From IMG/VR virus record IMGVR_UViG_3300023196_001512, positions 1 through 61,495 of that record: DNA of 61,495 nt; one strand, 5' to 3'. A program made the position numbers and the translations under genes. Source of the stretch: a virus (taxonomy: Duplodnaviria > Caudoviricetes). The notes under the pieces were generated by a model that did no database searches, was not told where the DNA came from, and worked only from the letters and a program-made list of their open reading frames with translations. Shown here in pieces: positions 1 through 61,495 of this stretch; positions within the stretch are counted from its first letter, which is position 1; every line of letters begins with the position of its first letter.

Positions 1-1
1 C

Positions 2-808
2 AGAGTTGTTAGCTCTACCACGCTGAGGATTAGTTTCCCACCAATCACCAGACTTGCAGCCTATCATTTCATTATCTGCAGCACTGAACAAGCTAATAAG
101 AGCAGCTCTTCTAATTCCACCAGCAAGTACAGCGTCAGCAATATGGCAGATAATATCGTGCACCTCAATACTACTGAGATTCGATCCGTCTTCTTTCGCA
201 TTTAGTATTCCTTCTATTTTAATTAAACATTCTTTTAGAGGCTGTGGACCAGGCGCCTTACCACCAGATGTAACAAGCCTTGCGCCTTTAGGTCTAATGT
301 CAGTATAATCAAATATAATCTTAGAAGTACGCTTGTCGCCTAAGTAAGATTTAACTAACACTTTAACAGCGTCAGACCAACCTTCAATACTGTCACCAAT
401 AACGAAACGTCTACTACGCTTGTCAAACGGTTTAGTAATAGCCGGTAAGTTTTTAACGTGATGTTTCTGTACAGAGTAGCCTACGCCACAACCAGACAAT
501 AATAGAAACATTATCTCATTAAAAGCATCGATACTATCAGCAGGAAGATATGAACAATTATATAACCTGTTAGGAGATATTTCGATTGGCTTGCCCGCAA
601 ACTGTAGTGATCGCATGCTTGGTAAAACCTTCTTAGCATATACGTGACTGTACGCTTCATCTATTTCATTTATTAAATTAGGATATTTCTTTTTGTGCAT
701 TGCTATATTACGGTCTACAAGTTCCGCCCAAGTTTCCCGGCGGTTAAGCTCGGGAATATACTTAGCGTACTTCATATGAACCGTAATATCTGAGAGGATA
801 TTATTCAT
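2..808 (-). CDS. nrdJ: Class II (adenosylcobalamin-dependent) ribonucleotide reductase, N-terminal part, truncated by window edge
   Basis: Not in the ORF track; translated by hand from ATG 808 as MNNILSDITVHMKYAKYIPELNRRETWAELVDRN, later PSMRSL, LYNCSY, GCGVGYSV and WWETNPQRGRANNS, typical of monomeric RTPR. Confidence 0.9.
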   Translation of the reverse strand, partial: MNNILSDITVHMKYAKYIPELNRRETWAELVDRNIAMHKKKYPNLINEIDEAYSHVYAKKVLPSMRSLQFAGKPIEISPNRLYNCSYLPADSIDAFNEIMFLLLSGCGVGYSVQKHHVKNLPAITKPFDKRSRRFVIGDSIEGWSDAVKVLVKSYLGDKRTSKIIFDYTDIRPKGARLVTSGGKAPGPQPLKECLIKIEGILNAKEDGSNLSSIEVHDIICHIADAVLAGGIRRAALISLFSAADNEMIGCKSGDWWETNPQRGRANNS

Positions 809-811
809 TAA

Positions 812-949
812 TTAGTTTTTATATATAGTTAAACATGCGTCTAAGAACCCTACGTATAATACGTGGTTCGTCTTGTATTGTTCTCGGTATGTTCTAATAC
901 CAAATAGTATGCCCGGAAATGTTCCGAAACTTATTTCCCATTCTGTCAT
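812..949 (-). CDS. Small hypothetical protein (45 aa)
   Basis: Hand translation MTEWEISFGTFPGILFGIRTY...LTIYKN; ATGA overlap with the upstream gene; fills the gap exactly. Confidence 0.7.
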   Translation of the reverse strand: MTEWEISFGTFPGILFGIRTYREQYKTNHVLYVGFLDACLTIYKN

Positions 950-1398
950 TTGATTTTGTTTTGAATTAATTTAATAGTTTCGTCGCAGTCCTTCTGATTT
1001 TGAGGTTTATATAAAGTTACATGAGGTAAATTTTCTTTTACATACTTTTTAAACATTTTCCAGCGCATTGGAAAACTTTCGTTAGCTCGACCTTTACATT
1101 CAATTATAAAGTCTTTTGCTACAAAGTCTGGAGTATATTTAACTGGTAGTATTTTCTTATTACCTCTGTCTTTGTATTCACCCTTGCCATTGCCTTGCTT
1201 TTCGTAGGCAGACTGGGTAAACTCAAAACCATCTTGAACTACAAACGTTTCGCCTTCGTAGTCAGCTTTGATCTTTGCTTTTTTCAGAGCTAGATACATA
1301 TAGCGTTCTAACCCTGAAGCAAAGTTAATACCGTCTTGCGTAACGCGTTTAGCCCTTACAGGACCACGTTTTCGGCCTTTTCTAGACCTCTTAATCAT
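946..1398 (-). CDS. T7 endonuclease I-like PD-(D/E)xK nuclease / Holliday junction resolvase
   Basis: FASGLE and YTPDF...IIECKG motifs. Confidence 0.8.
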   Translation of the reverse strand: MIKRSRKGRKRGPVRAKRVTQDGINFASGLERYMYLALKKAKIKADYEGETFVVQDGFEFTQSAYEKQGNGKGEYKDRGNKKILPVKYTPDFVAKDFIIECKGRANESFPMRWKMFKKYVKENLPHVTLYKPQNQKDCDETIKLIQNKIK

Positions 1399-1651
1399 CT
1401 TTAAACTTTTTGACTAAAGCTTCTTCAGATAAGTCTCTAAGCTCTTCGCGTGCAGCTTGAATATACAGTATTGCATCCATTAGTTCTTCTTGTACATCTT
1501 CAAGATAACCTACTAGGTCTTTCATACCAGTTGTACGTTCAGTATCTAATGTTTGGCCGTACTTTTCAAAGCCTACGTCAGAACGCTTAACAAACTTGTT
1601 GACAACGTTTCTAACTACTGGATCTCTAAATTTAATTGTTTGCTCTGTCAT
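1391..1651 (-). CDS. Small all-alpha NTP pyrophosphohydrolase (MazG-superfamily)-like protein
   Basis: G.EKYG.TL followed by acidic helix EDVQEELMDAILY. Confidence 0.55.
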   Translation of the reverse strand: MTEQTIKFRDPVVRNVVNKFVKRSDVGFEKYGQTLDTERTTGMKDLVGYLEDVQEELMDAILYIQAAREELRDLSEEALVKKFKDD

Positions 1652-1652
1652 A

Positions 1653-2570
1653 TTAATTATCTTTTACAAATGTTCCGTTAATCATTTTGCCTTTACGCTT
1701 ACTAATAACGTTGTAGGCTTCTTGCATGCACTCTTCGATTGGCACACCTACAAGCTCAGCTAGATTTGTTAACACAACTACAGCGTCACCAATACCATCA
1801 ACTATCTCGTTTGTGTCTTCTTTCAACAAAGCTCTACCGATTTCACCAACTTCTTCCATTAGTTTGATGTATTGAGTTTTTGGATCACCTTTTTTATATA
1901 GACCTCTTTCTTTAGCCCAAGCTCTAATACAGTCAAACAAAGACTCTTCGCAGTTATTGCAATCAATAGCTTTTTTAGAGTAGTATTCTACTATTTCATC
2001 TTGATTAGAAAATAGCTTTCTGTTTGTTTTTGCAAACTCTGATCTACTAGCTTCTCTAATTACTTGAGCTTTATGAGTTGAACCTACAACAATGTTTCTA
2101 TGTGGATCATTATCATAATACTTAGCCATAGCTTTATTGTATATGTAACATCTATCATTACTATATTGAGAAGACTTAACATTGGCCATTATCCAATTTA
2201 TAGTTGGCTGTGTTACCGTAAACTCACCGTGCGATGTTGTCCACTGCATACCTAGCTCGTCCATTAATTGACCTTTCAATTTATTTATAGGGCACGGAAA
2301 GGTAGTCGTTGCCTCTGTGACATTAATTTTCATTTTATTAAATTCTTTAAAATTGTTAGTAAAAAGCTTTTCATAAAGTCTTTCATCAACAGGATAACCG
2401 TACTGAACCTGCATCTCACGCTCTAATATAGATATGTAAGATATATCGTCAGACCAAGCTAGTATTTCATACTCGCCAGACTCGTAGCCTTGCTGCTCTT
2501 CAACTCTATGTTTTAAATTATTTGTTACCCCTATTTTTTTACCTGGGATATGGTATAGTGCATATTTCAT
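1653..2570 (-). CDS. Fusion of N-terminal GIY-YIG-like domain and C-terminal MazG-like NTP pyrophosphohydrolase
   Basis: N-term YALYHIP..KIGVTNNLKHR; C-term WAKERGL..KLMEEVGE..EIVDGIGD. Confidence 0.75.
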   Translation of the reverse strand: MKYALYHIPGKKIGVTNNLKHRVEEQQGYESGEYEILAWSDDISYISILEREMQVQYGYPVDERLYEKLFTNNFKEFNKMKINVTEATTTFPCPINKLKGQLMDELGMQWTTSHGEFTVTQPTINWIMANVKSSQYSNDRCYIYNKAMAKYYDNDPHRNIVVGSTHKAQVIREASRSEFAKTNRKLFSNQDEIVEYYSKKAIDCNNCEESLFDCIRAWAKERGLYKKGDPKTQYIKLMEEVGEIGRALLKEDTNEIVDGIGDAVVVLTNLAELVGVPIEECMQEAYNVISKRKGKMINGTFVKDN

Positions 2571-3241
2571 TTGTGAAAAATTCTAGTGTTAGTATCTGGT
2601 AATTTATCATTATATAAGTGTAAGTTATGCGCGAAGTGGTAGTATGTGCCAAGACTATATCCTGTCTCTCTAGCAACTAATTCTTGTAAACTTGAAAACT
2701 GATACTGATCATTACAGAAGCCATACCAGAGGTCATTAGAACGCATTACAACAGACATGTTAAGCTTGTTGTCTACAACTGTAAACTGCACAGCGTAAGT
2801 ACAAGGCGTATCAAACGCGTATGTAATTATTTCCTTGCCGTCGTATATAGATATAGCTGCTTGTCTAGTTTCTGAGTTTTGCTTTAATTTTTCAATAACC
2901 ATTTCAAGCTGGCTATTACGTTGCCACTGCCAACCATAATTAGAATTTACATCTCCATTACAGTCAGCCATACGCTTCCATATCTCAGGAACTTTGCCAT
3001 ACAGTTCGCCAAGCTTTTTTATGTTTCGATCACCAGATAAATACCACTGCCACTCAGCTTCGGCATAATCTTTTGACCAACTACGTTTTACTCTACTGTC
3101 ATGTATATCCTTGTAAGAAGGGCTCTGTATTTCAAAACCTACATTAAATAATGTTTTAGTACCTGCAAAATCTACACCGTCGCGAACAATGCGCCAATAT
3201 AAATCGTGAAACGCTTCATTAGCTGTTTTAAAACTATGCAT
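2567..3241 (-). CDS. Thymidylate-synthase-family enzyme, T4 gp42-like dCMP hydroxymethylase (or dCMP methylase)
   Basis: Catalytic PC motif (DTPCT); MRSNDLWYGFCND has Asp at the dUMP/dCMP specificity position; P.IW..A..G.VNSNYGW block as in T4 gp42. Confidence 0.8.
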   Translation of the reverse strand: MHSFKTANEAFHDLYWRIVRDGVDFAGTKTLFNVGFEIQSPSYKDIHDSRVKRSWSKDYAEAEWQWYLSGDRNIKKLGELYGKVPEIWKRMADCNGDVNSNYGWQWQRNSQLEMVIEKLKQNSETRQAAISIYDGKEIITYAFDTPCTYAVQFTVVDNKLNMSVVMRSNDLWYGFCNDQYQFSSLQELVARETGYSLGTYYHFAHNLHLYNDKLPDTNTRIFHK

Positions 3242-3345
3242 AAATTTCTTTGTTAATTATATACCAAAACTTTAAGCCAAGACTACTTAACCTTTTGTTT
3301 AGTATTTTAGTTACACCATTTTGGTTCATTGCTATTGTCTTGTGA

Positions 3346-3618
3346 TCAAGATGTCTTATTGTATTTGTCATAATAATAGTTGTAATATTCTAATTGTTTA
3401 ATTAATACTTCGTTTTTCTTAAAGCTTGGACTAAAGTTTGATTTATCTTTAATAACTATTTCAATACAAAAGTCTAAGCCTGAGCCAGTATACTTTTGAG
3501 CAGGTACAACACAGCATTTTATACCGTGATTAATACACCAAGAAATTTTGTGAAAATCTTCTTTAGACCAAGCATAAAAACCTGCTTTAAATGGTCTACG
3601 TTTAGCCATTATTCCCAA
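3346..3618 (-). CDS. Hypothetical protein
   Basis: ORF in operon, adjoining the primase-helicase stop; true start may be the third Met. Confidence 0.65.
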   Translation of the reverse strand: MGIMAKRRPFKAGFYAWSKEDFHKISWCINHGIKCCVVPAQKYTGSGLDFCIEIVIKDKSNFSPSFKKNEVLIKQLEYYNYYYDKYNKTS

Positions 3619-5318
3619 GGCATTGGCTCAGCTTCAGCTTCAGTACCAACGTGAGGTACAAAACTACCGGAGCGCGGTTCCCATGTGAAAAAAGACTCAG
3701 CGCCATTTTCACCAAGGTTTTGGAACTTAACTTTAAGCACTTTAACCTTAGTTGTTTTAGCATCGTAATCTCTATGAACTAATAGCCCGTGATAACTAGC
3801 ATCGTACCATTCACCACCACCTTTAATATTATACATTGTTGGCTCTTCCATCTTGCCATCTTGGCCTTTGTACATTTTAGTAGGATGTGCTACAATAAAT
3901 GTAAGTACGTCATACTTTTTACAAAAAGCTTCAATCTTAGCTAGATAATCCATTGTGTAGCGATTAACGTCATCTGAGTGCGCATTAACATCTCTAACTT
4001 TATTAAAAGGATCAATAACAAGGCATTTAATACCTTTACGTTTAACAAGCTCGGCGCCTTTGCGTAATACAGCTTCTAAGTTGTATTTATCCATATCAAT
4101 AAAGAAGTAATTATCATTAACATGTTCAGTGACTTGTGACCATTTATCACCACCAATATCACCAACAGATGGCATGTCTTGCCAATGTTTACGCATTAAT
4201 TTGTGCGCATGGAGATAGACTGGTTGGTTTTCTGGACTAGCATACGCAGTCTTCCAACCGTATAATTGATTATAGCCCACAACCATTTGGTCAACAAAGT
4301 CAGACTTGCCGCTACTGGGTACGCCAGTAACAGTAATAAACTGACCGGTGTAAGTAGAGAAAATACTATCAAAGTTTTTAAGTCCGATTTGAAAGCCGGG
4401 CTTAAACCCGTTTTTAACAAAATCCTTAAGTTCATCTTCTATATCTTTTAATGTAGACACACCTTCAAGAGGTACAGGCCTAACGTTATCAATAACATTT
4501 CTAAGCGCGGGCTTTCCGTACTTAACTAAATAATCGTTCGCGTCTTTACAATCATCGAAATCGACTAGATAACAAACTTCAGCGCCGAGCCTACGAATAA
4601 ACTCTTGTCTTAGCGCTTGGCCAGGTTCATCAGCATCAACTGCTAATATAACTTTTTCTTTGTCATCAAAATAGTCTATGCAATTATCTAAATAATCGAG
4701 ATTGTTTGAGTTCAACGTAGCGCCATTAGGCACTGATATAACGTTTGCTACTCCCGCTTCGTGCATTGCAAGCACGTCCATTTCGCCTTCAACTATAACA
4801 CAAGTATCATAACCAATAATACTATTGATGTTGTAAAATATCTTCTCTGCACCTTTGTACAGCTTAAAGTTTTTACGACCATCTCTGTATTTAATGTTTA
4901 TAAGCTGATCGCCTATGTTATAGTTAAATTGAATTGTATTCTCAGTCTTACCTGTTTGAGGCATAAACTCAGGACCTTCAGTTACTTGAAGATCCTGTAG
5001 CGTTTGCTTTGAAATGCCTCTTGTTGCAAACCATTCTTCAACTTTTGTACTTACTTCGTTGAAAGACTCAACTTTAGGTCTAATATAGACCTTTTCGCTA
5101 GCGCCTTTACGTTGGTATGTATGTAGTTGAAAACTAGTGTTGCAGTTGTGACAGGTGCCGAGACCACGTTCCCAGTCGTAAGAAGCGCATTTAGCTTTCT
5201 TATTCTCAGGTTTCCTATCAGCTGAGCACAAAGGGCAAACCCCTTGTGACTTACCAGCTTCTAAGCTATGTTGATTGAACTTATCAATCAAAAATCCATT
5301 GATCTCTCTACTTTCCAT
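3609..5318 (-). CDS. T7 gp4/Twinkle-like DNA primase-helicase
   Basis: Zn finger CPLC..CHNC, TOPRIM EGEMD and DAD, Walker A GVPSSGKS, LVIDP, VAHP. Confidence 0.93.
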   Translation of the reverse strand: MESREINGFLIDKFNQHSLEAGKSQGVCPLCSADRKPENKKAKCASYDWERGLGTCHNCNTSFQLHTYQRKGASEKVYIRPKVESFNEVSTKVEEWFATRGISKQTLQDLQVTEGPEFMPQTGKTENTIQFNYNIGDQLINIKYRDGRKNFKLYKGAEKIFYNINSIIGYDTCVIVEGEMDVLAMHEAGVANVISVPNGATLNSNNLDYLDNCIDYFDDKEKVILAVDADEPGQALRQEFIRRLGAEVCYLVDFDDCKDANDYLVKYGKPALRNVIDNVRPVPLEGVSTLKDIEDELKDFVKNGFKPGFQIGLKNFDSIFSTYTGQFITVTGVPSSGKSDFVDQMVVGYNQLYGWKTAYASPENQPVYLHAHKLMRKHWQDMPSVGDIGGDKWSQVTEHVNDNYFFIDMDKYNLEAVLRKGAELVKRKGIKCLVIDPFNKVRDVNAHSDDVNRYTMDYLAKIEAFCKKYDVLTFIVAHPTKMYKGQDGKMEEPTMYNIKGGGEWYDASYHGLLVHRDYDAKTTKVKVLKVKFQNLGENGAESFFTWEPRSGSFVPHVGTEAEAEPMPWE

Positions 5319-5321
5319 TTA

Positions 5322-5630
5322 TTAAAATGGTAGGTCGTTATCAGCTACTTGTGCTTGTTGCGGTGGAGCAGTTGAGTTGTCTCTTGGTGCAGCATCAACA
5401 TTGTTGCCGTTAGTCCAAACAACTTTAACGTTACCTAAGTAAGTCTTAGCTGTTTTAGCATCACGCTCTTCTTTTGTTTGATCTACAATAACTGGACCTT
5501 GGTTGCCAAACTGATCAACCTCGTCGTTCAATGTAATTGTAATAGGTAAATACTTACCTTTCTTACCATTGATAATTCTGTCTTTAGGAATCTCATTAAG
5601 ATTAATAGACGCTTTAATAATACTTGCCAT
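5322..5630 (-). CDS. Putative single-stranded DNA-binding protein
   Basis: Beta-rich small protein with acidic C-terminal tail DNDLPF, between recombination genes and primase. Confidence 0.6.
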   Translation of the reverse strand: MASIIKASINLNEIPKDRIINGKKGKYLPITITLNDEVDQFGNQGPVIVDQTKEERDAKTAKTYLGNVKVVWTNGNNVDAAPRDNSTAPPQQAQVADNDLPF

Positions 5631-5665
5631 AATAAAATAAAATTAGTTAATTAATTAATTAAAAG

Positions 5666-6397
5666 TTACAGTGTCTCTGTTTTAAGATACTGCTTAGGGT
5701 CAAAGTTGTCGTTTTTAAAGAACAGATCATACTGTTCACTAGCTGCTTCAACTTTTTTAGCACCTTGCTCGTAAAACTGCGGCGAGCAGTCAAACAAACC
5801 AATTTGCTTAGTTGTTTTGTCTATAACCATAAACAAAAATTCATATCCATGAAATAGCTTACTATAAATGTAAGCTTGGCTATCATAGTTATATTTCTTA
5901 GCGTTCCATCTAAATTTTTCTATGTCAGCCGTTGTTTTAAGGTCGATGATTAATTTCTCGTCATGATTAATTATATCAGCTTTACCTTTCCACTTATTGC
6001 CAAATAACTCAGTAACATTAGGCTCTTCAAACACACAGTTAGCACCGTGAATTAAGCTTCTACAAACATCATTTTCTAAAACTGTATCAATAAGTAGTTG
6101 AGCATTGTCAACCTCTGATTTCAACAAACACATTTCACCACCAGAAAGCTCTTTATAAGCTTTAGTGTTGCGGTTAGTTGCTTCTACAATTTTAAAGCTT
6201 TTCAGTTTGTGAGGCTCTAATATAGCCGTGTGAAAATAACCACCAACTAAAAAAGCAGGTATCTTTTTCTGAGTATCGTATAACGACAACGGGTTTTTAA
6301 GCAACGTAGATATATTAGAGTTACTTAAGAACTGCTGGCCATACTCGCCGTAGTAGTGCTTGTCTTCTTTTAGTTTGTAGTAATTTTCTTTAGTCAT
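5666..6397 (-). CDS. RecE/exonuclease VIII-like PD-(D/E)xK exonuclease
   Basis: LSNS, G.YFH..ILEP, KGKAD..IIDLKTT, Y..QAYIY motifs. Confidence 0.85.
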   Translation of the reverse strand: MTKENYYKLKEDKHYYGEYGQQFLSNSNISTLLKNPLSLYDTQKKIPAFLVGGYFHTAILEPHKLKSFKIVEATNRNTKAYKELSGGEMCLLKSEVDNAQLLIDTVLENDVCRSLIHGANCVFEEPNVTELFGNKWKGKADIINHDEKLIIDLKTTADIEKFRWNAKKYNYDSQAYIYSKLFHGYEFLFMVIDKTTKQIGLFDCSPQFYEQGAKKVEAASEQYDLFFKNDNFDPKQYLKTETL

Positions 6398-6948
6398 TAT
6401 TTAGTCAATTGTTTTTCCTGCGCTGCAGTTAGTTTATACTTAGTTTTAATAGCAGCAATATCACCGCCTGCAGCTACGTATTCTATAGCCTTAACTAATT
6501 GTTCGCTAGTAATAGCGGGCTTAGCTTTAGCTACAACTTTAGCTGCAACGCCTTTACCGTGGTTGTTAGTAGCATCCGCGTCTTCAGTGTCATCAATCAA
6601 GAATAAATTACCAAGAGCATATTTTTTAGCGTACGTAGATGCTGCACCAAACTGTTGAGCAGTCTGCATGCCTTTTTGCTGTGTGTCAACGCCAACAACG
6701 GCAGTAGCGTGTATAGCATCGGTGCCATCGCTTATTGTAGCAGTTGACTTGATAATTGGAACTGGATCTGTAGCGATTAGCTCTTCTGATATTGTTACTG
6801 ATATGTTATGTTGTAATAAAAAAGGCTTGACGCCTTCGAGAATGTCTTCAGCTTTACGGAAGTAATACTTACCGAAACTATTGTATGAAGACTTTTTAGC
6901 TTTTAGCTTTGTTTGTACATCAGCTAATTTTTTAGTTAACTCTTTCAT
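6397..6948 (-). CDS. ERF-family single-strand annealing protein
   Basis: N.FGKYYFRKAEDI and Q.FGAASTYAKKYAL..LF.IDD.ED.D signature. Confidence 0.9.
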   Translation of the reverse strand: MKELTKKLADVQTKLKAKKSSYNSFGKYYFRKAEDILEGVKPFLLQHNISVTISEELIATDPVPIIKSTATISDGTDAIHATAVVGVDTQQKGMQTAQQFGAASTYAKKYALGNLFLIDDTEDADATNNHGKGVAAKVVAKAKPAITSEQLVKAIEYVAAGGDIAAIKTKYKLTAAQEKQLTK

Positions 6949-7007
6949 AATTGGTATATTGGTTTAATTAATAATTACACGTTAGTGTTTCACTTTTAAT
7001 ACATAAC

Positions 7008-7754
7008 TTACAGGTAATCAGTCACTTGTGAGTGAGCTATTGCCTTTTTAAGTTTGTCTAACGCCTGTCTTTTTAGCTGTGACACGCGTACATAAGAGCT
7101 ATTGCCTTTGATACCTAGATGATTAGCTATCTCTGTAGCTGATTTTTTCTCACTATCAATACCGTAACTCATTTTAATAACGTCAGACTCTTTCTGCGTT
7201 AAGTTTTTATCTACTATTTTAGATATTATATTTGCTAAATCTTCGTTGTTTAACTCATACTCATTTTCAGGAACATCATATATAAGTTTCTTGTCTTCAA
7301 GAGCTTCTATTGACGTAAACACAGAGTTAAAAAACATTTCAGAAGCTTTTTTGTCGTCATCAAAGTTCTTGCGTATCTCATTTAGCTTATGCTCTGGTAT
7401 ACGCATGCTACCACGATTATTATCAATAGCTCTACGTATTGCACCTTTAATACGCTTAGCTAAAAAAGATTTTAATCTTTTCTCAGGATCATCAGCTTCG
7501 TATATAGTGTCCCACACTATTTTGTCTACAGCTTTTATTAAGCCTAAGCTACCTTCTTGTATCATGTCTACAATAGTCATAACGCCAGAAGCTTGTTCAG
7601 ATGTAGAAAACTTACGAGCCAAGTTCTCAACTAAAGGCATGAACTTAGTTATAAGCTCATCTCTAGTATACTCATCCCAAATTTTACCGTCAGGTTGAGA
7701 AGCTTTTAAATCAGCTCTATATCTATTGAAATTTTCTTGATCATACTTTTTCAT
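7008..7754 (-). CDS. Phage-encoded sigma70-family RNA polymerase sigma factor
   Basis: Region 2 (PLV..LARKF, DMIQEGSLGLIKAVDK), MRIP, and region 4 HTH (LT.KE..VI...YG, EIA..LG, RVSQL). Confidence 0.88.
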   Translation of the reverse strand: MKKYDQENFNRYRADLKASQPDGKIWDEYTRDELITKFMPLVENLARKFSTSEQASGVMTIVDMIQEGSLGLIKAVDKIVWDTIYEADDPEKRLKSFLAKRIKGAIRRAIDNNRGSMRIPEHKLNEIRKNFDDDKKASEMFFNSVFTSIEALEDKKLIYDVPENEYELNNEDLANIISKIVDKNLTQKESDVIKMSYGIDSEKKSATEIANHLGIKGNSSYVRVSQLKRQALDKLKKAIAHSQVTDYL

Positions 7755-7837
7755 ACAACGAATATATACTTTTTTTTATTACGACGGCCAAATAATTACT
7801 AACGGCTCTTTGTTAGTATCTTTTTTAACTTTAGGTT

Positions 7838-8461
7838 TTAACATAATTGTTGGTTTAATAATTCTTTTTCTTTTTTAAGGTCTTGACACATGTGTCTATG
7901 AACCGTACGGCTAGAGACTTTCAGAAGCTCAGAGAGCTTACGTATCGTAATCTTTTGTTTGTTATCGTGCATATCAACCATAACAGCATATATGTCGTCT
8001 GGTTGTATTCTAGGGCTTTGCCCAACTAACTGACCTACGATAGATAATTTCTGTTGTTTTGTTAAACCGCTAAAAGGTTTAAATATTACTTTACGTAATT
8101 TATTATTCGGCGGTCTATCAAGGTCAGACATGTTAACTTCATATATAACTTTATCTAGTAGTTGAGCTGACACATTGAAGCTTACAAAGCCATGACGCTT
8201 TTCAGCTATATACTCTGCTAGATCGGCAAACTCATCTGTGTTAAGACTAGGGTTTAAATACCATACTACAAGCAAGTGCCACTTAAGTGATTTATACGTA
8301 GTAATCTTTGCTGAAGATCTAAACAACTCATAACATTGATGTGTGCCATCTTTATAGTACATAAACTCTTTAGCATCAATATCAGGTTTATCTGTTGTAG
8401 GTAAACGCCTGTATATCAATCGCCTATTGTTTAAATATGTTAGGTTTCTTTCGTGTGACAT
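7838..8461 (-). CDS. Hypothetical protein with C-terminal helix-turn-helix
   Basis: ITIRKLSELLKVSSRTVHRH. Confidence 0.7.
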   Translation of the reverse strand: MSHERNLTYLNNRRLIYRRLPTTDKPDIDAKEFMYYKDGTHQCYELFRSSAKITTYKSLKWHLLVVWYLNPSLNTDEFADLAEYIAEKRHGFVSFNVSAQLLDKVIYEVNMSDLDRPPNNKLRKVIFKPFSGLTKQQKLSIVGQLVGQSPRIQPDDIYAVMVDMHDNKQKITIRKLSELLKVSSRTVHRHMCQDLKKEKELLNQQLC

Positions 8462-8499
8462 TAGCCTGCTACTATTTATTCTTAGAAGCTGTTGTCACA
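8454..8499. promoter_or_regulatory. Inverted repeat TGTGACA-N32-TGTCACA overlapping the start codon of the HTH gene
   Basis: Arms at 8454-8460 and 8493-8499. Confidence 0.45.
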
Positions 8500-8559
8500 G
8501 TCCCTTTTAACGATGCAACAATAATTCTTTTAGAATTATCATTAGGGTACTTAATCTTA

Positions 8560-9054
8560 TTAAACTGCTTGATACGTTTCTTTAGGTCTTTGTTCATATA
8601 ACTTTTCAGTTTTTAGGTTTGCAATATTCTTTTTTTCGTTGATGTAATAATTCCAATAAGCTTGTATACTACATTCATCTTTGTATTCATCAGGCATACA
8701 CTGAGGCATATCTGTTAATCCTGTAAAAGATAGTCCGCCTGGCAATATGTTAAGCTTATCTTTACATTTAGTGTAAGACATATGCTCTTTGCCATAACGT
8801 TTAGTATATTCTTTAGACAACGCTACAAAATGATGGTATAACCATTCATAGTTGTTAGCTGATCGCCTAGCCCATATAGTTGATGGGTGATTGACGTGCG
8901 CACGTTTATAAGGCACGTCAGCATCTTCACCCATGATTTCATGGTGTGCGGTACATAGCATTTGCGCAGATTCTAATATCATCTTAACAACGTGTTTGTT
9001 GTACTGTAGTTTAGCGGCTTCACGCGGGTCTTGGTGTAAATAAAATATATTCAT
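8560..9054 (-). CDS. Pyrimidine-dimer DNA glycosylase (DenV-like) family protein
   Basis: MNIFYL..P..AA...KHVVKMILESAQML and H.NHPS..WAR motifs. Confidence 0.75.
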   Translation of the reverse strand: MNIFYLHQDPREAAKLQYNKHVVKMILESAQMLCTAHHEIMGEDADVPYKRAHVNHPSTIWARRSANNYEWLYHHFVALSKEYTKRYGKEHMSYTKCKDKLNILPGGLSFTGLTDMPQCMPDEYKDECSIQAYWNYYINEKKNIANLKTEKLYEQRPKETYQAV

Positions 9055-9320
9055 AATTCCTCTACTATTCTTTGTACTTTATCAAGATGCTTCTTAACAG
9101 CTGCACATTTTTCATACTCTTCACGATCTTCATATAAATTTATTAGTGTCATTAGCCTAGCTAACTCACCAACAGCGTGATCATTTAAGTCATCTGCATA
9201 ATATTCCATGGTGTCTCTAGCTTCTGTTTGTTCTACTCCGTAGATGCGCTTAATCAATGCGCCAGCTAGTCTATCTACTAATTTGTCTAATTGTTTTTCA
9301 GTCATGTTTATATTATCCAT
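9051..9320 (-). CDS. Hypothetical protein with UVR-like C-terminal helix pair
   Basis: EEYEKCAAVK; overlapping operon arrangement. Confidence 0.65.
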   Translation of the reverse strand: MDNINMTEKQLDKLVDRLAGALIKRIYGVEQTEARDTMEYYADDLNDHAVGELARLMTLINLYEDREEYEKCAAVKKHLDKVQRIVEEL

Positions 9321-9774
9321 TAGTATTCGTATTAAGTTTGTATCTTCTTATAAGATCACTTGCTTGACCTACAAATATACAGTGATCAGCAGTAGTGTGA
9401 TCATACCTGAATATGCTAATCCATATTTGATCTTTACCCCACCAAAAGTAATATGTGTAGTCAAGATCGCCATGCTCACGGCCTGGTGTTTCTAAATATA
9501 CATTGTGTGATTCATTGCTAACTCTTCCGTAATGTACACCTAGTTTTAAATGTGTTAATAGCTGCGCTGCAAAACAGTCTACGCCGTTATGCGCTTGACC
9601 AACATTACTTGTAAATTCTGCTAATGCAACACCTAAAAAGTCAGGTGCACCATCGTAATGATGGTATATTTGGTGTGTGACTATCTGTCTACTGCAGTCG
9701 TCGTATAGTTTAAAGTCGCTGAATGATACGCCTGATTGACGCTCAGCAAATCGTATTAGTGCTCTAGTTGCCAT
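9313..9774 (-). CDS. Conserved phage hypothetical protein
   Basis: MATRA..IY.HYDG.P..LG pattern common in phage early proteins. Confidence 0.7.
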   Translation of the reverse strand: MATRALIRFAERQSGVSFSDFKLYDDCSRQIVTHQIYHHYDGAPDFLGVALAEFTSNVGQAHNGVDCFAAQLLTHLKLGVHYGRVSNESHNVYLETPGREHGDLDYTYYFWWGKDQIWISIFRYDHTTADHCIFVGQASDLIRRYKLNTNTNG

Positions 9775-10033
9775 TGTTTCTTATATAACTGTTATAATTG
9801 TCTTTAAATAATTCTCTCAAACCTCTGCCGCTACGACTGTGAAAGCCATAGCTATGAGTTGCTAAAGTTGGTATTGGTTTATCTGCTAACATAAATTCAA
9901 TAACTTGTTTAGCGTCGGTGCTACTTTGGTATAAGTATGCAACTTCTTCTGCTGCTGCAGCAAGAGCGCCTACATCATGCCTAGGCTCATGGCCAAGATC
10001 TTCTATGTATTTTTTTATCTCTTCTGGCTTCAT
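9764..10033 (-). CDS. Hypothetical protein
   Basis: ORF tiles within the minus-strand operon. Confidence 0.65.
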   Translation of the reverse strand: MKPEEIKKYIEDLGHEPRHDVGALAAAAEEVAYLYQSSTDAKQVIEFMLADKPIPTLATHSYGFHSRSGRGLRELFKDNYNSYIRNNGN

Positions 10034-10035
10034 AA

Positions 10036-10290
10036 TTAATCTAATAATACGTAATATGCATCAGTATTGTTCTTTCTGAACCAGTCAAGCCCTTTACGCA
10101 TATCTGTTAATACTTTTTTATTTTTAAGTAAACCCATTTCCATTAGGTTGCTAGCGCCTATTACAAAGTCGTACATGCTTAGCTCTTCAGCTGTAAGTTC
10201 ATAACTTTGCCCGCTAAATGGGTTTGTGACTGTGTCACCTTCATCATATTTTTGGCCGTCAAACCACTTTGGTAATTCTACTTTTGTCAT
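10036..10290 (-). CDS. Conserved phage hypothetical protein
   Basis: V.NPFSG...L, YD...G and C-terminal WF...N..AY.VLLD. Confidence 0.7.
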   Translation of the reverse strand: MTKVELPKWFDGQKYDEGDTVTNPFSGQSYELTAEELSMYDFVIGASNLMEMGLLKNKKVLTDMRKGLDWFRKNNTDAYYVLLD

Positions 10291-10300
10291 AATTTTAGTT

Positions 10301-10906
10301 TTAGTGAAATATTAATCCTACTTTATTTGTTTTGTTAAACCACTTTGTGGCCATTAAATCAATACTAGAAGCGTCAACATAGCCAGTAGATATAAGTTTA
10401 CTATGGCTATGAAAAATACGCGTGTGTCTATCTTTGGTTTCATCTATTAAATGTTTTTGTTTACCTGAGTCGCTGAATATAATATCGTAGTTGTCAGGTA
10501 GATTAGCATTTTTAAGCATTTCTACGCAGTTTGTGTAGCTGTAGAAGCGTACGTGCGGGTTGTGTATAGCAACGGCAAGCCATTTATCAAGATAAGCTTT
10601 TGAATAATAGTCGCCGCTGTCATGCACCCTTACATAATCAGGACGCTTTTTAGCTATTTCCTGATTCATCTTATTAACAAAGTCATCTGTTTTACTGAGT
10701 TGATAACGCTTTTCAAACGCTGGTTGAACGTTTGACCATATATACGCGCCTTTTTTGGCATAACAAAACTTCACGCACGCATCAGCGAACGGGCATGTCA
10801 ACTTACCCGATGCTGATTTGTACGCTGGAATACCAAAATTAAATACTCGTAACCCTAGCGACTTGCTAGTCTTTTTGAGTTTGCTGTTTTGAGTTAGCAA
10901 ATTCAT
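10301..10906 (-). CDS. GP88-like protein (Cys-cluster, radical-SAM-like)
   Basis: TCPFADACVKFCYA.KG, RVHDSGDYYS, FYSYT. Confidence 0.7.
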   Translation of the reverse strand: MNLLTQNSKLKKTSKSLGLRVFNFGIPAYKSASGKLTCPFADACVKFCYAKKGAYIWSNVQPAFEKRYQLSKTDDFVNKMNQEIAKKRPDYVRVHDSGDYYSKAYLDKWLAVAIHNPHVRFYSYTNCVEMLKNANLPDNYDIIFSDSGKQKHLIDETKDRHTRIFHSHSKLISTGYVDASSIDLMATKWFNKTNKVGLIFH

Positions 10907-11139
10907 TTCTCTTCTATTAAGAATTTTTCGCCGTACGACCAGTCGTAGCTAGACATGCTACCAAGAGATATACTTGTAAAATTTATGAGCTCTCTTGCTT
11001 GACCGATTGATAAGTGTGACCACAAATAATTTTCTCTCAATGCTATTTTAATGCCTTTGACCAGCGTAGGATATAATTCTTCTTGCTTGAGTAGCTCTTG
11101 CTTGATCTCTGGTTTTAGTTTGTCATATAATGTGCTCAT
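10903..11139 (-). CDS. Hypothetical protein
   Basis: ORF with ATGA overlap to next gene. Confidence 0.65.
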   Translation of the reverse strand: MSTLYDKLKPEIKQELLKQEELYPTLVKGIKIALRENYLWSHLSIGQARELINFTSISLGSMSSYDWSYGEKFLIEEK

Positions 11140-11140
11140 A

Positions 11141-11512
11141 TTAGTCTTGGTTTAATTGGTTATCATCTTCTTTAATCTCAGCAAACATATTTTCTACATT
11201 TTGCATGATGCTTCTAACTACTTCGTCAGTATTGTCAAAGCAAAAGCTTTCGCAAGTTACTCTGTTGTCGTAGTCAATACCGTAGTCGATACTATAGTTA
11301 TCAAGGTCATCAAAGTCAAAGCCTTCGATAGCTTCTTCAACTAAAAGTTGTAACTTGTCGTACTGTTGTGGTGTTAGTTTAGGTTTGCTTAGATCAGCGT
11401 GCTGCTTTTTATACTGCTCTAGTTGCTCGGTATATTTAGTGATGTCAACGTTGCTGTCAGCAATCATAGACTCTATAGTACCGATCTTTACTTGTAATTC
11501 TTCTTTTGTCAT
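11141..11512 (-). CDS. Acidic hypothetical protein with N-terminal coiled coil
   Basis: First gene downstream of the promoter motif at 11539-11569. Confidence 0.7.
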   Translation of the reverse strand: MTKEELQVKIGTIESMIADSNVDITKYTEQLEQYKKQHADLSKPKLTPQQYDKLQLLVEEAIEGFDFDDLDNYSIDYGIDYDNRVTCESFCFDNTDEVVRSIMQNVENMFAEIKEDDNQLNQD

Positions 11513-11538
11513 ATTGGTTTATTTAATTTGGTTTATAT

Positions 11539-11569
11539 TATTATCTATTGGTAATCGTTTTTAGTTTGT
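11539..11569 (-). promoter_or_regulatory. Early promoter-like motif copy 1 (ACAAA-N6-ACGA-N9-GATAATA)
   Basis: Plus strand reads tattatc-N9-tcgt-N6-tttgt, upstream of a minus-strand gene. Confidence 0.8.
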
Positions 11570-11674
11570 AAATAGCTTTATTAGTCCGGCTATAGTTATA
11601 TAGTATATAAAAGCTGTAAAAAGCAAACCTATCCAACCGGCTATAGCTATCAATATAAGTTTAAACCTGCTCAT
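11561..11674 (-). CDS. Small membrane peptide (37 aa)
   Basis: Hand translation MSRFKLILIAIAGWIGLLFTAFIYYITIAGLIKLFTN. Confidence 0.55.
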   Translation of the reverse strand: MSRFKLILIAIAGWIGLLFTAFIYYITIAGLIKLFTN

Positions 11675-11876
11675 TAAGCGTATTTATTTTATCAAAGTCT
11701 TCTTTTTCATAATAGTAAGCATACAACTGTGCTCTATAATCGTTCACTTTAGCTTGCCAGTAAGTAGCGTCGGTTACAAAACCATACTCTTTATAGTGGC
11801 CGGCTTGCTGTATAGCATGTGACAGTAGCTGCTTAAGTACTCTCTCGCTTTTGTATTGCACTTTTAATTTAGTCAT
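11661..11876 (-). CDS. Hypothetical protein
   Basis: ORF with ATGA overlap. Confidence 0.65.
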   Translation of the reverse strand: MTKLKVQYKSERVLKQLLSHAIQQAGHYKEYGFVTDATYWQAKVNDYRAQLYAYYYEKEDFDKINTLNEQV

Positions 11877-12373
11877 GATAAATTGTATCTGTGTCCGTTA
11901 ACTATTACTTGTACTTCATCGCCAAATGGTAATCTGTTACTTGACTTGTTGTTGTAATCTCTTACATACGCTTCACGTAAACATTTCATAACGTGGTCAC
12001 TCATTGTGTACGTAGTCTTTTGATAGTAGTTCTTGATAATAAACTTAGCTAAGTATATTAGACGCTCTTCCCAACTATCAATCATTATACGCTCTTTGCC
12101 TGTCATACCTGACTCATAAACTACTGGTTTAGTCTTGTTTATTTGATAAGAGCTTGCCAAGCCTTCGGTAACATTACGTACATAACCTGTAGTATACGTA
12201 GCAAAACGTAAAGGTTTAGGGTCTAGTGTTTGCCATACTTGGCTGATTGGTAATTCAAATACTTGCGTACCATTTTCATGTTGACGCTTTGTTGTAATAT
12301 CTTTGATACCTAGTATCTTGAAGATAGTCATTGCCTCGCGGGCAGATGTAATTTCTGTTGACATGTATTCCAT
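11873..12373 (-). CDS. Hypothetical protein
   Basis: 166-aa ORF in early operon. Confidence 0.7.
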   Translation of the reverse strand: MEYMSTEITSAREAMTIFKILGIKDITTKRQHENGTQVFELPISQVWQTLDPKPLRFATYTTGYVRNVTEGLASSYQINKTKPVVYESGMTGKERIMIDSWEERLIYLAKFIIKNYYQKTTYTMSDHVMKCLREAYVRDYNNKSSNRLPFGDEVQVIVNGHRYNLS

Positions 12374-12378
12374 ATTGT

Positions 12379-12591
12379 TTATAATTTAATTTGGTTTATA
12401 GTATGGTCAGAGTGTATCATCCACTCGCAGTCTTTCAGCCTGTGACCTTGATCGATTAGTAATTGTTCTACTTCTTCTGCTTGAGGTTCATCTTTATCTT
12501 TGAACAAATAGTTGTCGCCAACTTCTTGTAGATTGTATTGGTAAATTGCACCGTCGCCAAAGTCTAATACTGTAATGTATGTAAAATCCAT
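12379..12591 (-). CDS. Hypothetical protein
   Basis: First gene after promoter copy 2. Confidence 0.7.
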   Translation of the reverse strand: MDFTYITVLDFGDGAIYQYNLQEVGDNYLFKDKDEPQAEEVEQLLIDQGHRLKDCEWMIHSDHTINQIKL

Positions 12592-12608
12592 AGTTGTTTA
12601 TTTAATTA

Positions 12609-12639
12609 TATTATCTGTTAGTAATCGTTTTTAATTTGT
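12609..12639 (-). promoter_or_regulatory. Early promoter-like motif copy 2
   Basis: tattatc-N9-tcgt-N6-tttgt. Confidence 0.8.
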
Positions 12640-12706
12640 TATAGAAAACGAGGTGGGTGAAACTGGTTAATTTTTATATCACCTTTAGTCCAGACACACT
12701 CGTATA

Positions 12707-12922
12707 TTATCTAAGACACGTGCCGTAACCTTTACGACGACTAGCCTTAGCTACCGCAATTGAAACTGCTTGCGATACTATCTGTATTGTGTTACCTGTT
12801 TTGTGATTAGTGATTGGAGCTGACGCTACACGCTCAATACCACTACAAGATACACATGTTTTATACCCGTACTTTTGTCTTACTGGGTGAACGGGCTCAC
12901 CACACTTACAATAATTTGCCAT
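12707..12922 (-). CDS. C4 zinc-finger protein (DksA/TraR-finger-like)
   Basis: CKCGEPVHPVR......TCVSC. Confidence 0.65.
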   Translation of the reverse strand: MANYCKCGEPVHPVRQKYGYKTCVSCSGIERVASAPITNHKTGNTIQIVSQAVSIAVAKASRRKGYGTCLR

Positions 12923-12945
12923 AGTTAACAGTCTTTTGTCATATA

Positions 12946-12976
12946 TATTATCTGAAGGCAGTCGTATACAATTTGT
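12946..12976 (-). promoter_or_regulatory. Early promoter-like motif copy 3
   Basis: tattatc-N9-tcgt-N6-tttgt. Confidence 0.8.
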
Positions 12977-13002
12977 ATAGTTGTGCCGTGTATAGCAAGC
13001 GA

Positions 13003-13080
13003 CTAGTTGTAGATTTGCCGCTTGAGTGCTACAATAAAGTAATATATTATTAGGTATACAGTTAAGTCTACTGGTGTCAT
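13003..13080 (-). CDS. Micro-peptide, hydrophobic (25 aa)
   Basis: MTPVDLTVYLIIYYFIVALKRQIYN; ATGA overlap with upstream peptide gene. Confidence 0.5.
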   Translation of the reverse strand: MTPVDLTVYLIIYYFIVALKRQIYN

Positions 13081-13166
13081 TTTCTTTGATTTGTTTTAAT
13101 ATCTAAGTATACAAATGTTGAAGCGCATACTAATACAATGAGTGCTATCTTAACGTACTCTATCAT
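13077..13166 (-). CDS. Micro-peptide, hydrophobic (29 aa)
   Basis: MIEYVKIALIVLVCASTFVYLDIKTNQRK; ATGA overlaps at both ends. Confidence 0.55.
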   Translation of the reverse strand: MIEYVKIALIVLVCASTFVYLDIKTNQRK

Positions 13167-13273
13167 TTAAGTAGATTTATAAGTATTAGTGATACAATAC
13201 ACACAAAGCCACCTATCATGGCGATGTTCTCTACAACTTCAAAGAAGTTTGCTTTAGGTTTTCTTAGTTTCAT
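13163..13273 (-). CDS. Micro-peptide, hydrophobic (36 aa)
   Basis: MKLRKPKANFFEVVENIAMIGGFVCIVSLILINLLK; A-rich start context. Confidence 0.55.
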   Translation of the reverse strand: MKLRKPKANFFEVVENIAMIGGFVCIVSLILINLLK

Positions 13274-13284
13274 AATATTATTTT

Positions 13285-13479
13285 TTAGTGTAAGTTATCC
13301 CACACTAGTTCATGTATTAACTCGTAATCTTCATTGAGGTCATCGAGTTGTTCATCAGTCATTTCTTTACCATCATAGTCTGCACTGTCTATAAAGGCAT
13401 CGCAGTAATCTGGGTAGTCCCAGTGGTGAATACCATCTAGTACTACATTGGTAATTTTGGTGTATTCAAATTTAGTCAT
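13285..13479 (-). CDS. Conserved acidic phage hypothetical protein
   Basis: DYPDYCDAFIDSADYDG.EMTDEQLD.LN. Confidence 0.7.
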   Translation of the reverse strand: MTKFEYTKITNVVLDGIHHWDYPDYCDAFIDSADYDGKEMTDEQLDDLNEDYELIHELVWDNLH

Positions 13480-13481
13480 AG

Positions 13482-13715
13482 TTAATCTCCTTGTTCTACT
13501 AGTTTGTTAATGTAATCTTCGTTGTAGTGATTGTACTGTGGTGTGTTGTCGTTCCAGAACCTACATCTATCACTAGTTCTAACGAAATGTTTCTTTAGTT
13601 CTTTATGTATTAGTTCATAGTGAGTGCGACCACGTAAGTACACTTTGTTGTCATCACTCATATCGTGGTGATGGTCGTGGATTTGTATCTGTTCTGATAG
13701 TTCCTGTATAGTCAT
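13482..13715 (-). CDS. Hypothetical protein
   Basis: HD...DMSDD.KVY..G pattern; tiles in operon. Confidence 0.7.
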   Translation of the reverse strand: MTIQELSEQIQIHDHHHDMSDDNKVYLRGRTHYELIHKELKKHFVRTSDRCRFWNDNTPQYNHYNEDYINKLVEQGD

Positions 13716-13716
13716 A

Positions 13717-13848
13717 TTACTTATGCTTTTTAAATATTAGTGCTTTAATTTCTTCTCTTTCTTCGTAGCTACAAGTATCGTAGCCAAACTCGCCGTATAT
13801 TGTTTTAGCGTAATAGTCAGATAGTATGTTAAACTTTTGCTTAGTCAT
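13717..13848 (-). CDS. Small hypothetical protein (43 aa)
   Basis: Hand translation MTKQKFNILSDYYAKTIYGEFGYDTCS...; fills gap exactly. Confidence 0.65.
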   Translation of the reverse strand: MTKQKFNILSDYYAKTIYGEFGYDTCSYEEREEIKALIFKKHK

Positions 13849-13849
13849 A

Positions 13850-14101
13850 TTACTTAGTTTGTAAGCCACCGATGGCTTTGTTTAATGTAATTCTTGATTG
13901 CTTATCGGCGTTCCAGTTTAATTCACTTGCTGAGATGTAGCAATAGCCTTTGTAGTTGAATTGAGAAGATGTAGGTATTTCCTCGTAATTCTTAGGCAAC
14001 TGATGAAGTTGATGAGGTATGTATTTAGTATTGCCGAGTGTAATAATGTTTGTAGAAACATCGAGTTTTAATGTGTGCATGGTATATAATTTTATATTCA
14101 T
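13850..14101 (-). CDS. Hypothetical protein
   Basis: Follows promoter copy 4; true start probably the second Met (MHTLK). Confidence 0.6.
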   Translation of the reverse strand: MNIKLYTMHTLKLDVSTNIITLGNTKYIPHQLHQLPKNYEEIPTSSQFNYKGYCYISASELNWNADKQSRITLNKAIGGLQTK

Positions 14102-14104
14102 TTA

Positions 14105-14135
14105 TATTATCTGTAGGTAGTCGTTTTCAGTTTGT
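14105..14135 (-). promoter_or_regulatory. Early promoter-like motif copy 4
   Basis: tattatc-N9-tcgt-N6-tttgt. Confidence 0.8.
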
Positions 14136-14226
14136 AAAGAGGGTACTATCGTTTATCACTTAAAATATAGGTGTAGGGTATTGTACACTATCTCTCAATG
14201 AGTAATGAAATTACATTTACAAAAGT

Positions 14227-14272
14227 GTGACAGTAGGTAGTTAAACTAATAAGAGTAACTACCTTGTGTCAC
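14227..14272. repeat. Long imperfect inverted repeat GTGACA..AGGTAGTTA-N12-TAACTACCT..TGTCAC
   Basis: Read directly; intergenic. Confidence 0.65.
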
Positions 14273-14277
14273 TGTTT

Positions 14278-14517
14278 TTACTTAGTATCAGACAAGTGTC
14301 GAGCGAAGGCAGGCACCGCGTTACTATTAGTGTAGTTACCGTATTGTTGAAAACAAGGCATCGACTCGAAACGTTCTTGGTAGGTAGAATATACTTCATC
14401 GTGATTATAAGTATGAGTTTCACCTTTTTTGTTAGTGAAGGTGATTATAGTATTTTCACCGATTAGACTTTTTCTGATAACAAATCTTTTTGTAGTAATA
14501 GTGTTTAAATTTGACAT
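14278..14517 (-). CDS. Early hypothetical protein, paralog A
   Basis: 31/37 identical residues to 14662-14895 over the TTKRF...VYS core. Confidence 0.8.
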   Translation of the reverse strand: MSNLNTITTKRFVIRKSLIGENTIITFTNKKGETHTYNHDEVYSTYQERFESMPCFQQYGNYTNSNAVPAFARHLSDTK

Positions 14518-14559
14518 AGTAATTTAATTTTAGTAGTTAATTATTTTTAGTTACAGTTA

Positions 14560-14589
14560 TATTATCTGAATATGTCGTAATAAGTTTGT
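14560..14589 (-). promoter_or_regulatory. Early promoter-like motif copy 5
   Basis: tattatc-N8-tcgt-N6-tttgt. Confidence 0.8.
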
Positions 14590-14609
14590 GCGGTGAGTTG
14601 AAGCAAAAA

Positions 14610-14645
14610 TGCTATACAAGTGCTATACACCGCCCTTGCGGGCGG
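14610..14645 (-). other. GC hairpin CCGCCC-GCAA-GGGCGG followed by two TGTATAGCA direct repeats
   Basis: Stem 14630-14645; repeats 14610-14618 and 14621-14629. Confidence 0.65.
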
Positions 14646-14661
14646 CGATATTAAGCAGAGA

Positions 14662-14895
14662 CTATTTAGTCTCCACTTGGTGTTCTCTTGCCCATGTTGG
14701 TAAGTTGTTACTGTTAGTATAGTTACCATACTTGTGCCAGCAGTCCATGTTACTTAGTTTTTCTTGATTCGCAGAGTACACAGCATCATGGTCATACGTA
14801 TACGTTTCATCTTTCTTGTTAGTGAAAGTGATGATTGTGTTGTTACCAATTAGTGACTTTCTCATTACGAATCTTTTTGTTGTTAGTGTTGACAT
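14662..14895 (-). CDS. Early hypothetical protein, paralog B
   Basis: Paralog of 14278-14517. Confidence 0.8.
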   Translation of the reverse strand: MSTLTTKRFVMRKSLIGNNTIITFTNKKDETYTYDHDAVYSANQEKLSNMDCWHKYGNYTNSNNLPTWAREHQVETK

Positions 14896-14932
14896 AATAT
14901 TTAATTTAAAGTTTATAATTTATTTACAGTAT

Positions 14933-14962
14933 TATTATCGATTAAAGTCGTATTAAGTTTGT
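14933..14962 (-). promoter_or_regulatory. Early promoter-like motif copy 6
   Basis: tattatc-N8-tcgt-N6-tttgt. Confidence 0.8.
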
Positions 14963-14974
14963 GAGCGTGGCGGT

Positions 14975-15003
14975 TGCTATACATAAAGGCGCCCTGGCGG
15001 GCG
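14975..15003 (-). other. GC hairpin CGCCC-GCCA-GGGCG followed by TGTATAGCA
   Basis: Stem 14990-15003; motif 14975-14983. Confidence 0.6.
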
Positions 15004-15032
15004 GCCATTACCTAAAACTTCTATCGTAACTG

Positions 15033-15062
15033 TATTATCAAAACTAGTCGTAGTAAGGTTGT
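15033..15062 (-). promoter_or_regulatory. Early promoter-like motif copy 7
   Basis: tattatc-N8-tcgt-N6-gttgt (one mismatch). Confidence 0.7.
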
Positions 15063-15207
15063 GCTTAGGTAAATGCAAAAACGTAATGCAAAAACGTATA
15101 TAACAAGGCGGGGCTGGGTAAATACATTTGGCTTTGCAAATCGGCGCTATGCTTATATATGTATATGCAGCACTAAACTTCTATACTTCTCATGTGATAA
15201 TATTCGT

Positions 15208-15438
15208 ATGGGTTCACCAATTAAGTTGAAACAAAAGCTATCGCCTAAAGCGGCAGCTGCTAAAAAGGTTAGAGACAAAGCTGCGGCTATGACTCCTAAG
15301 CGTAGAGCTCGTAAAGCAGAGAACCAGCGTATCGGCCAGAGATCAGATTCAGATCTACATCACTCGTCAAGCGGCTTAAAGCGAGTATCAATTAAAAACA
15401 ACCGTGGTAATTTTGGTAACGGTACAAAAACAGAATAA
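15208..15438 (+). CDS. Small basic protein with degenerate HNH-like tail
   Basis: Start reassigned to MGSPIKLK; DLHH...RVS.KNNRG. Confidence 0.65.
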   Translation: MGSPIKLKQKLSPKAAAAKKVRDKAAAMTPKRRARKAENQRIGQRSDSDLHHSSSGLKRVSIKNNRGNFGNGTKTE

Positions 15439-15902
15439 TGAAGAAAGCATCAGGATTTAAAATGAAAAACCCTTCAGTAGCTAAATTAGCCAAGACTGCA
15501 GGCTCACCGATGAAACAAAACCCTTCTTACAAAGAAGCTTTCGATGCCATGACTCCTGTAGCATACGAAAAAGGTGGTAAAACTGAAATTCGCAATAGAG
15601 TTGATAAGTTTGGTAACGTTTATAAGAACAGCCCAGAAGGACTTGCTAACTTCACAAAGGCTGCTAAAGCTTACAATGCTAAGAAGAATCCTCCAAAAGC
15701 AGATCCAAAGCCTAAAGCAGATGTAAAACCTAAGACAGATGCTAAGCCTAAGACAAATACTAAGCCTAAGTCGGAAGTTAAGGCAACTAAAAAGAAGTTT
15801 AGAGATACTAAACTAGGTAAGTTCTTAACTACTAAAAGAGTTAAAGGCGCTAAGAAGAAGACATACAACACGAGACTAAATCAGTTTGTTGTAAAAAAAT
15901 AA
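15438..15902 (+). CDS. Lys-rich basic protein with KPK repeats
   Basis: GFKMKNP, GSPMKQ, repeated KPK(A/T/S) units. Confidence 0.75.
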   Translation: MKKASGFKMKNPSVAKLAKTAGSPMKQNPSYKEAFDAMTPVAYEKGGKTEIRNRVDKFGNVYKNSPEGLANFTKAAKAYNAKKNPPKADPKPKADVKPKTDAKPKTNTKPKSEVKATKKKFRDTKLGKFLTTKRVKGAKKKTYNTRLNQFVVKK

Positions 15903-15944
15903 CGGAAACACCGTTAACCATTAATAACTAAAACCAATTAAACA

Positions 15945-16241
15945 ATGACGTACTTATATTACAAAACTAGTACATGGAGCACAGACGCTTCGAAGACTGA
16001 CGACAAGACCAAAGCCCAATGGGAACACTTGTCTACTAAATCAAACTGGAGAATCACCCAACTACCAAACGGTTACTACCAAACGGAAGTTACTTATCCA
16101 GATAAACCTGACGAATGGGCTGACGTCACTAGACGTGAGACTATGGAAGGTGCTGAGAAAGCAATTGATGGAAGCATCGAACACTTCACTAAAAAACTAG
16201 AGGCTACGAAAGGGCCTAAGGTTGTGAAAACATTTGAATAA
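15945..16241 (+). CDS. Hypothetical protein
   Basis: 98-aa ORF with A-rich start, WRITQLPNGYYQTE. Confidence 0.75.
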   Translation: MTYLYYKTSTWSTDASKTDDKTKAQWEHLSTKSNWRITQLPNGYYQTEVTYPDKPDEWADVTRRETMEGAEKAIDGSIEHFTKKLEATKGPKVVKTFE

Positions 16242-16271
16242 TAATAATTTAATTAAATTTAATATAATACC

Positions 16272-17840
16272 ATGGAGTACAATCTACCAAGCGAGATTGT
16301 CAAAGAATTAAACTTTGGCGATAACGCAAAATCAAGAATAACTGCCGGTGTAGACAAGCTTGCCAAAGCTGTCAAGTCTACATTAGGCGCCTCTGGCAAA
16401 TGTGTCATATATGAAGACGCTAGAGGCAACCCGGTCATAACAAAAGATGGTGTAACCGTTGCGGAAAGCGTAGTCTTATTTGACCCGGTTGAAAACATGG
16501 GTGCTACTTTAATCAAAGAAGCAGCCAGAAATACAGTTCGCGAAGCCGGTGATGGCACTACTACAGCGACTGTTCTAGCAGAAGCACTACTAAAAACAGT
16601 AAATTTAGATGAATACAGCGATTGTCAGCTAAGAGAAATCAAAGATGGCATAGCAAGTGGCTTGAAAAAGGTTAACGACTACTTAAATAGCGTTAAAATT
16701 GACGTTACTGACGATAAGTTAGAGCAAGTAGCTACTATTTCATGCAATAATGACGCTGTTTTAGGTAAAATCATTGCAGAAGCGTATAAAAGCGTAGGAA
16801 AAGACGGTGTAGTACTGATGGAGACGTCAGAAACTGAAGAAACCTACGTAGAAGTAGTAGATGGCGTGCAGTTTGACTCACCTTTAACATCTCCTCACTT
16901 CACTACTAACGCAGAAAAGCAAAAAGCAGAGCTAGATACGCCGTTAATATTAATATGCATGTCTGAAATACCTAACGTACGAAAAATACAAGGCATATTA
17001 GAACATGTTATTAAGCAAAACAGATCTTTACTTATAGTAGCACCAGTGTCACAGCAAGTAAAGTCGGCACTTTTAATGAACAAGGTAAAAGGTAACATTA
17101 AAGTTAACATTATCGACTTACCTGGCTTTGGTCCTACTAAAAAAGACTCATGTGAAGACTTAGCAGCTTTAACAGGCGCTACGGTCATAAATGAAGAGTT
17201 AGGAGATGATTTAGACGGTATAAGCTTAGATATACTAGGAGAAGCTGAATATGCTTCTACAGACAGTAGTAACACAGTAATAACAACATTAGAAGAAGTA
17301 GACGTTGAAGATAGGATTGATCAAGTCGCAAAACTCATTGCAGACGAAAAAAGTGGTTTCCTTAAAAAGAAGCTGGAAGAAAGACTGTCTATGTTATCGG
17401 GTTCAGTTGGTATCATCAAAGTGGGCGCTGACTCTAAAGTCGAGCTCAAGGAAAAGAAGGATAGGGTTGAAGACGCGATATACGCAACTAAAGCAGCGTT
17501 GAAAGAAGGTATAGTACCAGGAGGTGGCGTAGCACTCTTTAACGCTTCCAAAAAAATCGAACCCACTAACGTGGGCGAAGAGATACTTCTAACATCAATA
17601 TTAGCGCCTATAGCGACTATATTAGATAATGCTGGTATATCAACTAGCATTAACCTACCAGAAGAAGAAGGTAAAGGTATTAACGTAGTTAACGGTGAGC
17701 ATGTAGATATGGTAGAAGAAGGTATCATTGATCCTGTACTAGTTACTAAGACAGCTCTTAAAAACGCTGTATCTGTTGTAACTACTATTATATCCGCTGA
17801 CTGTGTAATTTCAAACATACGAGTAAATGAAGGCAGTTAA
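16272..17840 (+). CDS. groEL: Phage chaperonin GroEL
   Basis: AVKSTLG, ITKDGVTVA, AGDGTTTATVLA, EGIVPGGG, GIIDP; no GGM tail. Confidence 0.96.
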   Translation: MEYNLPSEIVKELNFGDNAKSRITAGVDKLAKAVKSTLGASGKCVIYEDARGNPVITKDGVTVAESVVLFDPVENMGATLIKEAARNTVREAGDGTTTATVLAEALLKTVNLDEYSDCQLREIKDGIASGLKKVNDYLNSVKIDVTDDKLEQVATISCNNDAVLGKIIAEAYKSVGKDGVVLMETSETEETYVEVVDGVQFDSPLTSPHFTTNAEKQKAELDTPLILICMSEIPNVRKIQGILEHVIKQNRSLLIVAPVSQQVKSALLMNKVKGNIKVNIIDLPGFGPTKKDSCEDLAALTGATVINEELGDDLDGISLDILGEAEYASTDSSNTVITTLEEVDVEDRIDQVAKLIADEKSGFLKKKLEERLSMLSGSVGIIKVGADSKVELKEKKDRVEDAIYATKAALKEGIVPGGGVALFNASKKIEPTNVGEEILLTSILAPIATILDNAGISTSINLPEEEGKGINVVNGEHVDMVEEGIIDPVLVTKTALKNAVSVVTTIISADCVISNIRVNEGS

Positions 17841-18084
17841 TCATTATTTAGTAATTGAGCCTATCAAACAAGAGCTTAAAAAGGTTGGTGGATTAATCCT
17901 TACTGACGAGGTTAACGAGGATAATAGATATTTAAAAGCAAAAGTCATATCAACTGGTAACCTTGTAGAAGGTATTAACGAAGGTGATGTGGTTTATTAC
18001 GATAAACACGCTGGACATGGTATTCAGCATAAAGATAATTTTTACGGCGTTATTAAACAACAAGACGTCGTATTAATTGATTAA
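17827..18084 (+). CDS. groES: Co-chaperonin GroES
   Basis: GGLIL mobile loop, AKVISTG, EGDVV; adjacent to groEL. Confidence 0.9.
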   Translation: MKAVNHYLVIEPIKQELKKVGGLILTDEVNEDNRYLKAKVISTGNLVEGINEGDVVYYDKHAGHGIQHKDNFYGVIKQQDVVLID

Positions 18085-18159
18085 ACCCAAACCACAATCC
18101 AAAACCCTAAAACTTAAGACGACAAACAAATTAATTATTAATCATTAAAAATTTTAAAA

Positions 18160-18513
18160 ATGAAAAAATTTTTGTACTTTGCATCAGGAGCTATTGATGG
18201 CACAACTTCTACTGAAGAAGTAGCTTGTTTTCCTGCTGACAAATTATCTCACTTTGAGATGAGCACCACGGGCGATCTTAGAATTTTCTTTGCATCAAAC
18301 CAAGAAAACAACAAAGATGTTGACAACGCAGTTGTTGCGCTTGACATTACTGTTGGTAAGCACAAGGAAGTTATAGAAGCTATAACTGGAGCTATTGCTA
18401 GCGCTAGCGCTATTAACGTTCCTATGATTACTGTAGCTGATAGCGTAAACTCTAAGTTCTTACACGCAAACATTACAGCTTGTGCATCTATTTCAGTAGT
18501 TGACGCAGCGTAA
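18160..18513 (+). CDS. Hypothetical protein, possibly structural
   Basis: Strong A-rich start; 117 aa. Confidence 0.75.
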   Translation: MKKFLYFASGAIDGTTSTEEVACFPADKLSHFEMSTTGDLRIFFASNQENNKDVDNAVVALDITVGKHKEVIEAITGAIASASAINVPMITVADSVNSKFLHANITACASISVVDAA

Positions 18514-18516
18514 TAA

Positions 18517-18957
18517 ATGCGATTAACTAGTCACGATTTACGTGAATTACAAATCCTAAAGTATTACAGGCTCACTAGAAAGTGGGTCTGTAAGACTTAC
18601 GGGTTAACAGATGCCGAACTTGAATTGCTAATATACTTAGACTGCAAGAAACGGTTTACAAGACAAGAATTTATCGATGGTACTTATACCATGAGCTGGG
18701 ACAAGAAGCGTTGGGATAAACTAAGAAAAGAAGGCTGGATAGAAGTATGGCGACACAGAAACAGAACTACAATAAAGTACTCTGTGTTTAAAACATCATT
18801 TAAATGCGGCCAAATAATAAGCAGGATATATAGAATACTACTAGGCGAAGAAGATATGCCTACATCAGAGAGAAGCGTATTCTATAATAACAAATCATAT
18901 ACAGATAAAGTTTATAACAAAGCTATAGATGATATGATAAAAGACAAAGACAGGTAA
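18517..18957 (+). CDS. Winged-helix (MarR-like) protein
   Basis: YGLTDAELELLIYL...LRKEGWI. Confidence 0.6.
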   Translation: MRLTSHDLRELQILKYYRLTRKWVCKTYGLTDAELELLIYLDCKKRFTRQEFIDGTYTMSWDKKRWDKLRKEGWIEVWRHRNRTTIKYSVFKTSFKCGQIISRIYRILLGEEDMPTSERSVFYNNKSYTDKVYNKAIDDMIKDKDR

Positions 18958-19391
18958 TGAGTTTTAAACTAGGTAAAGGTAGAACACCAATAGCAGTGAA
19001 TGGACAAATTTCTAAGAAGATGAAGTTTGGTCAAGAAGCTGGAGATGCAGACGCATCTGTACCTGGAACACCTGTTATAAGAAAAGATTTAGAACCTGGA
19101 GTTATGGGTGAGGCTAACATGGATGGTAGCATTTACATTAGCAATGACATAGAGCCTGGCAGTGAAGTAGAGAGACAAGTTATTAATCACGAGATGAGAC
19201 ACTCAACTGACATGCGTATAGGTAAATTAGCTTATGGCGATAACTTTGTACAATGGAACGGTAACACATACCCAAGGATGGACATCAACGGTAAAGATAT
19301 GATTATAATCGATGGTGTAGCTAAAGAAGCTGGTGACGGTGACTTTCCTTGGGAGAAAGAAGCAAATAACGGAAACGCATATGGTGGGTAA
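18957..19391 (+). CDS. Zincin-like metallopeptidase (HExxH)
   Basis: GEANMDGSIYI...VINHEMRH. Confidence 0.7.
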   Translation: MSFKLGKGRTPIAVNGQISKKMKFGQEAGDADASVPGTPVIRKDLEPGVMGEANMDGSIYISNDIEPGSEVERQVINHEMRHSTDMRIGKLAYGDNFVQWNGNTYPRMDINGKDMIIIDGVAKEAGDGDFPWEKEANNGNAYGG

Positions 19392-19803
19392 TATATTTGG
19401 AGGTATACTAGGTAAAGTAGTTGAAAACGCTGAGGGTATACTAGATAAGGTAATAACTACAGACAAAGAAAGAGACGCAGCAAAGCTAGCAATAAAGAAG
19501 CTAATGCTTGAAGCAGAGAAAGAAGCTTTTGCAAAAGAAGTTGAAGATCGCAAATCTGCACGTGATCTTTATAAAGACGATGCTATTATACAAAAAGTAT
19601 TAGCAACGTTGTTTACAGTAGCATACTTTGGCATTACATTTGTAATGTTTAACTACTTTGTTACAAAAGCTATAGATTTAGGTGAATTTGAAATTAGCTT
19701 TATATCAACTATATTTGGTGCTATGAGTGCTAAAGTAAATACAATAATAGACTTCTTCTTCGGTGGAAGCTCAAAGAAAAACGAACAAATAAACAATAAA
19801 TAA
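19381..19803 (+). CDS. Putative holin
   Basis: Start reassigned to MVGNIFGG; amphipathic N-terminus, DRKSAR, two hydrophobic helices, FFFGGS. Confidence 0.7.
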   Translation: MVGNIFGGILGKVVENAEGILDKVITTDKERDAAKLAIKKLMLEAEKEAFAKEVEDRKSARDLYKDDAIIQKVLATLFTVAYFGITFVMFNYFVTKAIDLGEFEISFISTIFGAMSAKVNTIIDFFFGGSSKKNEQINNK

Positions 19804-19807
19804 AGTT

Positions 19808-20539
19808 ATGAGAAATTTTACAATAGAAAAGCAGTTAACTATAGCAGCTTCAAAACAACACGCTGCATTTTCTACCGGCGATCTTATGGTTGATTGGACA
19901 GCTTTGCAGATACCAAAAGGCGCTTGTAAACTAATAAGCGCGACAGCATTAGTTAGGCCAAAAGGAGATGCTGGCCCAACAATTAACAATATTGGTTTTA
20001 CTCTATTGTTTTCAAAAACAAATACAGTTTCTTTAGGTACTGTAAACGCGGCAGGTACTAATAGACCTAGTAATGATATTATTGGAGTAATATCTTTTGA
20101 CACACTTAGCTACGGTCCAACATCACTAATAAGTACTGCTGTAGCTGCAATAGGTAATGACATTTCTAATCCAACTCCACCGTTAGTTCTTCAAGGCGAT
20201 CCAACTACAGGTGACAACGTGGGTTTTGACGAAATATATGTAGCTATGCTTGCAGAAGGTAGTTTTGATTTTTCAAGTATTAACGCTGTTAATGAGGCTG
20301 GTTTTGGCGCGGGCACTCAAACAGTTATTACAATGGACGGTACTGGCATGGACATACGTGAGCATTTTGCGATTGGTGATGTTTTGCATGCGCAAGACGA
20401 TGCTGTTTTAGGTACTGTTGCTAGCGTAGACAGTGCTACTCAACTAACATTAACTGCAGCTAATACAGGCGCTATAGCAGAAGATGATATTATCTACAAC
20501 ATAAATCCTGTTAAAATTATACTAGGATTTGAAAAATAA
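19808..20539 (+). CDS. Hypothetical, likely structural beta-rich protein
   Basis: T/A/G/D-rich composition, LGTVASVDSATQLTL. Confidence 0.7.
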   Translation: MRNFTIEKQLTIAASKQHAAFSTGDLMVDWTALQIPKGACKLISATALVRPKGDAGPTINNIGFTLLFSKTNTVSLGTVNAAGTNRPSNDIIGVISFDTLSYGPTSLISTAVAAIGNDISNPTPPLVLQGDPTTGDNVGFDEIYVAMLAEGSFDFSSINAVNEAGFGAGTQTVITMDGTGMDIREHFAIGDVLHAQDDAVLGTVASVDSATQLTLTAANTGAIAEDDIIYNINPVKIILGFEK

Positions 20540-20571
20540 AAAACAACAATTAACTTAAATTAAATTAAATT

Positions 20572-20871
20572 ATGGCAAAAGTGAAAACTCCTAAGAAGGA
20601 GAAAATGGTAGACCTTAAACCTAAGGCAGAAAAAATTACAGACGAACAATTACAAAAAGTTCAAACAATAGTTAACACTTTAAATAGAGTTCAACTAGAG
20701 CTTGGTATGCTAGAAACTAAAAAGCACGGCATGCTTCATAATATTCAAGCTGTACAAGATCAACTAACTTTACTACAATCAGAGTTTGAAAAAGAATATG
20801 GCACTGTAAATATTAATATTCAAACTGGAGAAATAGACTACACAGATGGCAAAGCTGATAAGAAAGATTAG
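20572..20871 (+). CDS. Coiled-coil hypothetical protein
   Basis: Heptad pattern, EKEYG.VNIN..TGE. Confidence 0.7.
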   Translation: MAKVKTPKKEKMVDLKPKAEKITDEQLQKVQTIVNTLNRVQLELGMLETKKHGMLHNIQAVQDQLTLLQSEFEKEYGTVNINIQTGEIDYTDGKADKKD

Positions 20872-21067
20872 TATAGGTAAAGACTATAAGAACGAAGCTA
20901 TGCACTATGCTGTTGGACAAGAAGTTTACGGTGGTCATACTATTTGTGATATTATAGAAGAAGAAGATAAATTCTCTGTATATATTAGAAAAAACAAAGA
21001 CGTATTACCTTGGAAAGACTTTAATAAGAATATGGCTGTTTCAGTTGAATACAACTTAGAGTATTAG
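20846..21067 (+). CDS. Conserved hypothetical protein
   Basis: IRKISIG.DYK.AMHY.VGQ; tiles in operon. Confidence 0.7.
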   Translation: MAKLIRKISIGKDYKNEAMHYAVGQEVYGGHTICDIIEEEDKFSVYIRKNKDVLPWKDFNKNMAVSVEYNLEY

Positions 21068-21648
21068 TGAAAGCTACGCATAGTTTTGTAATTGAGCCTT
21101 TAGGTAATAGATACAACAACGTAAAAAAAGTTGGCGATTCAGATTTAATATTAAATTCTGAAATATTTAACCATGAGTTTGTCAATAGACAAGCCGTGGT
21201 TAAAGCTACGCCTACAGCTTTTGATACAAATATAAGAGTTGGTGATACCGTCATTGTACATCATAACGTCTTTAGAAGATGGCATGATACGTATGGTAAT
21301 GAAAAAAACAGTAAAGCTTTTTTTGATGAAGACACTTATATAGTTAGTCAAGATCAAATATTTCTTTATAAGTCAAAAGACAAGTGGAAAGCTTGTAGTG
21401 GCTATTGTTTTGTTCAACCTATAAAGCAAAGAAATAATCTTGCTGAAGAACTCGAAGAGCAGTGCGTAGGTATTGTCAAGTATACTGACGGTGTAAATAA
21501 TATTGGCGAGCTAGTTGGCTTTACACCTTTTTCAACGTACGAGTTTATAATAGATAATACTAAGCTATACCGCGTTTTAAATAAATTTATTACAATTAAA
21601 TATGAGTATCAAGGAGACGAAGAAGCGTATAATCCTAGCTGGGCGTAA
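21067..21648 (+). CDS. GroES-like protein, probably two tandem GroES-fold domains
   Basis: FVIEP..AVVKATP..IRVGDTVIVH then CFVQP..GIVKY..IGELVGF..YEFIID..LYRV; GTG start. Confidence 0.6.
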   Translation: MKATHSFVIEPLGNRYNNVKKVGDSDLILNSEIFNHEFVNRQAVVKATPTAFDTNIRVGDTVIVHHNVFRRWHDTYGNEKNSKAFFDEDTYIVSQDQIFLYKSKDKWKACSGYCFVQPIKQRNNLAEELEEQCVGIVKYTDGVNNIGELVGFTPFSTYEFIIDNTKLYRVLNKFITIKYEYQGDEEAYNPSWA

Positions 21649-21880
21649 AGCTGTTGATGAATTAATCAAAGTAGCTCAAGAGCAGATTATCACTAATACT
21701 GAAGACGATGTTTCTTCTGATAGATTAAAAAACGCTGCAGCTACTAAAAAGCTAGCTATATTCGACGCTTTTGAGATACTTAACCGTATACAAGAAGAAG
21801 AGAATATATTGGAAGGTAAAGAGCCTGAAGATAAAAAAGAAAAAGTATTTAAAGGATTTGCTGAAGGAAGATCTAAATGA
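21602..21880 (+). CDS. Putative terminase small subunit
   Basis: Small helical protein overlapping the large terminase start. Confidence 0.5.
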   Translation: MSIKETKKRIILAGRKAVDELIKVAQEQIITNTEDDVSSDRLKNAAATKKLAIFDAFEILNRIQEEENILEGKEPEDKKEKVFKGFAEGRSK

Positions 21881-24093
21881 TAAGAGAGCAAACACTATAT
21901 AAAATTGTTGAACCTATTAAGAAGACTACTATTAGTCGGCTTAATAAATCTAAAAAGTGGGATTATGGATATAATAAAGAGCATGATATTGTCGTTATAT
22001 CAAAAACTGGAAAAATTGGACAAGTGGTGGAGATTCAAGGTTTGCGAATTGGGTTGCCGTCTGAACCGAAATCAGTGCATGTGTCAGCTAAAAGAAAATG
22101 GCAAAGATTAGAATATCCTAAAGAATTAGGTAAATTAAAAAACATATTTGATTGGAGATCGTATCCAGAAGAATCGAAAGAGCAGTGGTATGATTATATA
22201 GACGAAGAATTTAAACGTCGTGATGAAGGCTTTTGGTTTATGAATAACAATGAGCCTACATACATAACAGGTAGTCATTACATGTATCTTCAATGGAGTA
22301 AAATAGATGTTGGTGCCCCTGACTTTAGGGAAGCTAACAGGTTGTTCTTTATATTTTGGGAAGCTTGTAAAGCAGACAAACGCTGCTACGGTATGTGCTA
22401 TTTAAAAAACAGACGTAGTGGTTTTTCTTTTATGAGTTCAGCTGAAACCGTTAACTTAGCTACTATATCGAGTGACTCTAGATATGGAATACTATCTAAA
22501 AGTGGTAGTGATGCTAAAAAAATGTTTACCGATAAGGTTGTACCAATATCTGTTAACTATCCGTTTTTCTTTAAACCGATACAAGACGGTATGGACAGAC
22601 CTAAAAGTGAACTTGCTTATAGGGTTCCTGCAAGTAAGTTTACGCGTAGAAAAATTACTGCGAACGAAAAGCAGGAAGAGCTGGTTGGACTTGATACTAC
22701 TATTGACTGGAAAAACACTGGAGACAACAGTTATGATGGTGAAAAGCTTAGCTTGTTAGTACACGATGAAAGCGGTAAGTGGGAGAGACCTGATAATATT
22801 CTAAACAACTGGCGAGTAACTAAAACTTGTTTAAGGCTAGGTGCTCGTATAGTTGGTAAATGCATGATGGGATCAACGAGTAATGCTCTTGATAAAGGTG
22901 GAGATAATTTTAAAAAACTATACAATGACTCAGATGTCACTTCTAGAAACCGCAATGGACAAACAAAGTCTGGTTTATATTCTTTGTTTATCCCAATGGA
23001 GTGGAACTATGAAGGATTTATTGACGAGTACGGACAACCTGTATTTGATAACCCAGATCATGATGTATACGGACCCGACGGTGAATTAATTGACTATGGG
23101 ATAGTTGATCATTGGAATAACGAAGCTGATGGCTTAAAAGGAGACCAAGATGGTTTAAATGAATTTTACCGTCAGTTTCCAAGAACAGAAGAGCACGCTT
23201 TTAGAGATGAAGCTAAAAATAGCATATTTAATTTAGTTAAGATATACGAGCAAATAGATTACAATGAAGGTATCGGTAACGACAGCGCTGTTACAACAGG
23301 TAATTTTCAATGGTTAAACGGTGTTAAAGACAGTAGCGTTATATTTTACCCTAATCCAAAAGGTAGATTTAAAATAAGCTGGGTGCCACCAAGTCATTTG
23401 CAAAATAAAATAATAATAAAAAATGGAGTTAAACATCCTGGTAACGAACACGTTGGAGCTTTTGGTTGTGACAGTTACGACATTAGTGGTACTGTTGGTG
23501 GCAAAGGTTCTAAAGGATCACTACATGGATTAACCAAGTTTTCAATGGAAGACGCTCCGCCAAACCATATGTTTTTAGAATATATAGCTAGACCACAAAC
23601 CGCAGAGATATTTTTTGAAGACGTACTGATGTCGTTAATTTTTTACGGCATGCCAATACTAGCAGAGAACAATAAACCTAGGTTGCTATATTATTTAAAG
23701 AGAAGAGGATATAGAGGTTTTAGCATGAATAGACCTGATAAAACTTGGAACAAGCTTTCTGTTGCTGAAAAAGAAATAGGTGGCATACCAAACTCTAGTG
23801 AAGATATAAAGCAAGCACACGCTGCCGCTATTGAAATGTACATACAAGAACATGTAGGCCATAAAGGTGATGGTGTGTATGGAAACATATACTTTAATGA
23901 AACGTTAAATGACTGGTCTAGATTTGATATAAATAAAAGAACAAAGTTTGATGCAACTATAAGCTCAGGTTTAGCTATAATGGCTTGCAACAGACACCTT
24001 TACACACCAACAGCAACAAGAATAAAACCAAAGTTAAATGTAAACGTATCAACGTACGATAATAAAGGATATACATCTACAATAATAAAATAA
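21877..24093 (+). CDS. terL: Terminase large subunit
   Basis: LKNRRSGFS Walker A variant, LLVHDESGKW Walker B, GCDSYD and D..ISSG nuclease motifs. Confidence 0.92.
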   Translation: MIREQTLYKIVEPIKKTTISRLNKSKKWDYGYNKEHDIVVISKTGKIGQVVEIQGLRIGLPSEPKSVHVSAKRKWQRLEYPKELGKLKNIFDWRSYPEESKEQWYDYIDEEFKRRDEGFWFMNNNEPTYITGSHYMYLQWSKIDVGAPDFREANRLFFIFWEACKADKRCYGMCYLKNRRSGFSFMSSAETVNLATISSDSRYGILSKSGSDAKKMFTDKVVPISVNYPFFFKPIQDGMDRPKSELAYRVPASKFTRRKITANEKQEELVGLDTTIDWKNTGDNSYDGEKLSLLVHDESGKWERPDNILNNWRVTKTCLRLGARIVGKCMMGSTSNALDKGGDNFKKLYNDSDVTSRNRNGQTKSGLYSLFIPMEWNYEGFIDEYGQPVFDNPDHDVYGPDGELIDYGIVDHWNNEADGLKGDQDGLNEFYRQFPRTEEHAFRDEAKNSIFNLVKIYEQIDYNEGIGNDSAVTTGNFQWLNGVKDSSVIFYPNPKGRFKISWVPPSHLQNKIIIKNGVKHPGNEHVGAFGCDSYDISGTVGGKGSKGSLHGLTKFSMEDAPPNHMFLEYIARPQTAEIFFEDVLMSLIFYGMPILAENNKPRLLYYLKRRGYRGFSMNRPDKTWNKLSVAEKEIGGIPNSSEDIKQAHAAAIEMYIQEHVGHKGDGVYGNIYFNETLNDWSRFDINKRTKFDATISSGLAIMACNRHLYTPTATRIKPKLNVNVSTYDNKGYTSTIIK

Positions 24094-24096
24094 AAT

Positions 24097-26520
24097 ATGG
24101 CAGAGTCTGTTATAAAAAGTTATTTTCCAAGTCAAGTAGTTAGTGATGCTGAGAAGCTAAGTTACGACTACGGATTAAAAGTTGCTAAAGCAATAGAAAC
24201 AGAGTGGTTTCATAACGATAGAAGTCACACTAGATATGACGCAAACTTTAATAATTTTCATAATTTAAGGTTGTACGCTAGAGGCGAGCAGTCTATACAA
24301 AAATATAAAGATGAGTTATCTATAAACGGTGACTTAAGCTACTTAAACTTAGACTGGAGCCCTGTTCCAATAATACCTAAGTTTGTAGACATAGTTGTTA
24401 ACGGTATTGCAGACAGAGCTTTTGATATAAAAGCATACTCACAAGATCCTTACGGCGTAGCAAAAAGAACTGAGTACATGGAAAGTGTACTTGGAGATAT
24501 GGCTACTAAAGAAATGAATGATTTTGCTGCTCAAGAGTTTGGTATAAATCTATATCAAAACGATCCTGATAAACTTCCTGAAACGCAAGAAGAGCTAGAG
24601 TTGCACATGCAACTAACTTACAAGCAAGCAGTAGAAATAGCAGAAGAGCAAGCTATCAATGTTTTACTAGATGGTAACAACTACGAGTTAATAAAAAGAC
24701 AATTATACTACGATCTAACAGTTTTAGGTATAGCTGCTGTTAAAAGTAATTTTACAACATCAGAAGGTGTTACTGTAGATTATGTTGATCCAGCAGACTT
24801 AGTTTATTCTTATACTGAGTCTCCATATTTTGATGACATATACTATGTTGGTGAGGTTAAAACTATACCTATTAATGAGCTTGTAAAGCAGTTTCCTCAC
24901 TTATCGCAAGAAGATTTAGAAGAAATACAACAATCAGGTTATCCACAAAGATCTAATTCTTATAATTCAGGACCAAGATATGAAGACATAGATCTTAACA
25001 AAGTTCAAGTTTTATATTTTAATTATAAGACGTACATGAACGAAGTGTACAAAGTAAAAGAAACAGGTAGCGGCGCAGACAAGCTTATAGAAAAAGATGA
25101 CAGCTTTAATCCACCTGAAGGTGTTGAAGGTAATTTCTCAAAATTAGAAAGAGCTATTGAAACATTGTATGAAGGTGCTTTAATCTTAGGCACAAACAAG
25201 CTACTTAAATGGGAGATGTCTGAAAACATGATGCGTCCTAAAAGCAACTTTACTAAAGTTAAAATGAACTATAGTATTGTAGCTCCAAGAATGTATAAAG
25301 GTAAAATTGAATCATTAGTAAAGCGTATTACAGGTTTTGCTGATATGATACAGCTAACGCACTTGAAGTTACAGCAAGTAATGTCACGCATGGTGCCTGA
25401 TGGTGTTTACTTAGATGCTGATGGCTTAGCTGAAGTAGATTTAGGTAATGGCACGAACTACAATCCGCAAGAAGCTTTAAACATGTTCTTCCAAACAGGT
25501 TCTGTTATCGGTAGATCTTTTACTTCAGAAGGTGATATGAACCCTGGTAAAGTACCTATTCAAGAAATAACATCCGGGTCTGGCGGCAATAAAATACAAG
25601 CGCTTATAGGTAATTATAACTACTATTTGCAAATGATACGTGACGTAACTGGGCTGAACGAAGCTCGTGACGGTAGTATGCCTGACGAAAGAGCTTTAGT
25701 AGGCGTTCAAAAATTAGCCGCAGCTAATAGTAATACCGCTACAAGACATATATTAAACTCTGGTTTATTTCTAACAGCAGAAGTATGTGAGTGCTTATCA
25801 TTAAGAATATCAGATATAATAGAATATTCACCTACTAAAGAAGCATTCATACAGAGTATAGGTGTGCACAATGTTGCTACACTACAAGAAATGTCAGAGC
25901 TACACTTGTATGACTTTGGAATATTCTTAGAGCTAGCACCGGATGACGAGCAAAAAGCAATACTTGAAAATAACATACAGCAAGCATTAGCACAGAAGAT
26001 AATAGATCTTGAAGATGCTATAGATCTTAGAGATATTAAGAATATTAAGTTAGCTAATCAATTGCTTAAAATACGTAGAGGTAAAAAGCTTAAGCGAGAT
26101 CAAATGATGCAGCAGCAAAATATACAAGCACAAGCTCAAGCTAATACACAAGCTCAAGAAGCACAAGCTCAACTTGAGATACAAAAGCAGCAAGCATTAA
26201 AACAGGCGGAAGCTCAGCTAGCTCAAATGCAAGCCCAGCTTGATGCTCAAAAGATGCAGGCTGATGCTGCGTTAAAAGCACAGTTAATGGAGCAAGAGTT
26301 CCAATATAATATGCAGCTAAGATCTATAGACTCTTCTAACTTAAAAGCTAGAGAAGACGCTAAAGAAAATAGAAAAGATGAGAGAACTAAAATACAAGCT
26401 TCACAACAAAGCGAGTTAATAGATCAACGTCAATCAGGCAAACCACCTAAAAACTTTGAATCTTCAGGTAATGATATACTTGGAGGTGGATTTGATTTAG
26501 GTGCTTTTGAACCTAAATAA
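24097..26520 (+). CDS. Portal protein
   Basis: Follows terL; P.IIPKFVDIVVNG, TGLNEARDG, Q-rich C-terminal barrel. Confidence 0.88.
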   Translation: MAESVIKSYFPSQVVSDAEKLSYDYGLKVAKAIETEWFHNDRSHTRYDANFNNFHNLRLYARGEQSIQKYKDELSINGDLSYLNLDWSPVPIIPKFVDIVVNGIADRAFDIKAYSQDPYGVAKRTEYMESVLGDMATKEMNDFAAQEFGINLYQNDPDKLPETQEELELHMQLTYKQAVEIAEEQAINVLLDGNNYELIKRQLYYDLTVLGIAAVKSNFTTSEGVTVDYVDPADLVYSYTESPYFDDIYYVGEVKTIPINELVKQFPHLSQEDLEEIQQSGYPQRSNSYNSGPRYEDIDLNKVQVLYFNYKTYMNEVYKVKETGSGADKLIEKDDSFNPPEGVEGNFSKLERAIETLYEGALILGTNKLLKWEMSENMMRPKSNFTKVKMNYSIVAPRMYKGKIESLVKRITGFADMIQLTHLKLQQVMSRMVPDGVYLDADGLAEVDLGNGTNYNPQEALNMFFQTGSVIGRSFTSEGDMNPGKVPIQEITSGSGGNKIQALIGNYNYYLQMIRDVTGLNEARDGSMPDERALVGVQKLAAANSNTATRHILNSGLFLTAEVCECLSLRISDIIEYSPTKEAFIQSIGVHNVATLQEMSELHLYDFGIFLELAPDDEQKAILENNIQQALAQKIIDLEDAIDLRDIKNIKLANQLLKIRRGKKLKRDQMMQQQNIQAQAQANTQAQEAQAQLEIQKQQALKQAEAQLAQMQAQLDAQKMQADAALKAQLMEQEFQYNMQLRSIDSSNLKAREDAKENRKDERTKIQASQQSELIDQRQSGKPPKNFESSGNDILGGGFDLGAFEPK

Positions 26521-26541
26521 TTAATTATATAATATTTTATT

Positions 26542-27735
26542 ATGGAAGAAAATGAAAACGTAGTTGATGAAACTACACAAGAACAAACTGTAGAAACAGT
26601 TGATGAAACTAAATTTGAAAGCGCTGGCGATGACAGTGTAATCAAAGTGGATTTAAGTAAAAGTATAGAAGAAGATGCCACTAGAGAGCAAAGCACAGAT
26701 GAGGTACCTGTTCGCGACGAATCCGAAACTAGCGAAGAAGTACTTGAAGAAAACGTCGAAGAGCAAGTTGAAGAACCTGCCAGAAAAGAAGAGCAAGCCG
26801 TTCAAGATGATGAACCCACTGTTCAAGAAATAACAGACGAAGAAGTTGAGCAAGTTGCTGAAGAAGTAGAAGAGGCAATAGCTGAAGCTCAAGAGACTGG
26901 CAAACCATTACCAGAGAATATCCAAAAGTTAGTAGACTTTATGGAAGATACTGGAGGAGACATACAAGACTACGTTAGATTAAATCAAGATTACTCTGAC
27001 TTTGACAGTTTGTCTTTACTAAGAGAATACTATAAGCAAACTAAACCTCATCTAAACTTAGAAGAAATAGACTTCATGATGGAAGATCAATTTTCTTTTG
27101 ACGAAGAAATAGATGAGGATAGAGACATAAGAAGAAAAAAATTAGCTTTGAAAGAGCAAGTTGCTCAAGCAAAGAACCACTTGGAAAGTGTAAAATCCAA
27201 ATACTATGAAGATATCAAAGCTGGAAGCAAGCTCACAGTTGAGCAGCAGAAAGCAGTTGATTTCTTTAATAGATATAACAAAGAGTCGGAAGACAATAAT
27301 AAAGTAGCTGAAAAACAGCACAAAACGTTTTTAAATAAAACTAATCAATTATTCAACAAAGACTTCAAAGGTTTTGAATACAATGTTGGAGATAAAAGGT
27401 TTAGGTACAATGTTAAAAACTCTGAGTCTGTTAAAGATACCCAAAGCGACATTAACAACTTTGTCAAAAAGTTTTTGAACGAAGATAATACAATGTCAGA
27501 TGCTAAAGGTTATCATAAAAGTTTATTTACAGCTATGAATGCTGACGCTATAGCGCAACATTTCTACGAGCAAGGTAAAGCTGACGCACTCAAGGAGAGC
27601 GTTGCTAAATCTAAAAATGTTAACATGGACCCAAGACAACAGTTTGCAGGACCAATTAACACTGGTGGAGTGAAAGTTAAAGTATTAGGCGACAACTCTT
27701 CTGATTTTAAGTTTAAAATTAAAAATAGAAAATAA
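26542..27735 (+). CDS. Putative scaffolding protein
   Basis: Very acidic N-terminus, helical body, between portal and capsid. Confidence 0.7.
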   Translation: MEENENVVDETTQEQTVETVDETKFESAGDDSVIKVDLSKSIEEDATREQSTDEVPVRDESETSEEVLEENVEEQVEEPARKEEQAVQDDEPTVQEITDEEVEQVAEEVEEAIAEAQETGKPLPENIQKLVDFMEDTGGDIQDYVRLNQDYSDFDSLSLLREYYKQTKPHLNLEEIDFMMEDQFSFDEEIDEDRDIRRKKLALKEQVAQAKNHLESVKSKYYEDIKAGSKLTVEQQKAVDFFNRYNKESEDNNKVAEKQHKTFLNKTNQLFNKDFKGFEYNVGDKRFRYNVKNSESVKDTQSDINNFVKKFLNEDNTMSDAKGYHKSLFTAMNADAIAQHFYEQGKADALKESVAKSKNVNMDPRQQFAGPINTGGVKVKVLGDNSSDFKFKIKNRK

Positions 27736-27762
27736 ATTATTTAACGCTTAAAATTTTAAATT

Positions 27763-29247
27763 ATGGCAATTTCAAATCCCGGTGGTTTGTTGAACAGCAC
27801 GCCTTCTGTAATACAGCAGACGTTAGCAACAAACTATCTAGATCTTGCGGCAACCGCGAATGAAGGTTGGGCGCAACAATATTTACCAGACCTAATGGAG
27901 AAAGAAGCTGAAGTATTTGGTCCTCGTACCATTTCAGGTTTTCTTTCACAAGTAGGTGCTGAAGAGGCAATGACAGCTGATCAAGTTGTTTGGTCTGAGC
28001 AAGGTCGCTTGCATTTATCTTACACAGCTACGATGACTAACAACAATGGTGGTACATCTACAGCTGGTCAGATTACTATTAATGATCACATTGATACTGG
28101 TGCAACTTATACTGCATCTAGTCATGGTATTAGAGTTAATGACACTGTTATTATTTCTAACCCAGAAGCAGTTATTAAAGCTTTAGTTATTAAAGTTGCT
28201 GCTGACGTTATAGACGTTGCACCTTATGGTGTAGCAACATGTGCTGCAATTACTGACGCAAAAACTGACTTAGTAGTATTAGTTTACGGTTCTGAGTACG
28301 CTAAAGGTAAAAAATACCTTTCTCCACTTGCAGCTGAAGCTGACACAAGAGGAGCTAACGAGCCTTCTTTCAAGTCTTTTAGCAACAAGCCAATTATCAT
28401 GAAAGATTACTACGAAGTATCTGGATCAGATGCATCTCGTATTGGTTGGGTAGAGGTTTCTACTGAAGCTGGACAAGGTGGTTACTTATGGTATTTAAAA
28501 GCTGAAGCTGACACAAGAGCAAGATTTACTGATTACATTGAAATGGCAATGTTAGAAGGTGAGCTTGGTGTTAGTGGTACTGATGAAGTAGAAAACTTCT
28601 TAGGAACAGCTGGTGATTCAGTTGGTACTCAAGGTTTATTCGCTGCTATTGAATCAAGAGGTAATGTTACTACTGGTGTTACTGGTGTTAACGCTGCAAC
28701 TGACTTAGCTGAATTCGATGCTATCTTAGCTGAATTTGACAAGCAAGGTGCTATTGAAGAAAATATGTTGTTTGTAAATAGAGCTACGTCTCTAGCTATG
28801 GATGATATGTTAGCTTCTATGAACTCTTACGGTGCTGGTGGTACATCTTACGGTGTATTCAACAACTCTGAAGATATGGCATTAAACTTAGGCTTTTCTG
28901 GTTTCCGTAGAGGATCTTACGACTTTTACAAGTCTGACTTCCGTTACTTAAACGACAAAGCTACTCGTGGTGGTATCAACGATGCTGCTGGTGCTAACGC
29001 AATCAGAGGGGTTGTAATTCCTGCTGGTTCTTCATCTGTTTATGATCAAACTGTTGGAGCTTCTATTAAGCGTCCGTTCTTACACGTACGTTACAGAGCT
29101 TCACAAACTGATGATCGTAGAATGAAGTCTTGGGTTACAGGATCTGTAGGAGCTGCTACATCTGCTTTAGATGCAATGCAACTACACTTCTTAACTGAGA
29201 GATGTTTAATTACACAAGGTGCTAACAACTTCATGTTAATGAAGTAA
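27763..29247 (+). CDS. Major capsid protein
   Basis: Position, 494 aa, strongly biased codons, followed by strong terminator. Confidence 0.85.
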   Translation: MAISNPGGLLNSTPSVIQQTLATNYLDLAATANEGWAQQYLPDLMEKEAEVFGPRTISGFLSQVGAEEAMTADQVVWSEQGRLHLSYTATMTNNNGGTSTAGQITINDHIDTGATYTASSHGIRVNDTVIISNPEAVIKALVIKVAADVIDVAPYGVATCAAITDAKTDLVVLVYGSEYAKGKKYLSPLAAEADTRGANEPSFKSFSNKPIIMKDYYEVSGSDASRIGWVEVSTEAGQGGYLWYLKAEADTRARFTDYIEMAMLEGELGVSGTDEVENFLGTAGDSVGTQGLFAAIESRGNVTTGVTGVNAATDLAEFDAILAEFDKQGAIEENMLFVNRATSLAMDDMLASMNSYGAGGTSYGVFNNSEDMALNLGFSGFRRGSYDFYKSDFRYLNDKATRGGINDAAGANAIRGVVIPAGSSSVYDQTVGASIKRPFLHVRYRASQTDDRRMKSWVTGSVGAATSALDAMQLHFLTERCLITQGANNFMLMK

Positions 29248-29259
29248 GCATATTATTAA

Positions 29260-29292
29260 GGTCGAGGGCTTCGGTCCTCGATCTTTTTTTTT
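29260..29292 (+). terminator. Intrinsic terminator
   Basis: GGTCGAGGGC-TTCG-GTCCTCGATC stem-loop followed by a T-run. Confidence 0.9.
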
Positions 29293-29312
29293 AATTTTTA
29301 TTATATTATATC

Positions 29313-30134
29313 ATGGCAAAAAAACAAACAAAGAAGGTTGATGCAGCACCTGAAGTAAAAGCTGCAAACGAAATGGTTGAGGTTAAAATTAATCCTGAAC
29401 CTAAAAAACCAAGTTGGGAGATAAAAGATAGAGTTTATTATTTAAAAGGAAATAAAAAACCACTTTCTTATATGTTGAAGACAAATGGGATTTATTATTT
29501 TGACGAAGAAAAAGGTTACGAAAGAGAATTAAAATATTGTGAAAATCAAAGAACACCATTTGTCGATGAAATGGCAGGTGATCAAAGACTATCGCATGTA
29601 ATTTTTAGAAACGGTGCCTTGTTTGTAGAGAGACAGAAAACAGTTTTACAAAAACTTTTAACTTTACATCATCCTCACAATGGTAGTATTTTCTACGAGC
29701 ATAAACCTGAAACTGTTGCTGCAGATGAAATAGAAGTGCTAGAGATGGAAGCTGATGCAATATTAATGGCTAGACAAATAGACATTGACATGGCTGAAGC
29801 TATAATGCGAGTAGAGAAAGGATCTGGAGTGTCTAAGATGAGCTCTAAAGAGCTTAAAAGAGATTTACTACTATTTGCTCGAAACAATCCTGCTTTATTC
29901 TTAGAGTTGGCGGCTGATGATAATGTTCAGCTTAGAAACTTTGGTATTAAAGCTGTAGAAGAAGGTGTTATTAAATTATCTAGTGATCAACGTAATTTCT
30001 TATGGGGATCAACTGATAGAAAAATAATGACTGTACCGTTTGATGAGCATCCATATACTGCTTTAGCGCATTGGTTCAAAACTGATGAAGGTATGGAGAT
30101 TTATGCAAACATAGAAAAGCGATTAAACGCGTAA
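29313..30134 (+). CDS. Conserved hypothetical protein following the capsid gene
   Basis: 273 aa; synteny with crAss-like head modules. Confidence 0.75.
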   Translation: MAKKQTKKVDAAPEVKAANEMVEVKINPEPKKPSWEIKDRVYYLKGNKKPLSYMLKTNGIYYFDEEKGYERELKYCENQRTPFVDEMAGDQRLSHVIFRNGALFVERQKTVLQKLLTLHHPHNGSIFYEHKPETVAADEIEVLEMEADAILMARQIDIDMAEAIMRVEKGSGVSKMSSKELKRDLLLFARNNPALFLELAADDNVQLRNFGIKAVEEGVIKLSSDQRNFLWGSTDRKIMTVPFDEHPYTALAHWFKTDEGMEIYANIEKRLNA

Positions 30135-30148
30135 TCACTATATAGTAG

Positions 30149-30174
30149 AGCAGCCACTCTACGGGGTGGTTGCT
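30149..30174 (+). other. Stem-loop with C(UACG)G tetraloop and no U-tract
   Basis: AGCAGCCACTC-TACG-GGGTGGTTGCT, intergenic. Confidence 0.7.
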
Positions 30175-30194
30175 TAACTATAAATAATGATAAC

Positions 30195-30929
30195 GTGGTA
30201 AAAATAGATACAGTATATCAAACAGTATTAGCGCTAGCTAACAAAGAGCAAAGAGGTTATATAACTCCACAAGAATTTAACTTGTTTGCAGATCATGCTC
30301 AAATGGAAATATTTGAACAGTATTTTTTTGATCTATATCAATTCAAAAGAATTCCACAAAATCACAACTCATCAACAAATCCTGTTGATTTTATAAACGA
30401 AAAGTTAGACTTATTTAGGGTTAGAGCTGTTTTAGCTGGAGATGCTGGCCTTGATACGGGAGATGATAATGATAGCACTTTTGAGCTACCTAATAATCAT
30501 TATAGAACTATATCTGTAAACAGAAGAAATAACTCAGGAAGTGGTGCTACTATTTGCCAAAGAGTTGAGTGGAACATTTACCATGAGATGACAGGATCTC
30601 CTTTGTTAACACCTCACGACAGTAGACCTGTATATGTAGTATATCAAGACGGTGGAAATAGAATAATCACAAATCCTTTTTCACCAAACGGTGTTGAAGT
30701 ATTCTATATTAGAAAGCCTAATAAACCTGAGTGGACTTATGTTGTTCTTAACGATAAGGCTTTATACAATCCAAGTGGAAATGCTGTAGACTTTGAGCTA
30801 CATCCGTCAGAGCAAAAAAACCTAGTTAATAAAATATTAAAATTAGCTGGCATATCTATTGAAGACGCTGGGCTAGTTCAAGTAGCTACTCAAGAAGAAA
30901 TTAAAAACGTAAGACAAGAAAAAGCATAA
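30195..30929 (+). CDS. Head-tail adaptor / ring protein
   Basis: NKEQRGYITPQEFN..A..AQ, Y.RKP..P.W, FELH.SE; GTG start. Confidence 0.7.
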   Translation: MVKIDTVYQTVLALANKEQRGYITPQEFNLFADHAQMEIFEQYFFDLYQFKRIPQNHNSSTNPVDFINEKLDLFRVRAVLAGDAGLDTGDDNDSTFELPNNHYRTISVNRRNNSGSGATICQRVEWNIYHEMTGSPLLTPHDSRPVYVVYQDGGNRIITNPFSPNGVEVFYIRKPNKPEWTYVVLNDKALYNPSGNAVDFELHPSEQKNLVNKILKLAGISIEDAGLVQVATQEEIKNVRQEKA

Positions 30930-30933
30930 TTAG

Positions 30934-32460
30934 ATGGGTTTAATTAACGATACAGACTACGACTATTACGAAGGCGGAAATTTAGGAGGCTATCAGTTTG
31001 TCTCATTGAAAGATGTTATATCTCAATTTATGGCCGTCTATGTTGGTGAAGAAAAATTAATAAATAAAATTAGTAGAGTTGACGTTGGTTTTTGGGCTCA
31101 ACGGGCTCTAGCTGAACTTTCTTTTGACACGCTTAGATCATTTAAAGCGCAGCAAATAGAAGTGCCGCCTAGTTTAACAATGAGACTTCCTAAGGATTAT
31201 GTTAACTACACTAAGATTAGCTGGGTTGATTCTGCTGGTATTAAGCACCCTTTGTACTCTACTAAGCATACTTCAAATCCTTATCAAATAAAACAAGAAG
31301 CTGACGGAAACTATTTTTACGATACCTCTGTGGATTCTTTTGTTTTTTCTGACAATAACAATTGGATTTATAATACTGGTAACTCTTCAGGTAGAGTCGC
31401 TACATCTCACACGTTTACTTCGTCAAACAAGCTAAATATTAAGCAGCATTTAGTTACTGCTAATAAATTTGGCTCTTACGTGACATACTGCTATAAAGCT
31501 ATAGATGTTTCTCAATATACTGATTCATCATTAGTTGCAACCGCTACATCAGTTGCTGACTCTTTTTTAACTTTAGACGGCACTGAAAGCGAACCTGCTT
31601 TTGGTGAAGGTGCTCTTGCCAACGCTGGAACATATAAGCAGCCTGTTACTACTGTTAGAGTAGGATTAAGCACTAGCCTTCCAGACAATAATCTTAGGTT
31701 AATACCAACAGGTCAGGTGCCGCAAGCAGCGCACGCGAGTGTAGACTATTTTGATTTAGGATATTTAGAGTGGACAGCCGGAGATAGTGGAGAAAAGACT
31801 TTAGGCGAAGATGAAGTTTTAGATCTTGCAGGCGTAGATCAAGCTTATTTAGTTGTAGTTTGTATTGCTCCATATAGCTTGGTAAATAATGATCTTGCTG
31901 GCGCTAAAACTGTGAGCACAAATAATTTTGTTACATCTACAGTTTCTAGTGTATCTCTAGAGTCTAATATACCTTCAGCTAACATAAACTCTACTAATGA
32001 GCAAGAATCATCTACATTCGCTAGCTTTAAGTCTATAACGCCTAGCGAAAATGAAAATGATGATTACAAAAACGACGATTATCAAAGAGTTCCAGATGAA
32101 AGATATGGTTTAGATCCAGCTCATGCTCAAACTAACGGATCGTTTTATGTTGATCAAAGATTAGGTAAAATAAACTTTAGCTCTAATATTTCTGGAAAAA
32201 CTGTAATATTAGATTACATAAGCGATAGCCTTGGTACTGAAGAAGAGATGCAAGTTCATAAATTTGCAGAAGACGCTTTATACAAATGGATTACTTACGG
32301 CGTTTTATCTACAAAAAGCAATATACCAGAATACGTTGTTATGAGAGCTCGCAAAGAAAAAATAGCATCAACTAGAAAAGCTAAACTTAGACTATCGAAT
32401 ATTAAGCTAGAAGATATTACTCAAATACTTAGAGGTAAGTCTAAGCATATAAAACACTAA
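30934..32460 (+). CDS. Second ring / tail tubular protein with internal insertion
   Basis: LPKDYVNY..ISW and ILDYISD.L..VHKFAE.ALY flanking a beta-rich insert. Confidence 0.65.
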   Translation: MGLINDTDYDYYEGGNLGGYQFVSLKDVISQFMAVYVGEEKLINKISRVDVGFWAQRALAELSFDTLRSFKAQQIEVPPSLTMRLPKDYVNYTKISWVDSAGIKHPLYSTKHTSNPYQIKQEADGNYFYDTSVDSFVFSDNNNWIYNTGNSSGRVATSHTFTSSNKLNIKQHLVTANKFGSYVTYCYKAIDVSQYTDSSLVATATSVADSFLTLDGTESEPAFGEGALANAGTYKQPVTTVRVGLSTSLPDNNLRLIPTGQVPQAAHASVDYFDLGYLEWTAGDSGEKTLGEDEVLDLAGVDQAYLVVVCIAPYSLVNNDLAGAKTVSTNNFVTSTVSSVSLESNIPSANINSTNEQESSTFASFKSITPSENENDDYKNDDYQRVPDERYGLDPAHAQTNGSFYVDQRLGKINFSSNISGKTVILDYISDSLGTEEEMQVHKFAEDALYKWITYGVLSTKSNIPEYVVMRARKEKIASTRKAKLRLSNIKLEDITQILRGKSKHIKH

Positions 32461-32463
32461 TTT

Positions 32464-35400
32464 ATGGCAGAGATTACTAACAATTTTCTTCAAGGTAAAA
32501 TGAATAAAGACCTTGATGAAAGAATTTTACCTAAAGGACAATATAGAGACGCGATGAATATACAGATCGCTACGTCTGATGGTTCAGATGTTGGTAGTGC
32601 TCAAAGTATTCTTGGAACTAAAGCTCTTTCTGCTATAGGCGCTTATGACTCTACGTCAGTTTGCATAGGCAGTATTAAAGACACTTTAACAGACTGCATA
32701 TACTACTTTGTTAGATCTAGCAATAGAGACTTTATAGCTAAATACGATGCTAGAGCAGATTACGCTACTTTTGTAGCTGTAGACTTGAGTAGAACACCTG
32801 ATTTAACAGATGGAGATGGAAATCCAATAACTTTAGATCCTTTTTTAAAATTTACTGGAAAGCAAATAACAGCTATAAATATTATAGATAATTATTTGTT
32901 TTGGTCAGATGGTGACAACGAGCCTAAAAAAATAGATTTATCTAAAAATTATTCAGGTCTACAAAGTAATCCTCAAAGTTATAATCATCACTCAAGACTT
33001 ATTCTTGATGGCGTCAACTACGGTTTTTTAAAAGAAGAGCACTTAACTGTTATAAAGAAAAAGCCTCTTAGAGCTCCTCAAATAAAAGTAAACTCTTCTA
33101 AAGGCAACGAAAAGTCTTCTATATTCCAAAGACAAATACCTAGATTTTGTGTTAGGTATAAATACGAAGACAATCAACTATCTGCTTTTAGTCCGTTTAC
33201 TCAGCCAGTTTTTAATGCAGAGTATATTGATGATTACAATAGCAACAACTTCTACGATATATCGGAGTCGTATAACACTGCTATGTTAAACTACATTAGT
33301 TCAATAGAAGTCTACGGCTTTGTAGATAATAGTATGCCTGACGATGTTGTTGAAGTAGAAATACTTTACAAAACAGAGGACTCTAATGTAATATATTCTA
33401 TAGCTAAAATAAAAAAAACAGATACAAGTTGGAGTGATATAGGAAGCTATATAGGAGATTTAGGCTTTAATGAGCCAGGTACATATCTTGATACTTCAGG
33501 AAGCTATGTTATAAGAAGTGAAAATGTTTTTACGGCAATAGCAGAAGATCAATTTTTGAGACCTTTCGATAATGTTCCTAGAAAAGCTTTAGCGCAAGAA
33601 GTTGTTGGTAACAGAATAGTTTACGGTAACTACACTCAAAACTACGATTTAGACTCTGTTGATATAGAAGCAACAGCAGCACCGTATTTCTATGAAACAC
33701 AGGACAAACCTGTTAAATCATTAAAATCAGATAGAAGCTATCAAGTAGGAGTGTTGTTTGTCGACGACTACGGAAGAGAAACTCCTGTGTTTACTTCTAC
33801 ACAAGGCGGTTTTAAAACAATTCAAGATTTATCTAGTGAAGCAAGTTGGAAGACTAGTATAAAGGTAAACTCTAATATTCCTGAGTGGGCTCGTTATTAT
33901 AAGTTTTATATAAAAGAATCTTCAGGACAGTATTACAATTTATTAAATCAAAGAGTTTACATACCGTTTTCTCACAGTCAATTTGAAAACAACGAAAGCC
34001 ACGTGTACCTTTCTTTTCCTTCAAAAGATAGATCTAAAATATCTGTTGACGACTACATTGTTTTAAAAACAGTGATGTTAGAGCCTACGCCTTTTAGAGT
34101 AGGCGAAGATAATAAATATAAAGTATTAGACGTTAGTAATGAAGCTCCAGAAGCAATATCATATAAGTTTTATGATCTTGGAGCAGTTGATAACAAAGAG
34201 TCTAATATTTTAACTAGTGAAACGACTGGTATTTTTGTGCAAGACCCAAGCGTTAATGAAGCTGACTTGCAACGTATAGACCAGCAGACTGATACTTTAA
34301 TAATACGAAAAGACGAATGGCAGGCTATTGGTGTAGATGGCGCCGCTTTAACTAATAGCGAAGGTGGTGGAAATGAAACTTCAAATAAAGTAGAAAACCT
34401 TTACGTGTCATGGTCCTTAGGCAGCTTGCAATCTAAAAGATATAAAGTAACAAACGTAAGAGTATCATTAGACAGTAATTATATTATTAGGTTAAGTGAG
34501 GTAATAAATCTTCAAGACGCTTTAATAGCTAACTTAAATGGTCTAGATACTGATGGAGATTTAAACAGGCAGACTAACATGCCTCCTAATCTTAAGTTTA
34601 AGATACAAAGAAAAGATAGATATTCAGATGAAAACTTTTCTGGACATTTCTTTGTTAAGATAGCGGCGGATGAGCTAATAAAATCTCAACTTGTAAACCA
34701 ACCTAAGCAGATAGAAGCTACAGACAAAGTATTAGCTGCTGAAAAACTTTACTTATGGTTAGACGAAGCTGATGCAAGTGCCAGCACAACAAAAAACAGT
34801 AACGTTCAACATTACGATTTAATTACTAATAATTACTATGGTGGAACAGGTTCTCAGCCAGCAGACATTACTGTCCCTATTGATGGCAACGGAATAACTA
34901 ATAGTAAGGTAGAGTGGGATAATCTTTTAAACGCTAATATAGGTTTTGGCGATGGTCAAGGCAAGTTTTTCATTGACGGTATGTACATGGCCGCTTCTAA
35001 TCCATCGCAAACTTTATATGCTAGAGAGTCAGGTCAAGGATGGGTAGGTAGCGCTGATATAAGATATCCAAGTATAGTTTGGAGTAAAACTCAATCAGGC
35101 CAAAATGTAGACGAAAAAACAGGTTGGAGATTAGAAGACGCGCCAGACCAATACACAGCAATAACTTTTTATAATACCACCCTCAGCTATACTTATAATA
35201 CCAGTGAGATGGACGCTACTACGCAAGCGCCTATCAGTTTCAATGCTGCAGACGCTGCAAGCAACTACGTGAACGGTATAGAGCCTATTTTCCAAGCTAA
35301 CGCTGATTATACAAGTAATACTTACAATGAAAATTCTAGAAGATGGTCAAATTCTACTATATATGGATCTAGTAGAGTAGACGATTTAACAAATACATAT

Positions 35401-38400
35401 AGCCCTAACGGCTATTATATGCACGTTTCGTTTTTAGGTCCTGGTGAAGATTTATTTTCTAAAGACCAAGATTTTCCTGACGGCGTAGCATCAAGAGGTA
35501 TAAGATCGTTAGGTAATTATACTCAAGGAATATGGGGCGGTGGAGCTTTTAACAACGGCGCGAGAGATGGTTTTGTAGAAATGGAAGGGCATTATGGCAG
35601 TGCTTTTTTTAATAATTATAATATAGCATCTGCAACAGTACCTGGGCCTAACGTTAAAGCAGGTGAAGCTATGGGTATAAATTATCAAGAAGATCGGTGG
35701 TCTGTTTTAGGTTACGATTTAAACTATCAAGAGCAGCATGAAAGACAGTTTGACCTTACGTATGGAACAGATAACGTACAGAAGGTTCAAGAAATAATTA
35801 GCAATTTAGTTGCTGGTAAAAAGTTTAGATTTTCAGTAGATACTAATAAAGAAATATATACTATATTAGGTGTTGACGTAAAACGCGTATATAATCACAC
35901 GCCTTGGCGCGCGAGAAAAGTGTGGGACGGATCTAGTTTTGTCAACGGTGAAGACAGTGTTGAAGAGGCGGTTCTTGATTGGGCAACTAACAACAGTTAT
36001 ACAGCTGATGTAAATGCTGGAAACTTGATAAACGCTGGCGCAGCTACTGGTGAACAAGCGGTAAGATGGAATACTGTTTTAGATAGACTAGAAGCTTTCG
36101 GAGCTAAATCTAATAGGCGTGTAGTTTACGCTTTAAAATTAGATAAAGATCCTACTTCTTTTGTTTTAAGTTCAAATGACAATACTTTCGACGTTGATAG
36201 TAGCAATAGTTTAATTGAATTTGTAGAAGAGAGTGCTAAATCGTTTTCTAGTGAAGCTAGCACTAATAAAGCTTTGTTTGAAACAGAGCCTGAAAAATCA
36301 GCTGACTTAGATATTTACTATGAGATTAGCGACGCTATACCTGTAGAAATAACAAAAGAAAATAAAGATATTATATTTCCAATAGGATCTAAAGTAGAAA
36401 TCTTAAACTTTGACAAAGCTGTTGATGGAATTGAATTACCTAAAGCTAGATATATCCGCCAAGCTTTTTATTCTGCCGCGGGAGATTTAAGTATTGTTGT
36501 CAACGGGTTAGATGATGCTGATCGTGGATTTAATTATTACGATCCATCTGACGGAGCAACAGAGCTAGATTATGTAGGTAAAATTTTAGCTATAACTAGA
36601 GCTGACGGCAGTGTTGTTCATGTTGAGATCACTCAAAGAAACGCGAGCAGTGCTTATTACACTAGCGGCGACGGCTCAGGAAACTATGGCTACGCTTTAA
36701 GTTTTAAAGTAAAACTTTCACCATCGCTACCTTATTACTCAAACTTTTACAACGTATTTGCTTTTGGCAACGGTATTGAGTCTAACACTGTTAGAGATGA
36801 TTTTAACGGAGTTTCTATAAGAACAGGTGCTAGAGCATCTACAACACTAGATGAGCCTTATAGAGAGGAAGTAAGAGAGCATGGTTTAATATTCTCTGGA
36901 CTATATAATTCTAACACAGGCGTTAACAACTTAAATCAATTTATACAAGCTCAGAAAATAACTAAAGACTTAAATCCTACTTACGGTAGCATACAAAAGT
37001 TGTTTCAACGACAGACTAACTTAGTAGTGTTTTGCGAAGACAGAGTTGTTAAAGTAATTAGCAACAAAGACGCTATATTCAACGCTGATGGTAACCCTCA
37101 GTTAGTTGCTAACGACAGAGTTCTTGGTCAAGTAACTCCTTTTGTTGGTGAGTTTGGTATATCTAAAAATCCAGAGTCTTTTGCTAGCGAATCATATAGA
37201 GCTTATTTTACAGACAAGCAAAGACGAGCCGTGTTAAGACTTTCAATGGACGGTTTAACACCAATATCAGATGCTGGTATGAAAGACTGGTTTGGCGACA
37301 ACTTAGCAGATAATAGTATTGCATGCTTAGGCACATACGACGATGACAAGCAAGAGTACAACTTAACTATAAAAGAAGGTTATAATAAAAATATAATTGC
37401 TAACGACTCTTTTGATGATGGTGTAGAATTAGTTGAAACGTATCTTGGTCAAAATTTAGTTAATACTGCTTTTACTGGAGGTTCAGCATTTACCGATTTA
37501 ACTTCACCGTCAAAACGAGCTCAGTTTTATCTTTCAAAATTAATATATAATTCTGGGCAAATAATAAGAGACGCTAATATCGACGGTACAATAACGCACG
37601 ACTTACCTTCCGCCCCTCCTGTTCTTGAAGCTGGCAGATGGTATATGTCTGAAATAGAGTCGCCATATAACACTAACTTTATCTCAACATCAAGCGGGCT
37701 TGTTGAAACTAATAACATTAACGTTATAGCAGATAGTGGAGTTGCACTTCAAGTTATAGATATTTTTGAATTTGGCTATGGTTCAGAAACAGTAGATGAA
37801 GCAGGTCTAGCAACGCCAGACCTTCATAATTTTAACCAAACAGACGCTGAATTTAGACAAGAGCTACCTTATCACTTTGGCCAGATCTCTGGTGCTGGTG
37901 TAAGCGGTAATACTATGAGTTTTATGCTTGCCGCTAGAGATCACACAAATATAGGTGAGCCGATATTGTTAGCTATATGGAAGCAGCAAGTTGAAGCTCC
38001 TTTTAGTTTTAGAAGCTGGTTTGGCCCTAGTGTAAATCCAGGTTTTGACATAGCTACTATAAAGTTATACGATATAACAGAACCGCCTAGCATGTCAGTG
38101 CCTAGTGGATGGGCCGTGCAGAGCGAAAACTACACTATGCCACATGCGGGTTATAGATATATAGAAGAGTTTTATATTGACGATGAGTATACTGAAGACG
38201 AAAGAGCTCGTCCAATGGTTTACTATAAAGATAATGCTATTCAATTTAATACTGTTAGTAAAGAATATTTAGCCGCTGAAATTTATAACAGCAATTCTAG
38301 CTCGTTTGATCCTGAGGCAGAATACTTAACACCTACGCATGCTGGATATAATTTTTCTTTTACTATAGGCCCTAATGTTGATACAGGGAATATATCTGGA

Positions 38401-39639
38401 AATCTATATGTAAGAGCTTTAATACCTGACGCGTCAGGTAGTGGTGCTGGATTTAGACTTAGCAATGTTAGCGCACCAGGTGAATATGTCATAAATTATA
38501 ATGCCACGTCTGATTATGTGCCAAGCATAGTTACTCAGCCACAAGGATCAGATGCGCAATTGCTAGCTGGTAGCAATTCTACTAGTAGTAACTATACTTT
38601 TTCTTTTAGTCAACTTGCAAACGATACTTTTGAAGGTTCTATTAGTAATATATCAATATTAGATGTTACTCCTACGTTCACCGGTGGTGGTGTTGATAAT
38701 TGGATTCTTGCAGGTTTTGATTCAAGCGTAAGAAACGATTTGTACTGGGAGAAAAGTACTAGCTCTTTAGTTTGGGATAACGTTGATTTAATCGCTTCTA
38801 CTGGAGGTGTAACAGCTAGACAAAACGTAGGACTTTTAAAGACTGGAGATGCTTATACATTGTCTTTTGATTACACTGGAAACACAGGAACGTTTAAAGG
38901 ATATTATTATAATAAAGACGATAAAGGATTTTATTTTGAGCTTGATCAAAATCAAGGTCATTTTAGTCAAAACTTTATTATTGGCGACAACACAAGTAGC
39001 ACGGCTACAAAAAACGCTTTAGTATTATATTTTATTGGCGAAGATGATAATGGCGCTAGTATAAAAGTTGATAATATTGTTTTTAGATCTACTGTAAGAG
39101 AAAACTTCAACGCCAGAACGTTAAGCTATAGCGAACAAGCTAAAGGTTGGATAAGTTTCAAATCTTTCATACCAGAAAGCGGCGTAAGCTTAGGTGGAGA
39201 CTACTACACGTTTAGTAACGGATCAATACACAAGCATCACCAAGAAGAGACTAATAATAACGTTTTCTATGATCAAGCAAGAGTAAATTCTTATATTGAT
39301 TTTATATTTAATGACTCTACTCCTGTAATAAAAGATTTTAAAGCATTATCTTACGAAGGTAGTGCAGGAAAAAGAAACAGTTATGTCGAGCATGTTGATG
39401 GCGCTACTGATGTAAACTACGACAACTTAAACAGTGTTGACGGTTGGTTTGTTTCAAACATAGCTACTGACTTGCAAAGAGGTTCTATACCAGAGTTTAT
39501 TAAAAAAGAAGGTAAATACTATAACTATATAAGAGGAGGTTCTTTTGACAACACAAACTCAGATGACATAGGAAGTTTAAATGTACAAGGCTTAGGTATT
39601 ATTGCTGATGTTGAGTACGATCAAATTATTGTAGACTAA
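32464..39639 (+). CDS. Tail nozzle/muzzle (phage stabilization protein-like), 2391 aa
   Basis: N-term F..GKMNKDLDER..P.GQY.DAMN; GEFGISKNPESF, YFTD, GWISFKSF, F..KEGKYY. Confidence 0.75.
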   Translation: MAEITNNFLQGKMNKDLDERILPKGQYRDAMNIQIATSDGSDVGSAQSILGTKALSAIGAYDSTSVCIGSIKDTLTDCIYYFVRSSNRDFIAKYDARADYATFVAVDLSRTPDLTDGDGNPITLDPFLKFTGKQITAINIIDNYLFWSDGDNEPKKIDLSKNYSGLQSNPQSYNHHSRLILDGVNYGFLKEEHLTVIKKKPLRAPQIKVNSSKGNEKSSIFQRQIPRFCVRYKYEDNQLSAFSPFTQPVFNAEYIDDYNSNNFYDISESYNTAMLNYISSIEVYGFVDNSMPDDVVEVEILYKTEDSNVIYSIAKIKKTDTSWSDIGSYIGDLGFNEPGTYLDTSGSYVIRSENVFTAIAEDQFLRPFDNVPRKALAQEVVGNRIVYGNYTQNYDLDSVDIEATAAPYFYETQDKPVKSLKSDRSYQVGVLFVDDYGRETPVFTSTQGGFKTIQDLSSEASWKTSIKVNSNIPEWARYYKFYIKESSGQYYNLLNQRVYIPFSHSQFENNESHVYLSFPSKDRSKISVDDYIVLKTVMLEPTPFRVGEDNKYKVLDVSNEAPEAISYKFYDLGAVDNKESNILTSETTGIFVQDPSVNEADLQRIDQQTDTLIIRKDEWQAIGVDGAALTNSEGGGNETSNKVENLYVSWSLGSLQSKRYKVTNVRVSLDSNYIIRLSEVINLQDALIANLNGLDTDGDLNRQTNMPPNLKFKIQRKDRYSDENFSGHFFVKIAADELIKSQLVNQPKQIEATDKVLAAEKLYLWLDEADASASTTKNSNVQHYDLITNNYYGGTGSQPADITVPIDGNGITNSKVEWDNLLNANIGFGDGQGKFFIDGMYMAASNPSQTLYARESGQGWVGSADIRYPSIVWSKTQSGQNVDEKTGWRLEDAPDQYTAITFYNTTLSYTYNTSEMDATTQAPISFNAADAASNYVNGIEPIFQANADYTSNTYNENSRRWSNSTIYGSSRVDDLTNTYSPNGYYMHVSFLGPGEDLFSKDQDFPDGVASRGIRSLGNYTQGIWGGGAFNNGARDGFVEMEGHYGSAFFNNYNIASATVPGPNVKAGEAMGINYQEDRWSVLGYDLNYQEQHERQFDLTYGTDNVQKVQEIISNLVAGKKFRFSVDTNKEIYTILGVDVKRVYNHTPWRARKVWDGSSFVNGEDSVEEAVLDWATNNSYTADVNAGNLINAGAATGEQAVRWNTVLDRLEAFGAKSNRRVVYALKLDKDPTSFVLSSNDNTFDVDSSNSLIEFVEESAKSFSSEASTNKALFETEPEKSADLDIYYEISDAIPVEITKENKDIIFPIGSKVEILNFDKAVDGIELPKARYIRQAFYSAAGDLSIVVNGLDDADRGFNYYDPSDGATELDYVGKILAITRADGSVVHVEITQRNASSAYYTSGDGSGNYGYALSFKVKLSPSLPYYSNFYNVFAFGNGIESNTVRDDFNGVSIRTGARASTTLDEPYREEVREHGLIFSGLYNSNTGVNNLNQFIQAQKITKDLNPTYGSIQKLFQRQTNLVVFCEDRVVKVISNKDAIFNADGNPQLVANDRVLGQVTPFVGEFGISKNPESFASESYRAYFTDKQRRAVLRLSMDGLTPISDAGMKDWFGDNLADNSIACLGTYDDDKQEYNLTIKEGYNKNIIANDSFDDGVELVETYLGQNLVNTAFTGGSAFTDLTSPSKRAQFYLSKLIYNSGQIIRDANIDGTITHDLPSAPPVLEAGRWYMSEIESPYNTNFISTSSGLVETNNINVIADSGVALQVIDIFEFGYGSETVDEAGLATPDLHNFNQTDAEFRQELPYHFGQISGAGVSGNTMSFMLAARDHTNIGEPILLAIWKQQVEAPFSFRSWFGPSVNPGFDIATIKLYDITEPPSMSVPSGWAVQSENYTMPHAGYRYIEEFYIDDEYTEDERARPMVYYKDNAIQFNTVSKEYLAAEIYNSNSSSFDPEAEYLTPTHAGYNFSFTIGPNVDTGNISGNLYVRALIPDASGSGAGFRLSNVSAPGEYVINYNATSDYVPSIVTQPQGSDAQLLAGSNSTSSNYTFSFSQLANDTFEGSISNISILDVTPTFTGGGVDNWILAGFDSSVRNDLYWEKSTSSLVWDNVDLIASTGGVTARQNVGLLKTGDAYTLSFDYTGNTGTFKGYYYNKDDKGFYFELDQNQGHFSQNFIIGDNTSSTATKNALVLYFIGEDDNGASIKVDNIVFRSTVRENFNARTLSYSEQAKGWISFKSFIPESGVSLGGDYYTFSNGSIHKHHQEETNNNVFYDQARVNSYIDFIFNDSTPVIKDFKALSYEGSAGKRNSYVEHVDGATDVNYDNLNSVDGWFVSNIATDLQRGSIPEFIKKEGKYYNYIRGGSFDNTNSDDIGSLNVQGLGIIADVEYDQIIVD

Positions 39640-39645
39640 TAATAA

Positions 39646-40872
39646 ATGGCAAATATAAATAGCATATCAATATCAAACACCGACTTAGACGCTGCTGGCG
39701 AAAATAGGTCTTTATCTATGCAAGGTGAAGTTGGCGCGCAAGCAACAATACAAGTTGTTAGTAGTGCTAATAAGTTTTATGACTTTGTTACAAGCAGTTT
39801 TGAGTCTAGTTTTAGTACTAAAAGCAAGTTAGAAATTACATTAACAAGCGGTAGTTTTTCAAAGCTTATAAACTTTCCACCTGGCAACTCTGTAAAATAT
39901 TTTGTTATTGTAAGTCCAAAGCCTTACACAGACACTTCAATTCCTGGTGGAGTTTATGTTGAAGAAATAGGATCTATATCTGATTCTACAATAACGTTTG
40001 CTGCGGTTACAGACAACACAGCTAAATATGCTTCTGATCCAGTAATCGCTAACACAACAATTACAGGATCTCCTTCTGGATCAACGTCAAAAATAGTCAA
40101 TGTATCAGGAACTATAAACAACGCTACTACAGACACTAATAGTCAAGGTTTATTCGTGCTCTCTAGAGCGGTGCTAAACAATAATAGCTTTAATTTTCAA
40201 ACAACTAAAGTTATATCTAGTAATCCGGCTGGTGATGGTGTATCAAACTCTAGAGCTATACTTTCAGATGTAACAGATTTAGTTTTAGGTATGCGTTTAG
40301 TTTTTCACAAAGGAACTACAGCGCCTTCTTCTACTACCGTTATACAAGCTATAGACACAAGTATTAATCAAGTCGTGTTTAGTAATTCTATTGCTTTTGA
40401 AGACGGAGAAACTATGACGTTAATAGCAGACGGTTTATCTTTAGCAGCCTCAGCTATAGGTGCTAGTATTACTTTAAACTCAAGCTCTATAGATCCAGGT
40501 GTTCCAGACATAACTACAAATGTTAGATCTGGAGGATCTGGAACTACTATCAACGTAACTACAACCCAAGGTATACCTGGTGGAAGTAGAGCTAGATTTA
40601 CAGGTGTAGGTGTTGATAATTCTAGCACAAACAACGTAAACGTAGTTACGCCAGACCCTGACGGAACTGATGGCGACGGTGTAATAACTTGTGATCTTTC
40701 GCAATCATTAACCGTGGGTACAAAATTAACTTTTTCTTCAGAAGGCGCAAAAGAAGTATTGACAACAGCGGCTACTTTAACCGCTCAGTTAACAGTAACT
40801 CAGTTTCCTCAAACTGACAAAACAATAAATATTAGTATTGATGGTTTAATAACTCCAGGCACAGTATCATGA
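39646..40872 (+). CDS. Putative tail structural protein
   Basis: S/T-rich beta composition, in tail module. Confidence 0.65.
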   Translation: MANINSISISNTDLDAAGENRSLSMQGEVGAQATIQVVSSANKFYDFVTSSFESSFSTKSKLEITLTSGSFSKLINFPPGNSVKYFVIVSPKPYTDTSIPGGVYVEEIGSISDSTITFAAVTDNTAKYASDPVIANTTITGSPSGSTSKIVNVSGTINNATTDTNSQGLFVLSRAVLNNNSFNFQTTKVISSNPAGDGVSNSRAILSDVTDLVLGMRLVFHKGTTAPSSTTVIQAIDTSINQVVFSNSIAFEDGETMTLIADGLSLAASAIGASITLNSSSIDPGVPDITTNVRSGGSGTTINVTTTQGIPGGSRARFTGVGVDNSSTNNVNVVTPDPDGTDGDGVITCDLSQSLTVGTKLTFSSEGAKEVLTTAATLTAQLTVTQFPQTDKTINISIDGLITPGTVS

Positions 40873-41207
40873 CAATTGAATTAAACGAAAACATAAATAT
40901 AAACGATTCACTTCAAGTAGGTGATGTATTATATTACGCGCCGCTAAATGGTGCAGGTCCAATATCTAATAGCTTAGATAATCCTATAATAATTGGAGAA
41001 GTGACTAACATTAGTGGATCAACAATAACTACAGTTGAAACTTCAGCTCAACCTCAAGAAGGTGATTTTTTAATGTTTGTTAAAAACAATAAAGTAAACA
41101 CGTCAGGTCTAAAAGGATATTACGCCAGAGTTAAGCTGGAGTTAGACTCTGATAATAAAGGTAAATTGTTTTCTGTATCTGCAGAGGTATCAGAAAGTAG
41201 TAAATAA
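40869..41207 (+). CDS. Small tail protein
   Basis: SLQVGD.LYY; SGLKGYYA.V.L; LFSV..EV.ESS. Confidence 0.65.
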   Translation: MTIELNENININDSLQVGDVLYYAPLNGAGPISNSLDNPIIIGEVTNISGSTITTVETSAQPQEGDFLMFVKNNKVNTSGLKGYYARVKLELDSDNKGKLFSVSAEVSESSK

Positions 41208-41247
41208 CAAGTCAAAAATGTAACTATTAATACATAAATTTAATAAT

Positions 41248-42090
41248 ATGGCAATAGTAGGTTTAAAAAAAATAAGTCCGTTCAAGATTCCTATAGATCC
41301 GATGACAGCGATAAGCTTAGGATCTTCTGTGCTAGGGCTGTTCGGCGCTGGCAAAGCTAGAAAGGCGGCTAGAAGACAAGACGCTGAAGCAAGAGAAAGA
41401 CTAGCAGAAGCTAGAGACGCTTATAATGCTATAGAGTTTACAAATCCTTACGAAGGTGTAACAAATCCATACGAAGGTATACAAAGTCAGTTTACAGGTA
41501 TGGAAAACGTGTATGAAGAGCCACAGGTTGATACTAGAGCCGTAGACTACATGCGTGAGCAATCGCAACAACAACAAGCTAATATACTAGGTAACTTAAG
41601 AGGCGTAGCTGGTGGTAGCGGCGTAGCTGGTTTAGCACAACAAATATCTAACATCGGAACAGAGCAGGCTAGAAGACAATCTGTTGATATTGCAAGACAA
41701 GAGCGTCAAAGCGAAATGGCTAGAAGAGGTGAAGCTAGTAGAATAGACTCGCTGCAGAGACAAGACGCGCAGAGAATAGACATGTTGCAAAGACAAGGCG
41801 CTTATCAATCAGATATGCTGCAAAGAAAAGGCGATATGTACGTTCAGCAACAAGAGCAGAATAGAATATCTAGCTTATATGGTTTAGCTGCTGACAGACA
41901 AACAAGTACTAGCCAAGCGTTAAACGCGGCTCAAGGAGAGTTTAGTTCTGCACTTGGTGATTTAGGTGGAACAATAGCTGGAGGTGTAGCTTCAGGGTCA
42001 TTTGGACCTCAATTAAATTCTCAAGGCTTGCCTATGAGCGACGCAAAAGATTTTGGAGAATACACTGGTGATAGATTTGTTTTTAAATAA
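41248..42090 (+). CDS. Putative ejected (internal virion/pilot) protein
   Basis: Gly/Ala-rich hydrophobic N-terminus, Q/R-rich helices, located after tail genes. Confidence 0.65.
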   Translation: MAIVGLKKISPFKIPIDPMTAISLGSSVLGLFGAGKARKAARRQDAEARERLAEARDAYNAIEFTNPYEGVTNPYEGIQSQFTGMENVYEEPQVDTRAVDYMREQSQQQQANILGNLRGVAGGSGVAGLAQQISNIGTEQARRQSVDIARQERQSEMARRGEASRIDSLQRQDAQRIDMLQRQGAYQSDMLQRKGDMYVQQQEQNRISSLYGLAADRQTSTSQALNAAQGEFSSALGDLGGTIAGGVASGSFGPQLNSQGLPMSDAKDFGEYTGDRFVFK

Positions 42091-42095
42091 TAATT

Positions 42096-43646
42096 ATGGC
42101 ACAAGAAAAAGATTTTATGAAAAGCCAAGACTTTCTTGGAGACTTAACAAAGAACGTAAGCAAGTCTACTGGTAGTGGTTTATTTGAAAAGTTGTCTGCT
42201 AACGCTAGGCAACAAGCTCTTCAACCTTTAGTTGGATTATCTAATATAAAAAAAGCTGTTGCTCCGCTTATAGAATTAAAAGATAAAGCTGAAACTGCTC
42301 AAAAAGCAGGTATGGCAGCTTACATTGCTGCTAATCCAGAAATAGACGAGTCATTGTTATATGACGGTACTGGAGACCTAGTTAATAGTGTGATGCAGCA
42401 AAACAACTTAAGATTTAGAGAGATAAATCAACAATTGTCTTTTATGGACATTCGTAATCCAAGGTATCAAGAGCTTGCTAACGAATTAAACCAAATAAAC
42501 ACTACTAGTGCTCAGCTAAGAGAAGATAATAAAAAGCTATTAGGCATTAGAAACTTGATGAAAGATGACAATAGAGTTGAAGAGATAACAGAAGGTATGA
42601 ATAAGTCTGAGCGACTCATGTATCAAGATATTCTTGCTGGAAACCAAGACAACTTTGTAAACATCAACGGCAAGCTTCACTGGCAAGATCCAAACAACCC
42701 ACAAGAAGATCCTATGGCTATATCTAGCTTAGACGCTGGTGGACCTATGTATACTAACTCTGTTGTAATGGAAAAACATATTGGTCTTTACAATGAGGTT
42801 ATTAATGCTCAGTTTGTGGATGACGCTGTACTGTACAGTAAGATAAATAGCTTGTGGAAAAATGATGGCGTTGGTAACGCAGGTTTAAAGTCGTTTATAT
42901 TTGATAATAGAGACGCTGACGATGCTATGGGATTTGACACTAACGGCTGGTTTGACTCTTGGTATAAAGCAAACGGTATTGCTGAAGATGATGAAGATGC
43001 TAAAATGGCAGAATACGAAAGAATTAGAAGTGTTGGCGTAACAGCGGACGCTTTAGTAGAAGGCTTGCCCGGTGTTAAAAAACATTTTACTAAATGGTAT
43101 CATAATGAAATGAAGAACAACGTTGCTAGTCAATATAATAAAAAGAAAGCTGCAGAGACTAAAACCACAGGAGGCGGTAAAGTTCCACCTGAAAAACCTA
43201 AAGCTTTTCCTACTGGTGATCTTGACAAGTCTTTGTTAGGAGAGCTAGACAAAAACATGATGTATAAAGACCAAGCTGGTACTGGAGAACAATTTGGTAT
43301 AGCTAAAAGTCCGTTTGCAGGTATAACGCAATACGGTTGGACACAAGCAGGGCTAGATAAAGATGATGCTATATTTGATTTTGGTGATGGAGAGTTTGTT
43401 GAAACTAAACTTAACGATGCGTACAGCAAGTATGGGTTTAAGTTTAAAGCACTAAAAAATCTTGAAGGTGGAACTTTTGGCGATCGTTTAGTAGTCACTT
43501 ATAATGGTGAAGAGATGGCTACTTATGAGTTTGATAACTTAATAGGTGATGAAAGCGAAGCTGAAAGACTACAAGAGGCTATGCACAACAAAGTGAATAT
43601 GCCACTCAAAGAAGAAGTAGATGATCTACCTTTAAATGTAAAATAA
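42096..43646 (+). CDS. Putative ejected (internal virion) protein
   Basis: Helical 516-aa protein between pilot-like and giant protein genes. Confidence 0.6.
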   Translation: MAQEKDFMKSQDFLGDLTKNVSKSTGSGLFEKLSANARQQALQPLVGLSNIKKAVAPLIELKDKAETAQKAGMAAYIAANPEIDESLLYDGTGDLVNSVMQQNNLRFREINQQLSFMDIRNPRYQELANELNQINTTSAQLREDNKKLLGIRNLMKDDNRVEEITEGMNKSERLMYQDILAGNQDNFVNINGKLHWQDPNNPQEDPMAISSLDAGGPMYTNSVVMEKHIGLYNEVINAQFVDDAVLYSKINSLWKNDGVGNAGLKSFIFDNRDADDAMGFDTNGWFDSWYKANGIAEDDEDAKMAEYERIRSVGVTADALVEGLPGVKKHFTKWYHNEMKNNVASQYNKKKAAETKTTGGGKVPPEKPKAFPTGDLDKSLLGELDKNMMYKDQAGTGEQFGIAKSPFAGITQYGWTQAGLDKDDAIFDFGDGEFVETKLNDAYSKYGFKFKALKNLEGGTFGDRLVVTYNGEEMATYEFDNLIGDESEAERLQEAMHNKVNMPLKEEVDDLPLNVK

Positions 43647-43655
43647 AAGTTCTGT

Positions 43656-46600
43656 ATGAATAATCTACAAAAACTATATCAAACTATATTTGATGCTGGC
43701 TTGATCAATAATTCTTTTGAGGATTTTAGCCAAGGCATGCTTGGTGAAGATTATCAAAAAAAAGTATTTGATGCTATTACTGACAAAGGCTTATTTAGTC
43801 AAGATTTTAATACTTTTAAGTCTGGTTATTCTCCTAAAAAAGTAAAAATTTTTGGTAAAGAAAAAGATCAAGATGATTTAAGCTTCTTTGAAAGCTTAGC
43901 TGTGTCTATGAAAAACAAATTTCCAGAGATTTCAAAAACATTAGACTGGTACAGCGCTTACACTGTTGATGTTGGTGTGGATCTTGCTGACGCTGTTTTT
44001 GGAGATGCTTTTAGTACTACACCTAAAGATGTTGTTGATAAAGAGTTTGGAGGAGACTTTAAGTCTGCTATAGATAAGTCGTCTGATAAAGATGCTAGCA
44101 CAAAAAATGTATATTTCATAGATCCTTTAACTAAAAATAAAATTGTTTTTGATAAAAAGGCTTTTGAATCAAAGGGACATTATGCTGAAGAAAACGAAAG
44201 ATGGTATGAGCTTGCTAGGCTAGCTGAAAAGTCTGATGATATAGAAAGCGGCTTTATAGATTCTGATGCTAACGCTATAAAAGCAGATATGGCAATGCCT
44301 GTTATAAAAAGAGCTCTTGAAACCGAAAAAGAAATACAAGAGTTTACTAGCAGAGATACTACAGGTTTTACAGACGCGATGAAGAAAGGGAAAACCAAAG
44401 ATGCTTCTTTGTACGCTATAGACTTTGCTGGTCAAATGTTAAAATCTATTGTATTGGCTAAACTTACTAGAGGAGCGTCTCTATATGCTGAGGCCGTTTC
44501 TAGCACTTACCAGGGCTTTAACTTAGAGAAAGCTAACGCTTTGTATGGAGGAAGAGACGAAGAGTCTGTTAGAAAGCTTATGGCAAACGGCGAAAGTGAA
44601 GTTTTAATTCCAACTGCAGCGGCGGGGTTTGTCGCAGCTTTAGATAAATTAGGCTTAGATGGCCTGTCAGGCAAGTACTTTAAAAATATATTAGCACATA
44701 GAAAAGCTTTAACGCTACTTGTAGGATCTGGTACTGAAGGTGCTACTGAATATACTCAAGGTTTATTAGAAAGATTTAATAATAATCTAGGTGCTCAAAT
44801 GAGTGTAAAAGAAGCCGCAGAAGATGTAGCTGAATACGCTGGATCAGACGAGGCTTTAGATCAGTTTTTTGCAGGTTTGATTGGTGGTGGCATGATTCAA
44901 GGTGGTGGTATGACATACAACGCTGCGTTTAGAAGAGATGAAGCCTCTATAGATTTTATTGATAAAAAAATAAACAACATTAACAAACTTCAAGAAGAAG
45001 CTTATAAATTACAAGATCCTGAAGTAATTAAAGCTAACAAAGCTAAAGTAGATCAAGAGTTTAAAGAACTAAAGCTTTATCTAAAAAGAAACAAAGACGC
45101 CTCTGAGTTTTTAACTGATAAAGGAAAAAAAGAAATAATAGATTTAGCTAATTCAAGAGAGTCTGTACAGAAGAAAATAAAAGAATTAAACAACCTTAAA
45201 AAGAAGGGCGCTATAACAAAAGAAGCAGCTGAAGTTAGATTAAACCAATACCAGTCGCAGTTAAAAGAAATAAATAGTAAAACAACAGAGATAAGAAATG
45301 AAGCGGTTAAGTCAAAACTTCAAGCAGACTTAAAAACTTCTGGTTTTGCTGTAGAGAATATTGACGAGCTAAATCAAGTAGTAGTAAAAGACGGTAAAGA
45401 ATTATTCGAGAAAGTTGACGAGTGGTATAAAAGACATGGCTTAGAAAATCCTTATACTCAGAGTGAGTTTGAAGGCCAAGGCGGTGGTGACGCTTTGATA
45501 TTAGGTAACAATATATTTATAAACGAAAAAAATGCTGTTAAAAATTCAGCATTTGGCGTTGGTACTCACGAGTTTTTGCACGCTGTAATTAAGTCTGTTA
45601 TTAGAAAAAAAGACGGTAGTGGTGAGCTTTCTGACAAAGGCGTAGCTTTAGTTAAAGACTTTTTAAATACATTGAGTAGAAGCGATAGAGTTGAAGTTGA
45701 AAAACGAATGAGAGATGAATACGAAGAAGGTCTTTCAGAAGAACAAAACTTTAGAATATACGGCGAAGAAGCTTTAACTTATTATGTTCAATTAAAGAAA
45801 GAAAAAAGATTAACTAAATCTGCTGCTCAAAGAGGCATGATGTGGCTTAAAAATTCTTTTAGCAAAGAAACGCCTTACAAAAACTTAGATATAACTGATG
45901 GTAAAAGTTTTCAAAACTTTCTTGACATTTTTGTTTCAGATGCAGATCAAGGTCAGTTTAGATCTGAGTTTGTTGCTTTAGCTAAACAAGGAGCTGAAGA
46001 AACTGTAGTTGAAACAAAAGCCGCAGCTAGTAAAACTACTCGTAGAGCTAAAAGAAGTCGTACGGTAGCAGAAAAACAGATAACCGAAAAAGCTAAAACT
46101 GCTCAGAGCAAGATAGATGAAATTGGTAAAAAAGCTAGTAACAAAGCTGAATACGATGCTGGTGTAAATGTTGAGGCTTATACTTATTTAACTGAAGGTG
46201 GAGGATTATCTGCTATGATAAAAGCTAAACTCTTAAAATATGACATAAGCGTTTCTGGTAAAGACGCTAATGTTTATGGGCAGCCATTAGAGCTTTTTAT
46301 TGAAGATGTTAAAGGAAGAGTAATACCAGCTATATTAGGATTTAATCCTGAAAAAGAAACTACTAGTGAAGGTAAGTTTGGGCTTTCTGGTTGGGTAAAC
46401 TTTAATTTAAATAAAAGAGTTTTAGATAGCATAGGAGACTCTAAAAAAACTGTTGTAGGTGTTTCTTTAAACAAAAAGGTTGGAGACTCAGACATGGAAG
46501 TTGGAGACTTTTTATATGTTGAAGGCGACAAACGTATAGAAAGCTTTGAAGAGCAAAACTTAAGCGTATATAGTGAGACGCAACAAGAAAACGTAGAGAT

Positions 46601-49600
46601 CACTGCAGAGCAAGAAGCTTTACAATCAAAGTATCGTCATAAATTAAAAAATCAAGACGGATCTAAGCTTATTGGCGTTAGTCAAGTTGAAAACATTAGA
46701 GAAGGCTTAAGAAAAATATTTAGAACACTACAAACTGAAATAAGCGCTAGTGAATTTTTATTGAACTTTGAAAACACGGTAAAAAAGACCATGAAGAATA
46801 TTGTTCAAGGTGCTATTGGAACAAAAGAAACATATAGAAAATTCTTAATTAATAATATTGAAACTATAGTAGAATATAGTTCACTACAAGATTTAGTCGC
46901 GTTAGAGCGTTTAGTAGGTAAAGGCAAAACTAAAGGCGGTAGAAAAATATTTACCGTACCTGTTAAAAGACTTACAAAAAAAGAAGATATACAAAAAGCT
47001 ATTGATCAAGGTAAATTACCGCCTGATGCTATTAACAAAAGCGAAGAAGGTGTATTTTTATCTGAGAAAAGAGTACCTACTCAAGAAGAATTAGAAGCAT
47101 ATTTTCTTGGTAAAAATATGATGGAGGTTTTAGGTTATGAAGTTGGTTCTTCTACGCTAGGAACTAGAAAAGACGGATTATCACGTATGGTTACTACATC
47201 TCTTGCACAAGATGCTACTATGGAAACTATACAAGAACCTGATATACTAGAAGAGGCTTCAGTATTTACTGAAGGTTTATCAGCAGAAATACAAGTAGGA
47301 CAACTTGCTGGTAAAATAAATAAATCTCCTTTTTTGAAGTTTACAAGAAGTGCATTTGAAACTTTAGACAGCTCTAAACACGAAGACTACAAGTCAGCGT
47401 ATAAGGGTTTTGAAAACGGTAAATTTTTACTTGCTAAGCCTAAAGGTATAGATCAAGAAGCTTACGACTATGCTTATCTTGATTTTGTTAGAAGTAGATC
47501 AGATGTATACAAAGTTACTAAGTTAAAAGAGTTAAGAAACAAATTATATGGTAAAAACGCTGATTACTCTAGAGCTAAATACGATGAAAAACTTTCTCTT
47601 AGAATAGAGCGTATCGCTAGAGACAATATAAACAAAGTTGCAAAGGGTATACCTTTTGTAGATGTAGTATTAGCTGATTCTGCTAACTCTAATTTACCAG
47701 ACATACTTTTAATGTTCGACGGTAAAGATTTATTAGCTATAGAGGTAAAGGCTGATTCTGCTAGAACTTCTTCTATTACTGCGTATTTTACTCTTAAACT
47801 AGAAGGCATTTTAGGTCTTTCTGCACAAGTACAGCAACCTGAGTTATTGAGCGATATATACAAAGAAAAAGCAGTTCCTGTTCTTAAAAAAATGAAAAAA
47901 AGACTTAAGGATAGATTTGGTATTGACTTTGACGGATCTACAACAGAGCTTACTCCACAGCAGTACTATTACTTACAAGGAAAGTTTGTAAATGGCAAAA
48001 AAATTAAAGGCTTAAGCAATCTAATGGTAGAGCTTAACGCTGCCACTAAAACTTCTGTTGATAGCTCTTGGGCTTCTTTTGGGTATTTAAACAAAAGTAT
48101 TCCTTCGCAATATATTAACCTAGGCCTTGCTGGATTATTTCACTTTGGAAAAGAGTCAAATGATATAATGAATTTAGGTACTAAATCATTCGATGGAGTT
48201 CAAATACCTTTAAGCTTTAGAATATCAAGACATAGATTAGCAAACGGTAATTTTGGAATAAGAATTAGAGTTGACGCGCAGCTATCGTCGCAAGCTTTTG
48301 CTGAATCTAAAAATCATGGTAAAAGTAATATCAATGTGATGTTAGAAGCTGGTGGTAGACAGTTCTTCAAAAATAAAGACGGTGTTAAAAGACTTGAAGT
48401 AAGGGGTAAAAGATCAAAATCTGAGTCTATTAATAAAGCTTCAGAGCTTGCTAGACTCACCAACAAAAGCACGCCATCAAGAGGTATGAGTATTTTTGAT
48501 TTCGATGAAACAGTTGGTGTTAGTGAAAATGTAGTCATAGCTAATAAAGATGGTGTTGTAAAAGAAGTATCTTCAGATCAATGGCCTCACGTTGGTGAGC
48601 AATTAAAAGCTGAAGGTTGGACGTTTGATTTTAGTGATTTTAATAAAGTTACTAAAGGTAAGCCAGGCCCTCTCATGCAAAAGTTAAAAAATCAAATATC
48701 TAAATACGGAAACAAAAACGTATTTATATTGACCGCAAGAGCTCCTCAAAGTCAAAAAGCAATATTTGAGTGGTTAAAATCTCAAGGAATTATTTTGCCA
48801 TACGAAAACATAACTGGGCTAGGTAATAGCGCTGGTAATGCTAAAGCTCAGTGGATATTAGATAAGTATGCAGAAGGGTATAATGATATTTATTTTGTAG
48901 ATGATGCTATGCCTAACGTTGATGCAGTTCAGCATGTGTTTGACCAGCTAGACATTAAAGGTAAGTCTGTGCAAGCTAAAATTAAGTTTAGCAGAACTAA
49001 AAAACAAAACTTTGACAGTATACTTAAGCGTACTGTAGGAATTGATCAAGATATAGATCCTGCTAGAGCTAAAATAATAGGCGCTAAAAAGGGTAGTAAA
49101 GAATTTTTTATTGCACCAGGCGCTGATGACTTCCAAGGCTTGATGATGAGGTTAGCTGGTAAAGGCAAGCAAGGAGAGTCTGACATGAAGTTTTTCAAGC
49201 AAGTTTTCTTTGATCCATTTAATAGAGCGTATAGAAAATTAAATTCTATACAGTATAACATGATGGAAGGTTATAATAAAGTAAGAAAAGAGCATAAAGA
49301 TGTTATTAAAATACTTAAGAAAAAGTTTGACAGTGAATTTACTAATGAAGACGCTATAAGAATATACCTGTGGGATTTACAGGATATAGAAGTTCCAGGT
49401 TTAACAACTAAAGAGCAAAAAGCTATAGCTGCTAAAGTTGCTGAAAACGCTGACATGGTTAATTTTGCTTTAGATATAAGAAAAACTTTACAACTTTCTG
49501 GAGAATATGTAGCTCCAAAAGAAACCTGGAGTGTTGGTAGTATAAAAGGCGACATGTACGAAGCTTTAAACTCTGTGCATAGAAATAAAGCTTTGCAAGA

Positions 49601-51170
49601 GTGGCAAGAAAACATTGATGAGTTATTAGATAATCCTGAAATGTTAGCTAAGCTTGAAGCTTCTATGGGGAAAAGTTATGTTGAGGCCTTGAAAGACATG
49701 TTATATCGTATGCGTACTGGTAAGAATAGACCTACTGGTCCAAACGCTATGACTAACAAAGCTATGAACTGGCTACAAGGCGCTGTTGGTGCCATCATGT
49801 TCTTTAATAGTAGATCTGCTGTTCTTCAGACAATATCTACTATAAACTTTATAAATCACACAGACAATAATATATTTGCTTTTGCTAAGGCTATAGCTAA
49901 CGTAAGTCAGTTTGCTGAAGATTTTAAAATGTTGTTTAACTCGCCACAGTTGAAAGTTAGAAGATCTGGTTTACAACAAGATATACAAACGGCTGATTTA
50001 GCTGATAGCTTGAGTCGTGGTGGTGGTGCTAGCGGAGCACTAGCGTATCTACTTAAAATAGGATTTTTACCAACTCAAATAGCAGATAGCTTTGCTATTG
50101 CTTTTGGTGGTGCTGCTTTTTACAGAAACAGAGTGAACTCTTTAATGAAGCAAGGCATGACTCAAGAACAAGCGGAGAGCCAAGCAATGATAGACTTTCA
50201 AGATATTACAGAAGAGTCTCAACAGTCAAGTAGACCTGATCGTATATCACAGCAACAAGCTGCTCCTGTTGGTAGGTTATTATTAGCTTTTCAAAACACT
50301 CCGCTACAGTATAATAGAATAATTAAAAAAGCAATTACTGATATAGCAAACAAAAGAGGTGACATAAAAACTCACATATCAAGAATAGCTTACTACGGCG
50401 CAATACAAAGTCTTATATTCTACACTCTTCAACAAGCGTTGTTTGCAGAAGACGATCCAGAAGAAGAGCAAATACCAAGTAGCGTTAAAAAACAATATAA
50501 AAAAGGAATTAAAGACGGAACCATAAACAGATTTGAATATCCTAGCGTAAAATTTTACTATGCAGATACTAAAGCTAAGCAAAAGCAAGAGAGTTTAGTA
50601 AACAGTATGGCTGATGGTTGGCTAAGAGGTTCTGGCGTGAAAGGTGCTATAGTTTCTACATTTAAAAACGTAGTTAGAAGCTTTATGAAAGAAAGCGAAA
50701 AAGGATATAAAGCAGACTACTTTAATACGTTTATAGAAGTATTAAATGTGTCACCACAAATCGGTAGTAAAGCTAGAAAAATAAAAAGAGCTAGTGATAC
50801 GTATAAGTACAATAAAGATGTAATGTCTGAAATAGGCGCTTTTGATATTGATAATCCAGTATATCCTATGGCTTTTTCTTTAATAGAAGGTGTTACTAAC
50901 GCTCCAACACACAGGATATACACTAAGCTTGATAACTTAAAAGAAGCTTTTAATGAAGACAATACTGCAATGCAAAGAACATTTGTATCGTTGGGTTGGA
51001 ATCAATGGCAATTAGGCATTGATACATACAAAGATGTCAGAGAAGCTAAAGAAAAAATAAAAGAAAGAGAAAAAGCTAAAAAGAAGCAATGCCGTCAAAT
51101 TTTAAAGAACGGTAAAAGATGTAGCATAAGAACAGCTAGCAAAAGTCAGCTGTGCTATCATCACGATTAA
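43656..51170 (+). CDS. Giant multidomain (polyvalent) protein, probably virion-packaged and ejected
   Basis: HEFLH..EE zincin; sigma-like segment; PD...IEVK nuclease; DFDET/LTAR/FVDD HAD; C-terminal C-x9-C-x10-C-x2-H finger. Confidence 0.8.
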   Translation: MNNLQKLYQTIFDAGLINNSFEDFSQGMLGEDYQKKVFDAITDKGLFSQDFNTFKSGYSPKKVKIFGKEKDQDDLSFFESLAVSMKNKFPEISKTLDWYSAYTVDVGVDLADAVFGDAFSTTPKDVVDKEFGGDFKSAIDKSSDKDASTKNVYFIDPLTKNKIVFDKKAFESKGHYAEENERWYELARLAEKSDDIESGFIDSDANAIKADMAMPVIKRALETEKEIQEFTSRDTTGFTDAMKKGKTKDASLYAIDFAGQMLKSIVLAKLTRGASLYAEAVSSTYQGFNLEKANALYGGRDEESVRKLMANGESEVLIPTAAAGFVAALDKLGLDGLSGKYFKNILAHRKALTLLVGSGTEGATEYTQGLLERFNNNLGAQMSVKEAAEDVAEYAGSDEALDQFFAGLIGGGMIQGGGMTYNAAFRRDEASIDFIDKKINNINKLQEEAYKLQDPEVIKANKAKVDQEFKELKLYLKRNKDASEFLTDKGKKEIIDLANSRESVQKKIKELNNLKKKGAITKEAAEVRLNQYQSQLKEINSKTTEIRNEAVKSKLQADLKTSGFAVENIDELNQVVVKDGKELFEKVDEWYKRHGLENPYTQSEFEGQGGGDALILGNNIFINEKNAVKNSAFGVGTHEFLHAVIKSVIRKKDGSGELSDKGVALVKDFLNTLSRSDRVEVEKRMRDEYEEGLSEEQNFRIYGEEALTYYVQLKKEKRLTKSAAQRGMMWLKNSFSKETPYKNLDITDGKSFQNFLDIFVSDADQGQFRSEFVALAKQGAEETVVETKAAASKTTRRAKRSRTVAEKQITEKAKTAQSKIDEIGKKASNKAEYDAGVNVEAYTYLTEGGGLSAMIKAKLLKYDISVSGKDANVYGQPLELFIEDVKGRVIPAILGFNPEKETTSEGKFGLSGWVNFNLNKRVLDSIGDSKKTVVGVSLNKKVGDSDMEVGDFLYVEGDKRIESFEEQNLSVYSETQQENVEITAEQEALQSKYRHKLKNQDGSKLIGVSQVENIREGLRKIFRTLQTEISASEFLLNFENTVKKTMKNIVQGAIGTKETYRKFLINNIETIVEYSSLQDLVALERLVGKGKTKGGRKIFTVPVKRLTKKEDIQKAIDQGKLPPDAINKSEEGVFLSEKRVPTQEELEAYFLGKNMMEVLGYEVGSSTLGTRKDGLSRMVTTSLAQDATMETIQEPDILEEASVFTEGLSAEIQVGQLAGKINKSPFLKFTRSAFETLDSSKHEDYKSAYKGFENGKFLLAKPKGIDQEAYDYAYLDFVRSRSDVYKVTKLKELRNKLYGKNADYSRAKYDEKLSLRIERIARDNINKVAKGIPFVDVVLADSANSNLPDILLMFDGKDLLAIEVKADSARTSSITAYFTLKLEGILGLSAQVQQPELLSDIYKEKAVPVLKKMKKRLKDRFGIDFDGSTTELTPQQYYYLQGKFVNGKKIKGLSNLMVELNAATKTSVDSSWASFGYLNKSIPSQYINLGLAGLFHFGKESNDIMNLGTKSFDGVQIPLSFRISRHRLANGNFGIRIRVDAQLSSQAFAESKNHGKSNINVMLEAGGRQFFKNKDGVKRLEVRGKRSKSESINKASELARLTNKSTPSRGMSIFDFDETVGVSENVVIANKDGVVKEVSSDQWPHVGEQLKAEGWTFDFSDFNKVTKGKPGPLMQKLKNQISKYGNKNVFILTARAPQSQKAIFEWLKSQGIILPYENITGLGNSAGNAKAQWILDKYAEGYNDIYFVDDAMPNVDAVQHVFDQLDIKGKSVQAKIKFSRTKKQNFDSILKRTVGIDQDIDPARAKIIGAKKGSKEFFIAPGADDFQGLMMRLAGKGKQGESDMKFFKQVFFDPFNRAYRKLNSIQYNMMEGYNKVRKEHKDVIKILKKKFDSEFTNEDAIRIYLWDLQDIEVPGLTTKEQKAIAAKVAENADMVNFALDIRKTLQLSGEYVAPKETWSVGSIKGDMYEALNSVHRNKALQEWQENIDELLDNPEMLAKLEASMGKSYVEALKDMLYRMRTGKNRPTGPNAMTNKAMNWLQGAVGAIMFFNSRSAVLQTISTINFINHTDNNIFAFAKAIANVSQFAEDFKMLFNSPQLKVRRSGLQQDIQTADLADSLSRGGGASGALAYLLKIGFLPTQIADSFAIAFGGAAFYRNRVNSLMKQGMTQEQAESQAMIDFQDITEESQQSSRPDRISQQQAAPVGRLLLAFQNTPLQYNRIIKKAITDIANKRGDIKTHISRIAYYGAIQSLIFYTLQQALFAEDDPEEEQIPSSVKKQYKKGIKDGTINRFEYPSVKFYYADTKAKQKQESLVNSMADGWLRGSGVKGAIVSTFKNVVRSFMKESEKGYKADYFNTFIEVLNVSPQIGSKARKIKRASDTYKYNKDVMSEIGAFDIDNPVYPMAFSLIEGVTNAPTHRIYTKLDNLKEAFNEDNTAMQRTFVSLGWNQWQLGIDTYKDVREAKEKIKEREKAKKKQCRQILKNGKRCSIRTASKSQLCYHHD

Positions 51171-51200
51171 ATAGGTGGTAAATTAAGTAATACTTTAACT

Positions 51201-51590
51201 ATGGCTTATACGCAAAAAAATAACCCTTTTCCTGTCACAGGTTGCGGCAGAAGAAGAACGTTTCAAACAACTGGTAATCCTATAAGAGTGTTTGATGATT
51301 CTCCTATGCGTAAAGCTGATCCACGTAGGACTATTGGACGTGGCAAAAACTTTAATAAAGCAAACAAAACAGGTACAGGCGCTGCTGCAGGTGGTGGTAT
51401 GACACAAAAAGGTGTTAACGAGTACAAAAGAAATAATCCTGGTAGTAAATTAAAAACTGCCGTAACTACTAAACCTTCTAAATTAAAACCAGGTAGCAAA
51501 GCTGCTAAGCGTAGAAAATCATTTTGCGCGAGATCAAAAGGTTGGACCGGCGAAAGAGGTAGAGCTGCTAGAAGAAGATGGAACTGTTAA
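51201..51590 (+). CDS. Small basic protein
   Basis: MAYTQKNNPF; AKRRKSFCARS..W..ARRRWNC motif common in phages. Confidence 0.75.
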   Translation: MAYTQKNNPFPVTGCGRRRTFQTTGNPIRVFDDSPMRKADPRRTIGRGKNFNKANKTGTGAAAGGGMTQKGVNEYKRNNPGSKLKTAVTTKPSKLKPGSKAAKRRKSFCARSKGWTGERGRAARRRWNC

Positions 51591-51600
51591 AAAATATATT

Positions 51601-51843
51601 ATGCCTTTTAAATTAAAAAACAAAGAAATAAAGAGAGTAGTAGGTAAAAGAAAGCTTAAAAACTTTGATCCTGTTAAAAGAGACGAAGAAAAAACAGCTA
51701 AAAGAAAACTTGTTGACAAAAGCAAAGATAAATCACCTATGAAAGGCAAGTTAAAGCCTTGTCAAAAGGCTGCTGCTAAAAGAAAATTTAAAGTATATCC
51801 AAGTGCTTACGCTAATATGTGGGCATCTAGACATAAGTGCTAA
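51601..51843 (+). CDS. Small basic protein
   Basis: SPMK; AKRKFKVYPSAYAN.WA. Confidence 0.7.
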   Translation: MPFKLKNKEIKRVVGKRKLKNFDPVKRDEEKTAKRKLVDKSKDKSPMKGKLKPCQKAAAKRKFKVYPSAYANMWASRHKC

Positions 51844-52106
51844 TGTATACGCAGAAGAATAATCCATTTAAAAAGCGTATGGGTGATTTTAAACACTCAG
51901 ACGCGCCTGACGCTAAAGGTAAGTTTAAAAGCCTGTCAGCGTCTGGACTAGCTAGTTGGATGATTAAGTCACGTAAAGGTAATTTATCAAAGATTATCAG
52001 TAGCTTAAATCAACAAGTAGTATTTAGAAGAGGTAAAGATCCAAAGTATGCTGCTAAGATGCGTAACACTATGGACATCGTAAGAAAAAGATTAAAGAAA
52101 AAATGA
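51837..52106 (+). CDS. Small basic protein
   Basis: Probable start at the second Met (MYTQKNNPFKK); HSDAPDAKGKF. Confidence 0.7.
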   Translation: MLMYTQKNNPFKKRMGDFKHSDAPDAKGKFKSLSASGLASWMIKSRKGNLSKIISSLNQQVVFRRGKDPKYAAKMRNTMDIVRKRLKKK

Positions 52107-52270
52107 GTAAAGCTTATCGTGGAGTATTAAAAGCTAGAATATCAAAGCTATATGGTGGAGATGTAACTGTAGCTAAAGCTCGTAAGCTAAAAGCTAGAAA
52201 AGGAGCTACACCAAGAGACAAGCAGCTAGCTAATTGGTTTATTAACATGCAAACAGCTAAAAGAAAATAA
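52103..52270 (+). CDS. Small basic protein (55 aa)
   Basis: Hand translation MSKAYRGVLKARISKLYGG...KQLANWFINMQTAKRK; overlaps both neighbours. Confidence 0.7.
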   Translation: MSKAYRGVLKARISKLYGGDVTVAKARKLKARKGATPRDKQLANWFINMQTAKRK

Positions 52271-52812
52271 TGTTTAAAGACTTTAACATATCTTCATTTA
52301 AAAAGATGAAGCCTCCAGGCAACAACACTTTTGATACGATGCAAGAGTTAAAAGAGCTTGAAAGCATACCTCTAGATAAAAAGTTTGTCAAAGAAAATGA
52401 TGACATTGAAGCTGCGTTTAAAAAAACAGCTAAAGACAATGGCATTGAAGACTATGACGCTAAAACAGCTGCTAAACTTATAAAAGAGTCAGCGCCTGTA
52501 ATATTAGAACTTAAGAAATACTTTAATAGACCAAGACCTAAAGTAAATGCTAAGAAAATGAATATTAGCATGAAGGATATAGAGATGGAATCAATGAAAA
52601 CACCGTCATATCCATCAGGTCACTCAGTGCAAGGTGTATTAATAGCTAAAGTATTAGGCGACAAATATCCTAAGGCTAAATCAGCTTTTAATAAGACCGG
52701 CGAAAATATATCTTATAGTAGACGAGTTGCCCACGCTCACTATAAGTCAGATAGTAAAATGGGCGAAAAGTTAGGTAACTCAATGTATAAACACATTAAA
52801 AACAAAATTTAA
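52270..52812 (+). CDS. PAP2-superfamily phosphatase/haloperoxidase-like protein
   Basis: Three PAP2 motifs: KKYFNRPRP, PSYPSGH, SRRVAHAHYKSD. Confidence 0.85.
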   Translation: MFKDFNISSFKKMKPPGNNTFDTMQELKELESIPLDKKFVKENDDIEAAFKKTAKDNGIEDYDAKTAAKLIKESAPVILELKKYFNRPRPKVNAKKMNISMKDIEMESMKTPSYPSGHSVQGVLIAKVLGDKYPKAKSAFNKTGENISYSRRVAHAHYKSDSKMGEKLGNSMYKHIKNKI

Positions 52813-52813
52813 A

Positions 52814-53098
52814 ATGAAAAAAGGTCCTATGAAGCTGGCTAAAAAAAGCGCAGCTAAATTTAACAAAGGTTTAAAAGCAGCGTCTGCAGCTGGTAAGTTA
52901 GATAAAAATCCTAAGTTTAAAGCAGCTGTTGATAAAGCTTCTGTAGCTAAAATGAAAAAGTCTGCTATGGAAATGAAAAAGTCTGCTATGACTTTGAAAA
53001 AAGAATCTGCTATGAAACTTAAGAAGTCTGCAACTATGATGAAGAAGTCTATGGCTATGTTGAAAAAAGCTTCTGGTATGAAGCTAAAAAAGAAGTAA
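52814..53098 (+). CDS. Lys/Ala/Met-rich histone-like repeat protein
   Basis: About six (M/L)KK(S/E/A) repeats at 7-8 residue spacing. Confidence 0.75.
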   Translation: MKKGPMKLAKKSAAKFNKGLKAASAAGKLDKNPKFKAAVDKASVAKMKKSAMEMKKSAMTLKKESAMKLKKSATMMKKSMAMLKKASGMKLKKK

Positions 53099-53099
53099 C

Positions 53100-53381
53100 A
53101 TGGCTTTTGTACAGTCAAATAATCCTTTTAAAAAGCGAACTAAAGCTAAAGGCGGAGGTACTACTAAAGTATGTCTGCCTAAAGCTAAAATCGCTAGCAT
53201 GAGTCAGTCAGAAAGACAAGCTGTTATACGTGCTAAGCGATCTGCGGGTAAGGCTGGTAAGTACAAAAGATCTAGTAAAAGCAATGTTACTGGCACTAGT
53301 AGCGGCGGTAGTTTAAGAACATGGGTAAAACAAGACTGGAGACAAGTTGGTAACCCAAGCAAAAAATGTGGTGAGAAATAA
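53100..53381 (+). CDS. Small basic protein
   Basis: MAFVQSNNPFKK; CLPKAK; LRTWVKQDW..KCG. Confidence 0.7.
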   Translation: MAFVQSNNPFKKRTKAKGGGTTKVCLPKAKIASMSQSERQAVIRAKRSAGKAGKYKRSSKSNVTGTSSGGSLRTWVKQDWRQVGNPSKKCGEK

Positions 53382-53656
53382 TGGCTAAAGAGTTAAACGA
53401 AAACACTAGCTTCAAAGTTAGTGTGCAAACTTTAATAGGTATAGGATTTGGTATGGCAACTATTATAAGCATGTGGTTTGTTTTACAAGCTGACATTGCT
53501 GAAGCTAAAGAGCTTCCAAAACCTGAAGTATCTAAAATGGAGTTTCAAATGAAAGATGAAAACATTAGAAACACTATTATAGAAACTAGAGACGACGTAA
53601 AAAAGCTAGAAGAGCGTATGATACGTATGGAAGATAAAATAGACGATCTAAGATAA
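53381..53656 (+). CDS. Single-pass membrane protein with C-terminal coiled coil
   Basis: TLIGIGFGMATIISMWFVL then heptads. Confidence 0.7.
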   Translation: MAKELNENTSFKVSVQTLIGIGFGMATIISMWFVLQADIAEAKELPKPEVSKMEFQMKDENIRNTIIETRDDVKKLEERMIRMEDKIDDLR

Positions 53657-53979
53657 TGAAAGTACTGCTAACCACAATACTGCTTTTAATTTGCGTTACG
53701 GCTTATTGTCAAATTGAAGTAGTTCACTTTAACGCCGGCTGGAACGACGCTAACGACATTGAGTGGTTTTCTAAAATAAAAGACTGCGATACTAAAAGCT
53801 TGTTAATAGAAGACGATAATAATCAAAGTAAGTACAAGATAGCAATAGTGCCAACAATAGTAATATTTGATGATGGAGAAGAAGTTAAAAGATTTCAAGC
53901 AGACCTTAGTTTCAAAATGGTTGCAACTAAAGAAGAAGTTAAAGAATATATTGAAGAACTTATAATTAGTAAATTTTAA
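53656..53979 (+). CDS. Exported thioredoxin-fold protein lacking CxxC
   Basis: Signal peptide; VVHFNAGWN; YKI.IVPTIVIF.DGEEVKRF. Confidence 0.75.
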   Translation: MKVLLTTILLLICVTAYCQIEVVHFNAGWNDANDIEWFSKIKDCDTKSLLIEDDNNQSKYKIAIVPTIVIFDDGEEVKRFQADLSFKMVATKEEVKEYIEELIISKF

Positions 53980-55805
53980 TGAAAAAGATAGCGTACTTGT
54001 ATATATTCTTATTTTTTGCAATGTTTATTTCATGTATTGCAAACGCTCAATGCCCCAATGGCACTTACGTAGATATAATCATTAATCCTGATCAATACCC
54101 ACAAGAAACTTCTTGGGCTATTATTACAGAGATGGAAGATACTATTGTTTCAGGTGGGCCTTATGATGACGTAATAGACTATTCGCCTCAAGTGACACAG
54201 CTGTGCATACCTAACGGTGAATATATATTTAACATAGCTGATCAATATGGAGATGGTTTAGCAGGCAGTTTATGGGGTGGACAAGATGGATCTTACTACG
54301 TAGTGCACTGTGGAGACACTATAGTACAGCCAGATTCTGCAGATTTTGGATATGCTGCTTTTCACGGATTCACACTAGAGGATTGTGCACCACCACCACC
54401 AGTATATGGTTGTATGGACGATGCTTATGTAGAGTTCTTGCCACAAGCTACGCTAGACACAGGCATGTGTTACACTCCAAAGTTATACGGGTGTACAGAC
54501 GCAGAAGCCTTTAACTACGATAGCATAGCTAACACAGATATACTAACAGATAGTTGTACTCACACGCTAGAATTAACAGATCTAGCTGGTAATGGTTGGG
54601 CTGGAGCGTACTTACAAGTGTTTCAAGGCAATAACTTTTTAGGTATATTTACTTTAGACAACGGTTTTGATACTACATTTACTTTTGAGTTAAGCATACT
54701 AGAGCCTATTAGTGTTAAGTTTAACACAACACAACAATCACAGTTTACATCAGTGCAATGTGGCTATAGCTTGTATTCTGATGAGCATATAGCTATTGAT
54801 GCGCCGGGAGGTTTTGCTAGCCCTTTAATTCCTTTTGTAATAGTTAACGGTATGCCTTACTGTGGCGATAACTGTATAGAAAAAACTTACGGCTGTATAG
54901 ATGAAACAGCTTTAAATTACAATGATAGTGTTAACACAGACGACGGAAGTTGCTACTACATTGCCGGTTGTACGAATCCAAATTACATCGAGTACAATGC
55001 AGACGCTGACTTTGAAGACGGCTCTTGTTTAACACCAATCGTTTTAGGTTGTATGGATTCTACAGCCTTTAACTATAATCCTGAAGCTAATATTGAGCTT
55101 GAAGGATCTTGCATAGAGGTTGTATTAGGGTGCATGGACGACGATGCTTTCAATTACAACCCTAACGCGAACGTGGAAGATGGTAGTTGCGTGCCTGTGG
55201 TGTTTGGATGTATTGATCCTACAGCTTTCAACTACTGTGACACGTGTAATACTGATAATGGAGGTTGTATACCAACTATTAACGGTTGTACTGACAGTAC
55301 AGCATTAAACTATAACGAAGTTGCAAACACTGATAATGGCTCTTGTATTTATCCACTGCCTGGTTGTACTGATCCGACCGCTGTTAATTATAACGCGGAG
55401 GCTAACGTGCCAGACTCTAGCTGCTATTATTCTGCTGATTGCTACGTTGGTGATGTATACTATATTCCTAATGCTTGTTTTGAGTGGGTAATAGAAGTAG
55501 ATCCGTATTGCTGTGATGATCAATGGGATTATGCTTGCGATGATTTATATGCTTATTGCCAAGACGGTTGGACTGGACCGACAAGCGTAGAGTCTTTTAG
55601 TAGGCTGGGAGTTTTACCTTATCCTAATCCTTCTACAAGCGTAGTAAACTTTAACGCTGAGGTTGACGTGCGAGTGTATAGCATAGAAGGTAAACTTGCC
55701 TACGAAGCTGAAAGCATTACACGATTAGAGTTAGATAAAGGATTTTATTTAGTTAAAATATCTAAAGATAACTTAAACATAACGACAAAGCTTATTGTAC
55801 AATGA
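53979..55805 (+). CDS. Secreted Cys-rich repeat protein with T9SS type A C-terminal sorting domain
   Basis: Sec signal ending ANA-Q; nine GC(T/M/I)(D/N) repeats; YPNP..VYSIEGK..GFYLVKI..KLIVQ. Confidence 0.82.
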   Translation: MKKIAYLYIFLFFAMFISCIANAQCPNGTYVDIIINPDQYPQETSWAIITEMEDTIVSGGPYDDVIDYSPQVTQLCIPNGEYIFNIADQYGDGLAGSLWGGQDGSYYVVHCGDTIVQPDSADFGYAAFHGFTLEDCAPPPPVYGCMDDAYVEFLPQATLDTGMCYTPKLYGCTDAEAFNYDSIANTDILTDSCTHTLELTDLAGNGWAGAYLQVFQGNNFLGIFTLDNGFDTTFTFELSILEPISVKFNTTQQSQFTSVQCGYSLYSDEHIAIDAPGGFASPLIPFVIVNGMPYCGDNCIEKTYGCIDETALNYNDSVNTDDGSCYYIAGCTNPNYIEYNADADFEDGSCLTPIVLGCMDSTAFNYNPEANIELEGSCIEVVLGCMDDDAFNYNPNANVEDGSCVPVVFGCIDPTAFNYCDTCNTDNGGCIPTINGCTDSTALNYNEVANTDNGSCIYPLPGCTDPTAVNYNAEANVPDSSCYYSADCYVGDVYYIPNACFEWVIEVDPYCCDDQWDYACDDLYAYCQDGWTGPTSVESFSRLGVLPYPNPSTSVVNFNAEVDVRVYSIEGKLAYEAESITRLELDKGFYLVKISKDNLNITTKLIVQ

Positions 55806-56842
55806 GATATATAGCAATATTAATATTATTTTTAGCTTCTTGTACAGCACCTAAAAAGTGTTGTTCACAAATTAAAAAAGCGTTTAAGTTTTCTACATTT
55901 TACGTAGCTGCAAACGGCGGCACTTCTTTGTCAGATGAAGATATATATTCTGTAGACGGTAGTACGCTTGTGTATGACACTATATTCACTCCGTACGATT
56001 ACTCATTGACTATGGGTATACGTAGAATAAAAAGATTTGGCTATGAAGACAGAACTACATTTAAAGATGGTACAGAAACATCGTTTTCAGATGCAGCTAG
56101 CGTTGGTAGATCACCGTTTGAATATTTGTTTGAAGTAGATTACAAAAGACAAGAAGGTATAGAGTACTTTGACCAAACACATTTCTTGCGTTACGTAAAA
56201 GATAATTGGCTAGCTAAAGCCGAATACATTAAAGATGGTTTTGCAGACATTGAATATTTTGAATCTTCGCAAAGGTTTAGAGTAGGTAAAGGTAAGTTAT
56301 CATTTAACCTTGGAGCCGTGCAAAGGCTTGCTGAGCCTTATGGCTATGATCCGCTTGAAGAGTGGTCGTTTGACAATAACAGAATACATTACACTTGCCT
56401 AGCTATTGAAGAAGGCTACAGCGTCGATGTTTACGAGTCTGAGTATAGAAATCCTAACGGAGAAGTCGTAGCTACTAGCTCAGAAGTATGGAATCAAGTG
56501 GTCATGCCTAGTATATTAAAAGACTTTGTAGAAGACAAACGTAAAGAGTTAGAAAATCAATGGCAACACTCTGTTGTTGTAGGTTTTGACTTTTATCATT
56601 ACAAGAAAAACTTTTGGCTGCATAGCTGGGGTAATCTTATGCCTTACCATTATGACAACGGCAATGAGTTTTCATATCACAACTTTAATGATGGTGAGCA
56701 ATGGTACGATTATTCTGGTGGTTTGATATTCGGATATAAGCTAAATAAAAACTTAGGATGCTTTGTTGAAGGCAAGTACAACAAGTACTGGAACAAGGAG
56801 TGGTATGATTTTAAGTGTGGTATTAACTATGTAATCTTTTAA
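55802..56842 (+). CDS. Putative outer-membrane beta-barrel protein with lipoprotein-like signal
   Basis: Lipobox LASC; aromatic alternating strands; C-terminal GINYVIF. Confidence 0.65.
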   Translation: MRYIAILILFLASCTAPKKCCSQIKKAFKFSTFYVAANGGTSLSDEDIYSVDGSTLVYDTIFTPYDYSLTMGIRRIKRFGYEDRTTFKDGTETSFSDAASVGRSPFEYLFEVDYKRQEGIEYFDQTHFLRYVKDNWLAKAEYIKDGFADIEYFESSQRFRVGKGKLSFNLGAVQRLAEPYGYDPLEEWSFDNNRIHYTCLAIEEGYSVDVYESEYRNPNGEVVATSSEVWNQVVMPSILKDFVEDKRKELENQWQHSVVVGFDFYHYKKNFWLHSWGNLMPYHYDNGNEFSYHNFNDGEQWYDYSGGLIFGYKLNKNLGCFVEGKYNKYWNKEWYDFKCGINYVIF

Positions 56843-56843
56843 A

Positions 56844-57266
56844 ATGAGTTTATTAACATTAATAGATCAAGTTCCGTTGTATACGACTACAGAAGAAGCT
56901 CTTATATGGGGAACTCAATACAACATAACAGGCTACCACACGCACGTACATAACGGAGTTACTGGTTATATGTCTGGAGAAAACCACGAGCAAATTACAA
57001 TTGCTTTAGCTAGCGGTATAATAAATTTTTTAACACCGCAACAATTAGCTCAAGGACAATTTGTAGTTACACCTGAAGCTGCTCAAGCCTACGTGAGCCA
57101 ACAAGAAGCTCAAACACTAAATGCCACCCAACAACCTGTAGTTCAACCTGCGGCTCAACCTGTAGTTCAGCTTATAGCAGACCCTGTAATAGAACCTACG
57201 GTAGAGCGGGATGCTGCGCCAATAACCAACACGCCTACAAGAAATACACAAACATCAAGATACTAA
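56844..57266 (+). CDS. Hypothetical protein
   Basis: GYHTH..G.TGYM.G..H; Q/P-rich tail. Confidence 0.65.
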   Translation: MSLLTLIDQVPLYTTTEEALIWGTQYNITGYHTHVHNGVTGYMSGENHEQITIALASGIINFLTPQQLAQGQFVVTPEAAQAYVSQQEAQTLNATQQPVVQPAAQPVVQLIADPVIEPTVERDAAPITNTPTRNTQTSRY

Positions 57267-57267
57267 T

Positions 57268-57735
57268 ATGAAATTAAAAGTATTAAGGTTTAGCTCACAA
57301 AAAGACTCAACTCACGGTTTGTTGTTTGAAGAAAACGATTTAGGTAATCAGTTCTTATGTTATACCCTTGAAGATGAGCAAAGAGCTCTAAAGGTTAAAG
57401 GTGAAACTAGAGTGCCTGCTGGTGTTTATAATATAGAATTAAGAAAAGAAGGTGGATTCCATGACAAGTACAGTAGAAAATATCCTGGTTTACATCGCGG
57501 TATGCTTCATGTCGTTGATGTTCCTAACTTTGAGTATATTCTTATACACACTGGAAACACTGACGAGCACACTGCTGGTTGTTTGCTTGTGGGCGACAGC
57601 CAAGAAAATAACCAATTGCTACCTGACGGTTTCATTGGTAAAAGCGTTAACGCGTATAAAAGAATTTATCCTTCTATTGCAAAAGCGATAGAGCATGGAG
57701 AAGAAGTAACAATAGAATATATAGACTTTGATTAA
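57268..57735 (+). CDS. DUF5675-like protein, candidate endolysin (L,D-peptidase-like)
   Basis: CYTLED, P.G.Y, ILIHTGN...TAGCLLVG. Confidence 0.75.
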   Translation: MKLKVLRFSSQKDSTHGLLFEENDLGNQFLCYTLEDEQRALKVKGETRVPAGVYNIELRKEGGFHDKYSRKYPGLHRGMLHVVDVPNFEYILIHTGNTDEHTAGCLLVGDSQENNQLLPDGFIGKSVNAYKRIYPSIAKAIEHGEEVTIEYIDFD

Positions 57736-57742
57736 ATAAGAT

Positions 57743-58144
57743 ATGGCAACTACAACAGCAACAATAATATTAGCTAGTACAGACTTACTGTCTGATGAAT
57801 TAGCTTTAACTACATCGGCCACGCTTACAGGCGCTGGTAATTCTACCGGTGTTACTAACACTTCTGGTTTAAGTAGAAAAACAGTATCAGGCAGTCACGC
57901 TCAATACACTTTGTTTGACGGCACCGATTACACAGCAGACAAAGCACATAAGCTATATTTAAAAAATATTTCTACGACAGCTGCAGAATACTTTTTAGTA
58001 ACAATAAATGGTGAAGACTTAGGTAGAATTTACGCTGGTGACTGGGCTTTAATACCTTGGTCAGCGCACGATGCAGACAACGACATTAAGATAGATCCTA
58101 GTGCCAATGACATGACATTAGAATATATGCTTTTTGTAGATTAA
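57743..58144 (+). CDS. Structural protein paralog 1
   Basis: MATTTATI; GRIYAGDWALIPW; LEY. Confidence 0.75.
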   Translation: MATTTATIILASTDLLSDELALTTSATLTGAGNSTGVTNTSGLSRKTVSGSHAQYTLFDGTDYTADKAHKLYLKNISTTAAEYFLVTINGEDLGRIYAGDWALIPWSAHDADNDIKIDPSANDMTLEYMLFVD

Positions 58145-58167
58145 TAAATTATAAACAATAAATAAAA

Positions 58168-58602
58168 ATGGCAACAACAGCAACTATTACATTAACAAGT
58201 GCAGACATTGCTGGTGATCCAGTTAATGTCTCTAAAACGGCTACTTGCACAAAGGCAGGAGCTACAACTGATTTAGATCAAACTACTGGTATAAATAGAG
58301 TTCATTTAAGAAACGCGACAAATAAAGTTTTATTAGCAGCTAACGCTGAAGGTAACGACTTAGCAGCTAAAGTTTATATTATAAACAAAGCTACAGACGC
58401 TTCTCTTTATTTAACTGTAACAATAAACGCTCAAACAGTAGGTAAGCTTTACGCTGGCAACTGGATGTTTATACCTTGGAGTCAAACAGACACAGCGGCC
58501 GCTATTGAAGTAGCAGCTACTAACTGGACATCGTCAACTGGTGATATACCTGTTGAGTACGCGTTGTTCCATGAAGACACAGACTTTTTAACTAACGCTT
58601 AA
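58168..58602 (+). CDS. Structural protein paralog 2
   Basis: MATTATI; GKLYAGNWMFIPW; VEY. Confidence 0.75.
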   Translation: MATTATITLTSADIAGDPVNVSKTATCTKAGATTDLDQTTGINRVHLRNATNKVLLAANAEGNDLAAKVYIINKATDASLYLTVTINAQTVGKLYAGNWMFIPWSQTDTAAAIEVAATNWTSSTGDIPVEYALFHEDTDFLTNA

Positions 58603-58613
58603 TAAATAAAGAT

Positions 58614-59021
58614 ATGGCAACGGTAAACGCAACAATTTCATTAGCTAGCGACATTACAGATAACAGCATATCTGTATCAAACACTGGCGCATTATACAAA
58701 GCAGGAACTACGACTGGTTTAGATACTATGACATCTGTCACAAAAAGATTGACTAGTACAGATCAAGTAGATTTAATCACGACTGGTAGTGTTTCTACTA
58801 CACATGCTTACGTATATATAAATAACCCTTCAACTGACTCAACTGAGTTTTTCAATATTACTATTGGAAACGCTGGTGCTGGATCACCTACAGATACTGA
58901 AGAAGTAGGTAGGTTATACGGCGGAGACTGGATGTGGTTTCCTTGGGATGTAGATGACGATATTTGTATCACTCCTAGTGTTTCCACAGAAATGGTAGTT
59001 GAATACCAAGTATTTAGCTAA
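58614..59021 (+). CDS. Structural protein paralog 3
   Basis: MATVNATI; GRLYGGDWMWFPW; VEY. Confidence 0.75.
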   Translation: MATVNATISLASDITDNSISVSNTGALYKAGTTTGLDTMTSVTKRLTSTDQVDLITTGSVSTTHAYVYINNPSTDSTEFFNITIGNAGAGSPTDTEEVGRLYGGDWMWFPWDVDDDICITPSVSTEMVVEYQVFS

Positions 59022-59023
59022 AT

Positions 59024-59347
59024 ATGGCTAATATATACCACAATGTAACTGGGTCTACGGGTACTGATGTAGAGTTAATAGCTGCAGGAACAAATGTTGG
59101 TCAAATTGGCTCAATAGCTGTAACAAACACGTCTGCTAGTGTAGAAGCTTCAGTTGGTCTTAAGCTATACAAAGACTCTGACGGTACTACTTTTCAGATG
59201 ATAGCTAAAATCGCAATACCAGTTGGTGTTACTTTGCTTATAGACGATCAATCTCTATTAAGGTTTGATAATTCAACAAGAGGCTTTGGCCTCTTTGCTT
59301 TTGTAGATAGCGATACAGTTTGTGATATATTAATAAACACTACTTAA
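59024..59347 (+). CDS. Small beta-rich structural protein
   Basis: SIAVTN, IAIPVGVTL. Confidence 0.65.
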   Translation: MANIYHNVTGSTGTDVELIAAGTNVGQIGSIAVTNTSASVEASVGLKLYKDSDGTTFQMIAKIAIPVGVTLLIDDQSLLRFDNSTRGFGLFAFVDSDTVCDILINTT

Positions 59348-59358
59348 TTAAATTAAAT

Positions 59359-59613
59359 ATGAAGTTTATAGGAAAAGAAGTTATGACGTCGCCAATAATA
59401 GGTGACATTACTTTTACTCATAACCAGAGCTCAACTTCTGATACGTGGGTAATAAATCACAACTTAAATAGATTTCCTTCTGTTACAGTTATAGACTCTG
59501 GAGGTACTATAGTTCAAGGTACTGTTGTTTACAACTCTAACAAACAGCTAACAATTACATTTTTTGCTGGCACTAACGCTTTAGCGTTTCAAGGAAAAGC
59601 ATATCTTAATTAA
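59359..59613 (+). CDS. Small tail-fibre-associated protein
   Basis: TWVINHNLNRFPSVTVID...GKAYLN. Confidence 0.7.
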   Translation: MKFIGKEVMTSPIIGDITFTHNQSSTSDTWVINHNLNRFPSVTVIDSGGTIVQGTVVYNSNKQLTITFFAGTNALAFQGKAYLN

Positions 59614-59626
59614 AAAAAAATAAAAA

Positions 59627-61495
59627 ATGGCTATTAATTTTTACAGTAGTATAAACTTAAATCAAAACGAACTACAAAACGCCCGAGTACAAAACGCAGG
59701 GTCTGATCCTAGTAGCCCTACTCCAGTAGCTGGTCAAATATACTATAATTCAGGCGACAATACATTAAGATTCCACAATGGAACTAGTTTTCAAACGTTA
59801 TCAACAACAACTGGTGATATTACAGGTGTTACTGCTGGCGCAGGTTTAACTGGTGGTGGATCATCTGGCGCGGTTACTTTAAATGCTATTGCCGGAACTG
59901 GTATTACTGTCAATGCTGACGATATTCAAACTAACGACTCAGAGATTGTACACGATAATTTAAGTGGCTTCGTAGCAAACGAGCATATCGATCACAGTGG
60001 CGTTACAATAACAGCTGGTACAGGTTTGACTGGTGGTGGTTCAATAGATGGTTCTAGAACTATAAACGCTATTGGTGGTGATGGTATTACAGCTAACGCA
60101 AATGATTTAGCTATTACAGCCGCACAGACAACTATAACTTCTGTGTTAAACACTAGTTTAGTTTTAGGTAGAGATGCTGACAATCAAATTAAGTTTGGTA
60201 CAGATAATCAAATTATATTTAGGGTTGGCGCTGGTGACGGTGTAACATTTAAAGCTTCTGGTGAAATTGAAGCTACTAGCTTAGATATATCTGGTGATGT
60301 AGACATTGATGGTACTTTAGAAGCCGATACTATAACGCTTAACGGAACGGTTTTAGGAGCCTTAGCAATACGTGGAACTGTTGATACGGCTCACATAGAA
60401 GCTGACGCTGTAACTGGTGCAAAGATTGCTGACAATTCTATAGACTCTGAACATTACGTAGACGGATCTATTGATAATGCTCATTTAGCTGATGACGCTG
60501 TTGGAGCTGACGAGCTAGCAGCTGGCGCTCCTGACACTAAGATAACTAGAAATGCTATTACAGGGCAAACAGACCTTGGAGCTAACTGGGCAAGTGGTGA
60601 CAGTTTACTTTTACACGATACGTCTGCTTCAGCTTTAAGAGAAGGTACTATAGGCAATCTGCAGACGTACATGCAGAATAATCTTACGTTTACTACAAAC
60701 ACAGATGCTGACGTAAGCAATGCTAATTTACTAACTAGACTAGCTGCATTAGAATCAGCTGGCGGTGCTGCAGATCAAAACATTGTTATAGGTACTGACT
60801 CAGGCGATACAATTGTTATTACTGGTAACTTACAAGTTTCAGGTACTACAACAACGGTAGATTCAACTACTGTAAAAATAGGAGATCACAATATAGTTTT
60901 AGACTCTGATAACTCTACTTCAGCTGTAGTTGATGGTGCTGGTATAACTCTTGAAGGTGGATCTGGCAGTGACGTTACTTGGATGTGGAGCGCTGGTAAC
61001 GGTAGAATGGAGTTAAAAGCTGGAGCTTCACTAACTGTAGCAGCTTTCGACGAAGTTGTTGCTAACGTAACAGGTGATCTTGCTGGAAACGCGAGCACAG
61101 CTACAACAGCTACGAATATAACTGCTACAGCAAACAACTCTGCTAATGAGACTGTATACTTAACATTTGTTGATGGAGCTACAGGTACACAAGGAATAGA
61201 GACTGATACAGCTTTAAATTATAATCCTTCTTCAAACATTTTAACTGTAGTTGAATTAGATGTAAGTGGAGATGTTGATGTAGACGGTACTCTTGAAACA
61301 GATGCTCTTACAATTGGTGGAGCAGCTGTACTAGCTCAAGCTACAACAAGTGCTGTTGGTGCGGTTGAACTTGCTACGTCTGCAGAAACACAAACTGGTA
61401 CTGATACAACTAGAGTTGTTACGCCTGACGGGTTAGCAGCAAGACACGTAGTAGCTGATATAGACGTATCTAGTTTAACAGACGCTAACATAGTA
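59627..61495 (+). CDS. Tail fibre, N-terminal part, truncated by window edge
   Basis: Not in ORF track; [25 protein letters not shown], repeated (V/I)TAG.GLTGGG and LD(I/V)SGDVD(I/V)DGTLE.D units. Confidence 0.85.

Follow-up and report, generated by a model that had tools for sequence, protein, structure and literature searches.

A segment resembling sigma-70 region 2 within a giant phage protein encoded in a structural gene block

The giant protein P0001 and its gene setting

We analyzed a stretch of 61,495 nucleotides (the window) from a marine Flavobacteriia-type phage, corresponding to positions 1 to 61,495 of the IMG/VR virus record IMGVR_UViG_3300023196_001512 (Duplodnaviria; Caudoviricetes). 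The list of open reading frames (ORFs) and their translations place in it an ORF of 2504 amino acids, P0001 (Table 1), with terminase, portal and structural genes upstream on the same strand. The preceding neighbor, 2391 aa long, carries a crAss muzzle C-terminal domain. The giant gene in the corresponding position of Flavobacterium phage elemoF is annotated as "structural protein"; the giant protein in the corresponding position of MW202828.1 (3859 aa) has no similarity to P0001 and no sigma-like segment.

Table 1. Features discussed in the text, with positions in the window.
Feature	Position	Strand	Basis or remark
Free-standing canonical sigma-70-family gene, 248 aa	7008..7754	-	Pfam, TIGR02937, hhalign
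Early-type region, seven exact promoter-like motifs and one variant	9311..15062	-	
Exact motif copies	9311-9341, 11539-11569, 12609-12639, 12946-12976	-	
Exact motif copies	14105-14135, 14560-14589, 14933-14962	-	
One-mismatch motif variant (ACAAC...)	15033-15062	-	
Giant ORF P0001, 2504 aa	43656..51170	+	Multi-domain "polyvalent"-type protein, structural gene block
Zincin-like metallopeptidase motif HEFLH (aa 638-642) and Glu705	45567..45770	+	Conserved motif
Sigma-2-like domain, aa 820-932	46113..46451	+	Similar to sigma regions 1.2-2.4; predicted fold
Acidic linker, predicted disordered, aa 933-986	46452..46613	+	pLDDT and composition
Conserved alpha/beta domain, aa 987-1235	46614..47360	+	After the linker in 24/24 aligned homologues
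HAD-phosphatase-like domain, aa ~1609-1790	48480..49025	+	DFDET 1615-1619, DD 1749-1750
Strongly conserved C-terminal module, aa ~1800-2450	49053..51005	+	Many invariant polar residues
Cys/His-rich C-terminal tail, aa 2477-2504	51084..51167	+	Conserved Cys/His columns

Searches with P0001 returned no Pfam family at the curated cut-off, no PHROGs match at E ≤ 0.01 and no PDB sequence at E ≤ 1 (phmmer), and none of the Pfam LPD-type families of Iyer et al. (2017) matched. Within the metallopeptidase-like region, an alignment of 41 homologues shows H638, E639, H642 and E705 kept in 90% or more of them, an assignment at the level of the motif and without a profile match. The region that we take to be HAD, from its DFDET/DD pattern, has conserved columns at D1615, D1617, T1619, K1737, D1749 and D1750, and a sub-threshold match to Pfam DUF2608 (E 1.9e-4). 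In the C-terminal tail, the columns C2479, C2489, C2500 and H2503 reach at least 90% conservation (Pfam DUF5763, sub-threshold, E 0.21). PF19067 is precomputed on three homologues of P0001, and some homologues carry Zeta-toxin/AAA kinase domains. A relative is encoded by at least 564 IMG/VR stretches among the 600 pattern matches listed, and many of these listed stretches match the C-terminal half of P0001 alone. The C-terminal module has no PDB sequence match at E ≤ 1, and neither the C-terminal half (tblastn) nor the gene and its sigma-like segment (blastn/tblastn) found a match in 50,697 phage records.

P0001 combines several unrelated effector-type domains in one polypeptide (the sigma-2-like fold, HExxH with its Glu, and the HAD-type motifs). 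The giant chain, the unrelated modules, the HExxH motif and the company of virion genes are shared with the polyvalent proteins, as presented in the main text of Iyer et al. (2017; PMC5512222). HExxH with a downstream Glu is the pattern described there for polyvalent-protein metallopeptidases, and the early-infection roles proposed include zincin processing and "jump-start transcription." The main text of PMC5512222 never uses the word "sigma," and in the literature searched, which included passages of two comparative papers, no virion or polyvalent protein with a sigma-like domain came to light. Such a domain would extend the repertoire of polyvalent proteins by a transcription module. Gene order and architecture suggest that P0001 is probably packaged and ejected with the DNA.

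A preliminary description of this DNA had seen no virion RNA polymerase in the window, and indeed none was found among the 49 ORFs (Pfam and PHROGs, with NCBIfam for eight of them); P0001 shows neither the catalytic motifs nor a family profile of such an enzyme. Two candidate strings were discarded. DQDID at aa 1797, the only D.D.D string of P0001, is not a conserved column, and DTDGD at aa 695 of the 2391-aa neighbor reads DNDGA in the one relative covering the site. N4-like and crAss-like phages have virion RNA polymerases, represented by N4 vRNAP and phi14:2 gp66. P0001 has in common with these polymerases its giant size, the structural block and a podovirus-type genome, the muzzle domain of its neighbor is a further link to the crAss-like phages, and its module, if delivered, would likewise serve transcription at time zero. 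Unlike these enzymes, P0001 has no polymerase family match, and its module would recruit the host polymerase instead of replacing it.

Likeness of the embedded segment to sigma domain 2

The segment first described as sigma-factor-like (46050-47336) corresponds to aa 799-1227 of P0001, and the peptides quoted for it are all found in this ORF. FIEDVKGRVIPAILGFNPEK (aa 881-900, nt 46296-46355) and GLSGWVNFNLNKRVLDSI (aa 909-926, nt 46380-46433) lie inside the sigma-2-like domain (together 46296-46433), and VSLNKKVGDSDMEVGDFL (aa 936-953, nt 46461-46514) lies inside the acidic linker.

For aa ~820-932, AlphaFold2 predicts a sigma-2-like fold from 24 sequences, with pLDDT mostly 75-86. Sigma-2 domains outrank all other folds in two rankings (ranks 1-22 and 1-35), below which both step down to unrelated folds, and the T4 late-transcription complex 7d7d is among the matches. 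Compared with sigma-70 domain 2 of ECF and group 3 factors such as SigK, SigW, sigma-E and sigma-S, the helices are alike over ~85-90 residues (rmsd ~3 Å), and the motifs come in the same order (acidic helix, F-x-P/g loop, aromatic W/Y helix, basic end). The sigma-2 fold anticipated in the preliminary description was thus obtained as a prediction with sigma entries ranked at the top, but Foldseek gave no match at E ≤ 0.001.

When the segment family (A6; 21 sequences) was compared with 30 true Bacteroidota sigma ORFs by profile-profile alignment (hhalign), the two aligned over 82 columns with P 2.5e-4 and a score of 29.7, in a register that places FIEDV on DLvQE, F-NPE on F..g and LFGWI on f.tWL. 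The reversed template scored 11.3, and none of 250 match-column shuffles reached the real score of 28.1 (mean 9.9, sd 1.9, max 20.1); with a cruder shuffle, in which gap-rich columns were also moved, 4/200 were at or above it. By predicted fold and profile-profile alignment, the segment resembles sigma-70 region 2, as had been claimed for it, and does so beyond chance.

Sequence searches of the ordinary kind gave no such link. Pfam returned no sigma match for the P0001 copy and, for one of the 21 family members, a match to Sigma70_r2 far below the cut-off (E 0.069). Neither P0001 nor the segment matched NCBIfam TIGR02937. Profile searches against the PDB listed no sigma at E ≤ 10; their best match, at E 0.005, was an RPA32 winged helix and fell in the domain after the linker. 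Matches of the A6 profile to PDB sequences were designed repeat proteins, and the best score among ESM Atlas features (0.79) fell on unrelated families. Against the phage's own free sigma family (see below), hhalign gave a probability of 0.3%. When 1.84 billion proteins were searched with the profile, no more than 272 clusters matched at E ≤ 0.001, in our view far too small a number for true sigmas to be among them; nearly all full-length members of these clusters measure 2000-3600 aa. As neither Pfam, the PDB nor the 1.84 billion proteins connected it to sigma, the segment is very divergent. We infer that aa ~820-932 descend from the sigma-2 domain of a sigma-70-family factor and have not converged upon it.

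With aa 780-1240 as query, 7,997 candidates were scored and 73 proteins came out at E ≤ 0.001; the segment is present in 61-63 of these 73 (local HMM rounds). The most conserved stretch is the equivalent of regions 2.2-2.4, F-NPE...LFGWINSQI.NKAGNV, and distant family members, which read ...F(N/K)PE..NDSLFGWINSQIANKAGNVYN..., are more sigma-like still. In the 1.84 billion proteins searched, the family occurs only in uncultured marine phages.

In contrast to sigma-70 factors, the domain is embedded at aa 820-932 of a 2504-aa chain, falls below every curated sequence threshold, and is followed by no detectable sigma-4 and then by a conserved domain of 250 aa. The acidic linker after the domain is common to P0001 and the sigma/ECF layout. 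This stretch (model residues 114-167) has pLDDT <50, consists for 26% of D/E and is net negative in 23/24 homologues. It had been likened to the region 3.2 finger, a comparison that is not established: the stretch is acidic and predicted to be disordered, and no alignment with sigma region 3.2 reached statistical significance. For the post-linker domain, two fold searches listed no sigma entry, an absence that does not exclude sigma-4, and hhalign against sigmas gave P of at least 0.09. Throughout the family, the sigma-2-like domain is coupled to this conserved domain.

A free-standing sigma gene and the motifs upstream of it

The window also encodes a canonical free sigma, absent from the preliminary description. 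It matches Pfam Sigma70_r2 (E 5e-6) and r4 (E 1.2e-7) as well as TIGR02937 (E 7.7e-19), aligns with Bacteroidota sigmas at P 1e-8 to 1e-10 (hhalign), and retrieved homologues at E ≤ 1e-5 in 8,000/8,000 scored candidates. The gene is like the free sigmas of other phages (phiEco32 gp36 and phage 7-11 type; T4 gp55), with matching non-host promoters. Factors of the phiEco32 gp36 type and T4 gp55 are small and made after infection, whereas the P0001 segment is part of a giant protein of the structural block. A phage-encoded free sigma is the ordinary strategy (PMC8948821).

The motif ACAAA-N6-ACGA-N8/9-GATAATA, reported earlier as a promoter, proved to be real, with seven exact copies against 0.00 expected. 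All eight sites, including the variant, lie upstream of the free sigma gene and on its strand, each with a small minus-strand ORF downstream; promoters of another type are not evident in this region. RpoD-type sigmas have the -10 consensus TATAAT, and the -10 block of the motif, GATAAT, departs from it by a single base; ACAAAC is located 17-18 bp upstream of this block. Host-type Bacteroidetes promoters have the consensus TTTG-N17-23-TAnnTTTG. Matches to this consensus are not enriched (7 vs 4.1 expected; 17/100 shuffles reach at least 7), and the minus strand of the early region has none. The recognizable promoters upstream of the free sigma gene are all of the non-host type, so that synthesis of the first sigma poses a directly testable question in this phage group. 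Of the words in 9000-15100, only 5-7% recur, in contig form, in four RNA runs, and these runs have no bearing on expression or habitat.

In five relatives that are 100% complete, a six-frame search detected no sigma-like segment (0/5, vs 4/4 positive controls). Each of the five has a gene for the free sigma, preceded in four of them by 2-9 copies of ACGA-N8/9-GATAATA. Among the sigma-bearing genomes examined, the motif is present in eight of nine, these four included. Because it is kept in relatives without the segment, the motif tracks the free sigma and not the sigma-like domain, and this promoter class does not need that domain. The module was detected at 40/83 loci (E < 1e-3); with about half of the relatives lacking it, it is dispensable for the life cycle that they share.

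Possible roles of the sigma-like domain

The segment had been proposed as the injected sigma for these promoters. The canonical free sigma and the motif in four of five segment-less relatives argue against this proposal, and no sigma-4 or sigma-3 part was detected after the linker, despite the -35-like block of the promoters. The sigma-like domain is probably not the factor that reads the phage promoters.

Our preference, a tentative one, is for a sigma-2-derived module of a virion-delivered polyvalent protein that docks on the host polymerase and competes with sigma-A, the promoters being read by the free sigma. P0001 would travel with the phage DNA, and its sigma-2-like domain, conceivably released by the upstream HExxH domain, would dock, in the manner of sigma-2 domains, on the beta-prime clamp helices of the host core RNA polymerase. 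Such docking would capture or block the host polymerase at the start of infection, in competition with host sigma-A, and the ACAAA..ACGA..GATAAT promoters would be read by the phage's own RpoD-like factor. We infer both the binding to polymerase and the competitive role. A complex prediction of A6 with a 190-aa beta-prime clamp-helix fragment from a Flavobacteriaceae MAG reached 0.01 against a mark of 0.32, the fold of the partner being uncertain, and speaks neither for nor against binding. By blocking the clamp helices, the domain would also get in the way of the phage's own sigma, which counts against the docking model. As an inhibitor or decoy, the module would represent a new way to seize RNA polymerase at entry. 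Phages without host-type early promoters, such as N4, crAss-like phages and phiKZ, bring their own polymerase; a sigma-derived domain in a delivered protein, if true, would be a cheaper route, in which only the part that grips the host enzyme is brought.

It is possible, though rather unlikely, that the sigma-2-derived fold was exapted for a task away from the polymerase, such as binding of ssDNA or melted entering DNA, packaging or scaffolding. The small and closed family (272 clusters in 1.84 billion proteins) and the invariable coupling to the post-linker domain would fit such a task. The Q/E of sigma region 2.2 contact beta-prime, and these residues are not strictly kept in the segment. 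Yet the best-conserved stretch is exactly the 2.2-2.4 equivalent, and the linker mirrors the sigma/ECF layout.

We regard it as unlikely that the delivered module acts as a starter sigma, opening the GATAAT promoters and producing the earliest transcripts, the one for the free sigma among them, and hold the same of its extended form, in which the acidic linker would be finger-like and the free sigma would then take over in a positive-feedback loop. The five complete relatives without the segment keep the free sigma (5/5) and the motif (4/5), the -35-like block of the promoters has no detected sigma-4 to go with it in P0001, and the module is unrelated in sequence to region 2 of the free sigma, with which it would share a -10 element. 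What speaks for a starter role is the position of 8/8 motif sites upstream of the free sigma gene with no other promoter type evident, and host-type promoters that are not enriched and are missing from the minus strand of the early region. Sigma-2-only factors exist, T4 gp55 being an example, and 7d7d is among the fold matches. "Jump-start transcription" is, moreover, a theme of polyvalent proteins in the main text of PMC5512222. A starter sigma, if true, would be a third solution for transcription at time zero, beside host-type early promoters and virion RNA polymerases.

The lack of a Foldseek match at E ≤ 0.001, the negative HMM-to-sequence searches and the ESM Atlas features, which gave nothing, would agree with a generic helical bundle drawn sigma-like by AlphaFold2 together with a coincidence of short motifs, an explanation that we consider improbable given the sigma entries at ranks 1-22 and 1-35 before the step down, and the profile-profile support with motifs in register, at a score that 0/250 shuffles reached.

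A sigma-2-like segment in the giant protein P0001

The preliminary description had placed a sigma-factor-like segment within aa 799–1227 of the giant protein P0001, and the peptides it quoted are indeed present in that range (aa 881–900, 909–926, and 936–953). Plain searches did not connect the segment to sigma factors. In Pfam no family reached the cut-off for the segment or P0001, and Sigma70_r2 was touched by just 1 of 21 members of the segment family (E 0.069); PHROGs and NCBIfam gave no relevant match, PDB profile searches with the segment returned no sigma factor at E ≤ 10, and hhalign of the segment against the phage's own sigma family gave no signal. Of 1,835,955,588 proteins searched with a profile, just 272 passed E ≤ 0.001, the majority of them giant, and true sigma factors evidently lie beyond the reach of this search.

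Two more sensitive tests were applied, structure comparison and profile-profile alignment. An AlphaFold2 model of aa 820–1240 was built from 24 sequences (pLDDT 71.9, pTM 0.61), and its helical residues 1–113 were compared with 48,161 PDB representatives. Ranks 1–22 consisted exclusively of sigma factors or sigma-containing complexes, including SigK, SigW, SigC, sigma-E region 2, SigI6, BldN, CnrH, AlgU, pro-sigma-K, sigma-28, sigma-32, sigma-B, RpoS, SigR, and others (for complexes, we inferred which chain had been matched), and the first unrelated entry stood at rank 23. In the Foldseek check suggested earlier, nothing reached E ≤ 0.001, but weak rows included several sigma chains. Using as targets 30 ECF-type and RpoD-type sigma genes taken from three MAGs of Bacteroidota, hhalign reproduced the sigma motif register proposed in the preliminary description (probability 43%, P 2.5e-4, with a score of 29.7 over 82 columns). 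The reversed template scored 11.3; a crude column shuffle equaled or exceeded the real score in 4 of 200 trials, and none of 250 clean match-column shuffles reached the real value of 28.1 (mean 9.9, SD 1.9, maximum 20.1). The phage's true sigma aligned to the same targets at P 1e-8 to 1e-10. As predictions go, the sigma-2-like fold thus has good support, and remote homology of the segment to sigma is likely but not proven.

A search with aa 780–1240 (7,997 candidates scored) identified 73 proteins at E ≤ 0.001, all of metagenome origin and 1406–3661 aa long, and local HMM rounds recovered the segment in 61–63 of them. It was detectable in 40 of 83 loci examined at E < 1e-3 (27–31 by a stricter rule). 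Its conserved core is F(N/K/D)P(E/D)...(GKFGLSG/NDSLFG)(W/Y)(I/V)N.Q(I/L).N(K/R).G(D/N)V. The following residues, aa 933–986, are acidic and predicted to be disordered; their likeness to the sigma finger or an ECF linker is one of general character and goes no further. For aa 987–1235, which have a confident predicted fold (pLDDT 82), the best Foldseek rows were PrsA foldases (E 0.035 or weaker, TM ~0.17), the single BFVD match was itself a family member, and hhalign gave no signal against sigma; neither sigma-3 nor sigma-4 was found after the segment by these fold searches and hhalign.

Most probably, the segment derives from sigma-2 and forms a module of a giant protein. Among its possible roles we tentatively favor docking on the core polymerase of the host, which the module may thereby capture or compete for. 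Exaptation of the segment for a role that does not involve polymerase we consider rather unlikely. Absence of any homology to sigma would agree with the plain searches but not with the fold ranking and the shuffled controls, and is improbable.

Promoter motif and the free sigma factor

The promoter motif ACAAA-N6-ACGA-N8/9-GATAATA reported earlier is real, with seven copies against zero expected, all on the minus strand, and a small ORF lies downstream of every site. ACAAAC is found 17–18 bp ahead of GATAAT, which comes close to the canonical -10 hexamer. Promoters of the host (Bacteroidetes) type are not enriched in the window. The middle block of the motif (AATACGACT in some copies) resembles the start of the T7 promoter, probably by coincidence.

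Missing from the preliminary description was a canonical, free-standing sigma-70-family gene downstream of the motif sites. All 8,000 scored candidates were homologues of its product at E ≤ 1e-5, and the best 120 of the 8,000 were 70–100% identical. This sigma is very abundant across marine metagenomes. Its relatives are binned in MAGs of many unrelated phyla, and this scatter suggests mis-binned phage contigs.

Sigma-like segment, free sigma gene, and promoter motif in the window (G000) and relative phages. Counts are of exact copies of the full motif in G000 and of the shorter pattern ACGA-N8/9-GATAATA in relatives. Completeness is at least 98% for G006–G008 and 100% for G009–G013; the latter were searched with the segment profile as whole genomes in six frames (positive controls found, 4/4).
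Genome	Segment	Free sigma	Motif copies
G000	yes	yes	7
G006	yes	yes	7
G007	yes	yes	2
G008	yes	yes	10
G009	none at E ≤ 1	yes (2 copies)	0
G010	none at E ≤ 1	yes	2
G011	none at E ≤ 1	yes	9
G012	none at E ≤ 1	yes	7
G013	none at E ≤ 1	yes	6
MW202828.1 (portal 56% identical)	none in giant ORF	no	0
Phage elemoF	no	no	

Since G010–G013 keep sigma and motif without a detectable segment, the presence of this promoter class follows that of the free sigma and not that of the sigma-like module. In these four genomes most copies lie upstream of the gene for sigma, on the same strand. A promoter-like motif of ~31 bp, ACAAAyT-N4-ACGA-N8/9-GATAATA(TA), is common to the window, G006, G008, and G010–G013, phages whose sigma proteins are just ~50–75% identical. 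Neither sigma nor motif was seen in two segment-positive genomes, G004 (76% complete) and G005 (86%), incomplete records that carry little weight. In G009 the sigma copies lie near both ends (2276–3025 and 65785–66534), possibly as part of a terminal repeat.

All motif copies in the window are upstream of the free sigma gene. The earlier proposal that an injected sigma redirects the host polymerase survives only with the module as a dispensable "starter", a reading that the association of the promoters with the free sigma makes quite unlikely.

Giant proteins, genome setting, and host

P0001 is encoded by one of two giant ORFs in the structural block. It is probably delivered with the DNA, as suggested by gene order and by the "structural protein" annotation of its positional counterpart in phage elemoF. 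Its architecture resembles that of polyvalent proteins, for which processing by zincins and a jump-start of transcription are among the published themes (PMC5512222); the word "sigma" is absent from the main text of that paper. In the portions of a later comparative jumbo-phage paper considered here, the sigma factors mentioned are free ones only (PMC7824862).

Features of the window and of the P0001 position in relatives.
Feature	Position	Strand	Evidence
Free sigma-70-family gene, 248 aa	7008–7754	-	canonical, free-standing
Promoter motif, seven copies	9311–14962	-	
One-mismatch motif variant	15033–15062	-	
GroEL-like chaperonin	16272–17840	+	PHROG E 1e-129
GroES-like chaperonin	21067–21648	+	PHROG E 1e-15
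Giant ORF, 2391 aa	32464–39639	+	PHROG "virion structural protein" E 8e-121; crAss muzzle C-terminal domain E 3e-6
P0001, 2504 aa	43656–51170	+	
HExxH and downstream Glu	P0001 aa 638–642, 705	+	conserved motif residues
Sigma-like segment	46113–46451 (P0001 aa ~820–932)	+	
HAD-type motifs	P0001 aa 1615–1619, 1737, 1749–1750	+	conserved motif residues; sub-threshold Pfam match
Strongly conserved C-terminal module, function unassigned	49053–51005 (P0001 aa ~1800–2450)	+	residue conservation
Cys/His-rich tail	P0001 aa 2477–2504	+	sub-threshold Pfam match, residue conservation
608-aa protein, C-terminal type IX secretion sorting domain	53979–55805	+	Pfam E 1.6e-7; TIGR04183 E 9e-10
Unrelated giant gene, 3859 aa, in P0001's position	MW202828.1 741–12320		
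Unrelated giant gene, ~3694 aa, in P0001's position	NC_055853.1 48718–59802		

A relative of P0001 is encoded in 564 of the 600 pattern-matching IMG/VR stretches listed, and 80 loci were kept. The N-terminal halves vary, and many of the matches listed share the C-terminal half only. The C-terminal ~650 aa contain invariant polar residues by the dozen, had no match in Pfam, PHROG, the PDB, or cultured phages, and probably represent an enzyme or packaging anchor. Because relatives have unrelated giant genes at this position, the slot is seen to hold a fast-changing giant cargo-type protein across the phage group.

DTDGD, the string with which two-barrel RNA polymerases bind metal, is present at aa 695 of the 2391-aa muzzle-like protein. 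As a catalytic motif it was rejected, since it is not conserved: in L004, the one relative locus that spans this site (with 71% local identity), the sequence is DNDGA.

The window spans the entire virus record, which is linear, 61,495 bp long, and 98% complete (CheckV). Its left arm encodes, on the minus strand, ribonucleotide reductase, thymidylate synthase, primase-helicase, exonuclease, Erf, and the sigma factor, along with numerous small ORFs. Terminase, portal, and structural proteins are encoded on the plus strand in the right arm, as are GroEL/GroES. The portal shares 27–56% identity with its counterparts in podoviruses of Flavobacterium (Elemovirus), Cellulophaga, Maribacter, and Tenacibaculum, and these relatives, together with the ORF bearing the type IX secretion sorting domain, point to a likely Flavobacteriia-type host. 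Such a sorting domain is unusual for a phage and in itself hints at a Bacteroidota host. GroEL/GroES-like chaperonins are also encoded by phage elemoF.

Follow-up and report, generated by a model that had tools for sequence, protein, structure and literature searches.

The stretch of viral DNA analysed here (61,495 nucleotides, referred to below as the window) contains on its + strand an open reading frame at positions 43656..51170, which was confirmed as real and which encodes a modular, polyvalent-type protein of 2504 amino acids (P0001). It is preceded by the gene for a 2391-aa tail protein (32464..39639, + strand) carrying a crassvirus muzzle C-terminal domain (PF25729, 28 bits against a cut-off of 27) and matching phrog_14478, a family of virion structural proteins, at 8e-121. 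Because this muzzle-like tail gene precedes it, the giant gene was assigned to a block of structural and ejection genes. SLT, M15 or glucosaminidase domains were found at the N-termini of homologues, and on the strength of these hydrolase domains and of the gene position the giant protein is probably carried in the virion and ejected. The cargo or ejection genes of crassviruses (PMC10172136) are alike in that a giant gene likewise follows a muzzle-type tail gene; they differ in that the phage is here one of about 61 kb with its portal relatives elsewhere. These relatives are podophages of Flavobacterium, Cellulophaga and Maribacter, and the phage is therefore not a crassvirus; in the reading preferred here it is a marine Bacteroidota-type podophage of about 61 kb.

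Homologues of the giant protein were collected from 7998 scored candidates, of which 231 reached E<=1e-3, every one of them metagenomic. Comparison with 50,697 phage records (blastn and tblastn) gave no match, and the family was thus not found in any cultured phage among these records; the HAD and C-terminal part gave a single weak match, in the HAD only. The Pfam search returned only sub-threshold hits (DUF2608, GIPC1_GH1 and DUF5763), the PHROGs search 0 families, the search of the protein against PDB sequences nothing, and that of the A2 profile against the PDB nothing meaningful. The syntenic giants of two related phages, MW202828.1 (3859 aa) and Maribacter phage Panino (1829 aa), were set aside, as neither has BLAST similarity to the protein. 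Read from its N-terminus, the chain would begin with a leader and a variable region, followed by an HExxH zincin and a helical block, then by a PD-(D/E)xK-like nuclease and a Pnkp-like HAD phosphatase, and lastly by a helical domain (for delivery or as a core) and a CCCH finger.

The N-terminal segment of about 61 aa (43656..43838, + strand) is conserved separately from the sequence downstream: high-scoring segment pairs (HSPs) over residues 1-59..66 with 61-79% identity were obtained in loci where the alignment is lost over the following ~500 aa, and HSP ends cluster at residues 60-69. A packaging or targeting leader is a possible role for it. Some shorter database proteins start at or beside the motif that precedes the HAD. 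For one such short form (P0156), 9/9 relatives on viral contigs were undivided reading frames of 2411-4318 aa, so that the short forms may be contig-end fragments and a natural split at the motif is unsupported.

The zincin-like region (residues ~560-798; 45333..46049, + strand) contains HEFLH at residues 638-642 (45567-45581) and, further on, E705 (45768-45770). The assignment of a zincin motif to H638 in the sequence-only reading was borne out, as H638, E639, H642 and E705 are invariant in 21/21 collinear homologues, and a single HExxH is present in 115/120 homologues. The five without it include the three shortest full-length matches inspected (P0019, P0042 and P0045). In the structure model, the region has the order strand, strand, helix (bearing HExxH) and helices, with a core pLDDT of 70-80, which is compatible with zincin topology. 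Its neighbours in a protein language model carry LPD23 (0.95, 185 shared features), LPD1, ART-PolyVal and MuF_C. When the whole model was used for structure searches, matches to the HAD domain prevailed, and the zincin region obtained no domain-level fold match in them.

Block 2 (residues 804-1227; 46065..47336, + strand) is mostly helical, aligns in 42-45 of 120 homologues and contains an invariant stretch, G1169-T-R-K-D1173. The earlier proposal of a sigma-like segment at residues 800-1228 had to be abandoned: no Sigma70 match was obtained in Pfam at E values up to 5, nor any profile match in the PDB, and the BLASTP comparison with the phage's own sigma factor (E 1.5) amounts to no similarity. 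The sole lead, a weak one, was a Sigma70_r2 cluster at rank 23 in the language-model search (score 0.92, 117 shared features).

Block 3 (residues 1233-1584; 47352..48407, + strand), present in 24-28 of 120 homologues only, was proposed to be a PD-(D/E)xK module. E1318, D1349, E1363 and K1365 are invariant in the 21 collinear homologues, and D1349, E1363 and K1365 lie on predicted strands. The fold is less clear, as the match to HhaI endonuclease (6uke_X) over residues 1312-1572 is borderline and near noise level (Z 8.7, rmsd 4.2, 181 aligned residues) and no match was obtained in Pfam. A PD-(D/E)xK nuclease is thus a plausible assignment for this block.

The HAD phosphatase (residues 1606-1776; 48471..48983, + strand) was corroborated by its invariant DxDxT and DD residues (D1615, D1617, T1619, D1749 and D1750), to which T1693 can be added. 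HAD folds were at the top of both structure searches (Foldseek probability 0.99), and the closest fold was that of polynucleotide 3'-phosphatases: T4 Pnkp phosphatase (5uj0_B; Z 11.4, rmsd 2.6, 126 aligned residues), 4xrp_A (Pnkp1; Z 11.0), 8a0c_A (Z 10.8) and 1ltq_A (Z 10.6), where matches within 1 Z unit are tied and other HADs fall in that range. Phosphatases of the Pnkp type act on the 3'-phosphate ends of nucleic acids and are usually fused to a P-loop 5'-kinase. The present protein resembles T4 Pnkp in this best structural match and, through a homologue in which a P-loop kinase lies directly upstream of the HAD (P0037, not found among viral contigs), in the arrangement of kinase and HAD; it differs in being devoid of a kinase module, and the tie with other HADs applies here too. 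P-loop kinases were also found in other homologues.

The C-terminal domain (residues 1782-2476; 48999..51083, + strand) is the most conserved part of the family, aligning in 118/120 homologues, and the helical C-terminus that had been read from the sequence was reproduced as an all-helical model (pLDDT 79.8, pTM 0.74). Foldseek comparison of this model with the PDB gave nothing (best E 0.2), and comparison with BFVD gave 63 matches at E<=1e-3, family members included; those beyond the family include pieces annotated as large polyvalent protein-associated, PolyVal ART or MuF C-terminal (E 3e-11 to 2e-4, TMq 0.3-0.6). A membrane-channel role was dropped because the domain has no strong hydrophobic segment, the sole Kyte-Doolittle window of at least 1.3 being at 316-334. 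The chain ends in a zinc-finger-like tail (51084..51167, + strand), in which the predicted CCCH finger was recovered as C-x9-C-x10-C-x-H. With DUF5763 (PF19067) the tail scores 11.5-13.4 bits, under the cut-off of 26.3, whereas a homologue (P0065) reaches 35.6 bits and PF19067 is precomputed for several others; the tail is therefore regarded as a divergent copy of DUF5763. In one locus (L005) the finger is tandemly multiplied.

Four pentapeptides were found at exactly the places claimed for them: KRSRT (residues 799-803; 46050..46064), KFTRS (1228-1232; 47337..47351), KRSKS (1585-1589; 48408..48422) and KFSRT (1777-1781; 48984..48998), all on the + strand. The pattern K-[FR]-[ST]-[RK]-[ST] thus has four matches in the protein against 0.053 expected from its composition, and at least four matches were reached in 0/5000 shuffles, the pattern having been defined post hoc. 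These four matches are not due to chance. In a six-frame scan of the window (stop-to-stop frames of at least 90 aa), the pattern was confined to the giant reading frame. The literature on the four pentapeptides offered no phage context among the matches listed.

The notion of one uniform boundary motif was upheld for the sites at 1228 and 1777, which are canonical, and not for those at 799 and 1585, which are basic K-R-S variants. From the 21 collinear homologues, the conserved form of the family is hydrophobic-[KQ]-F-S-[KR]-[ST], with F and S invariant or nearly so. Strict matches number 88, spread over 49/120 homologues; among tetrapeptides repeated within a single protein, KFSK is the one found in the largest number of homologues (27/120; runners-up 18), and F-S-[KR] was counted 629 times against 200 expected. 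Homologues contain motif pairs at distances of 27-31 aa, with a short spacer in between, and in P0002, P0029 and P0037 a helix of about 25 aa is duplicated together with the motif behind inserted cassettes. The looser form hydrophobic-[KQNR]-F-S-[KR] is absent from 39/120 homologues, all of which keep HExxH, and in L005 and L006 both places flanking the HAD have degenerate sequences. Occurrences of K-Y-S-K in reading frames downstream of the relatives' giant genes belong to an unrelated signal-peptide protein and were dismissed.

The sites are conserved to different degrees. Site 1 (K799), a basic variant in the variable linker after the zincin, is conserved in just 4/43 aligned rows, which are the closest sequences; at the same relative place, 120-200 aa past HExxH, x-[FLY]-S-[KR] occurs in 20/115 homologues. 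At site 2, a canonical motif, F1229 is invariant and K1228 and S1230 are nearly so, the present protein having T at 1230; F-S was found in 28/30 aligned rows, and several homologues have E, F or Q as the fourth residue. Site 3, a degenerate motif preceding the HAD module, reads K-L-S-K-S, x-Y-S-K-S, R-F-S-R-S or K-F-S-K-S in homologues. F1778 and S1779 of site 4, again canonical, are invariant in 21/21 collinear homologues. In the present protein, R stands at sites 799 and 1585 where the F of the family is otherwise invariant.

All four sites (4/4) were found in predicted linkers, that is, in segments of pLDDT<50: site 1 inside model residues 172-193, site 2 at the beginning of 616-681, site 3 inside a low-confidence segment at 975-996, and site 4 within another segment of pLDDT<50. 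As such segments cover ~26-29% of pentapeptide positions, the probability of this placement by chance is ~0.005-0.007. The model concerned (model A: mean pLDDT 63.4, pTM 0.34) was built from 21 sequences, and low pLDDT may partly reflect the thin alignment rather than true disorder. At site 4, the structural alignments of the HAD stop at 1775-1776, one residue short of K1777. In the preferred reading, the modules would fold independently and be joined by flexible linkers.

The same sites are places where homology begins or ends. Site 2 is a homology breakpoint: 17 HSPs end at 1230-1239, and coverage drops from 45 to 25, with the step at 1226. At site 3, HSPs to loci begin (1588-1609), and coverage climbs from 36 to 104, with the step at 1585-1600. 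Across the family, 21.8% of 4467 internal HSP ends are no more than 10 aa from KFS[KR], where random positions give 1.4%, and 183/1660 clustered breakpoints lie within 12 aa of the broad motif, where 300 draws of random positions gave 53.9 on average and 74 at most; HSP ends are noisy, and 89% of the BLAST breakpoints have no motif nearby.

Comparison of homologues shows that internal blocks have come, gone or changed place precisely at the motif, and the earlier suggestion of swappable cassettes was thereby supported: cassettes of 164-187 aa and of 417 aa are inserted, lost or moved there in the metagenomic homologues. Site 4 is such an insertion point. One relative (P0002, the same as L016) is 98% identical to the present protein and carries at 1777 an insertion of 561 nt, a 187-aa cassette bracketed by motif copies, and L029 and L033 carry there a cassette of 417 aa. 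The latter cassette follows the HAD in L029, L033 and P0122 but precedes it, at 70-83% identity, in P0020, P0021, P0025, P0253 and L022; it has the motif on both edges, and [KRQ]-F-S-[KR] is directly upstream in 17/18 matches. For the 164-aa cassette, which has no Pfam family, the motif was found directly upstream in 10/15 judgeable matches and downstream in 11/17. The family is modular, and its cassettes are exchanged at the motif. Because the motifs sit in linkers and blocks are exchanged there, the idea of swappable cassettes and two refutation tests set in advance had favourable outcomes.

Exchange at the motif could in principle be driven by the DNA, the motif being a recombination signal or microhomology for cassette shuffling and its translation incidental. 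Short direct repeats do flank cassette insertions, as this would predict; those flanking the insertion in L016 differ at synonymous positions, and the conserved core amounts to just ~12 degenerate nucleotides. Codon usage differs among the four sites in the window, and no nucleotide repeat is common to them. In 39 distinct instances of the motif, its Ser is encoded by AGY in 26 and by TCN in 13, and because both codon classes are used the motif is kept at the level of the peptide and not of the DNA. A DNA signal was already disfavoured on these grounds and is highly improbable. We give equally little credence to the proposal that the Ser is a site of regulatory modification, for example phosphorylation, rather than part of a cut site: the residue is invariant and has basic neighbours, and P-loop kinase modules occur in some homologues, but these are zeta-toxin-type or polynucleotide-kinase-type enzymes, paired with the HAD as in Pnkp, and not protein kinases, and the proposal leaves unexplained why the motif is the place where cassettes are exchanged.

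A short motif repeated at inter-domain linkers, as expected of a self-processing polyprotein, was thus found in the giant protein, and the motif probably marks a cut site of the protein's own metalloprotease. That cleavage takes place, which protease is responsible and which exact bond is cut are inferred, as follows: the zincin would recognise and cut hydrophobic-[KQ]-F-S-[KR]-[ST], the F of the motif sitting in its S1' pocket, and the polyprotein would come apart into its effectors, either inside the capsid or once it has been ejected. Phenylalanine in the S1' pocket is usual for zincins. Cleavage by this zincin is putative, with a likelihood that we place slightly under one half; that the motif is in addition a universal connector, letting any cassette plug in at any junction, is a more tentative proposition. 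Three observations weaken the sequence-only reading: the R in place of F at two sites, the 39/120 homologues without the motif, and the lack of support for the sigma module. Because those 39 homologues keep HExxH without the consensus motif, the zincin needs another role or a looser specificity.

The position in linkers and the cassette edges fit equally well with a junction that is never cut. The motif would then act as a signal (for docking, unfolding or threading) when the protein is packed in the capsid and extruded through the tail, or would persist simply because recombinants joined there stay functional. The helix of about 25 aa duplicated with the motif suggests a larger recognition unit, and precedents for uncut proteins exist: the virion RNA polymerase of phage N4 has a zincin-like domain yet is packaged unprocessed (PMC5512222), and crassvirus cargo proteins are described without proteolysis in PMC10172136, in which 'cleav' and 'proteoly' occur 0 times. 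An invariant F-S-[KR] is, however, more than a plain linker requires; motif pairs around short spacers are typical of polyprotein processing, and one conserved protease motif accompanies the family. Taken together, the two forms of an uncleaved junction are rather unlikely.

Cleavage at the motif by another protease, with the zincin directed at host targets, was given a lower probability still and is regarded as quite unlikely. Candidates for the enzyme are a protease of the host, a maturation protease of the phage that escaped recognition, and the 144-aa HEMRH protein of the window (18957..19391, + strand), which the sequence-only reading had named as an alternative. Retention of the zincin in the 39 homologues without the consensus motif would be accounted for in this way, and such zincins may be effectors themselves (Iyer et al., PMC5512222). 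Against this, no prohead-protease family was found among the scanned reading frames of the window, and the HEMRH frame has no Pfam or PHROG family and nothing that ties it to the giant gene. The sites of maturation proteases usually span several virion proteins, but the strict motif is in no other reading frame of the window.

In the reading preferred here, to which a probability of about 0.5 is assigned, the giant protein is a polyvalent protein that is ejected, and a motif resembling a protease site sets the limits of its cassettes. The junction motif makes the prediction of zincin processing directly testable, supplies a rule by which thousands of unannotated giant phage reading frames can be parsed into functional cassettes, and accounts for the shuffling of effectors without wrecking folds. 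The cassettes themselves (nuclease, Pnkp-like phosphatase, P-loop kinases and cell-wall hydrolases) point to end-healing of nucleic acids and breaching of the envelope at the onset of infection. If the motif is both the cut site of the in-chain zincin and a universal connector, the phage would inject enzymes for host takeover or anti-defence as a string that dismantles itself and can be re-assorted freely, and the motif would serve this dual purpose throughout a large family of ejection proteins from uncultured marine phages.

Many phages and conjugative elements encode polyvalent proteins, and we know of no cleavage site that has been defined for them so far. A search of the literature on such sites in phage virions found nothing relevant by title and abstract, and PMC12014285 offered nothing relevant either. 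Iyer et al. (2017; PMC5512222) describe them as giant polypeptides of phages and conjugative elements with several unrelated enzymatic domains, of which a zincin-like metallopeptidase is the commonest hub domain, and their delivery with the invading DNA and autoprocessing by the zincin are predicted. The giant protein is like them in joining an HExxH zincin motif, a PD-(D/E)xK-like block and a HAD within 2504 aa, in the matches of its C-terminal fold to annotated BFVD pieces and in the language-model neighbours of its zincin region. It differs in its cassette-delimiting junction motif: no such motif is described in the main text of PMC5512222, where 'linker' occurs 0 times and 'cleavage site' in the reference list only. 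It also differs in having no LPD or PolyVal match in Pfam (HMMER; E up to 1 for the whole protein and up to 5 for six segments). Zincin autoprocessing was hence predicted before.

The prohead protease of T4 and phiKZ-like phages is a separate enzyme that trims or splits many different virion proteins packed in the capsid, internal and ejected ones among them. Head processing there is alike in that a short consensus site is reused many times; it differs in that the motif is here in one reading frame of the window and the candidate protease is in the same chain. MARTX toxins carry multiple effectors, which a cysteine protease domain within the toxin separates by cutting the linkers between domains. 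They are not homologous to the giant protein and differ from it in protease (cysteine protease against a presumed zincin), in site, in delivery (secretion against phage ejection) and in lineage; the likeness, should cleavage be true, is in the way of working, with swappable cassettes, an internal protease and short linker sites. The giant protein would in that case be a phage counterpart of MARTX toxins and viral polyproteins, and its motif the first defined processing site for polyvalent proteins.

The giant protein P0001 (2504 aa) is encoded by the ORF at 43656–51170 on the plus strand. The four pentapeptides that the sequence-only reading had placed in it, each numbered by its first lysine, were recovered at exactly those positions: KRSRT (site 799), KFTRS (1228), KRSKS (1585) and KFSRT (1777). 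The pattern K-[FR]-[ST]-[RK]-[ST], which was chosen after the sequence had been seen, gives four matches in P0001 against 0.053 expected from composition, a count not attained in any of 5000 shuffles; it was absent from all other stop-to-stop frames of at least 90 aa on both strands of the window. From metagenomes came 231 homologues in the full-length range and, out of 8000 scored candidates, 1246 that are shorter. Of the 120 homologues listed, 49 contain the strict pattern, with 88 copies in all; almost every copy reads K-F-S-[KR]-[ST], and I, V, L or M stands just before it. In an unbiased count, KFSK is the tetrapeptide repeated within one protein in the largest number of homologues (27 of the 120 listed; the next best, KKKK included, reach 18), and F-S-[KR] is found 629 times versus 200 expected. 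Judged from these forms, this recurrence and this excess, the family motif is hydrophobic-[KQ]-F-S-[KR]-[ST].

The idea of one repeated motif held for sites 1777 and 1228, which fit the family form, but not for sites 799 and 1585, where R stands in place of F. At site 1777, all 21 collinear homologues keep F1778 and S1779 unchanged; site 1228 fits except for T in place of S, with F1229 invariant and F-S present in 28 of 30 aligned rows. Site 1585 is an outlier, homologues having K-L-S-K-S, Y-S-K-S, R-F-S-R-S or K-F-S-K-S there. Site 799 lies in a gap-rich linker and is kept in only 4 of 43 rows; x-[FLY]-S-[KR] follows HExxH by 120–200 aa in 20 of 115 homologues, the same relative position. Pairs of motifs 27–31 aa apart, enclosing short spacers, also occur.

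Structure prediction, proposed earlier as a check for linkers at the motifs, came out in favour: in an AlphaFold2 model of residues 610–1800 (from 21 sequences; mean pLDDT 63.4, pTM 0.34) all four pentapeptides fall in segments with pLDDT below 50. Such segments overlap 26–29% of pentapeptide positions, which puts the chance of four out of four at about 0.005–0.007. Because this model is moderately confident, the low values hint at disorder without proving it. The structural alignments of the HAD domain stop at residue 1775–1776, one residue before K1777. That the motif serves as a modification site is considered very improbable.

The number of homologues covering the query falls from 45 to 25 at residue 1226; it then increases between residues 1576 and 1600, from 36 to 104. 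Seventeen HSPs end at 1230–1239, and HSPs to metagenomic loci end at 1231–1241 and start at 1588–1609. In the family as a whole, KFS[KR] is found no more than 10 aa from 21.8% of the 4467 internal HSP ends, versus 1.4% of random positions. Once the ends were clustered, the broad motif stood within 12 aa of 183 of 1660 breakpoints (random mean 53.9, maximum 74 in 300 draws); for the other 89% the motif is not close by, HSP ends being noisy and many of them stemming from divergence, not module edges. Of 390 motif copies, 186 coincide with a breakpoint. The suggestion that blocks between motifs are swappable was borne out by cassettes of 187, 417 and 164 aa, inserted or moved at the motif in homologues. 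Gain of a block exactly at the motif, as had been asked of an alignment of homologues, is seen in P0002 (locus L016), which is 98% identical to the query and carries an insertion of 561 nt (187 aa) exactly at site 1777, with motif copies and an imperfect 45-nt repeat on its flanks; the homologues P0029 and P0037 are arranged likewise. The 417-aa cassette has the motif on both edges and stands after the HAD domain in L029, L033 and P0122 and before it (70–83% identity) in P0020, P0021, P0025, P0253 and L022; [KRQ]-F-S-[KR] immediately precedes 17 of its 18 matches. The 164-aa cassette gave 23 matches among 1.84 billion representatives, in varied positions and once at a protein N-terminus; the motif immediately precedes the cassette in 10 of 15 and follows it in 11 of 17. 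A junction element of this kind that is never cleaved is regarded as rather unlikely. A recombination signal at the DNA level would be unlikely too, and the motif as a DNA signal is given very little weight, since the four window sites share no common nucleotide word, the motif serines are encoded by both AGY (26) and TCN (13) codons in 39 distinct instances with DNA, and synonymous differences separate the repeats that flank the L016 insertion.

HExxH occurs once each in 115 of the 120 listed homologues, and H638, E639, H642 and E705 are invariant; the module is probably zincin-like. Language-model neighbours of this region carry LPD23, LPD1, ART-PolyVal and MuF_C. Block 800–1228 is helical, and the sigma-like segment once placed there found no support beyond a weak language-model neighbour. 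The PD-(D/E)xK nuclease proposed for block 1233–1584 was made plausible by invariant D1349, E1363 and K1365, but the HhaI match (Z 8.7) is borderline, and so is the assignment as PD-(D/E)xK-like. Residues 1606–1776 are a HAD phosphatase, as had been read, with T4 Pnkp and Pnkp1 as closest structures (Z 11.4, 11.0 and 10.6). A zeta-toxin/AAA_33 P-loop kinase lies directly upstream of the HAD domain in P0037 (residues 1647–1996), P0048, P0068, P0104 and other homologues, and the combination is a putative Pnkp-like kinase–phosphatase pair. Residues 1777–2504 were modelled with confidence as all-helical (pLDDT 79.8, pTM 0.74), in keeping with the helical C-terminus suggested before. This model had no PDB match and 63 BFVD matches, some of them pieces annotated as large polyvalent protein-associated, PolyVal ADP-ribosyltransferase or MuF C-terminal. 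In the giant ORF of locus L005, residues ~3343–3435 hold extra tandem copies of the C-terminal CCCH finger (the query lacks these insertions of 31 and 37 aa). At the other end of P0001, the first ~60 residues (residues 1–61, 43656–43838, plus strand) are kept in relatives at 61–79% identity, the next ~500 residues not aligning, and may serve as a leader for packaging or targeting. No Pfam model of the polyvalent-protein class matched P0001; the modules, the C-terminal BFVD matches and the language-model neighbours noted for the HExxH region, taken together, nevertheless place it in that class (Iyer et al. 2017).

The record, of which the window comprises all 61,495 bases, is estimated to be 98% complete, and around P0001 lie genes for GroEL (a phage-encoded GroEL-type chaperonin, 16272–17840, plus strand), large terminase, portal, capsid proteins and virion structural proteins. 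The portal is closest to those of podophages of Flavobacterium, Cellulophaga, Maribacter and Tenacibaculum (42–56% identity), which carry a giant gene at the same genome place; their giant products show no BLAST similarity to P0001, and P0001 had no match among 50,697 phage records apart from one weak hit limited to the HAD domain. One of these syntenic giants has 3859 aa (related podophage MW202828.1, 741–12320, minus strand); it carries two HEFGH motifs and has a sequence unlike P0001. The same slot is filled by different giant proteins with a putative zincin. A 2391-aa virion protein (32464–39639, plus strand) matches the crassvirus muzzle C-terminal domain PF25729 (28 bits, cut-off 27); in a ~61-kb phage with such portal relatives, this suggests that a crass-type tail part may occur outside Crassvirales. 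The ORF at 53979–55805 (608 aa, plus strand) closes with a C-terminal sorting domain of the type IX secretion kind (Por_Secre_tail, 31.9 bits). This points to a Bacteroidota host, whose secretion system the phage protein may use. The phage also encodes a sigma factor of its own, of the sigma-70 family and comprising regions 2 and 4 (7008–7754, minus strand), a PAP2-family phosphatase (52270–52812, plus strand) and, just downstream of the giant gene, a 129-aa DUF6321 ORF (51201–51590). In six relatives (L005, L008, L009, L011, L012 and L013) a conserved protein of 369–376 aa is encoded at that position instead; its N-terminus resembles a signal peptide, and its sequence is rich in aromatic residues and beta-barrel-like.

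Three things are established: predicted linkers contain a short linear motif that is conserved, cassettes are exchanged at that motif, and the chain itself also has a conserved HExxH. Cleavage of P0001 at the motif by its in-chain zincin is assigned a probability of roughly 45%. Zincins generally choose a hydrophobic P1′ residue, for which reason the likeliest scissile bond would be that between [KQ] and F; the motif pairs around short spacers fit cleavage by the zincin. Against it stand the 39 of 120 listed homologues that keep HExxH without the consensus motif, the degeneration of both HAD-flanking sites in L005 and L006, and the replacement of F by R at two query sites. Cleavage at the motif by another protease is considered improbable.

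Literature searches turned up no report of such a junction motif. Zincin autoprocessing of polyvalent proteins has already been predicted in print (PMC5512222); in the main text of that paper the word “linker” is absent and “cleavage site” appears in a reference only, and the crassvirus atlas paper (PMC10172136) makes no mention of proteolysis of cargo proteins. The present finding makes the older prediction simply testable by experiment, and the motif provides a parsing rule for very many unannotated giant phage proteins. The N4 virion RNA polymerase has a zincin-like domain, yet it is packaged whole, which counts against cleavage by the zincin here (PMC5512222).
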